The translations under genes and the position numbers were made by a program. A model generated the notes under the pieces. That model ran no database searches, had not been told where the DNA came from, and saw nothing but the letters and a program-made list of their open reading frames with translations. DNA of 64,000 nt from Verrucomicrobiota bacterium. Its GTDB lineage: Bacteria; Verrucomicrobiota; Verrucomicrobiia; Chthoniobacterales; Chthoniobacteraceae. The DNA is taken from NCBI GenBank assembly GCA_037975925.1, contig JBANFR010000002.1, forward strand, positions 4,041 through 68,040, given 5' to 3'. Shown one piece after another: positions 1 through 64,000 of this stretch; within the stretch, counting starts at the first letter, position 1, and every line of letters begins with the position of its first letter.

Positions 1-1
1 C

Positions 2-196
2 GAAAGCAGTTCCGACCCGAGGGGGCAATGGCTGACTGCCGGTGGGCGGGTTTTGGGGGTCACTGCGACCGGCAGTAACCTGATGCTTGCGAGGGAAAAG
101 GCCTACGCAGGTGTTGCGAAGATTGCCTTTGAAAACGCGCATTTTCGGAGCGATATCGCCGTCAAAGGCCTCGGTCCCGCGGAGGATGCTGGATGA
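2..196 (+). CDS. purD: phosphoribosylamine--glycine ligase (GAR synthetase), C-terminal fragment; the 5' end lies outside the window
   Basis: Not in the ORF track because there is no start in the window. Reading from base 2 gives ...LTAGGRVLGVTATGSNLMLAREKAYAGVAKIAFENAHFRSDIAVKGLGPAEDAG*. This matches the conserved PurD C-terminus (GGRVLxV...AY..v..I.F....R.DIg). The TGA at 194-196 overlaps the next ATG (ATGA). Confidence 0.6.
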   Translation, partial: ESSSDPRGQWLTAGGRVLGVTATGSNLMLAREKAYAGVAKIAFENAHFRSDIAVKGLGPAEDAG

Positions 197-1278
197 TGGG
201 GCATGGGCACATCTGGGGCTGGATCGCAGCAATCGGCCTGTTCTCCGGAGGTGCAGGAGCGATTTCCTCGCCGGTGCCTGCCTCTCCCCTCTCCCTCTTG
301 TCGGAATCGGATCTGGACCAAGCGCTCTCCGTTCTGGGTTCTCTCGCAATCCCCACCAAAGAGACCCCAACCGACGATTCGCGCCGGGTCGCTCTTGGGG
401 AGCTTTTAAAGCGTTTGGGCCCCGGATCCGGGATTTTTTCGGTCCCGCCCGGACCTCAGGCCGCGGAAAAAGAGTCAGCCTTTCCCTTTGTTCAGGAGCT
501 GCTTCCGGCCGGAGTGGGATTTATTCGCCCCGGAAAAATCACTCCTGAATCGCTCCCCCAATGGCGGCAATCTCTCCGAGATTTTGCGCAGATGGGGGTC
601 ACCTCCCTGATTCTCGACCTTCGGGCAAGCAATGGAGGGGGATCCGTTGCCGTCGCCGCCGAACTCTCCTCCCTTTTTGTTCCGGAAAACACCCCGCTGT
701 TTTCTGTTAGGGACTTGGAGTCCAATCAGCAGCGCTCGCTCCTTTCCAAAGAGGCAAAGCCCTACGCGTTTTCCCTCCTCGTTCTGACGACTTCTCAGAC
801 GGGGGGAGCGGCGGAAATTGTAGGGGCCGCTCTCAGAATCCACGCCGACGCTCTTGTTATCGGATCGCAGACGAAGGGACAGGCAGCCGAGTACGCGGAA
901 CGTCCACTTTCTGAAGGGAATTTTTTGCGATTTCCGAAAGCGTATGCGGTGTTTGAGGCGCTTCCGGACTTGTTTCCGAAGGGGCTCACTCCGGACCTCG
1001 CGATCGCGGTTCCCGAGTCCCGCACAGCCGAGATCCTGCGCGTGAGTTCGCAAGGGGGGAAAATAGCCGACTTTCTTTCTCAACCAGAACGTCCACGCCT
1101 CAACGAGGCTGCATTGGTGGCCGGCAAAAACCCCGAAACTGAACAGTGGATCCGAGACAAACTGGCCCGCAGCATCCCCCAACGCCCCTCGATTCCAAGG
1201 GATGCGGTTCTCGAGAGAGCGATGGATTTTGCAGCCGCCCAACGGGCGCTGAATTCGCCTACCCCCGTTTCTCCCTAA
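193..1278 (+). CDS. S41 (Tsp/CtpA)-family peptidase homolog, secreted; the nucleophile position appears substituted
   Basis: 361-aa ORF with an N-terminal hydrophobic signal-like segment (WGWIAAIGLFSGGAGA). It carries the S41-type blocks LILDLRASNGGG and SLLVLTTSQTGGAAEIVGAAL...VIGSQTKGQ. Confidence 0.7.
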   Translation: MMGHGHIWGWIAAIGLFSGGAGAISSPVPASPLSLLSESDLDQALSVLGSLAIPTKETPTDDSRRVALGELLKRLGPGSGIFSVPPGPQAAEKESAFPFVQELLPAGVGFIRPGKITPESLPQWRQSLRDFAQMGVTSLILDLRASNGGGSVAVAAELSSLFVPENTPLFSVRDLESNQQRSLLSKEAKPYAFSLLVLTTSQTGGAAEIVGAALRIHADALVIGSQTKGQAAEYAERPLSEGNFLRFPKAYAVFEALPDLFPKGLTPDLAIAVPESRTAEILRVSSQGGKIADFLSQPERPRLNEAALVAGKNPETEQWIRDKLARSIPQRPSIPRDAVLERAMDFAAAQRALNSPTPVSP

Positions 1279-1321
1279 GCGACTCGAGGCGGTGGAAAGC
1301 GGGGCGCCCCCCGGCTCGCTT

Positions 1322-1358
1322 CTTCCTCTGAAATCGAATGCGAGAGCATCAGAGGAAG
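1322..1358 (+). terminator. candidate stem-loop downstream of the S41-like gene (weak terminator)
   Basis: 10-bp perfect inverted repeat cttcctctga / tcagaggaag with a 17-nt loop, 44 nt after the stop at 1278. It is followed only by a GTGTTTG segment, so there is no clean T-tract. Confidence 0.3.
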
Positions 1359-1608
1359 GTGTTTGCCCACGACGGCGTGGAGACCGCGAGGCGGATTGCC
1401 ATCCAGTCTTGATGCGAATTTCCGGTTTCCCTCGATCCGTCGCTGAGCCCTCCCTTTGCGGGTTGCAGCTGTTTCCGAGCCCCAGCCTCGGCCTCAGCGC
1501 TCAAAGCAAACCGGAAAACGGCCTCCAAGAGTCGGATGCCGAAAATCCGCCTGCACGGTCCAATGAGGGTGACGCGCAAGGGGTGGCTCACCGAGTGCGT
1601 CTCCCGTT

Positions 1609-2220
1609 CTACTGGAGTTTCCGGTAGAAGCGCAGCGCTTCGATGCGGCTTTCAAATGCGCTCAGGGGAACCTTGCGCCCGCCCGATCCGGGGTCTTGGG
1701 CGACGTACTCAAGCCCCTCCTTGCCCACGACCAGCACAAAGTGGGTGCGTCCGCCATGAGGCCGGATCCGGACGATGACGGGGTTTCCCCGCAAAAGATT
1801 CCAATCCATCAGACGGTAACTGGGGAGGTCCTCGTAGGCGTGTTTGACTTTGTGAGGTTCAAATTCAGCCGCGACTTCCCAGTAAATCCAGCCCTGCGGC
1901 GTGTACCCGTGAGAGCGGGAAAGGAAATCATTGAGACGCTTCGGGTCCACGGCAATGCCGTAGGTGGCGAGTGCCATCGCGGCGGAGGTCACCGCGCAGC
2001 CCTCCGCGCCGAGTGTGCCCGGGGAGTCTCCCATACGATCCTCCCTCCAGAGGGGGTCCGCCTGAGCAAATGCAGGGGCGGAGATTTCCTTTTTCCAGGG
2101 AAAGTAGAGGCCGCCCCTCGGGGCGATCACTCCACGGGAGTCCCAAGAGTGCCAGACCGACCCGGCCAGCAGAAGCAAAGCGAGCACCCACCAAGTTCGC
2201 CAATGTCTGATGCGGCTCAT
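1609..2220 (-). CDS. membrane-anchored C39-like (papain-fold) cysteine peptidase domain protein
   Basis: I take the internal ATG at 2220 (MSRIRHWRTWWVLALLLLAGSVW, a signal anchor) as the start. That ATG overlaps the upstream stop as ATGA. The Cys/His/Asp-type arrangement is GAEGCAVTSAAMAL ... GGRTHFVLVVG ... AQDPG. Confidence 0.6.
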   Translation of the reverse strand: MSRIRHWRTWWVLALLLLAGSVWHSWDSRGVIAPRGGLYFPWKKEISAPAFAQADPLWREDRMGDSPGTLGAEGCAVTSAAMALATYGIAVDPKRLNDFLSRSHGYTPQGWIYWEVAAEFEPHKVKHAYEDLPSYRLMDWNLLRGNPVIVRIRPHGGRTHFVLVVGKEGLEYVAQDPGSGGRKVPLSAFESRIEALRFYRKLQ

Positions 2221-5200
2221 TCCGAACGTAGTGCTTCGAGGAGACGCTTGGGCATGGCCATGCGAACGGCGATTCCCACCGAGAGAAGCGAGGTGCTCGC
2301 CAGCACAAATAGCCAGGCGAACATGGGCGTCCATGCCACGGGTTCACCCTGGATTTCCAACCTCGGCACCGTAGTCAGCCATGCACAAATTCCGCCCACC
2401 GTGATTCCCAGAAAGATCTGCAGGCAATGCTCTGAAAGCAGAAGCCGACGCACCTGATTCCAACTCCACCCGGTGGCTTGGAGGAGGGCCAGTTCCCCCC
2501 GGCGATCCACCACGTTTCGTGCTGCCACTACCCCGCCTCCAACGGCTCCGAGCAGCACGCCCAGCCCGCCCAAGACCTGAAAGATCGAGAGGTAGGCATT
2601 GGCCACTGCATCCAACTCGGCAAGCCGCTGCGCCGCCGGGTTCAACTCCAGTCCGCGGTCCGCCAGTGCCCGACTCCATGCGGCACGGGTGCTTTCTTCC
2701 TTTCCTGCAGGAGCGTCCAAAAGAAGCACTCGGTACCCACCCAACTGGGGAAAAACGCGCTCAAACGCCTTCTGATCCATCAGGAGGGATCCCTGAAGAA
2801 TGGACCCACTGAGCGCAGCCACCAATCTCAGGCGAACCTCCCCACCCAGACCATCCGGAACTCGAATCTCGTCTCCGATGCGTTTCTGCAGTGCCCACAG
2901 CAAAGTGGCCTCGTCGGCGACCACCGGGATCCACCCCTCTCCTTCCGTTTGCAAAATCCTCCAGTTCGCTTGTGAAACAAATCGGAATGCCCCCAGGTCG
3001 GCCAATTCCTCGGAGGGAACGCCGAGGATCTGCGGTTGAATGGCCCGGTTGAGGTTCAGGCAACTCGCCTCGTCTCCTTCCTTTTTGCGTAACATCAGCG
3101 CTCGGACCCCCGTTTCCTTGGGAAGGGCGAGGAGGTCTCGGACCTCAGTCCGGTTGAGGTCTTCGTAAACCGGGGTCGCAAGTTCTCCAAAGAGTGCGAA
3201 TCCGCCCGTGCCCGATTGGCGGGGGAGTCCGGAAGGGGCGGGTGCTTTGCGGAAGACTTCGACGGAGAGTACCAGGAAGGAGCCGCTTGCGAGGACTCCC
3301 ACCAGAACGAGCGTTCTGCCGAAGCGGCGTCCCAAGTTTCGCCATGCGAGGTGCCTCGGCGCGGACATGCGTCCCTTCGCCCAGCGGCGCAGCAGCCAGC
3401 GAACTCCAAAGAGGAGGGCCACGAGCCAGAGGGCTCCGCCGCAGAAGAACCACAACGGCTCAGGGTTTTTGCGCCAAAGCGCTCCTCCCCAAAGGGCCAA
3501 CGCACCAAGGGCCGAGATGAGGGCCATGCCGCGTGCCTTTTTTCCCAATGGAGGAAGCGGCGCGGGCGTCGTGGAGGTTTCGGGCGCTTCTCCCGCCAGC
3601 AAGCTGCGGGGGGCCTTGCGAAAGGAGCGCCGGCTTACCCACGCGATCGCGATCCAGGCGGCCACCGAGCTTCCGCCGATGCCAAAAGCGAGGGAAAGCG
3701 GATCCCCGAAATAGCGGATTTCCGATCCGGAAACGGCGTCGCTCCAAATGGATCGGAGCGCGGAGAGGATGGCCCGGGTGTAGAGTACCCCCAATCCGCC
3801 ACCCAGCAGGCTCCCGATGCTGACCAAGCCGATTCCCTCCCACAAAAAGAGGGACCGCACGGTTCGGGCGGGCCATCCCAAGGCGAGGAGGGTACCCGCC
3901 TCCTGGGTCCGTTTTTCAACCATGAGCCCAAAAAGCAACCCGACCAGAACGAGGGCTGAGACGATCAGAAAGAAGCTGAAGCCAGCAAACAGACCGGCGA
4001 AATCCACTGGGGCATGGGTGGCTTCCATCGCCTTGGCTCGCAGGGGGACAAATTGAAATCCGGCGTCGGCGGGGGTGATGGTTTTGAGAAGATCCGACTT
4101 TGGGTTATCCAGAGTACCAGTGGTGTAGCGCAGAGAAGTGACTTTTCCCCAGCGGTTTGCCCACATTTTTTTGCCTTGCTCCAGCGAAAGAAACAACTTG
4201 GGCGTCCCCCGATATTGCTTCCAGTAGGCCTCGTCCTTGTCGCGGATTCTATCCAGCGAAAGTGCAAAGCCCGGCTTCCAATCGCGGCAGTTTCCGACGT
4301 CCGCCAGCCCCGGAAAATCCGGCATCCAGGAGGGGTTCCAGGCAGGGTCATCTTTGGACGCAACTCCGCGGATCTGGAAGGTTTGGGAGCGCTCTTCGAG
4401 AGTGCGCCGTTCGCCCATCACAAAATAGGACAGGTCGAGAGGATCTCCTGGCTGGACTCCGAGGTCTTCCGCGAGCCATTCGGAGATGACCACCTCGTTT
4501 TCCCGAAGGTCAGCCGGCAGAAAGGGAAGGGAGCCGGGGGGGGCTGCGGTCACCATCGAATAGGGGGTCGCCTGATCTCCCGAGCGGATGGAGTTGACGA
4601 AATAGGTGAGGGCTTGGGTGGCTGGGGGGAGTTTTTGGACGAGGGAATCCTCGAAAAAGACGCGCGGGGTGCGCAGCTCCGTCCCGTGCCCTGAGGGGTC
4701 CGGACGAGTCTGGAGTCCGGCATCTTCCAGTTGCCAGTGCTCAATCACGGCGGCCTGAAGTTCCGCAACGCCCATCGCGGCGGACAGCAGAAGGTTGGCC
4801 TTGCCCGGAGCCTCCAACCGCTGCTGGGTTAGTTCGAGGGGGAGGAACACCGTCGCGGGGGGGATCTGCGTGGCCTGGAGACCGAATCGTCCAAAGTGGG
4901 CGTCATCCGCGAAGGCAACCACGCGGACGCGGAGGGACTCTATGACCTCCTCCTCACCGGAGAGTGGGGCGTCCCGGGAGAACAACGAGGGTTTTTCCAC
5001 CCTCACGATGAGGCTCTCGCCGAGGGCGATGCCCAGACGGGCAGCGAGCGCTGTGTTAACGACGGCGTCGCCGGGCTGAAGTTCACGCCGGTCGGCCGCT
5101 GGCGCGAGTTCCCAGAACCGACTGTCCACGCCGAGCACTTGCACCTTGTTGATTCGCGCCTTTCCATCGGGTTTTGCGACGCTTCCCCGCAGCAGGAGTG

Positions 5201-5447
5201 CGGGGGCGAGTTTGGGCCCGATGGCTTCCGCGAGGGCGCTCCGGAAAAGGGTTTCCCCGCCCACGAGGGCCGACTCCACGCGCCCCACGCGCGCTTGCGC
5301 ATGCGAGCGGAGGGTGCCTCGAAGTGAATCTCCGACCAGCAGCGAGCCTGTCAGCACCATCGAGCACAGGACGGTCCCAAGCAGTGCACCGAGGTGGGCT
5401 CGCCAGTGGTGCGTAAGACCCGAGCGGATGAGTCGGAAAAAGCTCAT
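2217..5447 (-). CDS. ABC transporter permease, FtsX/MacB-like, large two-module form (1076 aa)
   Basis: Clusters of hydrophobic helices occur at the N-terminus, mid-protein (FAGFSFFLIVSALVLVGLLFGLMVEKRTQEAGTLLALGW...) and the C-terminus (SIFQVLGGLGVLLGAVGGGVVAARNVVDRRGELALLQATGW...). These are typical of duplicated FtsX domains separated by large soluble regions. ATGA overlaps occur at both ends. Confidence 0.8.
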   Translation of the reverse strand: MSFFRLIRSGLTHHWRAHLGALLGTVLCSMVLTGSLLVGDSLRGTLRSHAQARVGRVESALVGGETLFRSALAEAIGPKLAPALLLRGSVAKPDGKARINKVQVLGVDSRFWELAPAADRRELQPGDAVVNTALAARLGIALGESLIVRVEKPSLFSRDAPLSGEEEVIESLRVRVVAFADDAHFGRFGLQATQIPPATVFLPLELTQQRLEAPGKANLLLSAAMGVAELQAAVIEHWQLEDAGLQTRPDPSGHGTELRTPRVFFEDSLVQKLPPATQALTYFVNSIRSGDQATPYSMVTAAPPGSLPFLPADLRENEVVISEWLAEDLGVQPGDPLDLSYFVMGERRTLEERSQTFQIRGVASKDDPAWNPSWMPDFPGLADVGNCRDWKPGFALSLDRIRDKDEAYWKQYRGTPKLFLSLEQGKKMWANRWGKVTSLRYTTGTLDNPKSDLLKTITPADAGFQFVPLRAKAMEATHAPVDFAGLFAGFSFFLIVSALVLVGLLFGLMVEKRTQEAGTLLALGWPARTVRSLFLWEGIGLVSIGSLLGGGLGVLYTRAILSALRSIWSDAVSGSEIRYFGDPLSLAFGIGGSSVAAWIAIAWVSRRSFRKAPRSLLAGEAPETSTTPAPLPPLGKKARGMALISALGALALWGGALWRKNPEPLWFFCGGALWLVALLFGVRWLLRRWAKGRMSAPRHLAWRNLGRRFGRTLVLVGVLASGSFLVLSVEVFRKAPAPSGLPRQSGTGGFALFGELATPVYEDLNRTEVRDLLALPKETGVRALMLRKKEGDEASCLNLNRAIQPQILGVPSEELADLGAFRFVSQANWRILQTEGEGWIPVVADEATLLWALQKRIGDEIRVPDGLGGEVRLRLVAALSGSILQGSLLMDQKAFERVFPQLGGYRVLLLDAPAGKEESTRAAWSRALADRGLELNPAAQRLAELDAVANAYLSIFQVLGGLGVLLGAVGGGVVAARNVVDRRGELALLQATGWSWNQVRRLLLSEHCLQIFLGITVGGICAWLTTVPRLEIQGEPVAWTPMFAWLFVLASTSLLSVGIAVRMAMPKRLLEALRSE

Positions 5448-6127
5448 GAGATGCGCTCCAATTTCCCGTCGCGGAGTTCGTAGACTTGTTCCAACTGCCG
5501 TGCGAGGTCTAGGGAATGGGTGACCACCAGCAGCGCGACTTTCATGCTCCGGTTCAACTCGAGGAGTATTTCGCCCAAGTGGGAGGCCGTGTGGCGGTCG
5601 AGTGCCCCGGTGGGTTCGTCGGCGAGTAGCAGCTTGGGGTTGCCGGCCATGGCCCGAGCGACTGCGACACGCTGCTTTTCGCCCCCGGAAAGTTCTGCAG
5701 GCCGGTGCTGCAACCGATGGGCCAGTCCAAGAGAATCCAGGAGGGTGCGAGCACGCTCCTCAGTGGACTTTTGGATCTGCCGGGGTTTGACGAGGGAGGG
5801 TGCGAGCACGTTTTCAAGAACGGAGCACTGAGGCAGCAGGTGGTGCATCTGAAATACGAAACCCACAGAGTGAAGGCGGTAATCCGCGAGCTCGTTCTCA
5901 TTGAGTTGCCCAAGGTCCTGTCCGTTAACGCGAATCGAACCGGAGTCCGCCCGATCCAGTGCGCCCACGATATTGAGGAGGGTGCTTTTTCCGCTCCCAG
6001 AGGGCCCCACGATGGCCGCTGTTGCGCCCTCGGCCAGTGAGAAGTCCAAGTTCTTGAGGATCGGTAATGGAGCTCCCCCGAGCGGGGCTGGGTGCGCTTT
6101 GTACAAGTTTTGGATGTCGATCAACAT
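5444..6127 (-). CDS. ABC transporter ATP-binding protein (LolD/MacB-type)
   Basis: Walker A GPSGSGKST, signature LSGGEKQRVAVARA and Walker B LLLADEPTGALD are present. The start is set at the internal ATG (MLIDIQNLYK) rather than the longest ORF. The stop overlaps the permease ATG. Confidence 0.9.
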   Translation of the reverse strand: MLIDIQNLYKAHPAPLGGAPLPILKNLDFSLAEGATAAIVGPSGSGKSTLLNIVGALDRADSGSIRVNGQDLGQLNENELADYRLHSVGFVFQMHHLLPQCSVLENVLAPSLVKPRQIQKSTEERARTLLDSLGLAHRLQHRPAELSGGEKQRVAVARAMAGNPKLLLADEPTGALDRHTASHLGEILLELNRSMKVALLVVTHSLDLARQLEQVYELRDGKLERIS

Positions 6128-6368
6128 AGCGTGCGGTCCAATGGGAAGCGGGGGCGGCGGCTCCCCCATTTGTGAGCCCCTAGCCTTAAAGCGGGACTCT
6201 CGCGGCGAGAATTTCAAAAACCACCCTCTTGCGTCCGATAGAAGGTGCGGATGCGAAAACAGAGAGAGGTTGCTGGCGGTTTCTACTTGCAGCCTTCCGG
6301 TTCAACCATTATGTCCAACCCCTCTTTTTCTCTGCAATGCCCCCAAGGGCGTTCGGGAATTTTCTATT

Positions 6369-7136
6369 ATGCCCAAGTCTAAACCAGTAAAAACCGCCGC
6401 CGTAGCGACTGAGGTTTCCGCGCCTAAATCGTTGGAGGTCACGACTCGAGCTTCTGGAAAAAAGGCTGGCGTTGCCTCCTCGGCCAAGCCGACGAAAGAC
6501 TCCACCGAGGCTAAGTTATCGGCATCCGTTGCCAGCAAGAAGAAGCCTGAGAAGGTTGAGCCCGTGGCCGTTCGTTCGATTCCTGAAAAGCTTTCTCAGA
6601 GAAAAGTGGTTCCTAAGCCCGAGTTGATCCCGGACCACACTCCGGCAATCAAGGGAACTCCCGGAGTCATGACCCCGTGGTTGGAAATGCAGAAGGCCCG
6701 CATTCTCGAACTCCACGACTCGATTTTGGATTCCATGAACGGGGTGGCTAAAGACACTCTTCGCTCGCGGGCTGAGGGCAGTGAAGCGAGTGCCTTCGGG
6801 ATGCACCAAGCGGACGCAGGGAGCGATGCTTACGACCGTGATTTTGCCTTGTCTCTCCTGAGCCAGGAGCAGGATGCCTTGTACGAAATCGAGCAAGCTC
6901 TGAAGCGTATCGAGCTTGGTACCTATGGCATCTGCGAGATGAGCGGCAAAGAGATCATGAAGGCTCGATTGGAGGCCATGCCTTTTGCGCGTTATACTGT
7001 GGAGTGTCAGGCCGAGATCGAACGTCAGGGCAAGCTTCACAAGTCCCGTATGCCAGTCACTTCTCTCTTTGGTTTAACCGAAGAGGAGTCTCAAGAAGGC
7101 GAAGAAGAAGACCAGGTCACCGATTCCAAAGAATAA
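6369..7136 (+). CDS. DksA/TraR-family regulator homolog with a long Lys/Ala/Ser/Pro-rich N-terminal extension and a 2-Cys finger
   Basis: The C-terminal block LSQEQDALYEIEQALKRIELGTYGICEMSGKEIMKARLEAMPFARYTVECQAEIE aligns with the DksA zinc-finger region. The start is set at ATG 6369 (MPKSKPVK). The longer ORF from 5901 runs antisense through the ABC ATPase gene. Confidence 0.75.
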   Translation: MPKSKPVKTAAVATEVSAPKSLEVTTRASGKKAGVASSAKPTKDSTEAKLSASVASKKKPEKVEPVAVRSIPEKLSQRKVVPKPELIPDHTPAIKGTPGVMTPWLEMQKARILELHDSILDSMNGVAKDTLRSRAEGSEASAFGMHQADAGSDAYDRDFALSLLSQEQDALYEIEQALKRIELGTYGICEMSGKEIMKARLEAMPFARYTVECQAEIERQGKLHKSRMPVTSLFGLTEEESQEGEEEDQVTDSKE

Positions 7137-7157
7137 ACCAACACACCCTAAGTTCCC

Positions 7158-7331
7158 ATGGCCCGCGATTTTATCATCCTCGAGTGCACGGAAGCCCGCG
7201 CCGAAGGCAAGCCCGTGTCCCGCTATATTTCTTCTCGCAACAAGAAGAGCCCTAATACTCCAAACCGTCTTGAAAAGGTGAAGTATAACCCTTTTCTCCG
7301 TCGTCGCACTGTCCACCGCGAGACCAAGTAA
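7158..7331 (+). CDS. rpmG: 50S ribosomal protein L33
   Basis: 57-aa ORF, below the track cutoff: [57 protein letters not shown]. It has the typical L33 length and motifs (ECTE...Y.t.kNk.n.p.rLe..KY.P..r.h..H.E.K). Confidence 0.9.
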
Positions 7332-7344
7332 ACGAATCTAACTT

Positions 7345-7584
7345 ATGCAGCCCAAAACTCCTGAACGTCGCTCTGCTTTCCGTCGTGCGAATCGCTCGAT
7401 GCCCCGTCGCCGGATTGATATCGCTCTCGACGCCATTGACTGGAAAAACCCCGATCTTCTCCGCAAGTTTGTGACGGAACACGGGAAAATCCTCTCTCGC
7501 CGTTTGACCGGGATGCCCGCTCACTACCACCGGAAAATCACCCGCGAGATCAAGCGTTCCCGTCAGGCACTTTTGATGCCTTAA
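7345..7584 (+). CDS. rpsR: 30S ribosomal protein S18
   Basis: 79 aa. [49 protein letters not shown] matches the S18 core. Confidence 0.95.
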
Positions 7585-7621
7585 TCCTGACATTTTGTTT
7601 TGAGTCCTTAGTGGACGCCTT

Positions 7622-7654
7622 GGGCCGCGCCTTGATGGGCGCGGCCCTTTTTTT
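7622..7654 (+). terminator. rho-independent terminator after rpmG-rpsR
   Basis: gggccgcgcc / ggcgcggccc is a 10-bp GC stem with a 6-nt loop, followed by T7 (7648-7654). Confidence 0.75.
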
Positions 7655-8007
7655 GTGAGGTCTTGCTTTTGTGCGCCTTCTGCCAAGTGGTTGGTTTTCT
7701 GAGGGATTCCTTCGCCTCGCGATTTCATTTTGGAGTGTTGATTTTTTTGAACATGCGGGAATCTGCGAGGTCTCACGACCACGGAATTAGAAGTCGAGAC
7801 GATGCGGTCGTTCACACAGAACTTTCTTCATCATTTCAAGGGCGGCGCTGGATGCCCAAGGGAGCTCCTTTATGAGTTTTCACGGGGTGGGGGGCGCGGA
7901 TTGATCCGGGGTGATCGCCCGCCCCAGTGCTTCCCAATCCTTTTTTCTCCTCTCGTTGTTTTTTCCGGATTCATGAGTCAACCCCTCTTCCCTCAAAACA
8001 TCTTCCT

Positions 8008-8937
8008 ATGATCAAAGTTGAGAACCTGACCAAACGTTACTCGGGCTTTACGGCTATTAAAGACCTCTCCTTCGAGGTGAAGCAGGGGGAGGTTGTTGGC
8101 TTTCTCGGGCCGAATGGGGCAGGAAAAAGCACCACCATGCGTATCCTAACCGGATACATGCCGGCGAGTTCTGGCCGAGTGTCTATCGCAGGATTCGATA
8201 TTTTTGCTCAATCTGTCGAGGCGAGAAGGCACATTGGATATTTGCCCGAAAGCACCCCTCTTTATCAGGATATGCGAGTTAGCGAATACCTTCGCTACCG
8301 TGCGGCATTAAAGGGAGTCCGTGGAGGAGATATTCGGGATAGAGTGGGTGACGTCCTGGAGATGTGTAATCTTCAGGAGAAAGAGCGTGCCATCATTGGT
8401 ACGCTTTCCAAGGGGCAAAAACAGAGGGTTGGTTTAGCGGATGCCTTGGTTCATGACCCTGATCTTTTGATATTGGATGAACCCACCATCGGCCTGGATC
8501 CGAACCAGATCCGGCAAGTTCGGGAACTCATTAAAAATTTGGCCCAGCGACGGACCGTGTTGATTTCCACCCACATTTTGCCGGAGGTGGAGATCATGTG
8601 CTCCCGAGTGATTGTGATTCACAAGGGGCGAATCCGTGCATCGGACACGGCAGAAAATTTGTTGCGTAACCATCGCTCGGCTGGGGTCGTCCGGGTGGAG
8701 TTGAGTCAGCCGTCGGCGGGGGTTCGTGAGTTACTGGCGGGCCTCCCGGGGGTGAAAGATGTGACGGAACAACCGATAAACGAAGGTGTGAGTTACTTGT
8801 TGCGAACAGATGCGGAGGCTAATCCGTCTGAACGCATCCTGCAGCTTGCAACTGACAAAAGATGGTCTTTGTCGGAATTAAGTCGCCGTAAACCGACCTT
8901 GGAGGACGTCTTTGTGGATCTCACCCAGGGAGAATAA
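8008..8937 (+). CDS. ABC transporter ATP-binding protein (ABC-2 / GldA-like subfamily)
   Basis: MIKVENLTKRYSG start, Walker A GPNGAGKST, signature LSKGQKQRVGLADAL and Walker B LLILDEPTIGLD. It is the first gene of a four-gene same-strand cluster. Confidence 0.85.
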   Translation: MIKVENLTKRYSGFTAIKDLSFEVKQGEVVGFLGPNGAGKSTTMRILTGYMPASSGRVSIAGFDIFAQSVEARRHIGYLPESTPLYQDMRVSEYLRYRAALKGVRGGDIRDRVGDVLEMCNLQEKERAIIGTLSKGQKQRVGLADALVHDPDLLILDEPTIGLDPNQIRQVRELIKNLAQRRTVLISTHILPEVEIMCSRVIVIHKGRIRASDTAENLLRNHRSAGVVRVELSQPSAGVRELLAGLPGVKDVTEQPINEGVSYLLRTDAEANPSERILQLATDKRWSLSELSRRKPTLEDVFVDLTQGE

Positions 8938-8965
8938 CTTTCAAGCCAAATAATCAAATTAATTT

Positions 8966-9721
8966 ATGCGTGTATTTTTAACGCTTTTGGGTCGCGAGGT
9001 GAAAAGTTTTTTTTATTCTCCGATTGCTTATGTGGTTATTTTTTTCTTTCTAATCGCAAGTGGGTTCAATTTTTATTCGGGGGTTTCTTTTTTAAATCAG
9101 AGTCCCTCTGAGGTGACTGTGGTGGAAGCTGCGTTTAATACGGTTCTTTTCTGGTTTCCTTTTGTTTTGATATTCCCGCTGATAACGATGCGCACGTATG
9201 CGGATGAGTTCAGGATGGGAACCATCGAAACGCTGACGACAGCACCAGTGCAGGACTGGCAAGTGGTTCTTTCGAAATTCCTGGGAGCTTGGAGCTTCTA
9301 TGTTTTGCTGTGGGCGCCCAGCTTCCTGTATTTTTTTGCATTCACTCAGATCACAGGTAAGCAGGCGGCAATGGCCGCAGGTGCCTTCGGGGGGAGCTAC
9401 CTATTGCTCCTTCTGATAGGTGCTTTTTATGTTTCCTTGGGGTGCCTCGCTTCTGCCTTGACCAGCGAGCAGATCAACGCGGCAGTGATGACCTTTGTTG
9501 CAATATTCGGTTTCTTTGTGGCGGGTCTTTTGGGCTTTATCCTGAATTCGCCAAGCCAGGCAGTGCGTGACGTGATTTCTTACTTCTCCGCAGTCGAACA
9601 CATGGCGGATTTTTCGAGGGGGCTAATCGATAGTCGGCCACTGGTTTGGTATGGAAGCATGACGGTGCTCGTGTTGTTTTTAAACCTTCAGGTATTTCAG
9701 TACCGGAAGTGGAAAGCCTAA
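8966..9721 (+). CDS. ABC-2 type transporter permease (GldF-like)
   Basis: 251 aa and multi-pass hydrophobic. It lies immediately downstream of the ATPase and has the typical ABC-2 permease size and organisation. Confidence 0.75.
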   Translation: MRVFLTLLGREVKSFFYSPIAYVVIFFFLIASGFNFYSGVSFLNQSPSEVTVVEAAFNTVLFWFPFVLIFPLITMRTYADEFRMGTIETLTTAPVQDWQVVLSKFLGAWSFYVLLWAPSFLYFFAFTQITGKQAAMAAGAFGGSYLLLLLIGAFYVSLGCLASALTSEQINAAVMTFVAIFGFFVAGLLGFILNSPSQAVRDVISYFSAVEHMADFSRGLIDSRPLVWYGSMTVLVLFLNLQVFQYRKWKA

Positions 9722-9742
9722 CCGATTTTTGGAGTCTTCATC

Positions 9743-11266
9743 ATGGACAAGCATAACCTTCCTCAACAGCCTGCCACGACGGGTTTGAAGCGTTTCACCA
9801 TCGGACTCAATGTTGTCGTCCAGGTGGTAATATTCGTTGCGATTGTAGGGATGCTCAACTACGTGAGCTTTCGTCATTTCAAGCGCTGGGATTTTTCCCG
9901 GAATCAGAAATATGCGTTGGCGCCGCTGACAAAAAACTTGTTGTCGGGTCTGAAAAAGCCGGTGAAAGCCGTGGTGTTTTTTCCCAGTGCCCAAGCGATA
10001 GCGCAGGATGTGAGTGCGCTGTTGCGCGAATACGAGTATGCCTCGGACAAAAAGCTGTCGGTTGAAGTCGTGGATCCGTATCGCAATTTGCTGAGAGCGA
10101 AAGAGCTATCGGAGAAATATAAATTCGGCTCTAGCGATAATATCGTCATTCTGGACTACGAGGGCCGGTCCAAGTTTGTGAACGCGATGGACATGGCGGA
10201 ACTGGATAATTCGGGCGCCATGATGGGGCAGCCACCGATCGTGAGAGCATTCAAGGGGGAGGAGGCAATGACCTCTGCCCTGCTTGAACTCACGGAGGAG
10301 AAACAAAGTAAGCTGTATTTTGTGACGGGGCACGGAGAAACGGCCCCGACTGGCCAAGATCTATTTGCACTGAAAGCGTTTATTGAACGTCAGAACATTA
10401 AGCTGGATAGCCTCAACCTGAGTAATGTGGATGCAGTCCCTGCGGATGCTTCTGCGGTGGTGGTCATGGGGCCGAGGACGGATCTTTCGGAGCGCGAGGT
10501 TCAATTACTGTCGCAGTACTGGAATGAGAAAAAGGGGCGGCTGTTTCTGCTTTTGGGCGCCGCATCGAAGACGCCGCGTCTGAATGAGTGGTTGAGCGCT
10601 CAAGGGATGACGCCGCAGCAGGATGTGGTGGTCCGGACCGCGAATATGCTGATGATGGAGAACGGGCAACCGGTGGTCCGCCCTGGCACCCGTACGACGG
10701 CGGTGGGGGTGGTGCCGCCAAGCGGCAAGAATGTATTGAAGGATATTGTGGGTTTCGATCTGGAATTGGCGGGCACTTCGCAGTCGATTGCGGTGGATGC
10801 CGCAAAGGCGGCAGGAGCCAAGGTCCGGACCCTTGCATTGCTCACCAGTCCTGCAGAGTTTTGGGGGGAAACGGAGTACGTGCCTCGGGACCCCCGTCCT
10901 GCCGTAAAGGAGGCGGGGAAAGATCATTTGGGGCCGTTGACTTTGGCGGTTGCGGCAGAAAAAGGTGGGTTGGATGATCCCCGGGTGAAAGTGGAGACGG
11001 CACGGTTGGTTTTAGTGGGTAACTCCGCCTTTGTATCGAATGAGGGGCTACGCGCTTCGGAGGCTGGGATTGATTTTGCGGTCAACGCATTAAACTGGCT
11101 GATTAACCGCGAGCAATTGGTTGGGATAGCGCCCAAGCCGAAGCAGGCTGTTCGTCTCAGCCTCAATGAAAGGCAAATGGGGCGTTTGGCGCTTGTTGTG
11201 ATGGGAATTATTCCGGCGATTGTGGCCTGTTTTGGCGCCTTCGCTTGGTGGAAACGTCGTAACTAA
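9743..11266 (+). CDS. GldG-family ABC transporter auxiliary protein
   Basis: It has an N-terminal and a C-terminal TM helix. The block FKRWDFSRNQKYALAPLTKNLLSGLKKPVKAVVFF...LLREYEYASDKKLSVEVVDP is characteristic of the ABC_transp_aux/GldG family. Confidence 0.7.
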   Translation: MDKHNLPQQPATTGLKRFTIGLNVVVQVVIFVAIVGMLNYVSFRHFKRWDFSRNQKYALAPLTKNLLSGLKKPVKAVVFFPSAQAIAQDVSALLREYEYASDKKLSVEVVDPYRNLLRAKELSEKYKFGSSDNIVILDYEGRSKFVNAMDMAELDNSGAMMGQPPIVRAFKGEEAMTSALLELTEEKQSKLYFVTGHGETAPTGQDLFALKAFIERQNIKLDSLNLSNVDAVPADASAVVVMGPRTDLSEREVQLLSQYWNEKKGRLFLLLGAASKTPRLNEWLSAQGMTPQQDVVVRTANMLMMENGQPVVRPGTRTTAVGVVPPSGKNVLKDIVGFDLELAGTSQSIAVDAAKAAGAKVRTLALLTSPAEFWGETEYVPRDPRPAVKEAGKDHLGPLTLAVAAEKGGLDDPRVKVETARLVLVGNSAFVSNEGLRASEAGIDFAVNALNWLINREQLVGIAPKPKQAVRLSLNERQMGRLALVVMGIIPAIVACFGAFAWWKRRN

Positions 11267-11289
11267 TTTATTTACTGATTGGATTGTTT

Positions 11290-13077
11290 ATGAAGCCGCG
11301 TACCACATTGATTCTGGCCGCTCTCGCCGGGGGGGTCTTCGCGTATATTTGGTTTGTCGAAAGACACACCCCTTCCTCGAGGGAGGAGGCGGAAAATTCT
11401 GCAAAGGTCGTCAAGATTGAGCAGAATAAGGTGCATTCCATTTCGATTCAGAACGGCGATTCGAAAGTGGAGTTGCGAAAGAAAGATGAGGTATGGAGGG
11501 TGGAGCAACCGCTGTCTGATCGGGCGGATGGGGCGCTGGTGGGGCAATTGCTTGGAGCGGTAGAATCCTTGAGGCACGATTCGAAGCTGGAAATCGCTGC
11601 GAATCAGGAAAAGGAGAAGTGGAAGGAGTTTGGGGTCGCGGAGTCGGATGTGCGAATCAAGGTGCAGTCGGATTCGGGCAAAGAGACTCTGTTGCTGTTG
11701 GGGAAAGACAGCGCCGTGGAGGGGAAAATCTATGTGCGCTCTCAAGGATCGAACACGGTTTACGTGGTCTCCAATAGCCTGAAGACGCAGGTGACGCGGA
11801 AGCCCGACGAGTTCCGTGATAAAAAGCTATCGGATACGCCGAGTCAGCAGGTGCAGCGGGTCACGGTGAAGACGTCCGAGGGAGAGTTGGAATTAGAGAA
11901 AAAGAACAACCACTGGGATCTTGTAAAACCGCTGAGAGCGCGCGCTGCGGATCAGAAGGTGAATGATTTGTTGGCGGGTGTTCTGACGGCACAGGTATCG
12001 CAGTTTTTGCCGGAGGCGACGACTCCGGAGCAAGGCTTGGCGGAGCCCCGGGCGACCGTGGTTCTTCAAGTGGAGGGCCAGAAGGAGCCGGTCACATTAA
12101 AGGTGGGTGCAGCGCCGAGCGGGGACGAAAACAAGGATCGTTCGTTTGCGAGGCTTTCCTCGCGGGCGGCGGTGACGGTTCTTTCCAATTCTGCGCTGAA
12201 CCCCCTGTTGCAGGCTCGCCCCAACGATTTGCGTGACAAGAAGCTCTTGAGGTTTGAGAGCGATATTGTGGATCGGATTTCGATTCAGCCTGCGGGGCAA
12301 CCTCCGTTGTTGCTGGCTCGGAAAGGGGAGGGCTGGGTGAAGAAGGACGGGGAGAAGGAGGTGAAGATCAACGAATCGATTGCTTCGAAGTTGCTCTCCA
12401 GCTTGCAGTCTGCGGAGGTGACGAATTTTGTGTCCGACGTGGCTTCGGACCTTCCCAAATACGGGTTGGACCAGCCTCAGGTCCGACTGACTCTTGCCTC
12501 TTATGCTTCGGAAAACACGGCGGAAACGAAGTCCGGCGAGAGAGCTTTAGCGACTGTGCTTTTTGGGACGGTGGAAGGGGACAGCGGGTACGCGAAGATT
12601 GAAGATGAGCCCTTTGTGGTGGCTTCACCCAAATCGCTCCTTGAGTTGATTCCGCGCCACTCGGCTCAGCTCCAACCCTTGAGCGTGTGGGAATTCCAAG
12701 CGGATAGCATTGTGGCGGTCGAGGTTGCTGGAGAGGGTGCGCCGGTGAGGGTCGAAAAGAAGGAGGGCGCGTGGAAGTTGGCCGGAGGCGAGGGAGCGGT
12801 CAACGAGGCTGCGGTGCAATCGTTGGTGAAGGCGGCAGGGAGCTTGAGAGCTGCCCGTTGGATGGCACCGGGGGAGTCTGGGGAAAAAGAGGAGGACAAA
12901 CCGACGTTGAAGCTGACATTGAGCCAGAAGGAGGGGGAGAAAACGGAGACCTTGGAGTTGGTGGTGGGGAGAGCGCTGGGTGAGGAGGGGTTTTACTCGA
13001 AGGTTTCTGGAAAAGAGGGCGTGTTTTTGCTGCCCAAGGCGGACTACGGCCCCTTGGGCGCAAAGCTGACGCAGTAG
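11290..13077 (+). CDS. DUF4340-like protein (fourth member of the GldA/F/G-type cluster)
   Basis: ATG at 11290 (MKPRTTLILAALAGGVFAYIWF; the track ORF starts at an upstream TTG). It contains repeated ~90-aa units of the form ...W.l..P...rAD...v..ll..l..., as in DUF4340 proteins. The synteny with GldG-like genes is typical. Confidence 0.6.
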   Translation: MKPRTTLILAALAGGVFAYIWFVERHTPSSREEAENSAKVVKIEQNKVHSISIQNGDSKVELRKKDEVWRVEQPLSDRADGALVGQLLGAVESLRHDSKLEIAANQEKEKWKEFGVAESDVRIKVQSDSGKETLLLLGKDSAVEGKIYVRSQGSNTVYVVSNSLKTQVTRKPDEFRDKKLSDTPSQQVQRVTVKTSEGELELEKKNNHWDLVKPLRARAADQKVNDLLAGVLTAQVSQFLPEATTPEQGLAEPRATVVLQVEGQKEPVTLKVGAAPSGDENKDRSFARLSSRAAVTVLSNSALNPLLQARPNDLRDKKLLRFESDIVDRISIQPAGQPPLLLARKGEGWVKKDGEKEVKINESIASKLLSSLQSAEVTNFVSDVASDLPKYGLDQPQVRLTLASYASENTAETKSGERALATVLFGTVEGDSGYAKIEDEPFVVASPKSLLELIPRHSAQLQPLSVWEFQADSIVAVEVAGEGAPVRVEKKEGAWKLAGGEGAVNEAAVQSLVKAAGSLRAARWMAPGESGEKEEDKPTLKLTLSQKEGEKTETLELVVGRALGEEGFYSKVSGKEGVFLLPKADYGPLGAKLTQ

Positions 13078-13096
13078 ATGGGAAGGTGACAGGGCA

Positions 13097-13888
13097 TTGG
13101 CGGAGGGGGGAGAACCCTCCGCCTGGGGTAGCGATCTTTTTTGTGCTCAGAAAAAGGTGCGCGGCAGGACCCCGGGGTACGATTTTATCTGTGTGAAGGA
13201 TGTGACACGGAATGGGCACGGAGATCGGGAGCACGCTGTGGAAAAGCTTCTCCACCAAGGGCAGGCCTCGCTGAGTGACCGCGAGCTTTTGTCCGTATTG
13301 CTGAGGGCTGACCGTCTTGGGGTCGAGTCGGGGGAGGTCAGCCGCAGGCTTCTGGAGCGGTACGGGTCCTTGGGGGGGCTGAGCCGTTGCTCGGTGGAGG
13401 AATTGGCGCGAATTAAGGGGATTGGTCCGGCGAAGGCAAATCGACTGGTGGCGGCCTTCGGTCTCGCAAACCGTCTTTTGACCGAAAGTGTGAAGCGGGA
13501 GAGGATCGACTCTCCCGAGCGTGTTTTTCAGCTTTTGGGGCTGGAGATGCGCGTTCTTAGCAAAGAATCGCTGCGGGTGGTGCTGTTGGATACCCGGTAC
13601 CACCTGATGCGGGTGGAGGAGGTGTCGCGGGGGACGGTCAACGAAAGTATTGCGCATCCCCGCGACATTTTTGCCCCGGTTTTTACGGCGGCCGCTTTTG
13701 CGTTTGTGCTCGTCCACAATCACCCCTCGGGTGACCCCTCTCCGAGTGAGGCTGACCGCCGGTTGACCACCCGTTTAGGGGAGGCTGCGCGTTTGCTTCA
13801 GGTCCAACTCTTGGACCATGTGATTGTGGGGAGTGCGGACAATGGGCGGAGCCCCTGGTACTCCTTCAAGCAAGCGGGCTTTTTGTGA
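13097..13888 (+). CDS. radC: RadC-family JAMM/MPN-domain protein
   Basis: LSDRELLSVLLR, HhH-like ELARIKGIGPAKANRLVAAFGL and the JAMM motif LVHNHPSGDPSPSEAD are present. The start is uncertain: the track start at 13097 is TTG, and in-frame GTG codons follow. Confidence 0.85.
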   Translation: MAEGGEPSAWGSDLFCAQKKVRGRTPGYDFICVKDVTRNGHGDREHAVEKLLHQGQASLSDRELLSVLLRADRLGVESGEVSRRLLERYGSLGGLSRCSVEELARIKGIGPAKANRLVAAFGLANRLLTESVKRERIDSPERVFQLLGLEMRVLSKESLRVVLLDTRYHLMRVEEVSRGTVNESIAHPRDIFAPVFTAAAFAFVLVHNHPSGDPSPSEADRRLTTRLGEAARLLQVQLLDHVIVGSADNGRSPWYSFKQAGFL

Positions 13889-13908
13889 GGGCGCGGGGCA
13901 GGGGTGAA

Positions 13909-14856
13909 TTAGAGGGAGGTTTTTTTGAGAAGGTCTGCGGCTTGGTGAATGGATGCGGCGTCGCTGATGGAGACGCAGGGGGTTCCCTTCCTGGTTCGGG
14001 AGAGAAGTCCTGCCAGAACTCCGCCGGGGCCGAACTCGAGGAACAAATCACAGTGCACCTGGTCTAGGAGATACTCCATGGACTGAGTCCAGAGTACGGA
14101 ACCGGTGACCTGGTTGGTGAGGGTCTGGCGAATTTCCTCCGGGGCTGAGACTGGGCGCGCGAGAACGTTACACACGAGCGGAAATTGGGGGGAGAGGATG
14201 GGGGTCTCCCCGAGGATGTGGCCGAGTTTTGCGGCGGCGGAAGCCATGAGACTAGAATGGTAGGCTCCGGCGACATTGAGGGGTTTTGCGATGCGGATTC
14301 CCCTTTCCTTGGCGAGCGAGACGGCCTGGCTGACCCGGTCTTTTTCGCCGGAGAGCACAATTTGGCCTGGGCTATTAAAATTGGCGACGTCCACTCCGGT
14401 ATCTGCCGCGAGTTGGCGGACTGCGCTTTCCTCGCCCCCAATCATGGCCGCCATGCTGCCGGCGGTTGATTCGCAAGCCTCCTGCATGAAAGTACCCCTT
14501 TGGGAGACGAGCCGGAGTCCGGTCGGGAAGTCAAAGCTTCCGGCGGCGGCGTGAGCGGTGAATTCGCCTAGAGAAAGACCGGCGGCAGCGGCGACTGGAA
14601 ATTCTCCTGTGAGCGAGCGTAGCGCTGCGAGGCATGCAAGCCCGTGGACGTAGAGGGCGGGTTGGCAGTGGCAAGTGCGGGTGAGCTCAGATTCGGGGCC
14701 TTCCCATGCGATTTGGCTGAGGCCATAGCCCAAAGTGGCGTCGGCTTCGCGGAAAAGCTCGGCGGCTTCCGGAAACTGGAGTGCGAGGTCGCGGCCCATA
14801 CCGACGGCTTGGGCGCCCTGCCCGGTGAACAAGAGTGCGATGCGTTTTTCGGTCAT
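13909..14856 (-). CDS. fabD: ACP S-malonyltransferase (malonyl-CoA:ACP transacylase)
   Basis: MTEKRIALLFTGQGAQAVGMGRDL and the active-site region AAGLSLGEFTAHAAAG are present. The ATG overlaps the upstream stop (ATGA). Confidence 0.9.
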   Translation of the reverse strand: MTEKRIALLFTGQGAQAVGMGRDLALQFPEAAELFREADATLGYGLSQIAWEGPESELTRTCHCQPALYVHGLACLAALRSLTGEFPVAAAAGLSLGEFTAHAAAGSFDFPTGLRLVSQRGTFMQEACESTAGSMAAMIGGEESAVRQLAADTGVDVANFNSPGQIVLSGEKDRVSQAVSLAKERGIRIAKPLNVAGAYHSSLMASAAAKLGHILGETPILSPQFPLVCNVLARPVSAPEEIRQTLTNQVTGSVLWTQSMEYLLDQVHCDLFLEFGPGGVLAGLLSRTRKGTPCVSISDAASIHQAADLLKKTSL

Positions 14857-15986
14857 AAAGAAAAGGAGGGATTCAGGAGGTGAATGAGTCGGGCCGTTCT
14901 GGCAGCCGCGCGTTCCAGCAATTTGGCGGTTTGTTTCATGGCGTCGGCCAGTTCCATGGGGTGATCCACGATGGGCACCAGAGCGTCAAATTGGCAGGCA
15001 AGCTGTGGGTCGGTGCTGATGGAGCCTCCGAAGGCGATGACCTTTTTGCCAAGCGCATGCGCCCACTGTGCCACTCCGACGGGTCCCTTGCCCTCGAGCG
15101 TTTGTGAATCGATACGGCCTTCAGCGGTGATGACTATGTCGGCAGCGGCGATGCGTTCTCGGAGTCCGCTGGCGTTTGCAATCAGCTCAAAGCCCGGCTC
15201 CAAACGGGCATTGAGAAAGGACAGGAGTCCGTACCCGATTCCACCGGCGGCGCCTGCACCTGGAATGTTTCGGAATTGGGTGCCCAGTTCTTGTGTGACT
15301 TTATCGGAGAGGTGCTCGAGGCCATTTTCCAGAAAGTGGACCATTTTTGAGTCGGCCCCTTTTTGGGGGGCAAAGACGGCGGCGGTTCCCCGGCTACCGA
15401 GAAGGGGGTTCTCGACATCGCAGGCGGCGATGATTTCTGGGAATGAGACGGGAGATGGGGCGTGGATCTTATCGATACGATGGAGCTCGGCGGGCACGGG
15501 TTCCACTGGCGATCCGTCTTTTGCCAGAAAGCGGTACCCGAGGGCGGCTGCCATTCCGATTCCGGCGTCGGTCGTGGCGCTTCCGCCCAGGCCTACCAGA
15601 ATGCGGGCAGCGCCGCGCTGGATGGCGTCGCGGATGAGCAGGCCGGTGCCGAAGGTGTTCGCCTTTTCAGGCGCGAGTTCGGAGGGGTGGAGGCGCCACA
15701 ACCCGGAAGCGTCGCTCATTTCGATGGCCGCGGTGCGGGTCTTTGGAGCCCAGACGTAGCGGCAGAGGATGGGGCGTCCGAGGGGATCCACGGATGGGGT
15801 TTCAATCCATTCGCCGCCCAGTGAATTTTTGAGCACCTCGCAAAATCCCTCACCGCCATCGGCAATCGGGGAGTGGATGAATTCGGCCTGGGGGGCCCCG
15901 AGGGTCCAACCGGCTGCGATGGCCTCGGCGACTCGTGGAGCCGAGAGGGCGCCTTTGAATTTGTCTGGGGCGAGGAGAATTTTCAC
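14853..15986 (-). CDS. glycerate kinase
   Basis: The GTG-initiated ORF starts MKILLAPDKFKGALSAPRVAEAIAAGW. ADGGEG and ...VITAEGRIDSQTLEGKGPVGVA... match the glycerate kinase family. Confidence 0.85.
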   Translation of the reverse strand: MKILLAPDKFKGALSAPRVAEAIAAGWTLGAPQAEFIHSPIADGGEGFCEVLKNSLGGEWIETPSVDPLGRPILCRYVWAPKTRTAAIEMSDASGLWRLHPSELAPEKANTFGTGLLIRDAIQRGAARILVGLGGSATTDAGIGMAAALGYRFLAKDGSPVEPVPAELHRIDKIHAPSPVSFPEIIAACDVENPLLGSRGTAAVFAPQKGADSKMVHFLENGLEHLSDKVTQELGTQFRNIPGAGAAGGIGYGLLSFLNARLEPGFELIANASGLRERIAAADIVITAEGRIDSQTLEGKGPVGVAQWAHALGKKVIAFGGSISTDPQLACQFDALVPIVDHPMELADAMKQTAKLLERAAARTARLIHLLNPSFSL

Positions 15987-16184
15987 GAACCTTGAGGATG
16001 GGTGTGCCGGCGAGGATAGGCAAGTTTAGGGGGGGGGATGCGGGAGGGGCTCCTGCCGCGGGAGCCAAAGAATCGAACAACTTCCTAAAAGTCAGTTATT
16101 TCAACTGAGGAATCTTCCGATTAACTAAGTAGACACCTAATTTGAGGCTGGCGAAGTGATCGTCCCTCTAACCTCTGCGAAGCC

Positions 16185-17795
16185 ATGGCAACTATAGCTG
16201 TTCTCGGGACCCTGGATACCAAAGGAGCGGAGCATCAGTATGTGGCTGAGTGCATTCAGAGGATTGGACACCGGAGCCTTCTGTTGGATGTGGGTTTTGG
16301 GGGCGCGCCCCGTGTGACTCCGGATGTGTCCCGCGAGAGGATTTTGGAAATGGCAGGAGGCACTCCGGGCGATCGTTTTGGAGACAAGGACTCTGGAATG
16401 GCTGCGATGGTGGCTGCGCTGCCCAAGGCGCTGCTGAGCTTGTATCAGGATCATCAGATCCAGGGGGTGATTTCGGTGGGGGGAGAGTGTGGGACCGAGA
16501 TTGCGACGGCCGGGATGCGGGCGTTGCCCTTGGGATTTCCGAAGGTGATGGTGACGCCACTTTCTGGGACGGATATGGCGCGGTATGTCGGGTTCCGGGA
16601 CATTCTGCTGTTTCCGAGTCTGGCGGATGTGTTTGGGCTCAATCGGTTGCTGCGGGCGACCCTGGCGCAGGCGGCCGGGGTGGTGTGCGGGATGATCGAG
16701 TTTTCTGCCAATATTAGCACGGTGGGAGAGAAGCCTCTGGTCGTGGCAAGCACGACGCCGCATTGCGCCGCTGGGATTGACCGTGCCATCGCGGTGGTGG
16801 AGGGAGCGGGATACGAGGTTTTGCGGATTCCCTCGGACGGCTCGGGAGGGCGTAGTTTGGAAGCGATTGTGGACAGCGGGCTTGCGGCGGGCGTCCTCGA
16901 TATGAGTCTGCGCGAATGGACGGACGAGGTGCTGGGAGGGCCTTGTGGTGCGGGGCCGACGCGTTTGGAGGCGGCGGCGCTCAACGGGGTTCCGGCGGTG
17001 GTGGTTCCCGGAGGGGTCGATTTGGCGATGGTTCCGGAAGATCCATCGGTGCTCTCCAAGTGGAGGGAGAGGACGTTTTACAAGCTGAATACCAAGACGC
17101 GGTGGATGCGTTCCGATGCCGCTGAGTGTGAAAAAATTGGAAGAAAGATCGCCGAGAAGCTGAATCTTTCGACGGGCCCGGTGAGCGTGCTTTTGCCGGT
17201 GCGTGGGATTAGTGCGCTGAGTTCGCCCGGGAAGCCGTTTCATGATCCGGAGGCGGACAGGGCTCTTTTCCGCGGAATCCGGGAGAATCTTTCCAAGGAA
17301 ATCTCTGTAAAGGAGTTGAAGGCGACGATCAGTGACGCTGCGTTTGCGGAGGCCTGTGCTCGGGCTTTGTTGGGAAACATCAAGGCGAAGGCCCGAGACT
17401 TTGAGAATCTGCAGAAGGTCGAGTTTTTTGAGGGGGAGTCGGAGGCCTTCCTCAGGCAGTTAGCTCGCCTGCTGCACACGGAGGTCTTTTTGCCCAACGA
17501 CTTTATTATCCGTCAGGATGAAGTCGGGGATTGCATGTACTTTCTGGCCAGTGGTTCTGCCGAGGTTCTGAACAATGGGCACCGTGTGGCGAAGTTGGGC
17601 AGCGGGGCTCCCTTTGGCGAGATGGCGTTGGTATCGGGTGAGAGGCGGAATGCGAGCGTCCGGGCGATGGAGTATTGCGAAGTGCATCGCCTTGAACGGG
17701 AGGATTTTGGGATGCTTCGAACGAATTATCCGGCCTTCGACATGCGGGTGAAAGCCATTGTGAAGCAGCGCATCATGTCCAACTTGCACACCTGA
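16185..17795 (+). CDS. UPF0261 (Tm-1-like ATP-binding) domain protein with a C-terminal cyclic-nucleotide-binding domain
   Basis: The N-terminus MATIAVLGTLDTKGAEHQYVAECIQ...LLLDVG is typical of UPF0261. The last ~128 aa carry a cNMP-binding fold signature (FGEMALVSGERRNASVRA). Confidence 0.75.
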   Translation: MATIAVLGTLDTKGAEHQYVAECIQRIGHRSLLLDVGFGGAPRVTPDVSRERILEMAGGTPGDRFGDKDSGMAAMVAALPKALLSLYQDHQIQGVISVGGECGTEIATAGMRALPLGFPKVMVTPLSGTDMARYVGFRDILLFPSLADVFGLNRLLRATLAQAAGVVCGMIEFSANISTVGEKPLVVASTTPHCAAGIDRAIAVVEGAGYEVLRIPSDGSGGRSLEAIVDSGLAAGVLDMSLREWTDEVLGGPCGAGPTRLEAAALNGVPAVVVPGGVDLAMVPEDPSVLSKWRERTFYKLNTKTRWMRSDAAECEKIGRKIAEKLNLSTGPVSVLLPVRGISALSSPGKPFHDPEADRALFRGIRENLSKEISVKELKATISDAAFAEACARALLGNIKAKARDFENLQKVEFFEGESEAFLRQLARLLHTEVFLPNDFIIRQDEVGDCMYFLASGSAEVLNNGHRVAKLGSGAPFGEMALVSGERRNASVRAMEYCEVHRLEREDFGMLRTNYPAFDMRVKAIVKQRIMSNLHT

Positions 17796-17911
17796 GAGGG
17801 GACCCTCGCAAGGGGTGTGCGCAACGGAGGCCCCTCTGTGCTTGTCAGCAAGTGCTGCGGGGGCGGCCAATCTCCCGGAGTTTTCCCCCCTTGGGGTGCA
17901 ACGAGGTACTC

Positions 17912-18934
17912 TCAGAGCTTGGCACGTCCTGTCGCCAGGCCGCCGGAGATTCGTTGCGTTTTGGTGGTTCCAGAGGGGAACCGGATTTGCAGTTGGACGG
18001 CGTCTGCAAAGTGACCCCGGAAACTGGTTTTTTCGGTGTCTGTCTGGGCTGTAGGCGGCTTTGTTTCTACGGGAGCCGCGAGAATCTCGATGAGTGCGAG
18101 GCGGGTGTGGCTAGGGGCAATGACCTTCGCGCAGACGGTCTCCCACTGGGGAGAGGCGCCTTTGGGCGTGGAGGTGGTGAGGAGCCTCGAACCGGCTGCG
18201 ATCGTGTTTCTGGCGACGCTGGGCCACTGCTCGGCAGCCGGGTTAATCGCGCCGAAAAGGAAGACGCGACAGGAGAACGTGCAGGGTTCGGCTGTAGAAT
18301 TGAGGAAGGATGCGGAGAGTTCGAGGGCCGCGTCCCCGCTCTGGAGTTCGTGAGCGAAGGCGCTCAAATCGACCCATTGGAAGACGTCGCAGGCTTTGGC
18401 CGGTTGGGTTTCGTTTTCAGCTTCGGCTCTGACAAAGCGCAGCGCCTTCTCGCCTGAGGCTGGCATGGGGTTGCTCCGGAGCGACTCTGCCCTGGCGGTG
18501 TCGCCGCTCCAAAATCCCGCGGCAGCGGGAAAGCCTCGGGAGATGGGGCCGGAGTTTCTTTCAAAATCCCCGTCAGAAATGGGGAGTTGCCTGAGGATTT
18601 GGGCTCGAGGGGCGCTGATGCCCCAGACGAGAGAGGCGCAGCCGATTCCCAGAACGATTCCCGCGGCGAGGGAGCCGAAGGAGGAGGGGTGCCACCAAGG
18701 GCGTTTTGGGGAGATTAGAAAGGAGTGCGTGGAGGGTTGAGGGAGGGGCGGCAAGGCGGCCTCGAGGGAGCTTTCTTCGGAAGCGAGGGCGGCATGGATG
18801 CCGGCGAACTTCCGGTAAAGTTTGCGGGCCTCGGGGTCGTTTTCCAATTGAGCCGACAATTGCTCCAGTTCGGCGGGGGAGGCCACACCGTCGAGGTACC
18901 GATTGACAAGCGTTTCCAGGAGAGAGGTATTCAT
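17912..18934 (-). CDS. putative anti-sigma factor (single-pass membrane protein)
   Basis: Start set at the ATG at 18934 (MNTSLLETLVNRYLDGVASPAELEQL...), which overlaps the sigma-factor stop (ATGA). It has an N-terminal zinc-less anti-sigma-like helix region, one TM helix (SLAAGIVLGIGCASLVWGI) and an uncharacterised extracytoplasmic domain. Confidence 0.5.
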   Translation of the reverse strand: MNTSLLETLVNRYLDGVASPAELEQLSAQLENDPEARKLYRKFAGIHAALASEESSLEAALPPLPQPSTHSFLISPKRPWWHPSSFGSLAAGIVLGIGCASLVWGISAPRAQILRQLPISDGDFERNSGPISRGFPAAAGFWSGDTARAESLRSNPMPASGEKALRFVRAEAENETQPAKACDVFQWVDLSAFAHELQSGDAALELSASFLNSTAEPCTFSCRVFLFGAINPAAEQWPSVARNTIAAGSRLLTTSTPKGASPQWETVCAKVIAPSHTRLALIEILAAPVETKPPTAQTDTEKTSFRGHFADAVQLQIRFPSGTTKTQRISGGLATGRAKL

Positions 18935-19497
18935 GCGGAGGCCTCGGGAAGTTTTCTTTCGATGCACTGGAGGAGTGCTTTGCGGGATCTTTGAAGGATT
19001 TTGTAGATGGCTTCGGAGGAGCAGTGGGAGCGGTCTGCGAGAGCTTCGACTCCCTGGTTTTCAAAGTAGTACCCTGCGACCACGCCCTTTTGGGTGTTTG
19101 GAAGGCGTTCGAGGCAGCCGGCGAGAAGGCGGAGTCTTTCGTTCTCTTCGGTTGGGGCCGTCTCTTGGTGGATTTCGGCGTCTGCAATGAGGGCCTCGAG
19201 GGCTTTTTCTGAAAGCAGGGCGCGGCGTTGATTTTGACGTAAGAAACGGCGGGCCTCGACCCGGGCGTAGCCGTACGCCCATGCTCCGAAGGGTTTTTGT
19301 GGGTCGTAATCTGAGAAATTCCTCCAGAGCGCGATGGCGGTCTGTTGGAGGAGATCATGGGCATCAGCCCGGTGGGGGATGAGGGTCAGGAGAAAGCGCA
19401 GGACGCTGGATTGGTGTTCCAGGAAAAGCTGCATGAAGCGTTCGTGGGGGTCTTGGGGTGGCATGGGGCGAGGGCGCTTCCATGATTTCTCCGCCAT
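18931..19497 (-). CDS. ECF-type RNA polymerase sigma-70 family factor
   Basis: Region 2 is DAHDLLQQTAIALWRNFSDYDP...FGAWAYGYARVEA. Region 4 is LPNTQKGVVAGYYFENQGVEALADRSHCSSEAIYKILQRSRKAL. The start is taken at the internal ATG at 19497, which gives an ECF-sized protein of 188 aa. The start is uncertain. Confidence 0.8.
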   Translation of the reverse strand: MAEKSWKRPRPMPPQDPHERFMQLFLEHQSSVLRFLLTLIPHRADAHDLLQQTAIALWRNFSDYDPQKPFGAWAYGYARVEARRFLRQNQRRALLSEKALEALIADAEIHQETAPTEENERLRLLAGCLERLPNTQKGVVAGYYFENQGVEALADRSHCSSEAIYKILQRSRKALLQCIERKLPEASA

Positions 19498-19701
19498 GAG
19501 TGGCGCAGATTGGACAAAAAAATTTTCCTTTGCATGCCCCGCGGGGTGTGTGCCGGCGAGTGTCCCGAGCCTTGCCCGCGGCTCGGGGATTCGGACATAG
19601 TGAAAACGCGGGAGGCGAAGGGGGCTTGGCTGTGCCATTTTGCGCAACCTTTCCCGCGAAAACTCCCCTCGATTCACCTCCTGCCATTTTCTCGTTCCCT
19701 A

Positions 19702-20940
19702 ATGAAGCCGCACCGCATTACCCCCAGTTCCAGACTCCAAGGCGTGAGGTACGAAATTCGGGGGCCCTTGGCGCGCCGCGCCGGGGAACTGGAGAAGGCG
19801 GGCTATGAAATTGTGAAGCTCAACATCGGGAATCCCGGTGCCTTCGGGTTTCGCGCTCCCGAAACGATGCGCCTGGCGATGATCGAAAATCTCCGGGAGG
19901 CAGACGCGTATTGTCACCAAAAAGGGATTTTCCCAGCGCGGGAGGCGGTGGTGATGCAGCAGCAGACCCGGGGCGTGCTGGACGTGACGGCGGATGACGT
20001 GTTTATGGGAAACGGCGTTTCCGAGCTGATCCTGTTTTGTTTATCGGCCCTGCTGGAGCATGGCGACGAGGTGCTGATTCCGAGCCCGGACTATCCGCTG
20101 TGGACGGCGGCGACGGTGTTGCATGCGGGGAAAGCGGTGCACTATCCGTGTCATCCGGAAAACGGGTTTGTGCCTGACCCGGGCGAAATCGAGCGGCTTG
20201 TCACCCCGAAAACGCGGGCGATTGTGGTGATCAACCCGAACAATCCCACGGGTGCCGTCTATCCGCGTTCGGTCTTGGAGGAGATCGTCCGCATTGCGGA
20301 GAAACACCACCTGGTGCTGTTCTCCGACGAGATCTACGACCAGATCGTGTACGACGAAGCGGTGCACGTGCCGATTGCGCCTCTGGTCTCCAAGACGCTG
20401 TGCGCGACGTTTGGGGGACTTTCCAAAGTGTATCGTGCCTGTGGATTTCGGGTGGGATGGGTGAGTTTTTCGGGCGAAAAGGGAGGGGCGCGCGATTACC
20501 TCCAGTCTTTGGAGTTGCTGGCGAGTTTGAGGCTGTGTTCGAACGTGCCCGGGCAGTGGGCGGTGCAAACGGCTTTGGGCGGCCGCCAGTCGATTGGGGA
20601 TTTTATCCGTCCGGGCGGCCGGCTTTGGCAGACGCGTCAGGCGATTTTGGATGCGGTGTCTGCCTCCGAGTATCTTTCGGTGCAGTCGCCGATGGGGGCG
20701 ATGTATGCCTTTGTGAGGGTCAGAACTGAAAAGATCCCCCAATTCGACGATCAGAAATTTGCGCTCGAACTTTTGGAGCAGAAGCACGTGCTGCTTGCCC
20801 CCGGGAGCAGCTTTAACGTGCCCTACCGGGATCATTTCCGTGTGACGCTGCTGCCGGATTGGGACACCATGCGTGACGTTTTTGGCCGGATCGAGGATTT
20901 GCTGCGGGAGTGGAGCACTCGGGGGCCGATCAAGGTCTGA
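19702..20940 (+). CDS. pyridoxal-phosphate-dependent aminotransferase (AlaA/class I-II type)
   Basis: Start at ATG 19702 (MKPHRITPSSRLQGVRYEIRGPL). LNIGNPGAFGF, NPNNPTGAVY and the SKVYRACGFRVGW Lys region are as in alanine/glutamate-pyruvate aminotransferases. Confidence 0.85.
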   Translation: MKPHRITPSSRLQGVRYEIRGPLARRAGELEKAGYEIVKLNIGNPGAFGFRAPETMRLAMIENLREADAYCHQKGIFPAREAVVMQQQTRGVLDVTADDVFMGNGVSELILFCLSALLEHGDEVLIPSPDYPLWTAATVLHAGKAVHYPCHPENGFVPDPGEIERLVTPKTRAIVVINPNNPTGAVYPRSVLEEIVRIAEKHHLVLFSDEIYDQIVYDEAVHVPIAPLVSKTLCATFGGLSKVYRACGFRVGWVSFSGEKGGARDYLQSLELLASLRLCSNVPGQWAVQTALGGRQSIGDFIRPGGRLWQTRQAILDAVSASEYLSVQSPMGAMYAFVRVRTEKIPQFDDQKFALELLEQKHVLLAPGSSFNVPYRDHFRVTLLPDWDTMRDVFGRIEDLLREWSTRGPIKV

Positions 20941-21067
20941 AGCTGGGGCAATTCCGGGGCGGCGAAGCAGGGCGAGGGAAACGGTTGAGTGAAATTTTTC
21001 GCGGAAACCGGGCCGTTGGGCAAAAGGGGTTGGATGCGGGCGCAGTCTCTGGTTCCATCCGCGCGCT

Positions 21068-22366
21068 ATGAAAATTGTGCTCGCGTATTCCGGGGGGCTC
21101 GACACCTCCGTGCTGTTGGCTTGGCTAAAGGAGACTTATCAGGCGGAGATCATCGCATTTTGCGCCGACGTGGGGCAGCAGGAGGAACTGGACGGCCTAG
21201 AGGCCAAGGCCAAGCAGACGGGGGCGAGCAAAATTTACATCGACAACCTCTGCGAGGAGTTTGCCTCGGATTTCATCTTCCCGATGATCCAGGCGGGTGC
21301 GATTTACGAGGGGCAGTACTTTTTGGGAACCTCGATTGCCAGGCCGCTGATTGCCAAACGCATGGTGGAAATTGCCCGGGCCGAGGGGGCGGACGCCGTT
21401 GCTCATGGCGCGACGGGCAAGGGGAACGATCAGGTCCGATTTGAGCTCACCGCCGCCGCTCTTGCGCCGGAGTTGGAGGTGATCGCGCCCTGGAGACAAG
21501 AGCGCTTCCGTGAGCAGTTTCCTGGGCGCGCTGAGATGATTGCCTACTGCGAAGCTCGGGGGATTCCGGTTCAGGCGACTGCCAAGAAGCCCTACTCCAT
21601 GGATCGAAACCTCCTTCATATCTCCTTTGAGGCTGGGATCTTGGAGGACCCTTGGTATGACTCTTCCTCGCGGGAGGCTGCGGGAATGTATGTATTGTCG
21701 GTCTCGCCTGAGGACGCGCCGAATGTGGCCGAGCACGTGGAGCTGACCTTTGAGGCGGGCAATTGTGTGGCGCTGGGCTGTGCCGGCTTGGAGTCCTTGC
21801 TTGCAGAGTTGGGGTATACGGGAAGTGGGCAAAAGACCGCCGATGGCCATGTGCAGCTCTCTCCTTACTGGGTGATGCGAGTGCTCAACCGCCTTGGGGG
21901 AATGAACGGGATTGGGCGGGTCGACATGGTCGAGAACCGTTTTGTGGGAATGAAGTCTCGCGGGGTTTACGAGACTCCAGGCGGCGCGATTTTGCATTTT
22001 GCCCACCGACAGATTGAGTCGCTGACGATGGACCGGGAGGTGATGCATCTCCGGGACGGGTTGATTCCGAAGTATGCGGAGTTGGTGTACAATGGTTTCT
22101 GGTTCAGTCCGGAGCGCGAAATTCTGCAGTCGCTAGTGCGCGAGAGTCAGAAAAACGTGACGGGGGTCGTCCGTGTGAAGTTGTACAAGGGGAATGTGAT
22201 TGCGGCTGGGCGCAAGTCGCCGGTGAGCCTGTACAACCCGCACATCGCGACGATGGAGGCCGATCCAACCAGGGCTTACAACCAAGATGATGCGAGCGGT
22301 TTTATTGCGCTCAACGCGCTCCGCTTAAAGGTGGGAGCCCGAGTCCACGGACAGGGCGGGGTTTAG
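21068..22366 (+). CDS. argG: argininosuccinate synthase
   Basis: [15 protein letters not shown] and [16 protein letters not shown] are present, and the full-length match is characteristic. Confidence 0.95.
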
Positions 22367-22428
22367 CGCGAGCAGGGGGATCTGACTCCCAGGCGGTTGC
22401 GGAGTCGGATTTTCCGTGGACGCCCCTT

Positions 22429-22464
22429 GGGCCCGCTCTTTCCAGAGGCGGGCCCAGTTCTTTT
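22429..22464 (+). terminator. candidate intrinsic terminator after argG
   Basis: gggcccgc / gcgggccc stem extended by the inner pairs tct/aga, followed by agttctttt. Confidence 0.5.
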
Positions 22465-22479
22465 CGGGGGGGGATGTCT

Positions 22480-22845
22480 TCAGGCCTTCGGCGGACGCGG
22501 AGCAAAGGCGAGAGCGACCCAACCGAGCAGGATGGCAACGCCTCCGAAGGGTGTGATCGCTCCGAGCCAGCGGATTTGCGTGAGGGCGAGGGTGTAGAGT
22601 GAGCCGCTGAACAAAAGCACTCCGCTGAGTTGGAAGAGATAGGCCCGGCGGGGAAACGGGTTTTGGCTCGAGATCCAGAGCAGAGCTATGGCGTGCAGAA
22701 GGTGGTACTGGGAGGCGGTCTGCCAAGTTTGCACGGATTGATGAGCTTCCAAATAGGATCGGAGGCCATGGGAGCCAAAAGCGCCCAAAGCGACACCGAG
22801 TGCCCCCAGGAGGGCGGCGATGGCGGTTGGAGTCGAGCGCGGCAT
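22480..22845 (-). CDS. DUF423 (YgdD-like) small membrane protein
   Basis: 121 aa with four hydrophobic helices. The N-terminal ALGVALGAFGSHGL motif is typical of DUF423. Confidence 0.75.
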   Translation of the reverse strand: MPRSTPTAIAALLGALGVALGAFGSHGLRSYLEAHQSVQTWQTASQYHLLHAIALLWISSQNPFPRRAYLFQLSGVLLFSGSLYTLALTQIRWLGAITPFGGVAILLGWVALAFAPRPPKA

Positions 22846-22885
22846 GCTGTTGTGGAGTAAAAGGGTGGGCGCTGAGGCGGAAGGC

Positions 22886-23275
22886 TCAGCTTCGAGGGCC
22901 CGTGTCCGAGGGGTCCAGCTCCGGAGCGATGCGGGAGCTGACCCACTGCATCAAGCTTGGGCGGGCGAGGTCTAGGGCGAGCTTGAGCACGGCGAGCACC
23001 ATTCCGCTGCCCGCCCATCCTGTGCCTTGTGCGCCGCCTGCGTGGGGGGCAGCAGACTTAGACGGGCGCTTTGTGATCCTGAAAACTTGAGAGATCAGGA
23101 AGCCTCCGAAGGCCGACCCGACCAGCCACGACCCAAAATTCTTGCCAATATGGGAGCGGGTCCGCTCCACCACGTTGGCGGCCTCGCGGAATCGGCGGGC
23201 CGCTGATCGGATCTCGCTCCGAGAGACTTCAATCTCGGCAATTAACGCGGCCTTCCGGGAGTCGATTTCAGCCAT
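22886..23275 (-). CDS. hypothetical membrane protein (YqjK-like position in a yqjD/E/K-type cluster)
   Basis: 129 aa with an N-terminal coiled segment and a central TM helix (WLVGSAFGGFLISQVF). It overlaps the upstream gene by 34 nt. The assignment rests on position and size only. Confidence 0.35.
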   Translation of the reverse strand: MAEIDSRKAALIAEIEVSRSEIRSAARRFREAANVVERTRSHIGKNFGSWLVGSAFGGFLISQVFRITKRPSKSAAPHAGGAQGTGWAGSGMVLAVLKLALDLARPSLMQWVSSRIAPELDPSDTGPRS

Positions 23276-23652
23276 GCTTCATCCTTTCGAAATTCTTCCA
23301 AAGTGGCTGGGAACATGGGTTGGCGCAACCAGCCCCGAGCAGCCCACAGAATTCCCCATGCGCCGAGAAGGTGCAGGATTCCGACACAAGCGGCGATCCA
23401 GATCCACGCGTGCTCGGTCGCGAGGAGTCGCGCCAGTCCGAAAACGAAGGCCAGACACAACAACAGGTATCCCGCCATCGTCAGGGTGATGGCGACCATC
23501 AGAAGCAAGAGGACCGCCCCGAGGCGGGTGACGGCCTCTTTACCCTCCAACCCAGCAAGCTCAGCGCGCGCCCTGAGGTAGCTGAGGGCCGCTTGGAGAA
23601 ACTCTCTCAAAGACGCGGTCAGACCTCCTTGCTGCGAGTATTCGGGATTCAT
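23242..23652 (-). CDS. YqjE/DUF1469-like (holin-X-like) membrane protein
   Basis: 136 aa. An N-terminal amphipathic region (LREFLQAALSYLRARAELAGLEGKE) is followed by two TM helices, the usual layout of this family. Confidence 0.55.
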   Translation of the reverse strand: MNPEYSQQGGLTASLREFLQAALSYLRARAELAGLEGKEAVTRLGAVLLLLMVAITLTMAGYLLLCLAFVFGLARLLATEHAWIWIAACVGILHLLGAWGILWAARGWLRQPMFPATLEEFRKDEAWLKSTPGRPR

Positions 23653-23766
23653 GCGTTGGGTTTGCGTGCTCGAACCCCGGGGCGCGGGCAGGGGCCCGTG
23701 GGGTGTTATCTTGAGGGGGCGCTCCCCCCAGGGGGCGGGGCCGACACCCGTCCCGATGGAGTCGCT

Positions 23767-24132
23767 TTAGCGGCGCGCGAGGACGCCGACGAGGAATCCT
23801 GCGCCAGCCGCCATCAGGACGGCTTTGACGGGGTTTGCCCGGACGTAGGCCTCCGCCTCTTTCTGAAGAGTTTTCACCCGTGTGATCGCCTCCTCGTAGG
23901 CCTCCTCCGCCTTCTCCTTGAGTTCAGCGGTCTTGTGATCCACGGCGGAACTCCATTCACGCGCCTTCGCTTCAGCAGCCGCTTTGAGTTCCTCTGCGGC
24001 TTGGACGGCGTGTGCCCCCGAGGCTCGCAGGTTGGAACGTGCGGAGTGGTCGCCTTGCGGCGCTTTTTCGGTGTCTTCCTCGAGGTGAGGATCGAAAGCT
24101 TCCGGTTTTAGATTCAAGACTTCTGTGCTCAT
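23767..24132 (-). CDS. DUF883 (ElaB/YqjD/YgaM-like) tail-anchored protein
   Basis: 121 aa with a charged helical region (AAEELKAAAEAKAREW...KEKAEEAYEEAITRVKTLQKEAEAYVRANP) and a C-terminal anchor ending in AVLMAAGAGFLVGVLARR, as in the ElaB family. Confidence 0.6.
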   Translation of the reverse strand: MSTEVLNLKPEAFDPHLEEDTEKAPQGDHSARSNLRASGAHAVQAAEELKAAAEAKAREWSSAVDHKTAELKEKAEEAYEEAITRVKTLQKEAEAYVRANPVKAVLMAAGAGFLVGVLARR

Positions 24133-24308
24133 CGAATTAGCGGTTTGGATCGTTTGCTATGAGCCGGCACGCACCGGACTTCATTTCTTGGATGTTTTTT
24201 CGGCGAAATCTCAATGAGGTCCTTCTCTCTACCCGATCGGTAGGATCGCAGTGCGCTAACTCTGCCGCTCGGTGCAGTGAGCCAGGGGCTGAAGGTTGGA
24301 GAAGCTTA

Positions 24309-24527
24309 CTACTTTGCCCGGAATGTGATCCGCGCCTTGGTGAGATCGTAAGGCGAAAGTTCCACTTCCACGTTGTCGCCCGGAACGATGCGAATGAAGT
24401 GCTTGCGCATTTTCCCGGAGATGTGGGCGAGCACGAGTGTTCCGTTGGGAAGCTGGACCCGGAACATCGTGCCCGGCAGCACTTCCTTAACAACACCCTG
24501 CGTCTTAATTGCGTCCTCTTTACCCAT
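24309..24527 (-). CDS. infA: translation initiation factor IF-1
   Basis: The 72-aa product [72 protein letters not shown] is embedded at the end of a longer spurious track ORF. It is a near-canonical IF-1. Confidence 0.95.
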
Positions 24528-24707
24528 AGACGGAGAAATATGGGCGCCCCTCCCCTCGAAAGCAATCTCATGCGATCGTGGACCGCGGCGAAGAGCGGCT
24601 TGCGCTGCCCGAACGGGCGCACACGAGAGGCCTTGCCGAGGTGAGGGTTCATGGTCATGGAGGGAACACGGATTGTTTCGAGACCGACAAGTCTCTAGGA
24701 TGAATGA

Positions 24708-25310
24708 ATGGCGATGGCACAAACGCTCGAGTGGGTTGCGGAGGATGTTTGGTTCTGGGAGGCCTACGAGGAGGCGGTTCGGACCAATCTTTCGAGCTGC
24801 GCGGTTCGTGCGGCTTCCGGATTGGTGGTTATCGACCCGATTGATTTGTCGACGGAGGGGTGGCGGGTGTTGAGCCGTCTTGGCCCCTTTGCGGCTGTGG
24901 TGTTGACGAATGGGAATCACGCGCGGAGTGCATCGCGTTTCCGCATGCAGCTGAGTGTGCCCATCTTTGCGCATCCCGACGCGCTGGGGGAATTGGAGGT
25001 CCCTGTGGACGGGGTGCTGAGTGGCGAGGATCGGGTGGGCGGAAGTCTGGAGGTGCTGGCCCTTCCCGGCGGAGGGTTGGGCGAGATCGCTCTGGTGGAT
25101 CCTCGGGGAAGGATTCACCTCGGCGACGCACTGGTTCATTTGGAGTCCACTGGCTTATCCGTCCTCCCGGAAAAGTACTGCTTGGATGCTCGGCAATTGG
25201 CTTCTTCATTGCGCGTTTTGTTGGAGATGCGTTTGGAATTGCTCACGTTTGCGCACGGTCGGCCCCTTAGCGGGTCCGTGAAGGACAGGCTGTCCGTGCT
25301 GCTCGGGTGA
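24708..25310 (+). CDS. MBL-fold (metallo-beta-lactamase-like) protein with degenerate metal-binding motifs
   Basis: The order of blocks VVIDPID..., [35 protein letters not shown] and FAHG mirrors the MBL fold. However, the HxHxDH and PGHTPG positions are largely substituted. Confidence 0.5.
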
Positions 25311-25438
25311 GCTCGGGTGAAAGTGGGGAGGGACAATGCAGTGCGGGTGCACTTCAGCGTGTGGGTGGCATCGCGCGGATTTAGCCTTGGCAGCGTCAGG
25401 GGCAATCCGCTAACAGTCTGGATTCCACCACATCTTTT

Positions 25439-25594
25439 ATGTCCCAGCATCGCAGCCTCAAAGGGGCCAGTACTATTTCGGCCAAACGTAATGTTCTCAA
25501 GCGCTTCGAGCGCGTCGAGCTCCTCAAAAAGCGCGGCCAGTTCAAAGAGGGCGACAGGGTCATCGGTCTGAGAAAGACCATGCCGGAGGCCTAG
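25439..25594 (+). CDS. small basic protein (51 aa), resembling the conserved 'small basic protein' family of Chlamydiae/Verrucomicrobia/Planctomycetes
   Basis: Below the track cutoff: MSQHRSLKGASTISAKRNVLKRFERVELLKKRGQFKEGDRVIGLRKTMPEA*. A strong terminator follows. The family assignment is from memory of the KRNVLKRFERV..LKKRG-type motif. Confidence 0.5.
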   Translation: MSQHRSLKGASTISAKRNVLKRFERVELLKKRGQFKEGDRVIGLRKTMPEA

Positions 25595-25624
25595 TCGGTT
25601 CCCTTGTAGAAAGTAATTCTTCGA

Positions 25625-25661
25625 CCGGAGTGCTTTGCGTAGGCAAAGCACTCCGGTTTTT
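25625..25661 (+). terminator. rho-independent terminator after the small basic protein gene
   Basis: ccggagtgctttgc / gcaaagcactccgg is a 14-bp perfect stem with a 4-nt loop, followed by TTTTT. Confidence 0.8.
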
Positions 25662-25880
25662 GTTTTTGGATCGGGGGCCCTTCGGATGCAGGCGGTGGTG
25701 ATTTTTGAGGATCGCCCCGGAGCGAATCCGGCTCGTGCGTGTGCGGTTTGGGTGGCCATGGGAGTGCCAACGGACCTTGTGTAAAAAGGGTGCTGTTTGA
25801 AAAAATAGACAACCTTGGGGAGGGGTGGAAAACACTTGCCACCCGCGGTTTGGGGCCGCAGTATGCCGCCCCTCTTTTGT

Positions 25881-25957
25881 CGGGCCGTAGTTCAGCTTGG
25901 TAGAACGCTTGAATGGGGTTCAAGAGGTCGCGAGTTCGAATCTCGCCGGCCCGACCA
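25881..25957 (+). tRNA. tRNA-Pro (anticodon GGG), with CCA encoded
   Basis: Hand-folded cloverleaf. The acceptor stem is CGGGCCG/CGGCCCG (C1:G72, A73), the D stem is GTTC/GAAC and the anticodon stem is CTTGA/TCAAG. The loop is A-T-GGG-G-T (U33, G37). The T arm is GCGAG-TTCGAAT-CTCGC, followed by ACCA. Confidence 0.95.
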
Positions 25958-26128
25958 GCTTCCTTTCGTTTGGCTGCCCTCCTTCGTTCTCTTGTTTTCC
26001 CTGAAGCGTGGGCCCGGATTTTCAGAGCGGAGGACTCACGCAGACGAGGACGGGCTAAGGAGGCGTGTGGGCGTGGGTCTTTCATGAATGACAGGCGCGA
26101 GCAACGCGTCCTCTTCCCAGAATTGTTT

Positions 26129-27313
26129 ATGAAAATGCGTTCTTTGTTTTTGGTCGGTGCCGGCTTTTTTGCGGCGTGTTCCTTCGTGGATTTACATGCT
26201 GCAGCCCCCAAAAAGGTGCTGGTGGTGACGGTCACCACGGGTTTTCGGCATGGTCCTGCGATTGATGCGGCTGAGAAGGTGTTGCCTGAGCTTGCAGCGC
26301 AGAGTGGCGGCGAGGTGTCCTTTGAGTTTCTGAGCCAGCCGGGGCCGAGGCCCAGTGTGGGCAAGCCGCCGGAGCGCGGGGCCAACCTCACGGACGAGCA
26401 ATGGGCGACCCTTCAGCAGAACCACAAGGACTTGGCGGCGAAGGTGAAGGCTGAGGAGGCGGAGTGGTCCGGCAAAGTCAAAGAGTTGTTCGCGCAGAAG
26501 CTCAGCGCGGAGGCGCTCAAGGGGTACGACGGTGTGGTGTTTTGCAATACCACTGGGGAGCTGCCATTGCCTGATGGCGAGGCGTTTGCGAACTGGATTA
26601 AGTCCGGCAAGGCGTTTGTGGGGATGCATGCGGCAACGGACACGTTGAAGGCGATGCCGGCCTATTACGAAATGATCAACGGCTCCTTTGCCGGGCATCC
26701 GTGGGGGGCCGGTGGTTCGTATACGTTTGTGAACCACGAGCCTTCGCATCCTGCGGTAGCGATGTTTCCGGGTGAGTTTCAATGGAAGGACGAGATTTAC
26801 CAATACAACCATTTCAACCCTGAGACGGTCCGGGTGCTGATCAGTCTGGACACGGTGCGTTCGAGTCCGCGGGCTCCGTACCACGTACCCGTGGCATGGG
26901 TGCGTGATGTGGGGGCGGGGCGCCTTTTTTACACAAACTTTGGGCACAATGCATCAACCTGGACGGAAGAGGCTTATCAAAAGCATGTGATGACCGGGTT
27001 GCGCTGGGCTTTGAAGTTGGTGGATGGACCTTCCGCTCCGAACCCTGGGGTTTCGACGCAGACTGCAATCAAGGGAGTGGTGGCTGTGGCGGCTGCGGCG
27101 CTCAACAAGGACGCCGCAGCGCTGGAGACGAAGGCGCTAGCGAAGGCGAAGGCGGATGTCCAATGGGGCTTGCACGCCCGCTCGGAGGCGGACCTGTACC
27201 GCAAGTTTCCCAATCCCGACGTGAAAAAGGGAGCGAAGCCGGAGGAGGTGGAGGCGGTGGCGGCGAAAAAGCTCGAACTGTTGACCCGGTTGGTCGCGGA
27301 AATTGAGCAGTAG
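26129..27313 (+). CDS. ThuA-domain protein, secreted, with a C-terminal helical extension
   Basis: Signal peptide MKMRSLFLVGAGFFAACSF (an alternative ATG lies at 26084). KKVLVVTVTTGFRHG, GVVFCNTTGE and FVGMHAATDT are typical ThuA blocks. Confidence 0.7.
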   Translation: MKMRSLFLVGAGFFAACSFVDLHAAAPKKVLVVTVTTGFRHGPAIDAAEKVLPELAAQSGGEVSFEFLSQPGPRPSVGKPPERGANLTDEQWATLQQNHKDLAAKVKAEEAEWSGKVKELFAQKLSAEALKGYDGVVFCNTTGELPLPDGEAFANWIKSGKAFVGMHAATDTLKAMPAYYEMINGSFAGHPWGAGGSYTFVNHEPSHPAVAMFPGEFQWKDEIYQYNHFNPETVRVLISLDTVRSSPRAPYHVPVAWVRDVGAGRLFYTNFGHNASTWTEEAYQKHVMTGLRWALKLVDGPSAPNPGVSTQTAIKGVVAVAAAALNKDAAALETKALAKAKADVQWGLHARSEADLYRKFPNPDVKKGAKPEEVEAVAAKKLELLTRLVAEIEQ

Positions 27314-27346
27314 GGAAGCCCTTTTCAGTGCTTTTGCGTGAAACCA

Positions 27347-27378
27347 AGAGCCCGCGCTGGATATCTGGCGCGGGCTCT
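27347..27378. terminator. GC-rich hairpin between convergent genes (possible terminator)
   Basis: agagcccgcgc / gcgcgggctct is an 11-bp stem with a 10-nt loop, lying between the ThuA stop (27313) and the GT41 gene stop (27385). The T-tract is weak. Confidence 0.35.
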
Positions 27379-27384
27379 GGCGTT

Positions 27385-29487
27385 TCAGTGGGTGTCCGTC
27401 AGGGGCGGGTGGCGCCGTGCGCTTTGCAGCAGGCGGGCGTAGGTCCCTTCGAGTTCCGGGACGAAGACCTCGGCTCGGGTAAAGTGATGAGCGACGCGTT
27501 CTCGCAACCGAGGGCGGAGGCTGAGCAGAGGCTCAGGATGAGTCGCCAGCGTGACCGCTTGGGCGATGTAATCCTCCTTGGTGGAGGTTACAAATTCTGG
27601 AAGCCCAAGCCTTTGAAGGATGGCGGCGGCTGCTCTTGCGGGAGGCGTGTTCCCTGCAAGCGTGACACAGGGGACTCCCATCCAGCAGGAGAGAAGGGTG
27701 ACGGTGAGTCCGTTGTAGGGAAAAGGATCGAGACAGAGGTCCAACTCGGCGTGTGCGGCGAGGTAGGCGGGCATGGATTGCCGGGGCATTTCCGTGATGC
27801 GTTCCGGGGCGATCCCTGCCTCGAGGAGGGTTTTGGTCAGCGTATTTCCGGCCCGCCCAAAAAATAAAAACCGCGATTGGGGGGCGGCCTGGAGAATCTG
27901 AATCCAAGTTTGAGCGACCTCGTTGGTGACCTTGATCAGTTCGTTGGTGCAACCGAAGGTAAACGGACGGCCCCGGCTGACCGGTGACGCGGCGACTGCA
28001 GGTGCCTCTGTGGGAGGTGAAAAAACGAAGGCACCGCTTTGGAGACGGACCCGTTGCTCGGTGTGATAGGCCTTGTCGGAGTCGTCCGGATCCAGGAAGG
28101 GGTCTGTGATCCGGTAGCCCATGGACTGGAGGCCGGTGGTCTGCATGAGCCCGAGCATGGTGATTTGAACCGGGGCGGGACGATAAGCGAAGGCGGGGAG
28201 GCGGTTGCCGGAGGTGTGGTTGGAGCAATCGACGAGGATATCGATCCGGTCGGACTGGATGAGCTGGGCGAGAGCCTGGTCATCGAGGGAGTGGATTTCG
28301 CGCCATTGATCGGCGTGGCCGCGGAGTCGGTGAGTGACGGCGTCCTGATTGGGGTGGTTGGAGTAGCAGAAGATTTCGAAGCGGGATCGGTCGTGGGAGC
28401 GCAGGAGTGGCTCGACAAAAAAGGCGATCGAGTGGTTGCGGAAATCGGCGGAAACGTAGCCGACGCGGATGCGGGAGGAAGTGACGGGGGTTTCGAACCG
28501 TTGGGCGAATTGTTGAAATTGAGCGAAGTGCGCTTCGGGATTGCGGATTTGGAGGTAGTTGAGCGCCTGGAGGAGTTGGCTGTGGACGACAGGGTCTTGA
28601 GGGGAAAGCTCGAGAGAATGTTGGAGAGCGCGGATGGCTTGTTCGTGTTCGCCCACCTGCATGAGGCCTCCGGCGAGAAAGCGGAGCGGTGTGGGCCAAT
28701 CGGGGCGCAGGGTCGAGGCAGCAAGCAAGTGGTTGATGCCGTCCTGGGTTTGTTCGAGGTCGATTTGAGTGGTGCCGAGTCGGAGATGTGCGCTGGCATT
28801 TTCCGGGTTGAGTTCGAGGGCGGCTCTGAAACAGGCGGTTGCGGCGCTCGGATCGGGGATTCGGTTGAGGAGATCACCGAGTTGGATGAATAGAATTTCA
28901 GCGGTTGGTCGGACTTGGATTGCGCGACGGAGGACCTTGCAAGCCGAGGCAAGGTCTCCTGAGCGTTGAAGAGCGGCGGCGCAAGGGCCTGGGGAAATGA
29001 TCGAAGCAGGGGTGGAGTGGAGTGCTCGCTGAAGGAGGGAGATGGCTTGGGCGAGGCGATTTTCTTCGAAGGCGGTGACTCCAGCGCGTGCTTCCGCCGG
29101 CTCGCAGACCGAGGCGAGGGTGAGGTGGGATTGAGCGCGCTCGGTCTGGCCGAGTGCGGCGAGAATTTCGGAAAGGAGTTGCTGTACTGCGGGCTGATTT
29201 CGTGGGCACTCCAACGCAATTTCGGCAAAAGGGAGAGCGGCCGCGTGCTGCTTTCGGTGGTGCAAGAGAGCGGCGAGCAGGCGGGAGGATTCCACGGCTT
29301 CCGCGCCGTTTTGAAGGGCTTTGATCAGGGTTCTTTCGGCTTCGCGGAACTGGCCGATCAGGCAGGAAAGTTTGGCGAGTCCGAGCAGCGCGACAGGATC
29401 TTCCGGGTTGGCTTGAAGGGCGGCTTTGAGAAGGGCCGCAGCGGCTGCAAAATCGCCGGAGTCGAGGAGGTCGGTGATGGGATTCAT
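27385..29487 (-). CDS. TPR-repeat protein with a C-terminal SPINDLY/GT41-like (O-GlcNAc-transferase-like) glycosyltransferase domain
   Basis: The N-terminal ~330 aa are TPR-like repeats. The C-terminal block is RIRVGYVSADFRNHSIAFFVEPLLRSHDRSRFEIFCYSN...IDILVDCSNHTSGNRLPAFAYRPAPVQITMLGLMQTTGLQSMGYRITDPFLDP...LDPFPYNGLTVTLLSCWMGVPCVTL. This matches the bacterial COG3914/Glyco_transf_41 pattern. The start is taken at ATG 29487; the track start at 29553 is TTG. Confidence 0.8.
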   Translation of the reverse strand: MNPITDLLDSGDFAAAAALLKAALQANPEDPVALLGLAKLSCLIGQFREAERTLIKALQNGAEAVESSRLLAALLHHRKQHAAALPFAEIALECPRNQPAVQQLLSEILAALGQTERAQSHLTLASVCEPAEARAGVTAFEENRLAQAISLLQRALHSTPASIISPGPCAAALQRSGDLASACKVLRRAIQVRPTAEILFIQLGDLLNRIPDPSAATACFRAALELNPENASAHLRLGTTQIDLEQTQDGINHLLAASTLRPDWPTPLRFLAGGLMQVGEHEQAIRALQHSLELSPQDPVVHSQLLQALNYLQIRNPEAHFAQFQQFAQRFETPVTSSRIRVGYVSADFRNHSIAFFVEPLLRSHDRSRFEIFCYSNHPNQDAVTHRLRGHADQWREIHSLDDQALAQLIQSDRIDILVDCSNHTSGNRLPAFAYRPAPVQITMLGLMQTTGLQSMGYRITDPFLDPDDSDKAYHTEQRVRLQSGAFVFSPPTEAPAVAASPVSRGRPFTFGCTNELIKVTNEVAQTWIQILQAAPQSRFLFFGRAGNTLTKTLLEAGIAPERITEMPRQSMPAYLAAHAELDLCLDPFPYNGLTVTLLSCWMGVPCVTLAGNTPPARAAAAILQRLGLPEFVTSTKEDYIAQAVTLATHPEPLLSLRPRLRERVAHHFTRAEVFVPELEGTYARLLQSARRHPPLTDTH

Positions 29488-29554
29488 GGACGGGACGTTG
29501 GCCTGAAGAAGGGGTGGATGGGTGAAGGGACAGGAGGAATGCGAGGGGGACAAA

Positions 29555-29585
29555 CAAAAAACGCCTCTTTGAGGGAGGCGTTTTT
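29555..29585 (-). terminator. rho-independent terminator between the small TPR gene and the 700-aa TPR-GT41 gene
   Basis: On the minus strand, aaaaacgcctc / gaggcgttttt form a stem with a 7-nt loop, followed by TTTTTTGTTTG. It is flanked by an A-tract and a T-tract, so it is potentially bidirectional. Confidence 0.65.
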
Positions 29586-29654
29586 CAGCACAGAAACTGC
29601 CGAATTCGAGGGGTCTTATAGGCCTTATGCGAGGCCGTAGCCCAGAGGAACGAC

Positions 29655-30113
29655 TCAGGCCGGAACCTGCTCTGGAACGGGAGCGGGAGCCTCGGCTTCG
29701 GGGGTGGCGGAAAGCCCCGCGAGCGTGGCGAGATCCGAGGCGCGTCCCAAGGCGGACAGGAGGGCGGTCGCTTCAGAGCGGAGTTCTGCACTTGCCGGGT
29801 TGGCATGAACGCTCGCGAAGAGGAGATCGGCTGCCTCTTCGTGGCGCTGAACATTTTTGAGAATGGAGGAGATTTTCAGCACGGTGGGTACGTCCGGCCA
29901 ATCGGGATCGATGGAGTCGGCCAGCAATGCCAGAGCGCTTTCGTGTTGGTGGACCGAGAGCATTGCTTCGGCAAGGCTCCGGAGGGCCTGTGGATGTCCC
30001 GGGCTGATTTCGAAAATTTCGCGGAAAACGTTCGAAGCTTGAGGCAGTTCTCCCCGCGCGACCAAGGAATTGGCGTCATGGAGGAGTTGGGAGATTCTTT
30101 CTTGCTGTGGCAT
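29655..30113 (-). CDS. small TPR-like helical protein (152 aa), function unknown
   Basis: Start at the internal ATG at 30113 (MPQQERISQLLHDANSLVARGELPQASNVFREIFEISPGHPQALRSLAEAML...). It has helical-repeat character and a Pro/Ala/Glu-rich tail. The longer track ORF has an R/P-rich, non-protein-like N-terminus. Confidence 0.45.
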   Translation of the reverse strand: MPQQERISQLLHDANSLVARGELPQASNVFREIFEISPGHPQALRSLAEAMLSVHQHESALALLADSIDPDWPDVPTVLKISSILKNVQRHEEAADLLFASVHANPASAELRSEATALLSALGRASDLATLAGLSATPEAEAPAPVPEQVPA

Positions 30114-30192
30114 GGGGCGGAGGGCAGCAGAAAGGGTGCCAGACCAGTCGGGGGGGTGCTGCAAGGGTTTCCGAGCGGCCTCTTTGCGCGAA

Positions 30193-32268
30193 TCAGGCGG
30201 GATCGTTTGGAGGAACGGGTCCCCCCTCGGGCGCGTGGGCGGTGGGGGGCGAACCGAAACGGTGGCGAAACAGGGCATCGCTCCTCGACCATTCGGGGTC
30301 GTCGAGACTGCGCAGACCCGGGGAAGCATGGATCAGGTGAATGGGAAACACTCCGGCGGTCATGCCCTTGCGCTTGGCGTCAAGGGAGGCCACGAGGTCG
30401 TAATGGTGGAAGCGAAATTGGGTGTCGAACCGCCATCCCACAGCCATGGCGGAGGGCAGATGGACCCCGAGGAAAAGCCCATCGAGCAGTTCGACGGTGC
30501 TTGGGCTGGGGCCAAAGCACACGCTGGTCTGGGTGCGTTGTTCGGCCTCAAAATGCCCGGCAGCCCCGCGCAGTTGGTCGCGCGGACACATCAGGTGCCA
30601 CAGCGATGGATAAACGATGGCGGGTTGCGACCCTCCGGCCACGCCGATCAGATGAAAGCCGTGCTTCTTGTGCGCTCTTTCCAATTTCAGAGTCAGCTGG
30701 GGGTCGTCGATGAACACGTCGTCGTGCACAAAAACCGCGAAGCGGTACCCGGCGTGTGCGGCGGCTTCGAGTTTTGCGTTGTAGACTTCCGGAAGTCCCA
30801 GGCGGTTTTCGAAGGTGAGGTCGAGGTCCACCCCGGAGTTTGGGTGGCCAAAGTTTTGACGAAAAGACCTGACCAAGAGGAGGCCTTCTGCGGCGCTTGC
30901 GGGTTTGCTGGAGCAGGAGACGAGGAGCGTTTTTCCGTGCAAGGAGGAGCCGGTGCTGCCGGGCCACAGGATTTCGGGAGGGGCCTCGTGGGCGAGCGCG
31001 AGGCCTTGGCTTAGGAGTTCCGTGGCCAGGTCGCTGTGTCCGGCGGCCTCCAGAAGGCGGCCGAGCTGGAGGTAAGCCTGTGGTTGGCGGGGGGCTTTCT
31101 GGACGGCGATTTGCGAGAGGCGTGCCGCGTCGGAGATCCGCCCTGCGGAGAGGAGGAGTTCTGCCAGGGTGTGGGCGAGGAGCGGGTGATCGGGGCAGGC
31201 GTCGAGCGCCCTTTGGAGGAGTGCGACGGCCTCCTGTGGGGCTTTACCTCCGGCTTTCAGGAGGGCCAGCACCAGAGCAAAGTGCGGGTTTTGCGGATGC
31301 GCTTCCTGAAGGCGTTTGTAAGCCGCAATTTCCCTCTCCAAGTTTGGTCGCGCATGGAGTTCAAGAAGTAGGCGATGCGGGGCGCATTGGACGGAAAAGG
31401 GGATTTCTGGGCCGATGGGCAACGGGGTGGAATCGGAGTCCGGAGCGGGCCAATGGCAGCTGGCGGCGAGAGCCTTGGGGGACAGTCTTTCAGAGATACC
31501 GAGCTCTGCGGCTCCCCAGGAGCGGGCGCACTCGGCCTGCAGTGGTGGACGGAACAGCCAGGACGGGAGTCCTTCCGTCGTGTGCGTTGGATCTCCGGGA
31601 AGCGGGGGAAGGAGAGAGACTCGGGCGCCGCGGAAGGCCGCGTGCGGGAGCCAATGCCCGGGGCGATTGCCGCTGACGAAGGTGGCTTCGCTAAAAAGCC
31701 GGGCTGCTTCCCTCAGGGAAGCGGCGCACAGGAGATTTTCTTCAAAGGGGAGGAACTCCACCCCTTGATGGCGCAAGTCGCTCAGAGATTCGGCGGCGGC
31801 TGCATGGAGGTGTGGGGGAAGGCAAACAACGATGCGTTGCAGCAATTTTCCCAAAGGCAGGAAGGGCGAGACCGAAGCCGCTACGAGGGCAGTCAGTGAG
31901 GCGAGTTGCGCGGGGTCAGGGGAAAGCAGGAGGAGTAGGCTTTGCGGGATTCGCGGCGTCTCGGGGTCGGGAAGGTAGACTGCGGGAAGTCCCATGGCGG
32001 TCACCTTTGCGTAACCTTGGGAGCGGAGCATTTCGGCGCGGGAATGCCGGGCGACACGGAGGTGATTGTGGATGCCTCCCGGGACCGGGCCTCCGAAAAG
32101 CTCCGACTCCGAAGGGGGCGTTTGGCTTGAGGGAATCCAGCGGGTTTGCCAAACCCCGTCAGGGAAGGCCGGGTGGGCAGACGTTCGGCACCAGGCCGTG
32201 AACAGGGACCCGAGATCAAACTCGGGATGGAACCAAGTGACGGCGCGTGGGGTCGGGTTGGAATTCAT
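30193..32268 (-). CDS. three-part protein: unknown N-terminal domain, central TPR repeats and a C-terminal GT-A-like glycosyltransferase domain
   Basis: 691 aa. TPR-like repeats occupy about residues 300-450 (LQRALDACPDHPLLAHTLAELLLSAGRISDAARLSQIAVQKAPRQPQAYLQLGRLLEAAG). The C-terminus LPEVYNAKLEAAAHAGYRFAVFVHDDVFIDDPQ...LIGVAGG resembles the GT-A pattern YN..i..a...d.lvFvHdDv (DxD-like HDD). Confidence 0.6.
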   Translation of the reverse strand: MNSNPTPRAVTWFHPEFDLGSLFTAWCRTSAHPAFPDGVWQTRWIPSSQTPPSESELFGGPVPGGIHNHLRVARHSRAEMLRSQGYAKVTAMGLPAVYLPDPETPRIPQSLLLLLSPDPAQLASLTALVAASVSPFLPLGKLLQRIVVCLPPHLHAAAAESLSDLRHQGVEFLPFEENLLCAASLREAARLFSEATFVSGNRPGHWLPHAAFRGARVSLLPPLPGDPTHTTEGLPSWLFRPPLQAECARSWGAAELGISERLSPKALAASCHWPAPDSDSTPLPIGPEIPFSVQCAPHRLLLELHARPNLEREIAAYKRLQEAHPQNPHFALVLALLKAGGKAPQEAVALLQRALDACPDHPLLAHTLAELLLSAGRISDAARLSQIAVQKAPRQPQAYLQLGRLLEAAGHSDLATELLSQGLALAHEAPPEILWPGSTGSSLHGKTLLVSCSSKPASAAEGLLLVRSFRQNFGHPNSGVDLDLTFENRLGLPEVYNAKLEAAAHAGYRFAVFVHDDVFIDDPQLTLKLERAHKKHGFHLIGVAGGSQPAIVYPSLWHLMCPRDQLRGAAGHFEAEQRTQTSVCFGPSPSTVELLDGLFLGVHLPSAMAVGWRFDTQFRFHHYDLVASLDAKRKGMTAGVFPIHLIHASPGLRSLDDPEWSRSDALFRHRFGSPPTAHAPEGGPVPPNDPA

Positions 32269-32283
32269 GCGTGGAGCCGTGAG

Positions 32284-35200
32284 TTACTGTGCTTTGGCGC
32301 ACCATTCAGTCCAAATGCGCCGGAGATGCTGCTCGAATTCGCGGACATACGCCTCCGTGTTGGCCAAGTGATGCTTGCAGCGCGAACGGAGCGAGGCCCG
32401 AACCTTCCCCAGAAAAGTCCAGTCCTTCGCCAAACGGACGGTGGCTTCTTCGTAGGCGGCCTCGTCCCGGGCCACAAATTCGGGGAGTCCCAGCCGACGC
32501 ATGATCGCCGATCCGGCGCGTCCGGCAGCACAGTGGCCCTCGATGGTGATGCTGGGAACACCCATCCACGCCGCGATGGAGTCGATGGTGAGCCCTGTGT
32601 AGGGAAAGGCGTCGAGGAGCAGATCGGTGCGCTGGTGCAGTGCCAGATACTCTTTCCTCAAAAGAACCCCCACCGGTTCAATGCGTTCAGGCGCGATGCC
32701 GAGGTTTGCCAGTGCATCACGAATGGTTTCCGGACTGCGCCCGACGACGATGAGGCGTGAGTCGGGGATGCGATGAAGAATCTTCGCCCAGACGGCGAGG
32801 ACCGTGGGTTTGATTTTTGCGAGGTTGTTGAAGGAGCCGAAGGTGAGGTGACCGTTTTGCAGGGCGGGGAGAGGATTGACGGGGGGGGCGTCCGCGATGG
32901 GTTCAAGGCAAAAAGCCCCGGCCTCCATGCGAATGAGCGTCTCCGTGTGCAGATGCTCGGTTTGCCCGACGGGATCCATCCACTGGTCGGAGAAGCGGTA
33001 GTCCATGGAGCGGAGTCCCGAGCTCTGCATGCAACCAATCATCGTGACCTGAATGGGCGCGGGTTTGTGTCCGAAGAGAAGGACGCGGTTTCCCGCGGTG
33101 TGGCCTGAAAAATCAATGAGGATGTCGATTTGATCGGCCCGGATGCGCTCCGCGACGGCGGAGTCGGAGTGGCCGAGAATGGGACGCCAATGGTCCACAG
33201 AGCGGCGCAGTCGCAGGCTGACGGGATCTTCGATGGCGTAGTTGTAGTAACAAAACACCTCGAACTGGTCGCGATTGTAGCCGCGCAGCAGGGGTTCGGC
33301 GAAGTAGTGAACGGAGTGTTCGCGGAGATCAGCGGAGACGTAGCCGATCCGCAGTTTGCGTTCGGGGTCCCGGAGATTGGGGTGAGGGGTGGCGCGGCGG
33401 AGGTAGGGGGTCTCGAAGCGTTCGCTGAACTCCCGGTACTTTTGGAATATCTCCTCCGGGGTGACGGTTTCCTCGTAGTTTAGACAAAAAATGAGGCTGC
33501 TGAATGCGCCTTGGGAGGAAGGGTTGAGTTCGAGGGCCTTTTCAAAGAGGGAGATGGCCTCGGTATTCTTGCCCATTTGGACCAAGTTGGACCCCAGGTT
33601 GAGGTAGCCCATGAACCAATTCGGCGCGATCTGAATCAGTTCGCGGAACACTTTCTCCGCCGCGGCAAAGTCTCCCTTCTGGCGCAGTGAAACTCCTAAA
33701 TTATTGATTGCGGTCGTATTACGCGGCTCCAAGCGGAGTGCGCTCCGGAGAACCTCAATGGCCTCGTCATTCTGGAACAGTTCCTTGAGTGCGGCGCCCA
33801 GATTGATCCGCGGCTCGGCTTTTTCGGGGTGTAATCCGACGGCCGTCCGGAGGGATTCCACGGCCTTCGAGAAGCGTCCGCAGTTGATGTAGGCGACGCC
33901 CCGCGCGAAGTGGGCGGAATAGGATTCCGGCCAGGGGTGATCTTTCGGATTGAGCACCTCCAAAGCCTCGAGGGGCTGGTCGAGGACCTTGAAGAGAAAC
34001 GCCCCCAAGCCCTGGCGCAGCCCTGCGTTGTCCGGCGCAATTCGGAGCGCTTCGCGGTAAGCGGTCTCGGCCTCCGCAAACCGCTCCAAAGCGCGGAACG
34101 TGTCTCCCAAACGCAGCAGAGTCTTGAGGTCGTTCGGGTCTTTTTTCGCAAGGATCTGGCTCACCTCCAGCGACTCCCGGTGGCGGCCGATGGAGCTGAA
34201 GAGTTCCGCGACGGAAGCCAGGATGGCCGGGTCGTCGTGTGCAAGCGTTGCGGCGGTTTGCAAATCATTCGCGGCCCTTTCGGGTTGCGCCTGCTGGATG
34301 GAGACGGAGGCGAGCAGCAGGAGCGGCTCGGGTTCCCCAGGGGTTCGGCGGTGCCAGTGCTCGAGTTCGTGGGTTGCTTCATTCAAAAGTCCCGTGGCGA
34401 GAAGTGTTTTTGCAATAATCCTCGTTTGAGTGAGTTGTGTGTCAAAAGAGTGCTGATCGCGGTTGGCCTCGCACCATTCCGCCCACAGTCCCAAGAGGCG
34501 TCCTTCCAGTTCCCGCGTGAATCGAGATGCGTCGCAAAAGCGCTCCCGAACCCTGTTCCGCAGCGAAATTCGGTCCGGCAACAGGCTCTCCGGGGTCCGA
34601 GCAACCTCGAGCGCAATTTCGACATAGTGCTCGGGAGTTTTCGCAATCCACCCCTCCAGACCAAGTTGGGCGTTGATGGCGCTGGCGCTGCGCGCCACGG
34701 AGTGTTCCCCCTCCAGGCTGAGGCACGGCACCCCCATCCATGCCGCAAAGAGGGTTCCCGTCAGTCCGCTGTAGGGGAAGGTATCGAGGAGGACATCGAC
34801 TTCGGAATGAAGCTCGAGGTAGGCCTGCAGCGGTCGACGTTCCAGGACAATGAGGCGCTCCGGGGCGATCCCCAAAGACTGGAGAGCCTGTGCGGCGCGG
34901 TTCCTCTTTTCCCCGACCATGAGGAGACGCGTGTTCGGCGCTTGGGTGAGGATTTGGGCCCAGCATTCGAGCACCCGAGCGCTGATCTTTGCCGAATTGT
35001 TGAAGGAGGCGAAGGTTACTCCCTGACCTTTGGAAAACGGCGCAGGACTGACTTCGGGACCGTTTGGCGGGGGCCAAAAGCAGAAGGCTCCGGAGTCGAG
35101 GCGGAGCAATTTTTCAGAGTGGAAAGCCTCCGTCTGGCCTGCCGGGTCGAGAAAAGCGTCCGTGATCCGGAAGTCGATGGACGACAGCCCGGTCGTCTGC

Positions 35201-36714
35201 ATGCAGCCAATGGTGGTGAGTTGGATGGGGGCGGGTTTCCGGGCGAACACGGGGAGACGATTGCGGGCGGTGTGTCCGGAAAGGTCGAAGAGGATGTCGA
35301 TACGGTGGTGGCGGATGAGGGCCTCCATGGCGTCGTCGTGAAGAGCGTGAACCTCGTGCCAATGGTCAAAGAGGGAGCGGAGATGGTCGGAGAGTTTGTC
35401 CTGCCTAGGCCGGTTGGAATAGGCGAAGAGTTCGAACCGGGAGCGGTCATGTGCCCGGAGGATGGGTTCGAGAAAGAAGGCGACCGAGTGCATGCAGAGG
35501 TCGCCTGAGACGTAGCCGACGCGGATCTTGCGGAGCGGGTCGGGATCCGAGAGCGGGAAGGGGGGAGGCTCAGGTCGGGAGGCCTCGTGAAGGAGATGGA
35601 ACTGGCGGTGGAGTTCGAATCGTTCGCGGGGAGAGAGGTCGTCGCGGTAGTTGGAGGTGTAGAGGAGGTCGCTGTGGAGGGAGGCGTTGAGCGGAGCCAG
35701 TGCGTGTGCTTGTTCGAAGCAGTCGAAGGCTGCCCGCGCGTCGCTTGCTCGGAGCAAGGTGGCGGCTCTTTCGAGCAATGCAGCCTGTTTTCCGGGGGTC
35801 AGCTGCAACGCTTTTTCAGAGGCTGATAAAGCACCGGGAATGTCTCCGAGTTCGCGCAGGGCGGTGGCCAAGTGGAGCCATGCACCGGCCCAGTCGGGTT
35901 GATGGCGGGTCACCTTCGAGAGAAGTCGGGCGCCCTCCTCGAATTGGTTGGTTTTTACGAGCGCCGTACCGAGGTTGTGCAGGGTGTGCAGGGAGTCGGG
36001 AGATTTCTCCAAGGCGCGGCGGAGGGTGCTGATGGCCTCTCCGTAAGCGCCCTTTTGAAAGAGGAGCGTTCCGAGACAGTGGAGGACGAGAGGGGAGTTG
36101 TCTCCAAAACGGACACAGGTGGCGTAAACGTCGAGGGCCTCGTCGGGAAGATCGTTGGCTTCCAGTGCTTGGCCGAGGGCGAACAGCACCTCTGCGGAGT
36201 TCGGAGAAAGCGCCGCTTCGCGTCGGAAGTGGAGCAGGGCGTCCGCAGCACGCCCCTCCTGAAGTCGAAGATGGCCCAACCTCGCATGGAGTCCCGGAGT
36301 GGTGGGGTGGTTCTGAAGAGCTTCCTCGAGGAATTGCCGGGCGAGGGCTTGCTCTCCCGCCTCGGTGAGGGTCTCAAGGAGAAATGAATAGAGGTGGGTG
36401 ACATTCGGCGCCCGGAGGGCCGCCGCGTGAAAAACGGGGAGAATGCGATCGCTTTCTCCCAGAGTTTGCAGGGTTCGAAGCAGAAGTTTGAGGGAGGCGG
36501 TGCACGTGGGGGTGGCCTCGAGGCTTTTCTGAAGTAAACTCTTGGCTACCATCGGCTGACCCGAGGAGAGGTGGAACGAGGCGAGGTGAAAGGCGGCCTC
36601 GCGATGAGTCGGTTCGATGGAGAGGATTTGGCGGCACAGTTCCGCACCTTCCTGAAGATGGCCGAGGCGGAAGTGGTTTTGAGCGCTGACGAAGAGTTCT
36701 GAAATGGAGGACAT
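32284..36714 (-). CDS. giant TPR protein carrying two complete [TPR array + SPINDLY/GT41-like glycosyltransferase] modules in tandem
   Basis: 1476 aa from ATG 36714 (the track start at 36744 is TTG). Module 1 catalytic block: KIRVGYVSGDLCMHSVAFFLEPILRAHDRSRFELFAYSN...IDILFDLSGHTARNRLPVFARKPAPIQLTTIGCMQTTGL. Module 2 catalytic block: KLRIGYVSADLREHSVHYFAEPLLRGYNRDQFEVFCYYN...IDILIDFSGHTAGNRVLLFGHKPAPIQVTMIGCMQSSGL. A multi-repeat TPR region precedes each. Confidence 0.8.
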   Translation of the reverse strand: MSSISELFVSAQNHFRLGHLQEGAELCRQILSIEPTHREAAFHLASFHLSSGQPMVAKSLLQKSLEATPTCTASLKLLLRTLQTLGESDRILPVFHAAALRAPNVTHLYSFLLETLTEAGEQALARQFLEEALQNHPTTPGLHARLGHLRLQEGRAADALLHFRREAALSPNSAEVLFALGQALEANDLPDEALDVYATCVRFGDNSPLVLHCLGTLLFQKGAYGEAISTLRRALEKSPDSLHTLHNLGTALVKTNQFEEGARLLSKVTRHQPDWAGAWLHLATALRELGDIPGALSASEKALQLTPGKQAALLERAATLLRASDARAAFDCFEQAHALAPLNASLHSDLLYTSNYRDDLSPRERFELHRQFHLLHEASRPEPPPFPLSDPDPLRKIRVGYVSGDLCMHSVAFFLEPILRAHDRSRFELFAYSNRPRQDKLSDHLRSLFDHWHEVHALHDDAMEALIRHHRIDILFDLSGHTARNRLPVFARKPAPIQLTTIGCMQTTGLSSIDFRITDAFLDPAGQTEAFHSEKLLRLDSGAFCFWPPPNGPEVSPAPFSKGQGVTFASFNNSAKISARVLECWAQILTQAPNTRLLMVGEKRNRAAQALQSLGIAPERLIVLERRPLQAYLELHSEVDVLLDTFPYSGLTGTLFAAWMGVPCLSLEGEHSVARSASAINAQLGLEGWIAKTPEHYVEIALEVARTPESLLPDRISLRNRVRERFCDASRFTRELEGRLLGLWAEWCEANRDQHSFDTQLTQTRIIAKTLLATGLLNEATHELEHWHRRTPGEPEPLLLLASVSIQQAQPERAANDLQTAATLAHDDPAILASVAELFSSIGRHRESLEVSQILAKKDPNDLKTLLRLGDTFRALERFAEAETAYREALRIAPDNAGLRQGLGAFLFKVLDQPLEALEVLNPKDHPWPESYSAHFARGVAYINCGRFSKAVESLRTAVGLHPEKAEPRINLGAALKELFQNDEAIEVLRSALRLEPRNTTAINNLGVSLRQKGDFAAAEKVFRELIQIAPNWFMGYLNLGSNLVQMGKNTEAISLFEKALELNPSSQGAFSSLIFCLNYEETVTPEEIFQKYREFSERFETPYLRRATPHPNLRDPERKLRIGYVSADLREHSVHYFAEPLLRGYNRDQFEVFCYYNYAIEDPVSLRLRRSVDHWRPILGHSDSAVAERIRADQIDILIDFSGHTAGNRVLLFGHKPAPIQVTMIGCMQSSGLRSMDYRFSDQWMDPVGQTEHLHTETLIRMEAGAFCLEPIADAPPVNPLPALQNGHLTFGSFNNLAKIKPTVLAVWAKILHRIPDSRLIVVGRSPETIRDALANLGIAPERIEPVGVLLRKEYLALHQRTDLLLDAFPYTGLTIDSIAAWMGVPSITIEGHCAAGRAGSAIMRRLGLPEFVARDEAAYEEATVRLAKDWTFLGKVRASLRSRCKHHLANTEAYVREFEQHLRRIWTEWCAKAQ

Positions 36715-36815
36715 CGAGGTTGAAGGCGCGGTCGGCGTGAGCAAAAGAGGTGCCGCCCCGGGGGCGGTTTTGACGGGATTTGATGGTCCGGGAGAGCTCT
36801 GTATAGTGGGGGGAG

Positions 36816-37892
36816 ATGTCCCTTCCGCTCCTGAGCTTATGTGTGATCGCGCGAAATTCAGCGGAAATTCTGGCTCGTTGTCTGGGATCGGTGCGGGGAG
36901 CGGTCGATGAAACCGTCGTGGTAGACACCGGCTCTACCGATGGAACCGAGTCGGTCGCCGCGGCCCTGGGAGCCCGGGTGATCCGTTTCGAGTGGACCGG
37001 TGATTTTAGTGCGGCGCGCAATCGGAGCCTGGAGGAGGCGACGGGGCGTTGGGTGTTGGTTTTGGATACTGACGAGTGGATGGAAGCGGGGGCGGCGCAA
37101 CAAGTCCGGGAGTTTGTGGAACAGTGGGAGCATGACAACCCCGACAAAAGGGCGGCTTTTCGCATCCGCCACCGGAGCGTGGCGGCCGGGTCGGGTGGTA
37201 CGGGGTCGCTTGCTCTGTTGACCCGGCTGTTCCCGCGGATTTCCGGTGTCTGCTACGAATTTGCGGTGCACGAGCAGGTGGAGACGAGTCTGCTTCGCTT
37301 GGGGGTGCCGGTTTTGGAGGATCTCTGGGATCGGCCGGTGGAGATTCTCCACGATGGCTACGTCGAACCCGAAAAGGTACGTGAAAAGCAGTGGCGAAAT
37401 TTGGAGATATTTCAGGAGCAAATCCGGCAGGGCAGCGGCTTCTTGCCGATGAACCGTTTTTTGCTCGCCGGTTGTCTCTGGGATCTGGGCGCCTATTCGG
37501 CCGCTTTGGCTGCCTACCGACTCTGTTACGTGGAGGCGCTCCAAGCGGGGGATGTCCAGTTGGTTTCCAGCGCGTTGATTCGCAGTTCGGCGTGTCTGGT
37601 GAAAGAAAAGGACTGGGAGGGAGCCCGTGAATTGTGCCGGGCGGGTCGCGCAATCGGCGCAAGCCATCCCGAATTTCTTCTCACTCAGGCGAGGGTGGCC
37701 TTTCATTTCGGAGAACGCGAGGAGGCCGAGATCCTCGTGAAGCGGTTGAGCCAATTGGAGGAGAGGCCTTGGGTGCCTCCCTGCGACGTGGGAATGCTGC
37801 GCATGAAGGCGGAGCTCTGGTTGACGAAGGAGTTGCTCCGCGCCCGATTGGGCAAAACGTCAGAGCAGTCCGTCGACGACTGGCTTTCCTAA
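36816..37892 (+). CDS. family-2 glycosyltransferase (GT-A) with a C-terminal TPR-like helical domain
   Basis: LSLCVIARNSAEILARCLGSVRGAVDETVVVDTGSTDGTESVAA...FSAARNRSLEEATGRWVLVLDTDEWM shows a GT2 fold with a DxD motif (DTDE). A GGGGGGAG Shine-Dalgarno-like run lies before the ATG. The gene is divergent from the 1476-aa gene. Confidence 0.8.
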   Translation: MSLPLLSLCVIARNSAEILARCLGSVRGAVDETVVVDTGSTDGTESVAAALGARVIRFEWTGDFSAARNRSLEEATGRWVLVLDTDEWMEAGAAQQVREFVEQWEHDNPDKRAAFRIRHRSVAAGSGGTGSLALLTRLFPRISGVCYEFAVHEQVETSLLRLGVPVLEDLWDRPVEILHDGYVEPEKVREKQWRNLEIFQEQIRQGSGFLPMNRFLLAGCLWDLGAYSAALAAYRLCYVEALQAGDVQLVSSALIRSSACLVKEKDWEGARELCRAGRAIGASHPEFLLTQARVAFHFGEREEAEILVKRLSQLEERPWVPPCDVGMLRMKAELWLTKELLRARLGKTSEQSVDDWLS

Positions 37893-37946
37893 GAGGACAA
37901 GGAGCCGCTGCCTCGTGGGCATGAACTCCGTGGGGCGGAAAAGGTC

Positions 37947-37983
37947 AAAAAAAAACCTCCTCCCGCGAGGGAGGAGGTTTTTT
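37947..37983. terminator. bidirectional rho-independent terminator between the GT2 gene and the flagellin genes
   Basis: A9 - cctcctccc - gcga - gggaggagg - T6. The perfect 9-bp stem is flanked by an A-tract and a T-tract, so it serves both convergent transcription units. Confidence 0.85.
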
Positions 37984-38013
37984 GAACGGGATAACTCCGG
38001 TTCCAGTAAAGGA

Positions 38014-38844
38014 CTACTGGAGGAGTTTGAGGGCGATCTGAGCCGAAGCGTTCGCCTGGGAAAGCATCGCGGATCCAGCTTGGACCAAGATGTTGTTCCG
38101 AGCGAGACGGGTGGTTTCCATTGCGACGTCGACGTCGATGATGCGGCTGTTCGCAGACTCAAGGTTGGTCCGATTGGTTTCCAACGAGTCCAGAGCGAAC
38201 TGCAAACGGGAGGACTGAGCACCGTTGTTGGCGCGATTCGTGGCCATCTCTGAGATCGCGCTCGAGATCGAATCAACGGACAGACCCTGGAAGGCTGCCA
38301 CGCTGCTGATGCTGGCTGTATCCATCACCGCGGTCATTGCGGAGGTCGAGAGAGCGACCTGCGAGATGCCCATGGTCTGGAGACCGTCTTCCGACAAACG
38401 CACCGTCAGGCTTCCGCTCGAGGTAGCCGCCGCAAAGAGGCTGATCCCGTTGAAGGACTCCGTCATCACCTTGGAGAACTCAAGCTGCAAAGAATTGAAT
38501 TCCGTGAGGTAGTTGTTGATGTCACCCGTCGTCTTGGTGACGTCGGAGGCCAGGGTGCGCAGCTCAGACATGCGCTGGAGAACGTCCGCCGCAGCCTTCA
38601 AGGATCCGTCCTGCGTCTGGAGGAAGGAGAGTGCGTTGGAGACGTTTGCAGAAGTGGCGTCCGTGCGTTTCAAGGCAGCCGCCAGACGGGTGGAAACCGC
38701 CAAGCCGCCGGCGTCATCCGAGGAGGTCGCAATCTTGGATCCGCTGGAGAGGCGCTGAAGGCTCTTCTGCAAGAGCATATTGCTCTTGGAGAGGTTGGTC
38801 GAAGCCAGGCTGGCTGGAATATTCGTGTTAATGGAAATAGCCAT
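38014..38844 (-). CDS. fliC: flagellin (276 aa, short form without large outer domains), downstream paralog
   Basis: The N-terminus is MAISINTNIPASLASTNLSKSNMLLQKSLQRLSSGSKI...DDAGGLAVS. The C-terminus is ANSRIIDVDVAMETTRLARNNILVQAGSAMLSQANASAQIALKLLQ. These are canonical D0/D1 flagellin termini. Confidence 0.95.
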   Translation of the reverse strand: MAISINTNIPASLASTNLSKSNMLLQKSLQRLSSGSKIATSSDDAGGLAVSTRLAAALKRTDATSANVSNALSFLQTQDGSLKAAADVLQRMSELRTLASDVTKTTGDINNYLTEFNSLQLEFSKVMTESFNGISLFAAATSSGSLTVRLSEDGLQTMGISQVALSTSAMTAVMDTASISSVAAFQGLSVDSISSAISEMATNRANNGAQSSRLQFALDSLETNRTNLESANSRIIDVDVAMETTRLARNNILVQAGSAMLSQANASAQIALKLLQ

Positions 38845-38884
38845 AAATTAAGATAGTTTTAGAATTCAGTAGAGCGGGAGCAGA

Positions 38885-39715
38885 CTACTGGAGGAGTTTG
38901 AGAGCGATCTGAGCCGAGGCGTTTGCCTGAGAGAGCATCGCCGAACCGGCCTGAACGAGGATGTTATTGCGCGCCAAACGGGTGGTTTCGAGTGCCACGT
39001 CCACGTCGATGATACGGCTGTTGGCCGCTTCGAGGTTGGTGTGGTTGGTTGCCAGAGCGTCCAGAGCGAACTGGAGGCGGGAGGACTGAGCTCCGTTGTT
39101 TGCGCGGTTGGTCGCCATCTCGGAGATCGCACTCGAGATTGCATCCGTGGACAGGGCTTGGAATGCAGCCACGTCAGACACGTTGTTGCCATCCACCACG
39201 GCGGTCATCACGGAGGTCGAGAGAGCGACCTGCGAGATGCCCATGGTCTGGAGACCGTCTTCGGAGAGTTGGACTGTCAGACTTCCGTTTGAAGTGGCCG
39301 CCGCGAAGAGACTGATCCCATTGAAGGACTCCGTCATCACTTTGGAGAATTCAGCCTGAAGGGACTTGAATTCGGTGAGGTAGTTGTTGATGTCACCCGT
39401 GGTTTTGGTGACGTCGGAAGCGAGGGTGCGCAGTTCAGACATGCGCTGGAGGACGTCGGCTGCCGCCTTCAGAGATCCGTCCTGGGTCTGGAGGAAGGAA
39501 AGGGCATTCGATACGTTTGCGGAGGTTGCGTCGGTCCGCTTGAGAGCAGCTTCCAAGCGCATGGAAACGGCGAGACCACCGGCGTCATCGGAGGCGCTGG
39601 CGATTTTGGAGCCGCTGGACAGGCGTTGGAGGCTCTTTTGAAGCAGAGAATTGCTCTTGCTGAGGTTCGTCGAGGCGAGGCTCGCCGGGATGTTGGTGTT
39701 GATTGAAACGGGCAT
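38885..39715 (-). CDS. fliC: flagellin (276 aa), promoter-proximal paralog
   Basis: MPVSINTNIPASLASTNLSKSN...LLQ has the same architecture as 38014-38844. 26 of 276 residues differ by hand alignment. An AAGGA Shine-Dalgarno sequence lies 4 nt before the ATG. Confidence 0.95.
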   Translation of the reverse strand: MPVSINTNIPASLASTNLSKSNSLLQKSLQRLSSGSKIASASDDAGGLAVSMRLEAALKRTDATSANVSNALSFLQTQDGSLKAAADVLQRMSELRTLASDVTKTTGDINNYLTEFKSLQAEFSKVMTESFNGISLFAAATSNGSLTVQLSEDGLQTMGISQVALSTSVMTAVVDGNNVSDVAAFQALSTDAISSAISEMATNRANNGAQSSRLQFALDALATNHTNLEAANSRIIDVDVALETTRLARNNILVQAGSAMLSQANASAQIALKLLQ

Positions 39716-39803
39716 ATGATCCTTCGTTTGTGGTTTGCTACTTCCTTGTTTTGTTCAGTGGGGTGGGGCGGGTCCCTTCTGAAGGCACCTGCCCACACGA
39801 AAC

Positions 39804-39831
39804 TGATCGGTCACCTGGGGGGGGAACTTAA
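39804..39831 (-). promoter_or_regulatory. candidate sigma28 (FliA)-type promoter for the flagellin pair
   Basis: The minus strand reads TTAAGTTC-N12-ACCGATCA against the consensus TAAAGTTT-N11-GCCGATAA (6/8 and 6/8 matches). It lies about 90 nt upstream of the ATG at 39715. The spacer contains a C8 run. Confidence 0.45.
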
Positions 39832-40027
39832 GGATTTCTTTGGAAAAAAGTCAGGGAAACTCCGGGAGGGCCCGTTTTGCCGGATGTGGAATCTTTTGAC
39901 TGGGGACACCTGCGATTTGCCGGGGGGGTGGGGCCGAGCCGGCGTAGATTTGGAGGTTTGGAAGAAGACGCGCTTCCCTGCAGACAGACATTGCGCAAGG
40001 AGTCGGCGGGCGGTTTTCTAGGGGCGT

Positions 40028-41053
40028 ATGAGAGTTCGCCTGAAGGATGTCGCCGCGAAGGCCAACGTGGCAGTGAACACGGCCTCCACCATTCTGAATC
40101 GCCGTCCGAATTCGTGGGCCTCGAAGGAGACCGCCGAGCGTGTTTTCCAGGCGGCGGAGGAATTGGGGTATCGCCCCAACCGGGCTGCGCTGGGGCTTCG
40201 CATCGGCCGCTTCCACGCGATTGGCCTGCTCATCGCCGATCTGAAGAATCCCTTTTATACGACTTTTGCACACCATCTGACCTTGGAGGCGGAGCGGGCC
40301 GGGTACGATGTGGTGATCGAGAGTTGGCGCAGTGACCTGGACCGCGAGAAAAAGTGTTTGGAGGAGATTTTGAACCGCCAGTTGGACGGGGTGGTGGCGT
40401 TTTTGAGCGATCATCAGGCGCACGACAGCTTTTTGAGGCGCCAGTTTTCGACGGGATCGCCCTTCGTGATTTTTGGAACGGCGGCTGGTGAGGTCTTGCC
40501 GGTAGACTGTGTTGTTTCAGACTTCGAGGTGGGGTTGAGGCAGGCTGTGTTTTCGCTGGTGGAGGCGGGACATCGCCGGTTTGCCTTCCTGAGTGCGCTT
40601 GCGGAAGGGCAGTCGGATGGGCATCGGTTGCGCCTCTTTAGCGATCTGATGCGGGAGATGTCGCTCACTGCAAAGATGGACCACCAGGTGTTGCGTTGCG
40701 GTCCCGCGATGGAGGATGCCTACGGGGCGGCGCGTGCCTGTCTGGCCATGGATTCCCGCCCGAGTGCGCTGCTTGCTCTGAATGATATTTCCGCCATGGC
40801 TGCCATGCGAGCGGCCAAGGATGTGGGACTGAGGGTTCCGGACGACCTGTCCGTTGTGGGGGTCGACAATATCCCGATGGGGACTTTTTTGCCTGTGAGC
40901 CTCTCCTCCATTGCCCAGCCTATCGCGCTGATCGCTGCGAAGGCGTGGGAGTTGATTCTCGGAAGAATCGAGTCTGGCCGCGAGATGGGACCACCCCAGC
41001 AGGTGGTCTTCCCTACGGAATATCTCCGGCGGGAAAGCTCGGGTCCTGCCTAG
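40028..41053 (+). CDS. LacI-family transcriptional regulator
   Basis: The N-terminal HTH is MRVRLKDVAAKANVAVNTASTILNRRP...AEELGYRPNRAA. A periplasmic-binding-protein-like sugar-binding fold follows. Confidence 0.85.
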   Translation: MRVRLKDVAAKANVAVNTASTILNRRPNSWASKETAERVFQAAEELGYRPNRAALGLRIGRFHAIGLLIADLKNPFYTTFAHHLTLEAERAGYDVVIESWRSDLDREKKCLEEILNRQLDGVVAFLSDHQAHDSFLRRQFSTGSPFVIFGTAAGEVLPVDCVVSDFEVGLRQAVFSLVEAGHRRFAFLSALAEGQSDGHRLRLFSDLMREMSLTAKMDHQVLRCGPAMEDAYGAARACLAMDSRPSALLALNDISAMAAMRAAKDVGLRVPDDLSVVGVDNIPMGTFLPVSLSSIAQPIALIAAKAWELILGRIESGREMGPPQQVVFPTEYLRRESSGPA

Positions 41054-41109
41054 GCGATCCTCAAGTCGGCCTTGCACCCGGGTGAGGGTTCTGGAACCCC
41101 TTTTAACCT

Positions 41110-42381
41110 ATGCTCGATATCCGCCTCATCCGCGAACAGCCCGATTATGTGAAAGCGCGTCTTGCCACTCGCGGGGGGGACGCCCATTTGCGCATTGAGG
41201 ATATCCTCGTGTGTGATCGGGAGAGGCGCGCGAGTGAAACGCGGTTGCAGCAGTTGCAGAGCGAACGCAAGCGCATGAGCAAGGAAATCGGCTCCCGGAA
41301 GTCCAAGGGCGAGGACACGAGTGAGTTGGAGGCGGAGGTCCGGGGCATTGGGGATTCGGTGGCCGCCCTGAATGAAGCCAGTGCGGCTTTGGACGAGAGA
41401 CAGCGGGACTTGCTCTTGCATTTGCCGAATCTGCCGCACGATGCGGCTCCCGTGGGGGTGGATGCTTCCGAGAATCCGGAGGTTCGGACCTGGGGCAAGC
41501 CGCCGGAGCTTTCGTTTACCCCGAAGAGTCATGTGGAGCTGGGAGAGCGTCTCGGGCTGTTTGATTTTGAGCGGGCGGCCAAGGTGAGCGGCAGCGCTTT
41601 TGTGTGCTTTACCCGCAACGGCGCGCGTCTGGAGCGCGCGCTTCTGAATTTCCTGCTGGATTTACACACCTCGCAGCACGGGTACGCGGAGGTGAGCACC
41701 CCCTTTGTCGTTCGACCGGAGGCGCTTGTTGGAACCTCCCAGCTGCCCAAGTTCGAAGACCAGCTCTATCGTTGTGATCGGGACGAGCTTTACCTCGCAC
41801 CCACGGCTGAGGTGCCAGTCACCAATCTGCATCGTGAGGAAATTCTGGCGGAGGACGCGCTGCCTCTGAGTTACGCGGCATACACGCCCTGTTTTCGCAG
41901 GGAGGCGGGTTCTGCGGGGCTGGGTACCCGGGGGCTGATCCGAATGCACCAATTCGACAAAGTCGAGCTGGTCAAAGTCACGACGCCTGAGGCGGCATCG
42001 CAGGCGCTGGAGGAACTCACTTCGCATGCGGAGCGCGTGTTGCAAATTTTGGGGCTCCATTACCGGGTCATCGAGCTGTGCACGGGCGACTTGGGATTTG
42101 GATCAGCAAAAACGTACGACATCGAGGTGTGGGCTCCCGGACAGCAGTCCTACCTCGAGGTGTCGAGCTGTTCCCACTTTGGGGACTTTCAGGCGAGGCG
42201 GATGAATCTCCGCTTCAAGGACGCCGAGGGAAAAAACCGATTCTGCCACACTCTGAACGGTTCCGGAACGGCGTTGCCGCGTCTCTTTGTCGCTCTTGTT
42301 GAGACTTATCAGCAGGCCGATGGAAGCATCCTCCTCCCCGAGGCGCTGCACTCTTATTTTGGATCCGATCGGATCGTTTGA
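41110..42381 (+). CDS. serS: serine--tRNA ligase
   Basis: MLDIRLIREQPDYVKARLATRG with an N-terminal coiled coil. The class II motifs are present (FRREAGSAG..., GSGTALPRLFVAL). Confidence 0.95.
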   Translation: MLDIRLIREQPDYVKARLATRGGDAHLRIEDILVCDRERRASETRLQQLQSERKRMSKEIGSRKSKGEDTSELEAEVRGIGDSVAALNEASAALDERQRDLLLHLPNLPHDAAPVGVDASENPEVRTWGKPPELSFTPKSHVELGERLGLFDFERAAKVSGSAFVCFTRNGARLERALLNFLLDLHTSQHGYAEVSTPFVVRPEALVGTSQLPKFEDQLYRCDRDELYLAPTAEVPVTNLHREEILAEDALPLSYAAYTPCFRREAGSAGLGTRGLIRMHQFDKVELVKVTTPEAASQALEELTSHAERVLQILGLHYRVIELCTGDLGFGSAKTYDIEVWAPGQQSYLEVSSCSHFGDFQARRMNLRFKDAEGKNRFCHTLNGSGTALPRLFVALVETYQQADGSILLPEALHSYFGSDRIV

Positions 42382-43388
42382 GGCCATTCTCGGATCCAGC
42401 GCGATTGAACCTCCCGCTTCACGAAAGGCTTTCTCTTTCCCTGACCACCTGCGGTATTTCTCCCGGGGAGAGGTTGGTGGTGGGGTTTTCGGGCGGGCGG
42501 GACTCGGTGGCGCTCGTGCATTTGTTGAAGGAGGGGGGATGGCCTGATCTCGTCCTCTGCCACTTGGATCATGGTTTGAGGACCGGAAGCGCCGAGGATT
42601 GCACTTGGGCTCAGGAGTTTGCATCTGGGATGGGGCTCGGATTCCTCAGCCGCCGGGTTGATGTGGCTGCGGCGGCGTCTGCGGCGGGTGTCGGAGTGGA
42701 GGAGGCGGGCCGCGAGGCGCGGTATGCCTTTTTCTGTGAAGTAAGCCGGAGCCATCAGGGTGCGCCCCTGGTCCTCGCGCATCATGCGGACGACCAAGTC
42801 GAGACGTTCTGCTTTCGCCTGCTCCGGGGGGCAGGAACGTCCGGGTTGGGGGGGATGGCGCCGTTCAGTTTTCGCGAGGACGGGAGGGTGCGCGTGTTAC
42901 GGCCGCTCCTATCCGTGTGGAGATGGGAAATTGATGCGATGGTGCAAGATCGAGGGCTGGCTTATCGGGAGGATCCCTCCAACCGGGACTCGCGTTGGAC
43001 GCGTAATCGGATTCGCCACGAGCTTTTGCCAGAAATGGAGCGGGTCATGCAGCGTCCGGTGCGTGAGGCGATTTGGAGGGCGGCGGAGATTCTCCGGGCT
43101 GAGGCGGAATGGATGGATACCTGCGAGGGAGGGGAGACGGTCTTGGGGGAGGTCCTTGATGTCGATGCCCTTGGGAAGATGCCCCTCGCTCTTCGGCGAA
43201 GACGAGTGGCCCGCTGGTTACGGAGGCAGGGTTGTCAGGGAATCGGATTTTCGGAGGTGGAGGCGGTGTTGGGTCTGTTGGTGCGTCTCCGTCCAGCGAA
43301 GGTAAACCTGAGTGCGGGATGCTTCGTTCGCCGCAGGCAGGGGCAAATTTTTGTGGAAAAGCCGGGTTCCCAGAGAGATTGCGACTAA
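42378..43388 (+). CDS. tilS: tRNA(Ile)-lysidine synthase
   Basis: PP-loop VVGFSGGRDSVAL and LAHHADDQVETFCFRLLRG are present. The start is uncertain: the TTG at 42378 overlaps the serS stop, and there is no in-frame ATG before the PP-loop. Confidence 0.85.
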   Translation: MRPFSDPARLNLPLHERLSLSLTTCGISPGERLVVGFSGGRDSVALVHLLKEGGWPDLVLCHLDHGLRTGSAEDCTWAQEFASGMGLGFLSRRVDVAAAASAAGVGVEEAGREARYAFFCEVSRSHQGAPLVLAHHADDQVETFCFRLLRGAGTSGLGGMAPFSFREDGRVRVLRPLLSVWRWEIDAMVQDRGLAYREDPSNRDSRWTRNRIRHELLPEMERVMQRPVREAIWRAAEILRAEAEWMDTCEGGETVLGEVLDVDALGKMPLALRRRRVARWLRRQGCQGIGFSEVEAVLGLLVRLRPAKVNLSAGCFVRRRQGQIFVEKPGSQRDCD

Positions 43389-43403
43389 GGAGAAGGCTGT
43401 TGC

Positions 43404-44441
43404 ATGATGCGGCGCATGCGCCCGTCGATTGAGACCTCTGAGTTGGTGCTGGCGATTGTAGTGATTCCTTTGGCCAGCCTGGTTTGTTTTTGGGGGGGGC
43501 GATGGATGCAGCGGCGATGGGGCGTGCCGCTTGGGCTGCGGTTCAAGGTCATGGTGTGGAGCCTTTGCGCTTATTTTGCCGGGCGTATCCTCCAGACCTC
43601 TCTGGAGAAAGTGCCGGGTGCCGCAGTGATCCCGACGCTGCTAAGAATCCTTCTCGCGGCAGCCATTTTCTCCGGTGCGCTACTATGGGTGAGTCTGATT
43701 CGCAAATACTTCTGGAGCGGCTGGTTTCAGCGTGTCCAAGAGGTGCGTCCCCCCCGGTTTGTCTCCGATGTGGGAAATGCGCTGATTGTCGGAGGCGCGC
43801 TCTTGTTCATCGCACAGGGAGTGTTTGGGGTGCAGGTGATGGATCTCAAATTGGGGTCTACCGTCTCGGTGGCCATTCTGGGGTTTGCCTCCCAGGACTT
43901 GCTGTGAAACCTGCTTGCCGGGATCGCGCTGCAAATGGCGAGTCCCTTTAAGCCGGGCGATTGGTTGCAGCTGGATGGGCGTCGCCTGCAGGTCTTGGAA
44001 GTGAATTGGCGGGCGACCCGGATGCGCTCCCCGGACAACGTGCTCGTGGAGGTGCCGAACAAAACGGTGGCGGGCGGGACCATTGTGAACCTGTCTGCTC
44101 CGACTCAGGAGCGAGCCTCCTCGGTGCTGGTGGGGCTGGAGTACAGCGCGGCGCCGGAGGCGGTGAAGGCGTGTTTGAAGGCCTCGGCTGAAAGAACTCC
44201 CGGGGTGCTACTGGATCCGCCCCCACGAGTGGTCCTGAAGGATTTTGGAGAATCTGCGGTGCAGTATGAGGTCAGTTTTTGGGTAGCGAATGAAGAGACT
44301 CTCGCGGAGGCCTCCGATACACTCAGAACCCACATCTGGTATGACCTGCAAAAGTCGGGCTTCAGGACGCCCTATCCGATGAGAAAAGTGCACTGGGTTC
44401 CCGCAGACGAGAATCCCGGCCCAAAGGGTTCCGCTGTCTGA
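43404..44441 (+). pseudogene. MscS-family mechanosensitive channel interrupted by one in-frame TGA (43905-43907)
   Basis: Track ORFs 43404-43907 and 43935-44441 are in the same frame. Reading across gives ...VAILGFASQDLL*NLLAGIALQMASPFKPGDWLQLDGRRLQVLEVNWRATRMRSPDNVLVEVPN... This is the contiguous MscS TM3/beta-domain signature (Q-D-x-L-x-N-x-x-x-G...PF..GD.I). The stop falls at the variable x position. Confidence 0.7.
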
Positions 44442-44477
44442 AGGGCTTGGGGAAGGGCCGAGAGGAAGCTGATTTTT

Positions 44478-45875
44478 ATGAATTTGATCAGGCACGATAG
44501 CCGGATTCGTCTTGCTTGGGGCATTGCCTTAATTCCCCTGAATCTTTGTTTTGCGGTCGTTTTGTCTTATCGATTGCTATGGGATTATCGGGTCCATGAC
44601 TTTCTTTACTGGTCGGTTATTGGGTTTATGTGGGTGGATTTGTTTTTGGATTTTACAACCACCGTCAAAAAGAATTTGCGGGTTCTGGATGAATGGAAGG
44701 AGGTGGTGGGGCATTATTCGAGGCGTTGGTTTGTGGTGGATTTTTTGGCGGCGATGCCTTTTGAGTACATTGCCGATTGGACGCAGAGTGAGCATTGGAT
44801 TCTCTGGTTGCTTCGGATATCTCCGCTCTTAAAAACATTCAAAGTATTTACAGTCCTCCGGGACTTGCAGAGCCATCTCCAGCTCAATCCGGCCATCATG
44901 CGCTTGATGTCTTTTGGTTACTGGTTTGCGCAGATTGTTCACGCGATGTCGATTTTTTGGGTTGTGGTGGGCGGTTCTCCCCTGGAGATGGAGACAAGCC
45001 CAGCGACGAGCAAATGGGTGATGCGGGAAGGTGCTTGGGAGGAGATCAAAACCGAGGCGGAAAAGAAGGTTTTTACACACTTTGAGGTCTATCTGCGTGC
45101 CTTATACTGGACGGTGACCACGGTGGGTACAGTGGGGTATGGAGATTACAGTCCGGCCAAGGATAATAATGTTCAAATTGTGTATACCATCATTGTGGAG
45201 ATTTTGGGAGTCTCCATGTATGGGTACATTGTAGGTAATGTTTCGGGGCTTATTGCGAATTTGGATTCTGCGAAAGCAGCTTTTACGAAGCGCACAGAGG
45301 AGGTGAATGAATTTATGCGTTCAAAACAGTTGCCGCAGGAGATTCAGGCAAGAGTGCGCGATTATTACCATTATCTTTGGGAAAAGCGGCGCAATGTTTC
45401 CGATGAAGATGTCTTGCGTGAGCTGCCGAGCAGTTTAGCGGCCGATGTCCTGATTCACCTGAACCGCGAAATTTTGCGCAAGGTGGAGTTTTTTCAGAAT
45501 GCTTCGGATTTGTTTGTCCGCGAGGTGGTCAAGATGCTGGAGCCTCAGGTCTTCCTTCCGGGGGATGCGATGATCCGCCAGGGAGAGCGCGGCGATTGCA
45601 TGTATTTTCTCTCCAGCGGAACGGCCGAGGTTCAGGTGGACGGCACGGTGATTGCGCAGCTGGGAGCCGGCTCGCCTTTTGGCGAAATGGCGTTGGTTTC
45701 GGGGGAAAAACGGACTGCGAGTGTCTGCGCGTTGGACTACTGCGACGTGTACATGCTCCGGCGGGAAGCTTTTGAGCAGTTGCGGGCGCGGCACACGGAT
45801 TTTGACCAGAGGGTGCGTGCGATCGTTGCACTACGCTCCCGGGCGAACCAGGACCCCAAGCTCAATCAAGGTTGA
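44478..45875 (+). CDS. cyclic-nucleotide-gated potassium channel (6TM-type pore plus a C-terminal cNMP-binding domain)
   Basis: The K+ selectivity filter is TVTTVGTVGYGDYSP and the S4-like helix is LLRISPLLKTFKVFTVLRDL. The C-terminal cNMP-binding signature is FGEMALVSGEKRTASVCA. Confidence 0.85.
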   Translation: MNLIRHDSRIRLAWGIALIPLNLCFAVVLSYRLLWDYRVHDFLYWSVIGFMWVDLFLDFTTTVKKNLRVLDEWKEVVGHYSRRWFVVDFLAAMPFEYIADWTQSEHWILWLLRISPLLKTFKVFTVLRDLQSHLQLNPAIMRLMSFGYWFAQIVHAMSIFWVVVGGSPLEMETSPATSKWVMREGAWEEIKTEAEKKVFTHFEVYLRALYWTVTTVGTVGYGDYSPAKDNNVQIVYTIIVEILGVSMYGYIVGNVSGLIANLDSAKAAFTKRTEEVNEFMRSKQLPQEIQARVRDYYHYLWEKRRNVSDEDVLRELPSSLAADVLIHLNREILRKVEFFQNASDLFVREVVKMLEPQVFLPGDAMIRQGERGDCMYFLSSGTAEVQVDGTVIAQLGAGSPFGEMALVSGEKRTASVCALDYCDVYMLRREAFEQLRARHTDFDQRVRAIVALRSRANQDPKLNQG

Positions 45876-46012
45876 GGGAGGGTAGCTGAAGCCTCCGGGC
45901 GGTGAGTGGAGGGGGCCTGCGAGGGGGGCCTGGGTTTTCCTAAAAAAGTTTTCCCCCGGCTCCTTTCACCCGCTAAACCAAGGGTTCTTTCAACCCTTGA
46001 AGAACTCTTTGC

Positions 46013-47284
46013 ATGGCCACTTACATTGAAATGCCGAAGCTTGCTGACACGATGACGGAGGGCACCCTCCTCAAGTGGCGCAAAAACCCAGGAGATAAAG
46101 TGGCCACCGGGGACGTTCTGGCCGACGTGGAGACCGACAAGGCGACGATGGAGATTGAGAGCTTTGACGACGGGATTTTGCACGAGTGTCTGGTGAAGGC
46201 GGGCGAGAAGGTTCCGATCGGCGCACGTATTGCGCTTCTGCTGAAGAAGGGAGAGGCAGCTCCAGCCGCGGGCCAAGCAGCGCCGGCGCCAGTGGCAGCG
46301 TCCGCCGGGGCACCGGCGGTGGTGCCGGTGGGCGGTCCTGTCGCGGCGGCACCTTCAAGCCCTGCACCCGCCGCGGTTGTGGGGGCACTCGGGCGGGTCA
46401 AAGCGTCTCCGCTGGCGAAGAAACTCGCGGCGGAGAAGGGGCTCGAGATCGCGAAGCTTCAGGGCACGGGCCCGGGCGGGAGAATTATCGCGCGTGATGT
46501 GCAATCCGCGAAGGCCTCTGCGGCCGCCCAGCCCTCTCCCGCTCCGTTGGCGGTGGCAGCCGCTCCGATTGCGGCGCCGGCAGCCGGGGCTGGGGATCAG
46601 CAGATCGCGCTGAGTGGAATGCGCCGGGTCATCGCGGAGCGCCTGTTGGCCAGCAAGACTCAAATCCCGCACTTCTACCTACATGTGGAAGTCGACGCTG
46701 CGCCCATGATGAAGATGCGCGCTGAGTTGAATGCAGGAGCCGACAAAGAGGGCGCTCTGAAGCTTACGGTGAACGACTTCGTGCTGAAAGCGGTGGTCGC
46801 AGCCGCAACGAAAGTCCCGGCCGTGAATGCTTCCTTTGCGGGGGACTCGATTGTGCAGTTCGGTTCAGTGAACCTTTCGGTCGCAGTTGCGGTGGAGGAT
46901 GGCCTCGTGACGCCTGTGGTGAGGGATGCTCAAAAGAAGAGTCTCGCGGGAATCAGCGAAGCGGTGAAAGACCTCGCATCGCGAGCCCGGGCCAAGAAAT
47001 TAAAGCCCGAAGAGTACCAGGGTGGAACCATCACGGTGTCCAATCTCGGTTCTTACGGCATCGAGTTTTTTGATGCGATCATCAATCCCCCTCAGGCGAT
47101 GATTGTGAGCGTTGGCGCGATTTTGAAAAAGCCCGTGGTGGGCCCGGGGGACACCATCGTGGTGGGTCAGCGCGTCGCAATCGGTGTCAGCGCGGACCAC
47201 CGCGTGGTCGATGGTGCGGTGGCTGCGAGTTATCTCGCTGAATTAAAGCGCCTTTTGGAGACCCCGACCCTGCTGCTGCTCTAG
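46013..47284 (+). CDS. dihydrolipoamide acyltransferase (E2) of a 2-oxoacid (pyruvate-type) dehydrogenase complex
   Basis: The lipoyl domain is MPKLADTMTEGTLLKWRKNPGDKV...ETDKATMEIE. It also has an Ala/Pro linker, a subunit-binding domain (ASPLAKKLAAEKGLEI) and the catalytic DHRVVDGA motif. Confidence 0.9.
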   Translation: MATYIEMPKLADTMTEGTLLKWRKNPGDKVATGDVLADVETDKATMEIESFDDGILHECLVKAGEKVPIGARIALLLKKGEAAPAAGQAAPAPVAASAGAPAVVPVGGPVAAAPSSPAPAAVVGALGRVKASPLAKKLAAEKGLEIAKLQGTGPGGRIIARDVQSAKASAAAQPSPAPLAVAAAPIAAPAAGAGDQQIALSGMRRVIAERLLASKTQIPHFYLHVEVDAAPMMKMRAELNAGADKEGALKLTVNDFVLKAVVAAATKVPAVNASFAGDSIVQFGSVNLSVAVAVEDGLVTPVVRDAQKKSLAGISEAVKDLASRARAKKLKPEEYQGGTITVSNLGSYGIEFFDAIINPPQAMIVSVGAILKKPVVGPGDTIVVGQRVAIGVSADHRVVDGAVAASYLAELKRLLETPTLLLL

Positions 47285-47311
47285 TCGCAGCCCAGAGCGG
47301 GCTTTTGTATT

Positions 47312-49513
47312 TCAGGAGGGGAGGTTCTTCGAGGACCTCCCCTTTTTTGTTTTCCATCCGCCCGCCTTTTTCGAAGCGACCCCCGAAGCCGAACTTTTCG
47401 CTGGGGTCAATCGGTGAAGGCCGGTGCCGCTTTTGAGCTCCTGAATTTGGTCGCGCAGGAGGGCGGCACGCTCGTACTCGAGCGCGGCGGAGGCGGCGAG
47501 CATTTCCTCTTCAAGTTCGCGCAGGGTTTCACTCAGCGAAAAATCGCCGCCGCCGTTCTGGATCACTCCGGCCTCCACCTGGCTTCCTTTGAGAATGGTG
47601 TGGAGGCTCTCCTGCACCGCACGCCGCACACTCTGCGGCGTGATGCCGTGTTTTTCATTGTACGCCATCTGCCTCGATCGCCGGTATTCCGTGACGGAGA
47701 GCAAAGCCTCCATGCTGCGGGTGACCGTGTCTGCGAACAGGTAGACCTCGCCGTGGACGTGCCGCGCGGCCCTCCCAGCGGTTTGGATCAGCGAGGTTTG
47801 GGATCGCAAATACCCTTCCTTGTCCGCATCCAAAATGCACACAAGTGAAACCTCTGGAAGGTCGAGCCCCTCTCGCAACAGGTTGATCCCGACCAGAATG
47901 TCGAACTCACCCGCACGCAGGCCGCGCAGAATCTCGACGCGTTCAATCGTGTCGACGTCGCTGTGCAGATAGCGAACTCTCAGTCCGGAATCTTTCAGGT
48001 ATTCGGAGAGGTCTTCCGCAGTTCGTTTGGTCAGGGTCGTGATGAGAACGCGCTCGTTTTTTTCGATCCGCTGACGGCAAAGCTCCATGCACTCGTCAAT
48101 CTGATCGCGTAAAGGGCGGAGAGTAATTTTGGGGTCCAAGAGACCCGTGGGACGGATGATCTGCTCGACAATCAGTGGCGCGTTCGGAGTGAGCACGTCG
48201 AACTGTTCAATTGGAGCGTCCGTGCGGGAGAGGCGGACGGGCGGAGCAGACATGGCCTCGGGAGAACCAGCGGCGGGATTGGGGAGGTAGGCGGTGTTTC
48301 CGACGATGGAATTGCGGAGCTCGAAGGGCGCCGGGGTCGCGCTGATGTAAAGGGTCTGCGCCGTCATCTCCATAAATTCCGCGAAGTTCAGCGGGCGATT
48401 GTCGAGGGCACTCGGGAGACGGAAGCCGTGCTCGACGAGGGTCGTTTTTCGCACGCGGTCTCCCTCGTACATGCCACCGACTTGCGGGAGCGTGGCGTGA
48501 GATTCATCGACGACGAGCAGGTAGTCCTTGGGAAAAAAGTCCAGCAGGGTGTAGGGGCGAGATCCCGGCGGACGTCCGGTGAGGTGCCGCGAGTAGTTCT
48601 CAATCCCGCCGCAGTAGCCGAGCTCCTGCATCATTTCCAAGTCGTACTCCGTGCGCATCCGGAGCCGCTGCGCCTCAAGCAACTTGCCCTGGGTCTCGAA
48701 CCAGCGAATCCGGTCGTTGAGTTCCTCCCGGATGGAGACCATCGCTTTTTGGAGTTTGTCCTGGGGGGTGACGAACTGTTTGGCCGGGAACAGTGTCAGC
48801 ACAGTCATCGATTCGATCGAGTGACCGGTGAGTGGATCGAATCGGGTCAGACGATCGATTTCATCGCCGAAGAATTCGATTCGGAAAGCCTCTTCGTCCT
48901 CTGAGCCGGCCTGGACTTCCACGGTGTCACCGCGTACGCGAAATTTTCCGCGTCCGAATTGGATGTCGTTGCGCTCAAAGAGCATATCGACCAGCTTTGC
49001 GAGTAGGGTATCGCGGGAGAGGGTTTGCCCGAGCTTGAGCGTCAGCAGCATTTCGAGGAAATCGATTGGGGAAGCCAAGCCGTAGATGCAGGACACAGAG
49101 GCGACTACAATCACGTCGCGTCGGGTAAGGAGTGAAGAGGTGGCGGAAAGGCGGAGTCGCTCGATTTCTTCGTTAATCGAGGAGTCTTTCTCGATGTAGG
49201 TGTCGGAGGTGGGGATGTACGCCTCGGGCTGATAGTAGTCGAAGTAGGAGACGAAGTACTCGACGGCGCTGTTGGGGAAGAATTGTTTGAATTCCGAGTA
49301 GAGCTGGGCGGCGAGTGTCTTGTTGTGAGAGATGACCAGCGTCGGCTTTTCCAGTTCCCGGATCACATTTGCGGCGGTGAAGGTCTTGCCGGAGCCGGTG
49401 ACACCGAGCAGCGTTTGGTGGCGGTTTCCCGCGCGGAGGGACTTTGTGAGTTTAGCGATGGCTTGCGCTTGGTCTCCACGGGGAGAGAAGTCAGAGGCGA
49501 GCTCGAAGGACAT
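47312..49513 (-). CDS. uvrB: excinuclease ABC subunit B
   Basis: MSFELASDFSPRGDQAQAIAKL...LLGVTGSGKTF, the helicase motifs and the C-terminal UVR domain (LEYERAALLRDQIQEL) are present. A basic tail follows. Confidence 0.97.
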   Translation of the reverse strand: MSFELASDFSPRGDQAQAIAKLTKSLRAGNRHQTLLGVTGSGKTFTAANVIRELEKPTLVISHNKTLAAQLYSEFKQFFPNSAVEYFVSYFDYYQPEAYIPTSDTYIEKDSSINEEIERLRLSATSSLLTRRDVIVVASVSCIYGLASPIDFLEMLLTLKLGQTLSRDTLLAKLVDMLFERNDIQFGRGKFRVRGDTVEVQAGSEDEEAFRIEFFGDEIDRLTRFDPLTGHSIESMTVLTLFPAKQFVTPQDKLQKAMVSIREELNDRIRWFETQGKLLEAQRLRMRTEYDLEMMQELGYCGGIENYSRHLTGRPPGSRPYTLLDFFPKDYLLVVDESHATLPQVGGMYEGDRVRKTTLVEHGFRLPSALDNRPLNFAEFMEMTAQTLYISATPAPFELRNSIVGNTAYLPNPAAGSPEAMSAPPVRLSRTDAPIEQFDVLTPNAPLIVEQIIRPTGLLDPKITLRPLRDQIDECMELCRQRIEKNERVLITTLTKRTAEDLSEYLKDSGLRVRYLHSDVDTIERVEILRGLRAGEFDILVGINLLREGLDLPEVSLVCILDADKEGYLRSQTSLIQTAGRAARHVHGEVYLFADTVTRSMEALLSVTEYRRSRQMAYNEKHGITPQSVRRAVQESLHTILKGSQVEAGVIQNGGGDFSLSETLRELEEEMLAASAALEYERAALLRDQIQELKSGTGLHRLTPAKSSASGVASKKAGGWKTKKGRSSKNLPS
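47318..47348 (+). terminator. rho-independent terminator for the E2 gene, embedded in the 3' coding end of convergent uvrB
   Basis: ggggaggt / acctcccc is an 8-bp stem with a 9-nt loop, followed by T6 (47343-47348). It begins 34 nt after the E2 stop and lies inside uvrB codons for the C-terminal tail. Confidence 0.7.
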
Positions 49514-49657
49514 GCGGACACAGAGGGGGGTGGAGGGTGTTTGCGCAACAGCGAAAATGGGTTCGCCGGAGTCGGCTGTGGAATCGCGAGAGCCGAGCGT
49601 TGTTTCAGTAACCGCAGACCGACTCGCCGAGGCCGGGTCTGGAGACGGCGATGCAAA

Positions 49658-50851
49658 CTAGGGGCACAGGCTTCGCATTTGAATTTGCGTAAAATTTCTG
49701 GCCCACGAATCCGCGTCCAAGATGTCCTCCAGACTGGGGTGATCTGTCGGTTGGTGGGCTTGCATGGTGGCTTCGACGCATTGCCAAATGGCTGGGAAGC
49801 TGCATTTTCCTCCGAGGAAAGTCTCTACGGCGACCTCGTTTGCGGCGTTGAGCACCGCCGGCAGGGTGCCCCCGGCTTCACCCGCCCAGCGCGCGAGGCC
49901 GAGCGCTGGGAAATCAGCGAGTCGGGGCGGCTCGAACTCCAACTTGCCCAAACGCGCGAAGTCCAGAGGGGGGAGTCGGTTGGGAACGCGCTCAGGCCAG
50001 GTCACGGCGTACTGAATCGGGAAACACATGTCCGTGGAGGACAGCTGGGCCAGAATGGAGCTATCCACAAACTCGACCATCGAGTGCACAATGCTCTGGG
50101 GATGGACCACGACTTCCACCCGCTGCATCGGAATGTCGAACAACCAGCGGGCTTCGATCATCTCGAGTCCCTTGTTGAAAAGGGTTGCTGAGTCGATCGA
50201 GATCTTGCGGCCCATCTCCCACGTGGGATGTTTGAGGGCCTGCGCTGGCGTGACCAAGGGAAGCCGATCTGCGGGCAGGGTGCGAAAGGGCCCGCCGCTT
50301 GCCGTCAAAATGAGTCGCGATACTTCTTCGGGGCGACGCCCCTCCACGCATTGAAAGATGGCATTATGCTCGCTGTCGACGGGCAGTACCTTCACGCCTC
50401 GACGGCGGGCCGCTTCCATGACCACCGAGCCCGCCATGACGAGAATTTCCTTGGATGCGACGGCGATGTCCTTCCCCGCCTCAATCGCTGCCAGCGCGGG
50501 GCGCAATCCTGCCGTTCCCACAATCGCGATGAGAACGAGATCGGCCTCGGGCAGGGTGGCCAGAGCACAAAGTCCCTCCTCGCCCTCGAGAATTTCCGGA
50601 GCTGTGGTTCCCAATTTTTCTCGGGCTGTTGCGGCAGCATGGGAGTCAAAAAGTGCGGCAGCCACGGGGCGCCATTCGCGAACCTGGGCCACAAAAGCAT
50701 CGACACTGCGGGATGCCGCCAATCCGACCACTTGCATTCTTTCCGGAATGTCCGCGGCGACCTTCAAGGCCGATTGCCCGATGGATCCGGTGGATCCTAA
50801 GATCACGACACGACGTCGTGAATTTGAATGGGGGAGTGAGCTGGAGACCAT
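49658..50851 (-). CDS. dxr: 1-deoxy-D-xylulose-5-phosphate reductoisomerase
   Basis: RRVVILGSTGSIGQSALKV, LPVDSEHNAIFQC and HPQSIVHSMVEF are present. The ATG overlaps the cdsA stop (TAATG). Confidence 0.95.
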   Translation of the reverse strand: MVSSSLPHSNSRRRVVILGSTGSIGQSALKVAADIPERMQVVGLAASRSVDAFVAQVREWRPVAAALFDSHAAATAREKLGTTAPEILEGEEGLCALATLPEADLVLIAIVGTAGLRPALAAIEAGKDIAVASKEILVMAGSVVMEAARRRGVKVLPVDSEHNAIFQCVEGRRPEEVSRLILTASGGPFRTLPADRLPLVTPAQALKHPTWEMGRKISIDSATLFNKGLEMIEARWLFDIPMQRVEVVVHPQSIVHSMVEFVDSSILAQLSSTDMCFPIQYAVTWPERVPNRLPPLDFARLGKLEFEPPRLADFPALGLARWAGEAGGTLPAVLNAANEVAVETFLGGKCSFPAIWQCVEATMQAHQPTDHPSLEDILDADSWARNFTQIQMRSLCP

Positions 50852-51729
50852 TACGCGCCGAGGATAAGACGAAGGTAGAGGTAAAAAACCGGTCCCGTAA
50901 ACAGCAGCGAATCAATAAGATCCATCGCTCCACCAATGCCGGGAAGGAAATGCCCTGAATCCTTGGTGGTTGTGGAGCGCTTGATGATTGATTCCGCTAA
51001 ATCGCCGATAACCGCGACGACGCTCAAGAGGAGACCCAAGATAATCCCGTGCGCCGGCGAGATGAGGGCAAGCCGAGTCGGAAAGATTTTGAGCAGTGCC
51101 AGAGATCCGGCGACCGATAGGAGCAGAGCCCCGCCGAATCCCTCCCAAGTTTTTTTGGGCGAAATGTGAGGGATCATCCGGTGTTTTCCAAAAAGCGAAC
51201 CGACGAGGTAAGCTCCGCAATCGGAGAACTTGGTGACCAGGACAAGGAAGAGGAGATAGAAATGTCCGGTGATTGCGCCCGTACCGGTTTGGGGAGTGAT
51301 GTAGAGGAGCTTTGTGGTGAAAGAAGCGAGGAAGGGGATGTAGACGACTCCGAGGAGGGTGTACGCGATCGATGCTGCGGGGAGCGGTTCCGGCGCGGTC
51401 CGCGCCATCTGTCTGGCAAAGACCCACAGCACGCTGAGCGTGAGAGTCAGCGACTCGAATTGCATCGCAGCCTGGCATCCCCAACGCGAAGCGGTCCAGA
51501 GCGAGCCCAGGCAGAGTGCGGCGCCCAAGAGCATACCGGTTTTTGGAAAGTGCGGGAGTTTGGCATGGGAAAGCATGCGGAAAAACTCCCAAAGGCCACG
51601 GAGGATCAGTCCTGCCAGGAGCAGCCAAAAGCCGGGCTCGTAGGCCCAGAACATGGTCGCCGAGCAAACGCCCCACAAAATGACGGAGCTGGAGAGGCGT
51701 GAGAAAAAGACTTGGAGTGCGGGACCCAT
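50851..51729 (-). CDS. cdsA: phosphatidate cytidylyltransferase
   Basis: This multi-pass membrane protein carries the signature SDCGAYLVGSLFGKHRMIPHISPKKTWEGFGGALL...DLAESIIKR. The start is taken at ATG 51729. The track start at 51786 is GTG and remains possible. Confidence 0.85.
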   Translation of the reverse strand: MGPALQVFFSRLSSSVILWGVCSATMFWAYEPGFWLLLAGLILRGLWEFFRMLSHAKLPHFPKTGMLLGAALCLGSLWTASRWGCQAAMQFESLTLTLSVLWVFARQMARTAPEPLPAASIAYTLLGVVYIPFLASFTTKLLYITPQTGTGAITGHFYLLFLVLVTKFSDCGAYLVGSLFGKHRMIPHISPKKTWEGFGGALLLSVAGSLALLKIFPTRLALISPAHGIILGLLLSVVAVIGDLAESIIKRSTTTKDSGHFLPGIGGAMDLIDSLLFTGPVFYLYLRLILGA

Positions 51730-51873
51730 GCGGAAGTCGGGGAGGCTCCTCAAGCTGGCAGCGGAAAGCAAGCGTGCCAAGGGCACGGAGCTTCAAAGAA
51801 AGAAGGCGGCCTCACCTCAGCTTGGGAACCCGAGGTAGGCCGCCATCCCTTCAAGAGCCGCAGAGCGAGGGCT

Positions 51874-54800
51874 CTAGGGCTGCGTCGCGATCACTTTCTC
51901 CGAGATCACCGCAGCGCTGCTCGCCGGCAACTTCGACTCCGAGGGCTTTGCCGCAGGCGGGCGGGGTTGCACCTTCCAGAAAGAGCCGGAGTGTTTTTCC
52001 CAGTCGCTCAGAATCTCTCGCGCCCGCGCACTGCCAGTGACCTCGAGGTGCTTCTGAATGAGTTGCTGGAGAGTAACTGAGGTGGTGGCGTTGAGTCGTT
52101 CGATCGCAACCAGACCCGGGTTGTAGAGGTCGGGAAATTTTCCGGACACGTCGAAGATGTACGCTTCGCCGCCCGTCATCCCTGCCCCGAAGTTCTTGCC
52201 CGTGTCTCCGAGCACCACAATCGTGCCTCCGGTCATGTACTCGCAACCGTGGTCGCCGATGCCTTCAGTGACTGCTACGGCTCCCGAGTTACGCACTGCA
52301 AAGCGTTCGCCGCCGCGGCCGTTCGCAAAGAGGCGTCCTCCGGTCGCTCCATAGAGGCAGGTGTTGCCAATGATGGAGTTTTCGTGAGGAGCAAACCGAT
52401 GTTTTGCGGGGGGACGAACGATGATTTCGCCGCCGCTCATTCCCTTGCCAACGTAGTCGTTGGCTTCGCCCGTGAGTGCCAAGCGAACACCCGGGGCGAG
52501 GAAGGCGCCAAAACTTTGTCCAGCGCTTCCTTCCAAGAGGAGCTCCAAGGTTCCTTCGGGAAGCCCGGAGTCTCCCCATTGGTAACCAATCTCTCCAGAC
52601 ACCTTCGTTCCGACAGACCGGTTGGTGTTGCGGATCTTGTATTTGAGAGAGATCGGTCGCTGGTCGGTGATCGCGTCCTTCGCGTCTTGGAGTACAGCGT
52701 CATCCAAGGGAGCCTCGTGCACTCCATCGTTGCGGCTGCGGGTGCAATACCGCGGTTGAGTGGGATCGGATGCCGCCACGTCGACCAGCAATTTGGACAG
52801 GTCCAGCGTGTTAGCCTTCGGGTGATCAGGAACGTGGCGTTGCCTGAGGAATTCGGGACGCCCGATGATCTCGCTCAAAGAGCGGACCCCAAGCGAGGCG
52901 AGGATTTCCCGCACCTCTTGGGCAACTCCATTGAAGAAATTCACGAGCATCTCGGGAGTCCCCTTGAACTTGCCGCGGAGTCTTTCGTCCTGCGTGGCGA
53001 CGCCCACCGGGCAGGTGTTGAGATGGCACTGGCGGACGTAGACGCATCCCAATGCGATGAGTCCTGCGGTGCCGAAGTTGAACTCCTCCGCACCGAGGGC
53101 GGCGGCCTGAACGATGTCGAGACCGGTGCGCATGCCTCCGTCTGTGCGGAGCACGATCCGGTTGCGGAGGTTGTTCATCATCAGAACCTGTTGCGCTTCA
53201 GCCACACCGAGTTCCCATGGGGTCCCTGCGTGTTTGACCGAGGAGAGCGGAGAAGCGCCAGTTCCGCCGTCGTGACCCGAGATCAGTACGATGTCCGCAT
53301 GTGCCTTCGCGACACCAGCCGCCACCGTTCCTACGCCTGCCTCGGCGACGAGTTTCACGCACACCTTCGCCCTCGGGTTCACTTCTTTGAGGTCGTGGAT
53401 GAGTTGGGCGAGATCCTCAATCGAGTAGATGTCGTGGTGCGGCGGCGGAGAGATCAGCATTACGCCGGGAACCGTGTGGCGGAGGCGGGCGATGAGCGCC
53501 GTGACCTTGTGGCCGGGCAACTGGCCGCCCTCGCCTGGCTTGGCGCCCTGCGCCATCTTGATCTCAATCTCCTTCGCACTCGCCAGGTAAGCCGCAGTGA
53601 CTCCGAAGCGACCACTGGCTACTTGCTTGATGGCTGAGTTGGCGAGGTCGCCGTTTTCGCGGCGTTTGAAACGCTCGGGATCTTCGCCGCCTTCGCCGGA
53701 GTTTGACTTGCCTCCGATGCGGTTCATGGCGATCGCCAGCGCCTCATGGGCCTCAGGACTGAGGGCCCCGAGCGACATTCCCGCCGAGGTAAACCGGGTC
53801 CGAATGTCCTCGATGGGTTCAACGTCATCGATGGGGATTGGTGCCGATTTTGGGACCAGCTCCATCATGTCCTTGAAGGAGATGGGCTGCTGGGCCTTCA
53901 CCGCTTGCACGTACTTTTTGTAGTCGTCCGGATTGTTGGTTTTGACGAACGAGTGGAAGGACTGAATGACCGGCGGAGTGACCGCGTGACGCTCTCCGGA
54001 GCGGCGGAAGCGGTAGTGGCCCGGATCCTCCAGCTCGGGTCCCTTCCCCTCGGTGGGTACACCACCGAACCCCTTGGTGTGTCGGATGATGGATTCGTTT
54101 GCGATATCCGCAAAATCGATGCCTGCGACTTGGGAGGGTGTTCCCGCAAAGCAGCGTTTGATGACGGAATTGCCGATACCGATTGCTTCGAAGATCTGGG
54201 CACCGTGGTAACTCGCGAGGACCGAGATACCCATCTTGGACATGATTTTGAGAAGGCCGTCCTCGAGCGCTTTTTTCAGATTCTCCAGAGCCTTTGCGTA
54301 AGTGATTGCACTGACCTCGGCCAGCAAAGCCTCTGCCTTCGCAAGCTTTGCTGCGTCGGTTCCAGCCTTCGCAACCCCCGCCTGCGCGGAGGCATGGATT
54401 TGCGAGAGCAACTCGCGAGCGGTTTCCAGAGCGAGGTAGGGGCACACAGCGCTCGCCCCATAACCAATCAGACATGCGATCTGGTGCGTGTCACGAGCCT
54501 CGCCCGTTTCGCACACGATGCTCGCCTTCATGCGCTTACCGACCCGGATCAGGTGATGATGGACGGCACCGGTCGCGAGCAGCATTGGAACTGGCACTCG
54601 CTCGTGGTCGGTCTTCACGTCCGAAAGAATCAGGATTCGAGCTCCCGCAGTGACGGCGGCCTCCGCCTCAGCGGAAAGTCGTTCGATTGCCTTTTCGAGC
54701 CCTGCTTGACCCTCGGCGAGCGGCCACGTGGCGTCCAGTGTGGCCGCGGGATGATCCTCAGACGCCAGCCCGCGGAGAGCGGCAAGTTCGGTTTCGAGAA

Positions 54801-56520
54801 GAATGGGGGAATCCAACTGGACCAATCGCGCGTGTTCCGGGGACTCCTTCAAAAGGTTTCGCCTCCAGCCGAGATGCACCGTCAGGGACATCACAAGCTT
54901 TTCGCGGATCGGGTCGATCGGCGGGTTGGTCACCTGGGCGAAGAGCTGTTTGAAATAGGTGTAAAGCAACCGGGGTTGCAGGGAGAGAACGGCAAGAGGC
55001 GTGTCATCGCCCATGGATCCCACCGCTTCTGCGGCGCTTTGAACCATGGGTTTGAGAACCATCTCCAATTCTTCACTCGTGTATCCAAACGCGATTTGGC
55101 GCTGGCTGAGCGTGAGAATGTCGATGGGCGCCGCCGGCTCGACAATCGGCCCGACGCGATTGGCGAGACGGATGAGATGTTTTTGGAGCCACTCGCCGTA
55201 AGGGTGCTCTTCTGCAAGACGTTGCTTGATCTCCTCGTCGTGCATGAGTCGGCCGGCGCGAGTATCGATGGCAATCATCTCCCCAGGCCCAAGGCGGCCT
55301 TTTTCAACCACCTTTCCTTCGTCCAGGGCCACCGTGCCGACCTCGGATCCGAGCGAGAAAATCCCGTCTTCGGTTAGTTTGTAGCGGGAGGGCCGGAGTC
55401 CGTTCCGGTCGAGACAAGCGCCGACGGTGATGCCGTCGGTAAAGACAAGACAAGCCGGTCCGTCCCAAGGTTCGTTGAGGCAGGCGTGGAATTCGTAAAA
55501 GTCGCGGAGCGCCTGCGGCATGCGCTTGTCGCTTTTCCAGGCTGGCGGAACCAGCATGGTCATGGATTGGAGGAGGTTGCGCCCGGACAGAACCATGGCC
55601 TCGAGAGCGTTGTCGAGTTCCGAGGAGTCCGAGCCGCCGGGCTGGATGATGGGCTTGAGGAGATCGATGTCCTCGCCCCATTCGTTGGCTTCGAGTTCCG
55701 CTTCGCGTGAAGCCATCCAGTTGACGTTTCCGCGCCGCGTGTTGATTTCGCCGTTGTGGCAGAGCATCCGGAAAGGCTGCGAAAGCGGCCAAGTCGGGAA
55801 GGTATTGGTCGAGTACCGTTGGTGATAGGTGGCGATAGCGGTCTCGTAGGAGGGGTCCTGCAGGTCGCGGTAAAACTTTTGGAGGGAGGGAGAGATGAGC
55901 AACCCCTTGTAGTTGATCACGCGACTCGAGAAAGAGGGGATGTAGAAGTGGCGGATCTTGTTTTCAGCTGCCCGTTTCTCGATTTCGTTGCGGCACAAGA
56001 AGAGGGTTTCCTCGTATTCGTCAGCGGAAATACTCTCAGTTCTCGCAATGAGCACCTGCTCCATCCGGGGCAGGGTGGAGGCAGCCTTGTCACCCAGAAC
56101 GCGGATGTTGATCGGCACTTCGCGCCACCCGAAGAGGAAGAGGCCGCGTTTTTCCAGAACCTCCTCGGTGATGGCCTTGGCTCGGGCCTGGGCGTAGGCG
56201 TTGTCGTGAGGAAGGAACATCATCCCCACCCCCAAGTCCGAATCGTGGTAGAGTTGATGACCGAGCTTTTGAACCTCCTTCCGAAACAGCTTGTACGGAA
56301 TTTGTGTCACCACGCCGGCCCCGTCTCCCGTTTTGGCATCGGCATCCACGGCGCCGCGGTGAGCGAGGGCGCAGAGAGATTCCAGGGCATATTGGAGAAC
56401 TTGATTCGATTTTTGACCGTTCACCTGAGCGATAAATCCAACGCCACAGGCATCGTGTTCATTGGACGGCGAATAGAGGGAGGAGATCCCGCGGGTGGAG
56501 TCTAGGATGACGTGGTTCAT
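51874..56520 (-). CDS. gltB: glutamate synthase large subunit
   Basis: 1548 aa with the N-terminal amidotransferase Cys (EHDACGVGFIAQ). The FMN/Fe-S central domains and the C-terminal GXGXG beta-helix domain are recognisable throughout. Confidence 0.97.
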   Translation of the reverse strand: MNHVILDSTRGISSLYSPSNEHDACGVGFIAQVNGQKSNQVLQYALESLCALAHRGAVDADAKTGDGAGVVTQIPYKLFRKEVQKLGHQLYHDSDLGVGMMFLPHDNAYAQARAKAITEEVLEKRGLFLFGWREVPINIRVLGDKAASTLPRMEQVLIARTESISADEYEETLFLCRNEIEKRAAENKIRHFYIPSFSSRVINYKGLLISPSLQKFYRDLQDPSYETAIATYHQRYSTNTFPTWPLSQPFRMLCHNGEINTRRGNVNWMASREAELEANEWGEDIDLLKPIIQPGGSDSSELDNALEAMVLSGRNLLQSMTMLVPPAWKSDKRMPQALRDFYEFHACLNEPWDGPACLVFTDGITVGACLDRNGLRPSRYKLTEDGIFSLGSEVGTVALDEGKVVEKGRLGPGEMIAIDTRAGRLMHDEEIKQRLAEEHPYGEWLQKHLIRLANRVGPIVEPAAPIDILTLSQRQIAFGYTSEELEMVLKPMVQSAAEAVGSMGDDTPLAVLSLQPRLLYTYFKQLFAQVTNPPIDPIREKLVMSLTVHLGWRRNLLKESPEHARLVQLDSPILLETELAALRGLASEDHPAATLDATWPLAEGQAGLEKAIERLSAEAEAAVTAGARILILSDVKTDHERVPVPMLLATGAVHHHLIRVGKRMKASIVCETGEARDTHQIACLIGYGASAVCPYLALETARELLSQIHASAQAGVAKAGTDAAKLAKAEALLAEVSAITYAKALENLKKALEDGLLKIMSKMGISVLASYHGAQIFEAIGIGNSVIKRCFAGTPSQVAGIDFADIANESIIRHTKGFGGVPTEGKGPELEDPGHYRFRRSGERHAVTPPVIQSFHSFVKTNNPDDYKKYVQAVKAQQPISFKDMMELVPKSAPIPIDDVEPIEDIRTRFTSAGMSLGALSPEAHEALAIAMNRIGGKSNSGEGGEDPERFKRRENGDLANSAIKQVASGRFGVTAAYLASAKEIEIKMAQGAKPGEGGQLPGHKVTALIARLRHTVPGVMLISPPPHHDIYSIEDLAQLIHDLKEVNPRAKVCVKLVAEAGVGTVAAGVAKAHADIVLISGHDGGTGASPLSSVKHAGTPWELGVAEAQQVLMMNNLRNRIVLRTDGGMRTGLDIVQAAALGAEEFNFGTAGLIALGCVYVRQCHLNTCPVGVATQDERLRGKFKGTPEMLVNFFNGVAQEVREILASLGVRSLSEIIGRPEFLRQRHVPDHPKANTLDLSKLLVDVAASDPTQPRYCTRSRNDGVHEAPLDDAVLQDAKDAITDQRPISLKYKIRNTNRSVGTKVSGEIGYQWGDSGLPEGTLELLLEGSAGQSFGAFLAPGVRLALTGEANDYVGKGMSGGEIIVRPPAKHRFAPHENSIIGNTCLYGATGGRLFANGRGGERFAVRNSGAVAVTEGIGDHGCEYMTGGTIVVLGDTGKNFGAGMTGGEAYIFDVSGKFPDLYNPGLVAIERLNATTSVTLQQLIQKHLEVTGSARAREILSDWEKHSGSFWKVQPRPPAAKPSESKLPASSAAVISEKVIATQP

Positions 56521-56735
56521 GTGTGCAGAGGGATGGTCGGTCCAGGGAGGAGCGGGCCGCGAAAACTAGGTTTTTCAGGGGGGTGGATTCAAGACAAATA
56601 TGTGTGATTTATAGGCGTAAATTGGTCGCTGCATGGTTAAATTTGAGCAAAAAAAAGCGAAATGTGGGCGAAAAGCGTCACAAAGCGCCATGCTGTGATT
56701 GCGCGATCGGCGGCTGTGGGCTTCACTCCGAAGGG

Positions 56736-57344
56736 ATGCGTGACGTGAACCCCACCCAGAACCCTCCCCGGGACCTTGATGAGCAAGAGCGCAAGATCCT
56801 GCGGGCGCTTGTGCGCGACCCCCGTCAGTCGGATAACGCCATCGGAGAAGCCACGGGAGTCAATGTGCGGACCGTGAGCCGGAAGCGTCAGCGCATGGAG
56901 GAGGAGGGGATCCTCTCGTACTATGCAAACATTGACCTCACAGGGACAGGGACCCGGCAGTACAACACGCGGCACCTGTACACGATCAAGTTTCGGATTG
57001 GGGTGAGCCATAAACAGCTCCTTGAGGACATCCAGCGGGAACCAGCTGTTCGTTCGGTGTTTACGGAGGTCCTTTTTGAGAGCCACATCGCCGAAATCGA
57101 TGGAAAGCTCGCCATGCTGCTTTTCATCGATGGAGAAAGCGACTTGGACATCGTTCAGACCGTCCAGGAAAAGTTGATTCCCAGTTTGAGGCGAAATCAT
57201 GGGGAGGATTCCATTGAGGAGGTCAGCACGGTGCGCATTCTTTCGCCGGTACGTTGCATGCGGAATTACGTGCTGCCCGTGAACATGGAGGGGGGATTTG
57301 TTCGCCCTGACTGGCCCGACGAGGCCATTTACGTGGGGCGTTGA
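56736..57344 (+). CDS. Lrp/AsnC-like winged-helix transcriptional regulator
   Basis: Start at the internal ATG at 56736. The HTH region is ERKILRALVRDPRQSDNAIGEATGVNVRTVSRKRQRMEEEGIL. An alpha/beta ligand-type domain follows. The gene is divergent from gltB. Confidence 0.6.
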   Translation: MRDVNPTQNPPRDLDEQERKILRALVRDPRQSDNAIGEATGVNVRTVSRKRQRMEEEGILSYYANIDLTGTGTRQYNTRHLYTIKFRIGVSHKQLLEDIQREPAVRSVFTEVLFESHIAEIDGKLAMLLFIDGESDLDIVQTVQEKLIPSLRRNHGEDSIEEVSTVRILSPVRCMRNYVLPVNMEGGFVRPDWPDEAIYVGR

Positions 57345-57446
57345 ACGAACACTTTCGGACGCTGCCGTTCCTCCCGGGTAAATTCGGCTTCCAAGAAAGG
57401 GCGGTTTCGGGGATTCACTCCACGAACCCGAATCTCCCCCCGAGCT

Positions 57447-58757
57447 ATGCGTTTTCCGACCCTTCTGTTCGCGCTGCCTGCGGTTTTTGCCTCATGGAAT
57501 GCGGTAGCCGCTGACTGGCCCCAGTGGCGCGGGCCGTCCTTGAACGGATCTTCCCCCGACACCGGGTTTCTTGAAAAGTGGTCGGCCTCGGAGGGGGTGC
57601 GTTGGAGAACGCCGCTGCCGGGTTTCAGCGGAGCGACGCCGGTGGTGGTCGGCGACAAGGTTTTTGTCAGCTCACCCAATGCGGAGAAGGAGCTGATGTT
57701 GATGTGTTTTCATCGTCGTGATGGCAAGGTCCTGTGGCAAAAAGTGTTGTCGACGGGTGACATGACAAAGGGGAGGACGGCTCCGAACATGGCCTCCCCT
57801 TCGCCGGTGACGGATGGCAAGGCAGTTTACGCGCTGTACGGAACGGGGGATTTGTCCGCCCTCGATCTGGATGGAAACACTTTGTGGAAACGCAGCCTTG
57901 CGCAGGACTTTGGGCGTTTTTCGCTGATGTGGTTGTATGGCTCGAGCCCGCTTCTGCACGAGGGAAAGCTCTACATCCAAGTGTTACAAAGGGACCCAGT
58001 TCCCTCGGACTACACCCATGCTTTGGACGGAAAAACGGAGCGTGAATCCTTCGTGCTCTGTCTCGACGCAGCCTCGGGCAGGACCTTGTGGCGAGTGGTT
58101 CGTCCAACCGACGCAGGCAAGGAGTCGATGGAGAGCTACGGCACGCCGATCCCGCTGGAAGCGGGGGGGCGGAAGGAGCTGCTCATTCTTGGGGGCGACT
58201 ACCTGACGGCGCACTCGATGGACTCCGGGGCAGAGTTGTGGCGGGCAGGCGGGTTTAACCCGAAGAAGGGTGAATGGATGCGGATTGTTTCCTCTCCGGT
58301 GGTGAGTGGTGATCTTGCGATCGCGGCCGGACCGAAGCGGCAGCCGGTGATTGCGGTGCGCTCGGGTGGCAGGGGGGATGTCACGGATTCCCATACTGCG
58401 TGGAAATTTGAGGAGTTTCCTCCGGACGTGTGTACGCCGGTTCTGTATGCGGGGCGTCTTTACGTGCTTGATGGGGATAAGCAGATGCTGACTGCCCTGG
58501 ATCCGAAAAGCGGTCAGAAGCACTGGCAGATTTCGCTGGGTGTGCGCGAAAACTTCAAGGCCTCACCGACCGCGGCGGATGGTCGGATCTTTTGTGTGAG
58601 CGAACGCGGCACCTTGGTTTCGGTCGATGCGGGGAGCGGCCAGGTGCAGCAAAGCGTCGAGATGGGCGGGGGGAGCCCGACGCGTTCGTCGGTGGTGTTG
58701 TCCGGCGGGGATATCATCTTGAGGACTGCCGAGGAACTGATCTGTATCGGGAAATGA
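57447..58757 (+). CDS. secreted PQQ-like (BamB-type) beta-propeller repeat protein
   Basis: It has a signal peptide followed by ADWPQWRGPSLNGSSPDTG. Repeated ...G.lyv...dG.l.ALD..tG..lW... units run through the protein. Confidence 0.7.
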   Translation: MRFPTLLFALPAVFASWNAVAADWPQWRGPSLNGSSPDTGFLEKWSASEGVRWRTPLPGFSGATPVVVGDKVFVSSPNAEKELMLMCFHRRDGKVLWQKVLSTGDMTKGRTAPNMASPSPVTDGKAVYALYGTGDLSALDLDGNTLWKRSLAQDFGRFSLMWLYGSSPLLHEGKLYIQVLQRDPVPSDYTHALDGKTERESFVLCLDAASGRTLWRVVRPTDAGKESMESYGTPIPLEAGGRKELLILGGDYLTAHSMDSGAELWRAGGFNPKKGEWMRIVSSPVVSGDLAIAAGPKRQPVIAVRSGGRGDVTDSHTAWKFEEFPPDVCTPVLYAGRLYVLDGDKQMLTALDPKSGQKHWQISLGVRENFKASPTAADGRIFCVSERGTLVSVDAGSGQVQQSVEMGGGSPTRSSVVLSGGDIILRTAEELICIGK

Positions 58758-59392
58758 AAAAGAGTTTGCTCCTTTGCGCTTGCGGGTGGGCCCTGGCTGC
58801 GGCGCCGGAAACCGGGATGGCTGGGGAAGTGCTTTTCGCCCAAGACTTTGAAAAATTACCAGCGGGTCCTCTTCCGGGGGAGTTTCTTCCTCTTGCGGGG
58901 GAGTTCGCGGTTGTGGAGGAGGGCGGCAACCACTTCGTGCGTCTGCCCGGATCACCCTTGGACACTTTTGGAGCTTTGTTTGGGCCAAGCCACGGAGCGC
59001 CTAGCGGGGTGGAGGGACGATTTTTTGGGACAAAGCAGGGACGCAAGTATCCCACGTTCGGCATCAGCCTGCGTGGAGCCGGGGGCTATCGTTTGCAGGT
59101 GAGTCCAGGAAAGGGGCAGCTGGAAATTTACAAGGGAGATGAGCCCCTCACTGGTGTTCCGTTTGTTTGGGAATCCGGAAGCTGGACGTGGTTGCGACTG
59201 GACGTGGTTCGGGGCGAGTCCGGTTGGGTTGCTGAGGGGCGCGCTTGGAAGGAGGGGGCAAGTGTGCCCGGAGAGGCCCAAGTTCGTTGTGTGTTGGGAG
59301 CAGAACCTCCGGCGGGTCGCGCCGCGATCTGGGGGAGCCCGTACTCCGGTACGCCTGTTTTGTTTGATGATCTTCGCTGGTCCACGCCGTGA
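58754..59392 (+). CDS. hypothetical secreted protein (possible jelly-roll/LamG-like fold)
   Basis: The ATG at 58754 overlaps the upstream stop (ATGA). The signal peptide is MKKSLLLCACGWALAAAP. It is beta-rich, with W..L.LDV..G...W...G.AW and a terminal ...VLFDDLRW. The fold assignment is tentative. Confidence 0.45.
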   Translation: MKKSLLLCACGWALAAAPETGMAGEVLFAQDFEKLPAGPLPGEFLPLAGEFAVVEEGGNHFVRLPGSPLDTFGALFGPSHGAPSGVEGRFFGTKQGRKYPTFGISLRGAGGYRLQVSPGKGQLEIYKGDEPLTGVPFVWESGSWTWLRLDVVRGESGWVAEGRAWKEGASVPGEAQVRCVLGAEPPAGRAAIWGSPYSGTPVLFDDLRWSTP

Positions 59393-59456
59393 AGCGTGAG
59401 TTCCAGCGCGGATCTTGCTGCTCTCGAATTTTGAAATTCAACCTGACCTCCCAGAT

Positions 59457-60725
59457 ATGAAGACTTCTCTATTAGCTCTCCTTGCCCTGACCCCTCTCGT
59501 GACGCGTGCCGGCGACTGGCCCCAGTACCGGGGGCCTTCGGGTGACGGGATTTCTCCGGAAACCGTGGCTTGGAAACCGACGGGACTGAAGCAGGTGTGG
59601 AAGGCGGACAGTTTGGGAGGATTCAGTTCGTTTTCCGTCGCCCAAGGTCGCGCTTTCACCCAGTCGATTCAACCGGTGGATGGAGCCAATCAGGAGTGCG
59701 TGGTGGCTTACGACGCGCTGAAGGGAAAGCCCATTTGGAGTGTTGCCTTGGGGGTTGCGAAATATGACGGCGGCGGAAATGCGGGATACACCGACAAGGA
59801 CGATGATTCCAAAACCAACACCGGTGGGGATGGGCCTCGCTCAACTCCAACGGTGGTGGGAGATCTGGTTGTGGTGATGAGTTCGCAGCTTTCGCTGCGT
59901 GCATTTGATGCGGCGACGGGCAAGTCGGCTTGGACCCGGGACCTGAAGGCCCAACACGAAGGGCGTAACATTCAGTGGCAGAATGCGGCATCTCCCCTCC
60001 TTGAGGGCGGTCTCCTGTACGTCGCCGGTGGTGGGGCGGGCCAGTCGATCCTCTGCTTGGAACCGAAAACGGGTGAGGTGGTGTGGAAGGCCTACGACGA
60101 AAAGATGACTCACGCCTCGCCCGTGGCAGCCACCATCGCCGGGCAGCGCCAAGTCATTTTCTTCCTGCAGTCGGGTCTTTTGTCGATCGAGCCCAAGTCA
60201 GGAAAGGAACTCTGGCGTTATGCCTTTCCTTACAAAGTTTCGACCGCAGCATCTCCCGTGGTGAGCGGTGACGTTGTCTACTGCTCAGCCGGATACGGAG
60301 TGGGTGCGGGTGCCGTGCGCGTGAGCAAGGAGGGGGATTCTTGGAAGGCGACCGAGATCTTCCGGGTCCCGGGAAACACTCCGTTGGCCAATCATTGGAG
60401 CACCCCAATCGTGAAGGACGGGCACTTGTATGGAATGTTTCAGTTCAAGGAATACGCGAAGGGCCCCGTCAAATGTGTGGAGTTGGCAACGGGGAAAGTA
60501 AAGTGGTCGCAGGAAGGCTTCGGTCCCGGGCACGTGATTTTGGTCGGCAATGATGTTGTGGCTCTCTCCGACGCGGGTGAGTTGGTGCGGTTTGCAGCGC
60601 AACCCACCCAGTATCAGGAACTGAGCCGCCAGAAGCTTCTCCGCGGGAAGTGCTGGACCACCCCGGCGGTGTCTGGTGGGAAAATCTTTGTCCGGAGTAC
60701 CTTGGAGGCGGCCTGTTTCGAGTAA
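59457..60725 (+). CDS. secreted PQQ-like (BamB-type) beta-propeller repeat protein, paralog of 57447-58757
   Basis: The signal peptide is MKTSLLALLALTPLVTRA, followed by GDWPQYRGPSGDGISPE. It has the same repeat structure as the first propeller. Confidence 0.7.
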   Translation: MKTSLLALLALTPLVTRAGDWPQYRGPSGDGISPETVAWKPTGLKQVWKADSLGGFSSFSVAQGRAFTQSIQPVDGANQECVVAYDALKGKPIWSVALGVAKYDGGGNAGYTDKDDDSKTNTGGDGPRSTPTVVGDLVVVMSSQLSLRAFDAATGKSAWTRDLKAQHEGRNIQWQNAASPLLEGGLLYVAGGGAGQSILCLEPKTGEVVWKAYDEKMTHASPVAATIAGQRQVIFFLQSGLLSIEPKSGKELWRYAFPYKVSTAASPVVSGDVVYCSAGYGVGAGAVRVSKEGDSWKATEIFRVPGNTPLANHWSTPIVKDGHLYGMFQFKEYAKGPVKCVELATGKVKWSQEGFGPGHVILVGNDVVALSDAGELVRFAAQPTQYQELSRQKLLRGKCWTTPAVSGGKIFVRSTLEAACFE

Positions 60726-60750
60726 GCAGCGCGCTTGTGGGTAAAAGCGG

Positions 60751-61206
60751 CTACGACCTGCTCTCGGAAAGTTTCCGAGAGCATCCGTCGGCCACTCTCT
60801 CCAAAAGACGCAGGAAGGTGTCCGCCTCCTCTGGCGAAAGTTCCTGCAGAATCTCCGTCTGAAGACCTGTGGCTATGCGTTGGGCCTTCTCGAAGACAAG
60901 TTTACCCTCCTCTTGAATGCTCACACTTTTCGCACGTCGATCTTTCTGATGGGGAGAGCGGCGCACTAACCCCGCGGTCTCCATCCTCTGCAGGGTGGCT
61001 GCGATCGTGTTGGGGTCACTGGACATGAGCCCGGTGAGCTCTTTCTGTGTGAGCCCGCAACCTCCGGTCTCGTTCAGCCATCGCAGGATCGAATACTGGT
61101 CGGGCGTGATAGCCAGGTCGGAGATGCGCTGTCTGAAGACTTGGTTGAGGGAGTACCAAGCGCGGCGCAGGAGGGGCGGCATCTTGCGCGAGCCCTCGCT
61201 TCGCAT
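60751..61206 (-). CDS. MarR-family transcriptional regulator
   Basis: The winged HTH is ITPDQYSILRWLNETGGCGLTQKELTGLMSSDPNTIAATLQRMETAGLVRRSPHQKDRRAKSV. Confidence 0.85.
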   Translation of the reverse strand: MRSEGSRKMPPLLRRAWYSLNQVFRQRISDLAITPDQYSILRWLNETGGCGLTQKELTGLMSSDPNTIAATLQRMETAGLVRRSPHQKDRRAKSVSIQEEGKLVFEKAQRIATGLQTEILQELSPEEADTFLRLLERVADGCSRKLSESRS

Positions 61207-61679
61207 CAGTGAACCTTGGAAATTTTCTGCGCCTTGTTAAGAGGCACGTCGTGGTACTCCATGGCCCACTCGCGCATGAAACGGATCTTCGTTGGGCGAA
61301 TCCGGTAAATGATCAGGGATGGATTGTCCGATTGTCCTAAGTAACGTCTCAGGAGGGGGTTGTCGCGCCAGATGATCTCAAGAAGTTCAGGGTCGGCGAG
61401 CAGTTCAGCAACGCCGGTGATGCGGACTTGGTCGTGGGCGTCGTCCAGATAACAAAGTTCGACCTTGGGGTTGTTGGCGATCTGATTGGTTTTGCCGTAC
61501 CCGCGCAGGTTAGCCACGTATACGGTAAACCCATCGGTACGGACTGGTGAGACGGGCCGGAGGTGAGGCTGATCCCCATCCACGGTGGCGAGCATCGGGA
61601 ATTTAGCCCGGTGCATAACCTCGAGTGCGAGTTGGGGTACAGCCTCGGCGGAAACGGGAGCGGGTGTGGGAGGTGTCAT
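61206..61679 (-). CDS. pyridoxamine 5'-phosphate oxidase-family (general stress protein 26-like) FMN-binding split-barrel protein
   Basis: MLATVDGDQPHLRPVSPVRTDGFTVYVANLRGYGKTNQIANNPKVELCYLD. The start is taken at ATG 61679 (the GTG at 61688 is possible). It is co-oriented with, and overlaps by 1 nt, the MarR gene. Confidence 0.7.
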   Translation of the reverse strand: MTPPTPAPVSAEAVPQLALEVMHRAKFPMLATVDGDQPHLRPVSPVRTDGFTVYVANLRGYGKTNQIANNPKVELCYLDDAHDQVRITGVAELLADPELLEIIWRDNPLLRRYLGQSDNPSLIIYRIRPTKIRFMREWAMEYHDVPLNKAQKISKVH

Positions 61680-61751
61680 GGCTTGCACGGTGACCCTAGC
61701 GTACGTAGCCGGTCGGTTGAAGCCGCGAAATCGCCCTTCCGCTGCCGGGGC

Positions 61752-63557
61752 CTAATTTGTTTTGAGAACCTCGATGAAGGCTTCCTGCGGAATGTTCACG
61801 CGACCGATCGCTTTCATGCGCTTCTTTCCTTCCTTTTGTTTCTCCAAGAGCTTTCTCTTTCGGGAGATGTCTCCGCCGTAACACTTTGCGGTGACGTTCT
61901 TTCGCTGTGCGGAAACGCTTTCACGGGCGATGATTTTGCCGCCGATGGCCGCCTGGATCGCAACCTGGAACAGTTGAGAGGGAATCACTTCCTTCAACTT
62001 TGCAGCCAATGCCCGACCACGGCTCTCGGCTTTGTCGCGGTGCACAATGCTCGAGAAGGCGTCCACAGGTTCTCCATTCACCAGAATATCGAGCTTTACC
62101 AGCTTCGATGCGCGGTGTTCTGCATGCTCATAATCCATGGAGCCATAACCCCGCGTGATGGATTTTATCTTGTCGACAAAATCCACAAGAATCTCGTTGA
62201 GCGGTAGTTCTGTTGTGAGCATTACCCGCCGCGTGTCGAGCGATTCCGTATGTTTGACCTCCCCGCGTTTCTCCATGATGAGCTGCATGAGAGCGGAAAT
62301 GTTCTCGTTGGGAATCATCAGGAAGCACCGCACCATGGGTTCACGAATTTCAGCAATGACGCTTGGGTCAGGCATGAACTCCGGGTTGTCCACCAAGAGC
62401 ATTTCGCCGTTCGTCTTGAAGATCTGGTAGATGACCGATGGATAGGTGGCGATAATGTCCATCCCGAACTCCCTCCGGAGCCTTTCTTGGATGATCTCCA
62501 TGTGGAGAAGTCCCAGGAAGCCACAGCGGAATCCGAACCCGAGGGCGACGGAGCTCTCCGCTTGGAAAACGAAGGCCGCGTCGTTGAGTTGGAGTTTCCC
62601 CATGGCGGTCTTGAGGTGCTCGAAATCTGCGGTGTTGATCGGGTAGATCCCACTGAAAACCATGGGCTGAATTTCTTGAAATCCAGGCAGGGGTTCATCG
62701 GCAGCCTGCCTGCCGCTCGTGAGCGTGTCTCCCACCTTGACCTCGCTGCTGGCCTTGATGTTGGCGATCACATACCCTACATCCCCGCATTCCAAAGTGG
62801 GCTGAGCGACGAACTTCGGATGGGTCGCGCGGAAGATGCCCACTTCCTTCACCTCGTATTGTTGGTTGGTCGCCATCAGTTTGACGGGGTCGCCTGCTTT
62901 GATGCTCCCATCCACGACTCGCACGTGAACCACGACGCCACGGTAAGTGTCGAATGCGGAGTCGAATACCAAAGCACGCAGTCGGGCGTCGGGACTGCCC
63001 TGGGGCGCAGGGATGCGTGCCACCACGGCCTCCAAGATGTCCTCGATTCCAATACCGGCCTTCGCGCTTGCCAGGACCGCCTCGTCTGCCGGGATCGCGA
63101 TGATGTCCTCGAGTTGCTTGCGGACCGTTGGGAGGTCGGAATTAGGGAGATCGATTTTGTTGATGACCGGGACGATGGCGAGTCCCTGTTTCATTGCCAG
63201 GTGAACATTTGCCACGGTTTGCGCTTCCACGCCTTGAGCAGCATCGACCACAAGGATTGCCCCCTCGCAGGCGGCGAGCGAGCGTGACACTTCGTAGGCA
63301 AAATCAACATGCCCGGGCGTGTCCATCAGGTTCAGCTTGTATTCTAAGCCGTCCTTCGCGCGGTAGGTCATCGCCACGGGGTGCGACTTGATCGTGATGC
63401 CCCTCTCCCTTTCTAAATCCATCGCGTCCAGTAGCTGCTCCTGGGATTCGCGCTTTTCAATGGTGCCGGTGAACTCCAGCAATCGGTCGGAAAGAGTCGT
63501 CTTTCCGTGGTCGATGTGTGCAATGATGCAAAAGTTTCGGGTGCGTGAGTTCGACAT
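61752..63557 (-). CDS. lepA: translation elongation factor 4
   Basis: RNFCIIAHIDHGKTTLSDRLL, DTPGHVDF and the characteristic LepA C-terminal domain (...KCYGGDISRKRKLLEKQKEGKKRMK) are present. Confidence 0.97.
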   Translation of the reverse strand: MSNSRTRNFCIIAHIDHGKTTLSDRLLEFTGTIEKRESQEQLLDAMDLERERGITIKSHPVAMTYRAKDGLEYKLNLMDTPGHVDFAYEVSRSLAACEGAILVVDAAQGVEAQTVANVHLAMKQGLAIVPVINKIDLPNSDLPTVRKQLEDIIAIPADEAVLASAKAGIGIEDILEAVVARIPAPQGSPDARLRALVFDSAFDTYRGVVVHVRVVDGSIKAGDPVKLMATNQQYEVKEVGIFRATHPKFVAQPTLECGDVGYVIANIKASSEVKVGDTLTSGRQAADEPLPGFQEIQPMVFSGIYPINTADFEHLKTAMGKLQLNDAAFVFQAESSVALGFGFRCGFLGLLHMEIIQERLRREFGMDIIATYPSVIYQIFKTNGEMLLVDNPEFMPDPSVIAEIREPMVRCFLMIPNENISALMQLIMEKRGEVKHTESLDTRRVMLTTELPLNEILVDFVDKIKSITRGYGSMDYEHAEHRASKLVKLDILVNGEPVDAFSSIVHRDKAESRGRALAAKLKEVIPSQLFQVAIQAAIGGKIIARESVSAQRKNVTAKCYGGDISRKRKLLEKQKEGKKRMKAIGRVNIPQEAFIEVLKTN

Positions 63558-63691
63558 AAAGCGAGTGCGGCCTGAATTGGCAGGTTAGAAACTATGGTGG
63601 TGTGATGGCGAAGGGTCAACCGGTGAGGCGTCAAGTTGTCAGGATGATGGAGTCGATGGACGCGCCCTTCGGGAACGGTTATGGAAGAGGG

Positions 63692-64000
63692 ATGTCAGGT
63701 GGCACTTTATGCGAAGACTCAGTGGTGGAGAGGGTTCTTTCCGGGAGCCGCATTTCCGTGGAGGACGCCAAACAGTTGTACGCTCTTCCGCTCGCTGAAC
63801 TTGGAGCCCTGGCCCACCGTCGTCGAAACCTGGCCAAGCAGTCCAGTTACGGGGGGCGGGGAACAGAAGTCGTGACCTACATCGTGGACAGGAACGTGAA
63901 CTACACCAATGTGTGCAACGTTTACTGCAAGTTTTGCGCGTTCTACCGGACGGCGAAGGACGACGACCATTACGTTCTGAGTTTATCGGAGTTGGAGGAA
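63692..64000 (+). CDS. radical-SAM enzyme of the futalosine menaquinone pathway (MqnE/MqnC/CofH-type), N-terminal fragment running off the window
   Basis: Not in the ORF track because there is no stop in the window. The ATG at 63692 gives [97 protein letters not shown]... The CxxxCxxC-type cluster motif [15 protein letters not shown] is present. Confidence 0.65.

Follow-up and report, generated by a model that had tools for sequence, protein, structure and literature searches.

A probable flagellin glycosylation island of TPR-linked glycosyltransferases in a Verrucomicrobiota genome

What do five genes do that lie directly beside two tandem flagellin genes and whose products are rich in TPR repeats and glycosyltransferase domains? 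The initial annotation of this DNA took the block for a candidate flagellin-modification locus. Across the 64-kb window (the whole stretch of DNA analyzed, to which all positions refer), we computed domain content, catalytic-residue conservation, the homology of the G5 product to the flagellin glycosyltransferase GmaR, the flagellin neighborhood and the presence or absence of the island in related loci. Three independent lines support the proposed role, namely the homology of G5 to GmaR, recurrent adjacency to flagellin and the literature on GT41-bearing islands. Judged from sequence, the locus is probably a flagellin glycosylation island.

Genes, domains and promoter-like sites

All seven open reading frames proposed for the island and its flagellins exist at the positions first given, and their Pfam domains agree with those first assigned. 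G1 (27385..29487, minus strand; 700 aa) joins TPR repeats (residues ~1-310) to a GT41 domain (~320-700; PF13844 Glyco_transf_41, E 5e-44), and its start is backed by a 100% identical NCBI protein of the source Verrucomicrobiota MAG. G4 (32284..36714, minus; 1476 aa) carries two TPR plus GT41 modules, G4a (residues 1-770; 34405..36714, minus) and G4b (771-1476; 32284..34404, minus), with four PF13844 stretches (E 3e-79) and many TPRs. G5 (36816..37892, plus; 358 aa) consists of a GT2 domain (PF00535, E 2e-19) and a TPR-like C-terminal part (weak TPR_19, E 9e-5). It converges on the genes for flagellin A (38014..38844, minus; 276 aa), the presumed acceptor, and flagellin B (38885..39715, minus; 276 aa), which both contain Flagellin_N and Flagellin_C and are 90.6% identical; residues 141-200 of flagellin A form a Ser/Thr-rich center. 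The source is a freshwater Verrucomicrobiota genome.

The initial description of five TPR-glycosyltransferase fusions applies to four of the genes, the exception being G2 (29655..30113, minus; 152 aa), which is TPR only (TPR_19, TPR_14). A 224-aa longest open reading frame for G2 was rejected, as homologues of 139-148 aa fit the 152-aa form. These homologues accompany G1-like, GT41 or G3-like genes in six related loci (L005, L006, L007, L009, L031 and L048), and G2 is a candidate adaptor or chaperone-like partner.

G3 (30193..32268, minus; 691 aa), delimited from Pfam, homologues, AF2 and Foldseek, is a three-domain protein. Its full length is supported by homologues of 673-682 aa, against a JGI call of only 382 aa. 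A C-terminal GT-A-like domain with an HDD motif (residues ~440-691; 30193-30951, minus) matches PF13712 Glyco_tranf_2_5 of the GT-A clan at 501-640 (E 1.6e-7; 31.7 bits versus a cut-off of 27) and is preceded by TPRs (~310-430; 30979-31341, minus; Pfam TPR at 314-405). The N-terminal domain (residues 1-290; 31399-32268, minus), unusual in that its large family (500 representatives) has no Pfam model, had been listed as unknown. Its AF2 model (pLDDT 86.4) predicts a GT-B-like fold, and the Foldseek search proposed at the outset indeed returned GT-B-fold enzymes as top matches, so that the five catalytic domains originally counted may be six carbohydrate-active domains.

G1-G5 show neither transmembrane segments nor signal peptides, and all five products are predicted to be soluble. 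Scanning the open reading frames across the window revealed no flagellar genes besides the two flagellins and, as first reported, no nonulosonic-acid or other sugar-nucleotide biosynthesis genes; nor does the window contain a Maf domain.

The promoter sites described here are all consensus matches only. The ATG codons of G2 and G4 are preceded, at 13 and 26 nt respectively, by sigma-54-type promoter-like sites (TGGCACCCTTTCTGCT; 30126..30141, minus, for G2 and CGGCACCTCTTTTGCT; 36740..36755, minus, for G4). Just three sites in the window have no more than one mismatch to the sigma-54-type motif, and the G2 site is among them. In L048, G2-like and G3-like genes have a TGGCACCCTTTCTGCT-type motif 12 nt ahead of them, and in related loci sigma-54-type sites also precede genes of the G2-like, G3-like and GT41 types as well as those for flagellin, FliD and FliW. 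A sigma-70-like match (36780..36807, plus) precedes G5, and a bidirectional intrinsic-terminator-like hairpin (37956..37977), scoring on both strands with a T-run on each, separates G5 from the convergent flagellin gene. Finally, a sigma-28 (FliA)-type site, TTAAG-N15-ACCGATCA (39804..39831, minus), was read directly from the letters 88 nt upstream of flagellin B; such motifs are found ~95-100 nt before flagellin genes in 16 related loci, and sigma-28-type sites also stand before a G5-like gene in L065 and a GT41-cluster gene in L071.

Flagellin as the likely acceptor

Residues 4-205 of G5, which constitute its GT2 domain and retain the DXD motif as DTD, match the glycosyltransferase domain of GmaR (PDB 22ao_A; E 1.1e-29, ~30% identity). 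O-GlcNAcylation of flagellin by Listeria monocytogenes GmaR is experimentally proven (PMC9638930). Like GmaR, G5 has an N-terminal GT2 catalytic domain followed by TPR-like helices; unlike the 637-aa GmaR, which is also the MogR anti-repressor, it lacks the linker and anti-repressor domains (PMC9638930), and a regulatory role is thus not implied. In eight other loci (L009, L050, L051, L065, L068, L074, L079 and L081), G5 homologues directly adjoin flagellin.

A flagellin-seeded scan limited to a single genome from each species found 78 loci in Verrucomicrobiota. GT41 domains lie within 10 kb of flagellin in 12 of these loci, G5-like GT2 genes in nine and the G3 GT-A domain in three. Homologues of the island glycosyltransferase domains occur in 19 of 74 Verrucomicrobiota flagellin loci, and in 14 of these 19 a glycosyltransferase gene is the immediate neighbor of flagellin; permuting gene order gives a mean of 5.1 adjacent loci (sd 1.9), and none of 10,000 permutations reaches 14. 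The arrangements vary: the order is FliD-GT41-flagellin in L072, while L030 has a TPR-GT41-GT4 fusion after five flagellins, L031 has three GT41 modules after flagellin, and L071 has a TPR-GT9 protein at the flagellin locus. The G3 GT-A domain shares ~51% identity with proteins encoded immediately upstream of flagellin in L029 and L048. About 16 related loci carry Maf islands where others have TPR-GT41 or GT2 genes.

Two loci are syntenic with the window. One (L009) keeps G3, G4, G5 and G2 beside flagellins in a rearranged order, and the other (L010) has DUF1501/PSD1 genes at the island site; the island is therefore variable, a presence/absence variation of the kind seen in flagellin glycosylation islands. 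The "unusual complexity" first ascribed to the block is accordingly relative, since related loci hold two to four glycosyltransferase domains each and L009 has the same set.

The linkage between glycosyltransferases and flagellin, which the initial annotation had proposed to check in other genomes, holds for the 14 adjacent loci and fails for five of the closest metagenomic G1, G3 and G4 homologues with usable flanks (L001, L003, L087, L088 and L089), near which no flagellin lies. In L001 and L003 the neighbors are a hexapeptide acetyltransferase and two unknown genes; L087 keeps a G3 plus double-GT41 pair, with guanylate cyclase and a methyltransferase as neighbors; and in L089 the GT41 cluster adjoins an RTX-like repeat protein and sugar-modifying genes. 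The GT41 subgroup of the island is thus not flagellin-specific. These contexts, together with the modification of pilin (bioRxiv 10.1101/2021.07.06.449578) and adhesins (PMC3012730) by bacterial GT41 enzymes, favor an alternative in which the targets are other proteins, cytoplasmic or secreted, glycosylated by a general OGT/SPINDLY-like or an adhesin/pilin-type system, and flagellin adjacency is incidental or reflects shared regulation. We regard this as unlikely, however, because adjacency recurs in 14 species-level loci with differing flanks, because G5 is a homologue of GmaR, whose flagellin glycosyltransferase activity is proven, and because the L009 set stays next to flagellin despite its internal rearrangement.

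The GT41 active sites

The best solved relatives of the island GT41 domains are two short GT41 enzymes, Thermobaculum TtOGT, which is the closest (5djs, E 2e-86 with G1 in a PDB search), and Arabidopsis SPINDLY (7y4i, E 2e-70). The three island modules are pairwise 42-47% identical over ~390 aa (G4a versus G1, 47%; G4b versus the others, 42-43%). Their paralogy, initially proposed from a hand count of ~60% between the first two modules, is borne out by a computed 59.2% identity of G1 and G4a over the 125-aa block opening (R/K)IRVGYVS. The tandem two-module architecture of G4 is an unusual feature, found also in L009, L031, L087 and L088/L089.

Compared at the catalytic residues of SPINDLY (PMC9715652, PMC10027727; SPINDLY numbering), all three modules retain H495, S496, N661, K665, Y744 and T748, in common with SPINDLY and TtOGT. 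Unlike in SPINDLY, the guanine-reading K689 is replaced by F or V; H728 is replaced by Y and T747 by L, and the E752 position holds L, F or I in G1, G4a and G4b. E752 is the essential glutamate that binds the nucleotide ribose, and the E752A variant is inactive (PMC10027727). With K689, H728, T747 and E752 replaced, the signature is neither of the SPINDLY (GDP-fucose) nor of the OGT (L866/R904/C917, UDP-GlcNAc) type, and the earlier suggestion of common UDP-sugar donors finds no support in it. Modules lacking the ribose-binding glutamate might use an unforeseen donor, or might be impaired.

Impairment is the core of a second alternative, in which some or all GT41 modules are pseudo-enzymes that would provide TPR scaffolds, act as chaperones or regulate flagellin or flagellar gene expression, in the manner of the moonlighting GmaR anti-repressor. 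The replaced glutamate, T747 and H728 speak for it, as does TtOGT, for which O-GlcNAc activity was not seen in vitro (PMC9715652). Against it, the remaining catalytic positions are unaltered, the equivalent of the essential Lys665 among them, and Pfam detects no DNA-binding or anti-repressor domain in the island proteins. The variant signature is moreover kept across homologues only 40-50% identical, which points to an active site altered under selection and not to decay. We consider this explanation quite improbable. It is more improbable still that the block serves the synthesis of a polysaccharide or glycolipid, such as capsule, EPS or LPS, with no involvement of proteins: the G3 N-domain family is elsewhere fused to GT4, FkbM methyltransferase and glycerophosphotransferase-like domains, which are common in polysaccharide loci, but flippase, polymerase, initiating phosphoglycosyltransferase, export and membrane proteins are all absent, the five products are soluble, every enzyme bears protein-binding TPRs, and GT41 is a protein-glycosylating family.

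A proposed pathway and its known counterparts

For a flagellin glycosylation island, we infer the acceptor, order of action, docking role of the TPRs and donors as follows. The five soluble cytoplasmic proteins would modify new flagellin before flagellar type III export, with TPR parts docking the enzymes onto flagellin or each other and catalytic domains attaching sugars to Ser/Thr of the short S/T-rich center in both flagellins. G5, as a GmaR-type inverting GT-A enzyme, and/or GT41 modules would add the first sugar; the other GT41 modules, the G3 GT-A domain and possibly its GT-B-like N-domain would lengthen it into an oligosaccharide or act at different sites. G2 could act as adaptor, and donor sugars would come from genes elsewhere in the genome.

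Precedent for such docking comes from FlmG and Maf-1, whose TPR domains bind flagellin (PMC7591256; bioRxiv 10.1101/2023.12.03.569772). In FlmG, the GT-B C-domain joined to the flagellin-binding TPR N-domain transfers Pse or Leg. The likeness of the island to Caulobacter/Brevundimonas FlmG is one of architecture (N-terminal TPR, C-terminal GT-B-fold transferase, soluble), and both systems have short flagellins of ~275 aa (PMC7591256). FlmG is reported only from Caulobacterales and needs CMP-nonulosonic acid pathways (bioRxiv 10.1101/2023.12.03.569772); the window, unlike the FlmG system, contains no pse, leg or neu genes. Maf-type glycosylation (PF01973, with or without TPR or GlfM) is found in the same kind of genomic niche but differs in fold and donor chemistry.

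Further counterparts, compared by description, are the enterobacterial islands such as the Dickeya dadantii fliA-fliC cluster, in which GT41 (COG3914, SPINDLY-family) genes likewise adjoin flagellin. Of 42 types of enterobacterial flagellin glycosylation island, 14 include GT41 enzymes (PMC4875605); islands of this kind also hold more than one glycosyltransferase and vary between relatives (PMC4875605, PMC6637903). The Dickeya cluster has two glycosyltransferase genes, Dda3937_03424 (annotated O-linked GlcNAc transferase) and Dda3937_03419, and a mutant in one of them has a flagellin of 28890 instead of 32170 Da, a loss of ~3.3 kDa (PMC6637903). Enterobacterial islands additionally carry sugar-modifying genes (transaminase, methyltransferase and others), of which the island in the window has none; it differs further in its three GT41 modules, two of them in one protein, its non-canonical signature and its phylum. 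Flagellin glycosylation islands with GT41 enzymes are known from Enterobacteriaceae, with mutant evidence in Dickeya, so the Verrucomicrobiota locus is most likely an unusually elaborate form of a system type already known.

Gene content of the island and its surroundings

The five genes of the island, G1 to G5, form a contiguous block beside two flagellin genes, flagellins A and B (38014-38844 and 38885-39715; 276 aa each, 90.6% identical to each other), with 122 bp separating the end of G5 from flagellin A. G1 (27385-29487, minus strand) encodes a 700-aa protein in which TPR repeats precede a GT41 catalytic domain (PF13844, E 5e-44), and G4 (32284-36714) encodes 1476 aa comprising two consecutive TPR plus GT41 modules, G4a and G4b (PF13844, E 3e-79); the PF13844 cut-off for both genes was 25 bits. 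Several Pfam TPR families lie N-terminal to each of the three GT41 catalytic domains. G2 (29655-30113) encodes 152 aa of TPR only. G3 (30193-32268, minus strand) encodes 691 aa, namely a 300-residue N-terminal part lacking any Pfam match, TPRs, and a GT-A-clan domain with an HDD motif (PF13712, E 1.6e-7, over the curated cut-off). G5 (36816-37892, plus strand) encodes 358 aa, with GT2 at the N-terminus and a weak match to TPR. Every open reading frame proposed in the initial annotation was recovered at its coordinates with agreeing Pfam content, and the proposed paralogy of the GT41 modules is borne out by pairwise identities of 42-47% over ~390 residues, rising to 59.2% between G1 and G4a across a 125-residue block. 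All five products lack signal peptides, and none has a convincing membrane segment. The G1 protein is 100% identical to one from a Verrucomicrobiota MAG.

A 224-aa form of G2, and TTG starts yielding a 722-aa G1 and a 1486-aa G4, were dropped, as homologues and public annotation favour the shorter forms. The JGI annotation of G3 covers its C-terminal 382 aa only (P0121); we retain the 691-aa form, including the N-domain missed by JGI, because homologues are conserved from residue 1. A ThuA-like gene (25913-27313) was rejected as an island member, being kept only in the 85%-identical locus L007 and missing in L009.

Elsewhere the 64-kb window carries housekeeping genes (argG, serS, tilS, uvrB, gltB, dxr, lepA, ABC transporters and the PDH E2 component). 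The lack of sugar-nucleotide biosynthesis genes claimed initially holds among the open reading frames scanned in the window, which also include no further flagellar proteins; genes for the Pse/Leg (NeuB-type) pathway on which FlmG-class enzymes depend do not occur within the 64 kb, and a Pfam scan of window open reading frames found no sugar biosynthesis or modification genes inside the island. GC skew is positive almost throughout positions 1-64000 and cumulative skew climbs steadily, which places the window on one replichore without origin or terminus. Over an ABC-transporter operon at 8-10 kb, G+C falls to about 0.50. A single in-frame TGA near 43905-43907 interrupts mscS (43389-44441, plus strand), whose one reading frame aligns over 356 residues with the intact MscS of L009 (365 aa; 55% identity); the gene is either decayed to a pseudogene, interrupted by a sequencing error or translated by read-through.

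Flagellin linkage across relatives

Three loci are syntenic with the window (L008, L009 and L010), sharing a cNMP-gated channel gene, mscS, tilS, serS, lacI and two flagellins. L009 carries homologues of G3, G4, G5 and G2 (37-55% identical) in changed order and lacks G1, and in L010 DUF1501 and PSD1/PSCyt genes occupy the island position; the sequence of L008 stops short of the site. Because L009 is rearranged and L010 carries unrelated genes at the same site, the flagellin locus carries the island as a variable insertion, and the genes found in L010 at this syntenic position mark the flagellin-distal junction as a variable site. The L010 segment (10969-17094, compared with window 27385-37892 and L009 10969-19057) follows two flagellins and encodes DUF1501, a 1391-aa PSCyt1/PSCyt2/PSD1 protein and an IclR regulator.

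Seen from the flagellin side, the flagellin link exceeds adjacency in one genome. Flagellin B as query, with one genome per species, yielded 78 loci, every one in Verrucomicrobiota. Homologues of the island GT41 domains lie within 10 kb of flagellin in 12 loci, G5-like GT2 genes in 9 and the G3-type GT-A domain in 3, such that 19 of the 74 loci having a called flagellin ORF contain a glycosyltransferase of these kinds. In 14 of those 19 the glycosyltransferase gene is the immediate neighbor of flagellin. Shuffling gene order within each locus, the null used here in place of genome-wide GT41 density, yields 5.1 ± 1.9 immediate neighbors and reached 14 in 0 of 10,000 trials. The arrangements vary. 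In L072 the order is fliD-GT41-flagellin; in L030 five flagellin copies precede a 1240-aa TPR-GT41-GT4 fusion; in L031 a flagellin, an 810-aa GT41, a G2-like gene and a 1358-aa double GT41 stand in succession; in L071 a TPR-GT9 fusion sits at the flagellin locus; G3-type proteins directly precede flagellin in L029 and L048; and ~175 bp separate a G5-like gene from flagellin in L050, L051, L065, L068, L074, L079 and L081. Maf-type islands fill the same slot in ~16 other loci, though no protein of the window matches the Maf domain (PF01973, MAF_flag10/MptE-like), and in L025 and L027 the Maf islands contain GT41 genes divergent from flagellin. Across the phylum the slot beside flagellin is occupied interchangeably by Maf, SPINDLY-like GT41, variant GT41, GmaR-like GT2 and TPR-GT4/GT9 fusions.

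Two further gene sets were observed at flagellin loci. In Chthoniobacter-like loci (L011, L016, L018, L021, L026, L028, L034, L035, L038, L044, L045, L058, L060, L066 and L083) flagellin is adjoined by a conserved uncharacterised set consisting of u163 (160-190 aa, no Pfam match) and a TPR-only protein of 490-570 aa, in many cases accompanied by a sigma-54 activator; motifs resembling sigma-54 sites lie upstream of u163 and of the TPR gene, and the set may be a further flagellin-handling module. In Opitutales-type flagellin loci (L025, L027, L032, L037, L040-L042, L047, L049, L052, L055, L059, L062, L063 and L070) the Maf islands are accompanied by an ATP-grasp protein, a 618-667-aa unnamed protein, a MobA-like nucleotidyltransferase and a MOSC-domain protein, and in L025 and L027 Maf and SPINDLY-like GT41 genes occur together.

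Approached from the glycosyltransferase side, the link weakens. L007, the 85% relative, represents this same locus, and a 49% relative (L005, L006) keeps the G2-G1 pair alone, on short contigs. No flagellin was seen near five further close homologues with usable flanks, namely P0005 and P0008 (40-44% identity), P0004, P0015 and P0123, whose locus, L087, retains G3 paired with a double GT41. Given these five, the GT41 subgroup is not dedicated to flagellin, and the link is valid for a subset of its members. A Paraburkholderia homologue (P0079) has no flagellin visible, but its gene lies at a contig end.

The flagellin-free homologues are what an alternative in which the island enzymes act on another protein substrate would expect; set beside the adjacency found from the flagellin side, we consider that alternative unlikely for the island. 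A substrate other than flagellin may be encoded at L089 (3-911 and 915-9467), where a double-GT41 protein and additional GT41 fragments come immediately after an RTX-like glycine-rich repeat protein and are followed by an epimerase and CmcI-type methyltransferases. Were the repeat protein the substrate, this would point to a tendency of bacterial TPR-GT41 genes to adjoin their targets. Upstream of the G1 homologues (40-44% identity) at L001 (7485-9985) and L003 (7532-9982) lies a conserved group of three genes, encoding a hexapeptide-repeat acetyltransferase and two proteins that match no Pfam model (390 aa and 208-215 aa); this group may be a donor-modifying or substrate cassette of this GT41 subgroup.

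Transcription signals, called as consensus matches only in the island and the related loci, are compatible with membership of the flagellar regulon and are no proof of it. Between the convergent G5 and flagellin genes lies a hairpin (37956-37977) that has a T-run on each strand, and a sigma-28-type site (TTAAG-N15-ACCGATCA) lies 88 nt upstream of flagellin B; the sigma-28 consensus recurs at that position ahead of flagellin genes in 16 related loci and also precedes fliD, flgK, a G5-like gene (L065) and a GT41-cluster gene (L071). Two of the three near-perfect sigma-54-type sites in the window fall, on the correct strand, in short island intergenic gaps: 30126-30141 (minus strand), 13 nt before G2, and 36740-36755 (minus strand), 26 nt before G4. 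Sigma-54 matches with up to two mismatches are not enriched over the whole window (21 found, 28.6 expected), and it is the two near-perfect island sites alone that stand out. In related loci G2-like, G3-like and GT41 genes have the motif 12-14 nt ahead of them, as do flagellin, fliD, fliW and rpoN. Such spacing from the predicted start was seen for G2, for G2-like and G3-like genes, for a flagellin and for several genes without assigned roles (L048 7936-7951 and 12318-12333; also L022, L024, L057 and L072). Because these motifs end 12-14 nt before predicted start codons, they suggest that sigma-54 transcripts of these Verrucomicrobiota are leaderless or nearly so.

Catalytic domains and their predicted pockets

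The three GT41 modules align along the whole catalytic length, both lobes of PF13844 matched, with TtOGT from Thermobaculum (E 2e-86) and Arabidopsis SPINDLY (E 2e-70). In SPINDLY numbering, H495, S496, N661, K665, Y744 and T748 are conserved in all three; K665 corresponds to the phosphate-binding K842 of hOGT and is essential (PMC9715652). The residues that read the donor differ. At position 689, a guanine-reading lysine in SPINDLY and a leucine in OGT (PMC10027727), the modules carry Phe or Val; at 728, where the SPINDLY histidine stacks on the base, Tyr; at 747, where its threonine contacts fucose, Leu; and at 752, where its glutamate binds the ribose 3'-OH and the E752A variant is inactive (PMC10027727), Leu, Phe or Ile. 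Position 731 is Ala or Leu. The modules keep Y744 and lack the full SPINDLY-like signature (K689/A731/Y744 plus E752). They also lack the OGT/SEC-like signature (hOGT L866/R904/C917), with Tyr at the C917 position and the R904-position Arg missing. Since these donor-reading positions differ, the donor of the window modules is not readable from known rules. The suggestion that common UDP-sugars serve as donors finds no support in this signature; the Tyr at the C917 position argues against UDP-GlcNAc (PMC9715652, PMC10027727).

The same variant signature occurs in L009, L031, P0003, P0005, P0007 and P0008. The full SPINDLY signature occurs in the flagellin-adjacent GT41s of L025, L027, L030, L072, L076, L083 and L084 (K689, Y744, TTT and E752, with H728 except in L084, which has Ser). 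Tandem two-module GT41s are found also in L009, L031 and L087 to L089, and in split version in the Paraburkholderia locus. One tentative reading, possible rather than probable, is that the variant modules and the relatives sharing their signature, with no linked sugar-biosynthesis genes, constitute a new GT41 clan with an unseen donor and form, with G3 and G5, a TPR-docked assembly line for a complex flagellin glycan. On that reading, a pocket devoid of the ribose-binding acid, and of the residues with which both OGT and SPINDLY read the base, would imply a donor new to GT41. An opposing interpretation of the same altered pocket, that the variant modules are scaffolds or pseudo-enzymes, is set against catalytic residues including K665 that all three retain, and we regard it as improbable.

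Among solved structures, G5 is closest to the glycosyltransferase domain of Listeria GmaR (22ao_A; E 1.1e-29, ~30% identity), and its DTD aligns with the GmaR DAD, identifying a GmaR-type GT2 domain with a DXD motif. GmaR transfers GlcNAc to flagellin, its central TPR domain is proposed to recognise flagellin, and its C-terminus comprises a linker and an anti-repressor domain that binds MogR (PMC9638930). G5, which stops at residue 358, lacks the linker and anti-repressor domain and has only a short TPR-like segment after the glycosyltransferase domain.

The N-domain of G3 belongs to a family without a Pfam model that numbers 500 representatives at E ≤ 1e-3 and 266 at ≤ 1e-10 among 1.84 billion cluster representatives, occurring elsewhere alone or fused with FkbM methyltransferase, GT4 or glycerophosphotransferase-like domains. 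An AlphaFold model of this domain from 45 sequences is confident (pLDDT 86.4, pTM 0.85); a full-length G3 model from a 3-sequence alignment was unusable (pLDDT 41.8), and the N-domain model alone was used. Its best structural matches, all weak (E 4e-5 to 1e-3, TM 0.3-0.44), are GT-B-fold enzymes, namely UDP-GlcNAc 2-epimerase, glycogen synthase, TarM and WaaA, and G3 may therefore consist of two carbohydrate-active domains linked by TPRs. No PDB entry matches the GT-A domain of G3 by sequence. Full-length G3 is rare, with two homologues in a word-indexed search of 5.8 billion clusters; further homologues are found in L009 and, in partial form, in L029, L048 and L076.

A candidate TPR-guided flagellin glycosylation system

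The island probably acts on flagellin. In the mechanism we infer, at each of its steps, soluble enzymes would dock via their TPRs on cytoplasmic flagellin monomers, as shown for FlmG and Maf-1 (PMC7591256; bioRxiv 10.1101/2023.12.03.569772), and a short S/T-rich central flagellin segment would be O-glycosylated prior to export. The several catalytic domains might build an oligosaccharide stepwise, as two Dickeya glycosyltransferases are thought to yield a disaccharide (PMC6637903), or divide the labour between sites or between the two flagellins. G2 could be an adaptor, like GlfM for Maf-2, and donors would be supplied by pathways encoded elsewhere. That these glycosyltransferases instead make a polysaccharide is very improbable for this set of soluble, TPR-bearing proteins.

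This kind of system is already known. GT41 enzymes occur in 14 of 42 flagellin glycosylation island types of Enterobacteriaceae (PMC4875605), a Dickeya cluster with a GT41-type enzyme is required for the flagellin mass shift (PMC6637903), and GmaR (GT2-TPR) and FlmG (TPR + GT-B) are experimentally established flagellin transferases (PMC9638930; PMC7591256), the latter resembling the island enzymes in its published architecture. Like the islands of De Maayer and Cowan (2016), the window island consists of glycosyltransferase genes inserted directly beside a flagellin gene, and its presence and content vary among relatives (L009, L010); unlike them, it contains no sugar biosynthesis or modification genes. 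A search of the available literature found no report of flagellin glycosylation in Verrucomicrobiota. New here are the phylum, the lack of any sugar-pathway gene, the tandem two-module GT41, the variant GT41 pocket and the three-domain G3.

Flagellin glycosylation affects motility, filament stability, phage attachment and immune recognition, and the choice of protein targets by cytoplasmic O-glycosyltransferases is still poorly understood. The island would carry TPR-guided flagellin glycosylation into the Verrucomicrobiota. Protein-glycosylation engineering would gain compact test cases in the tandem two-module GT41 and in the GT41 subgroup whose nucleotide pocket is altered, and the G3 N-domain, a large Pfam-less family, would receive its first functional context.
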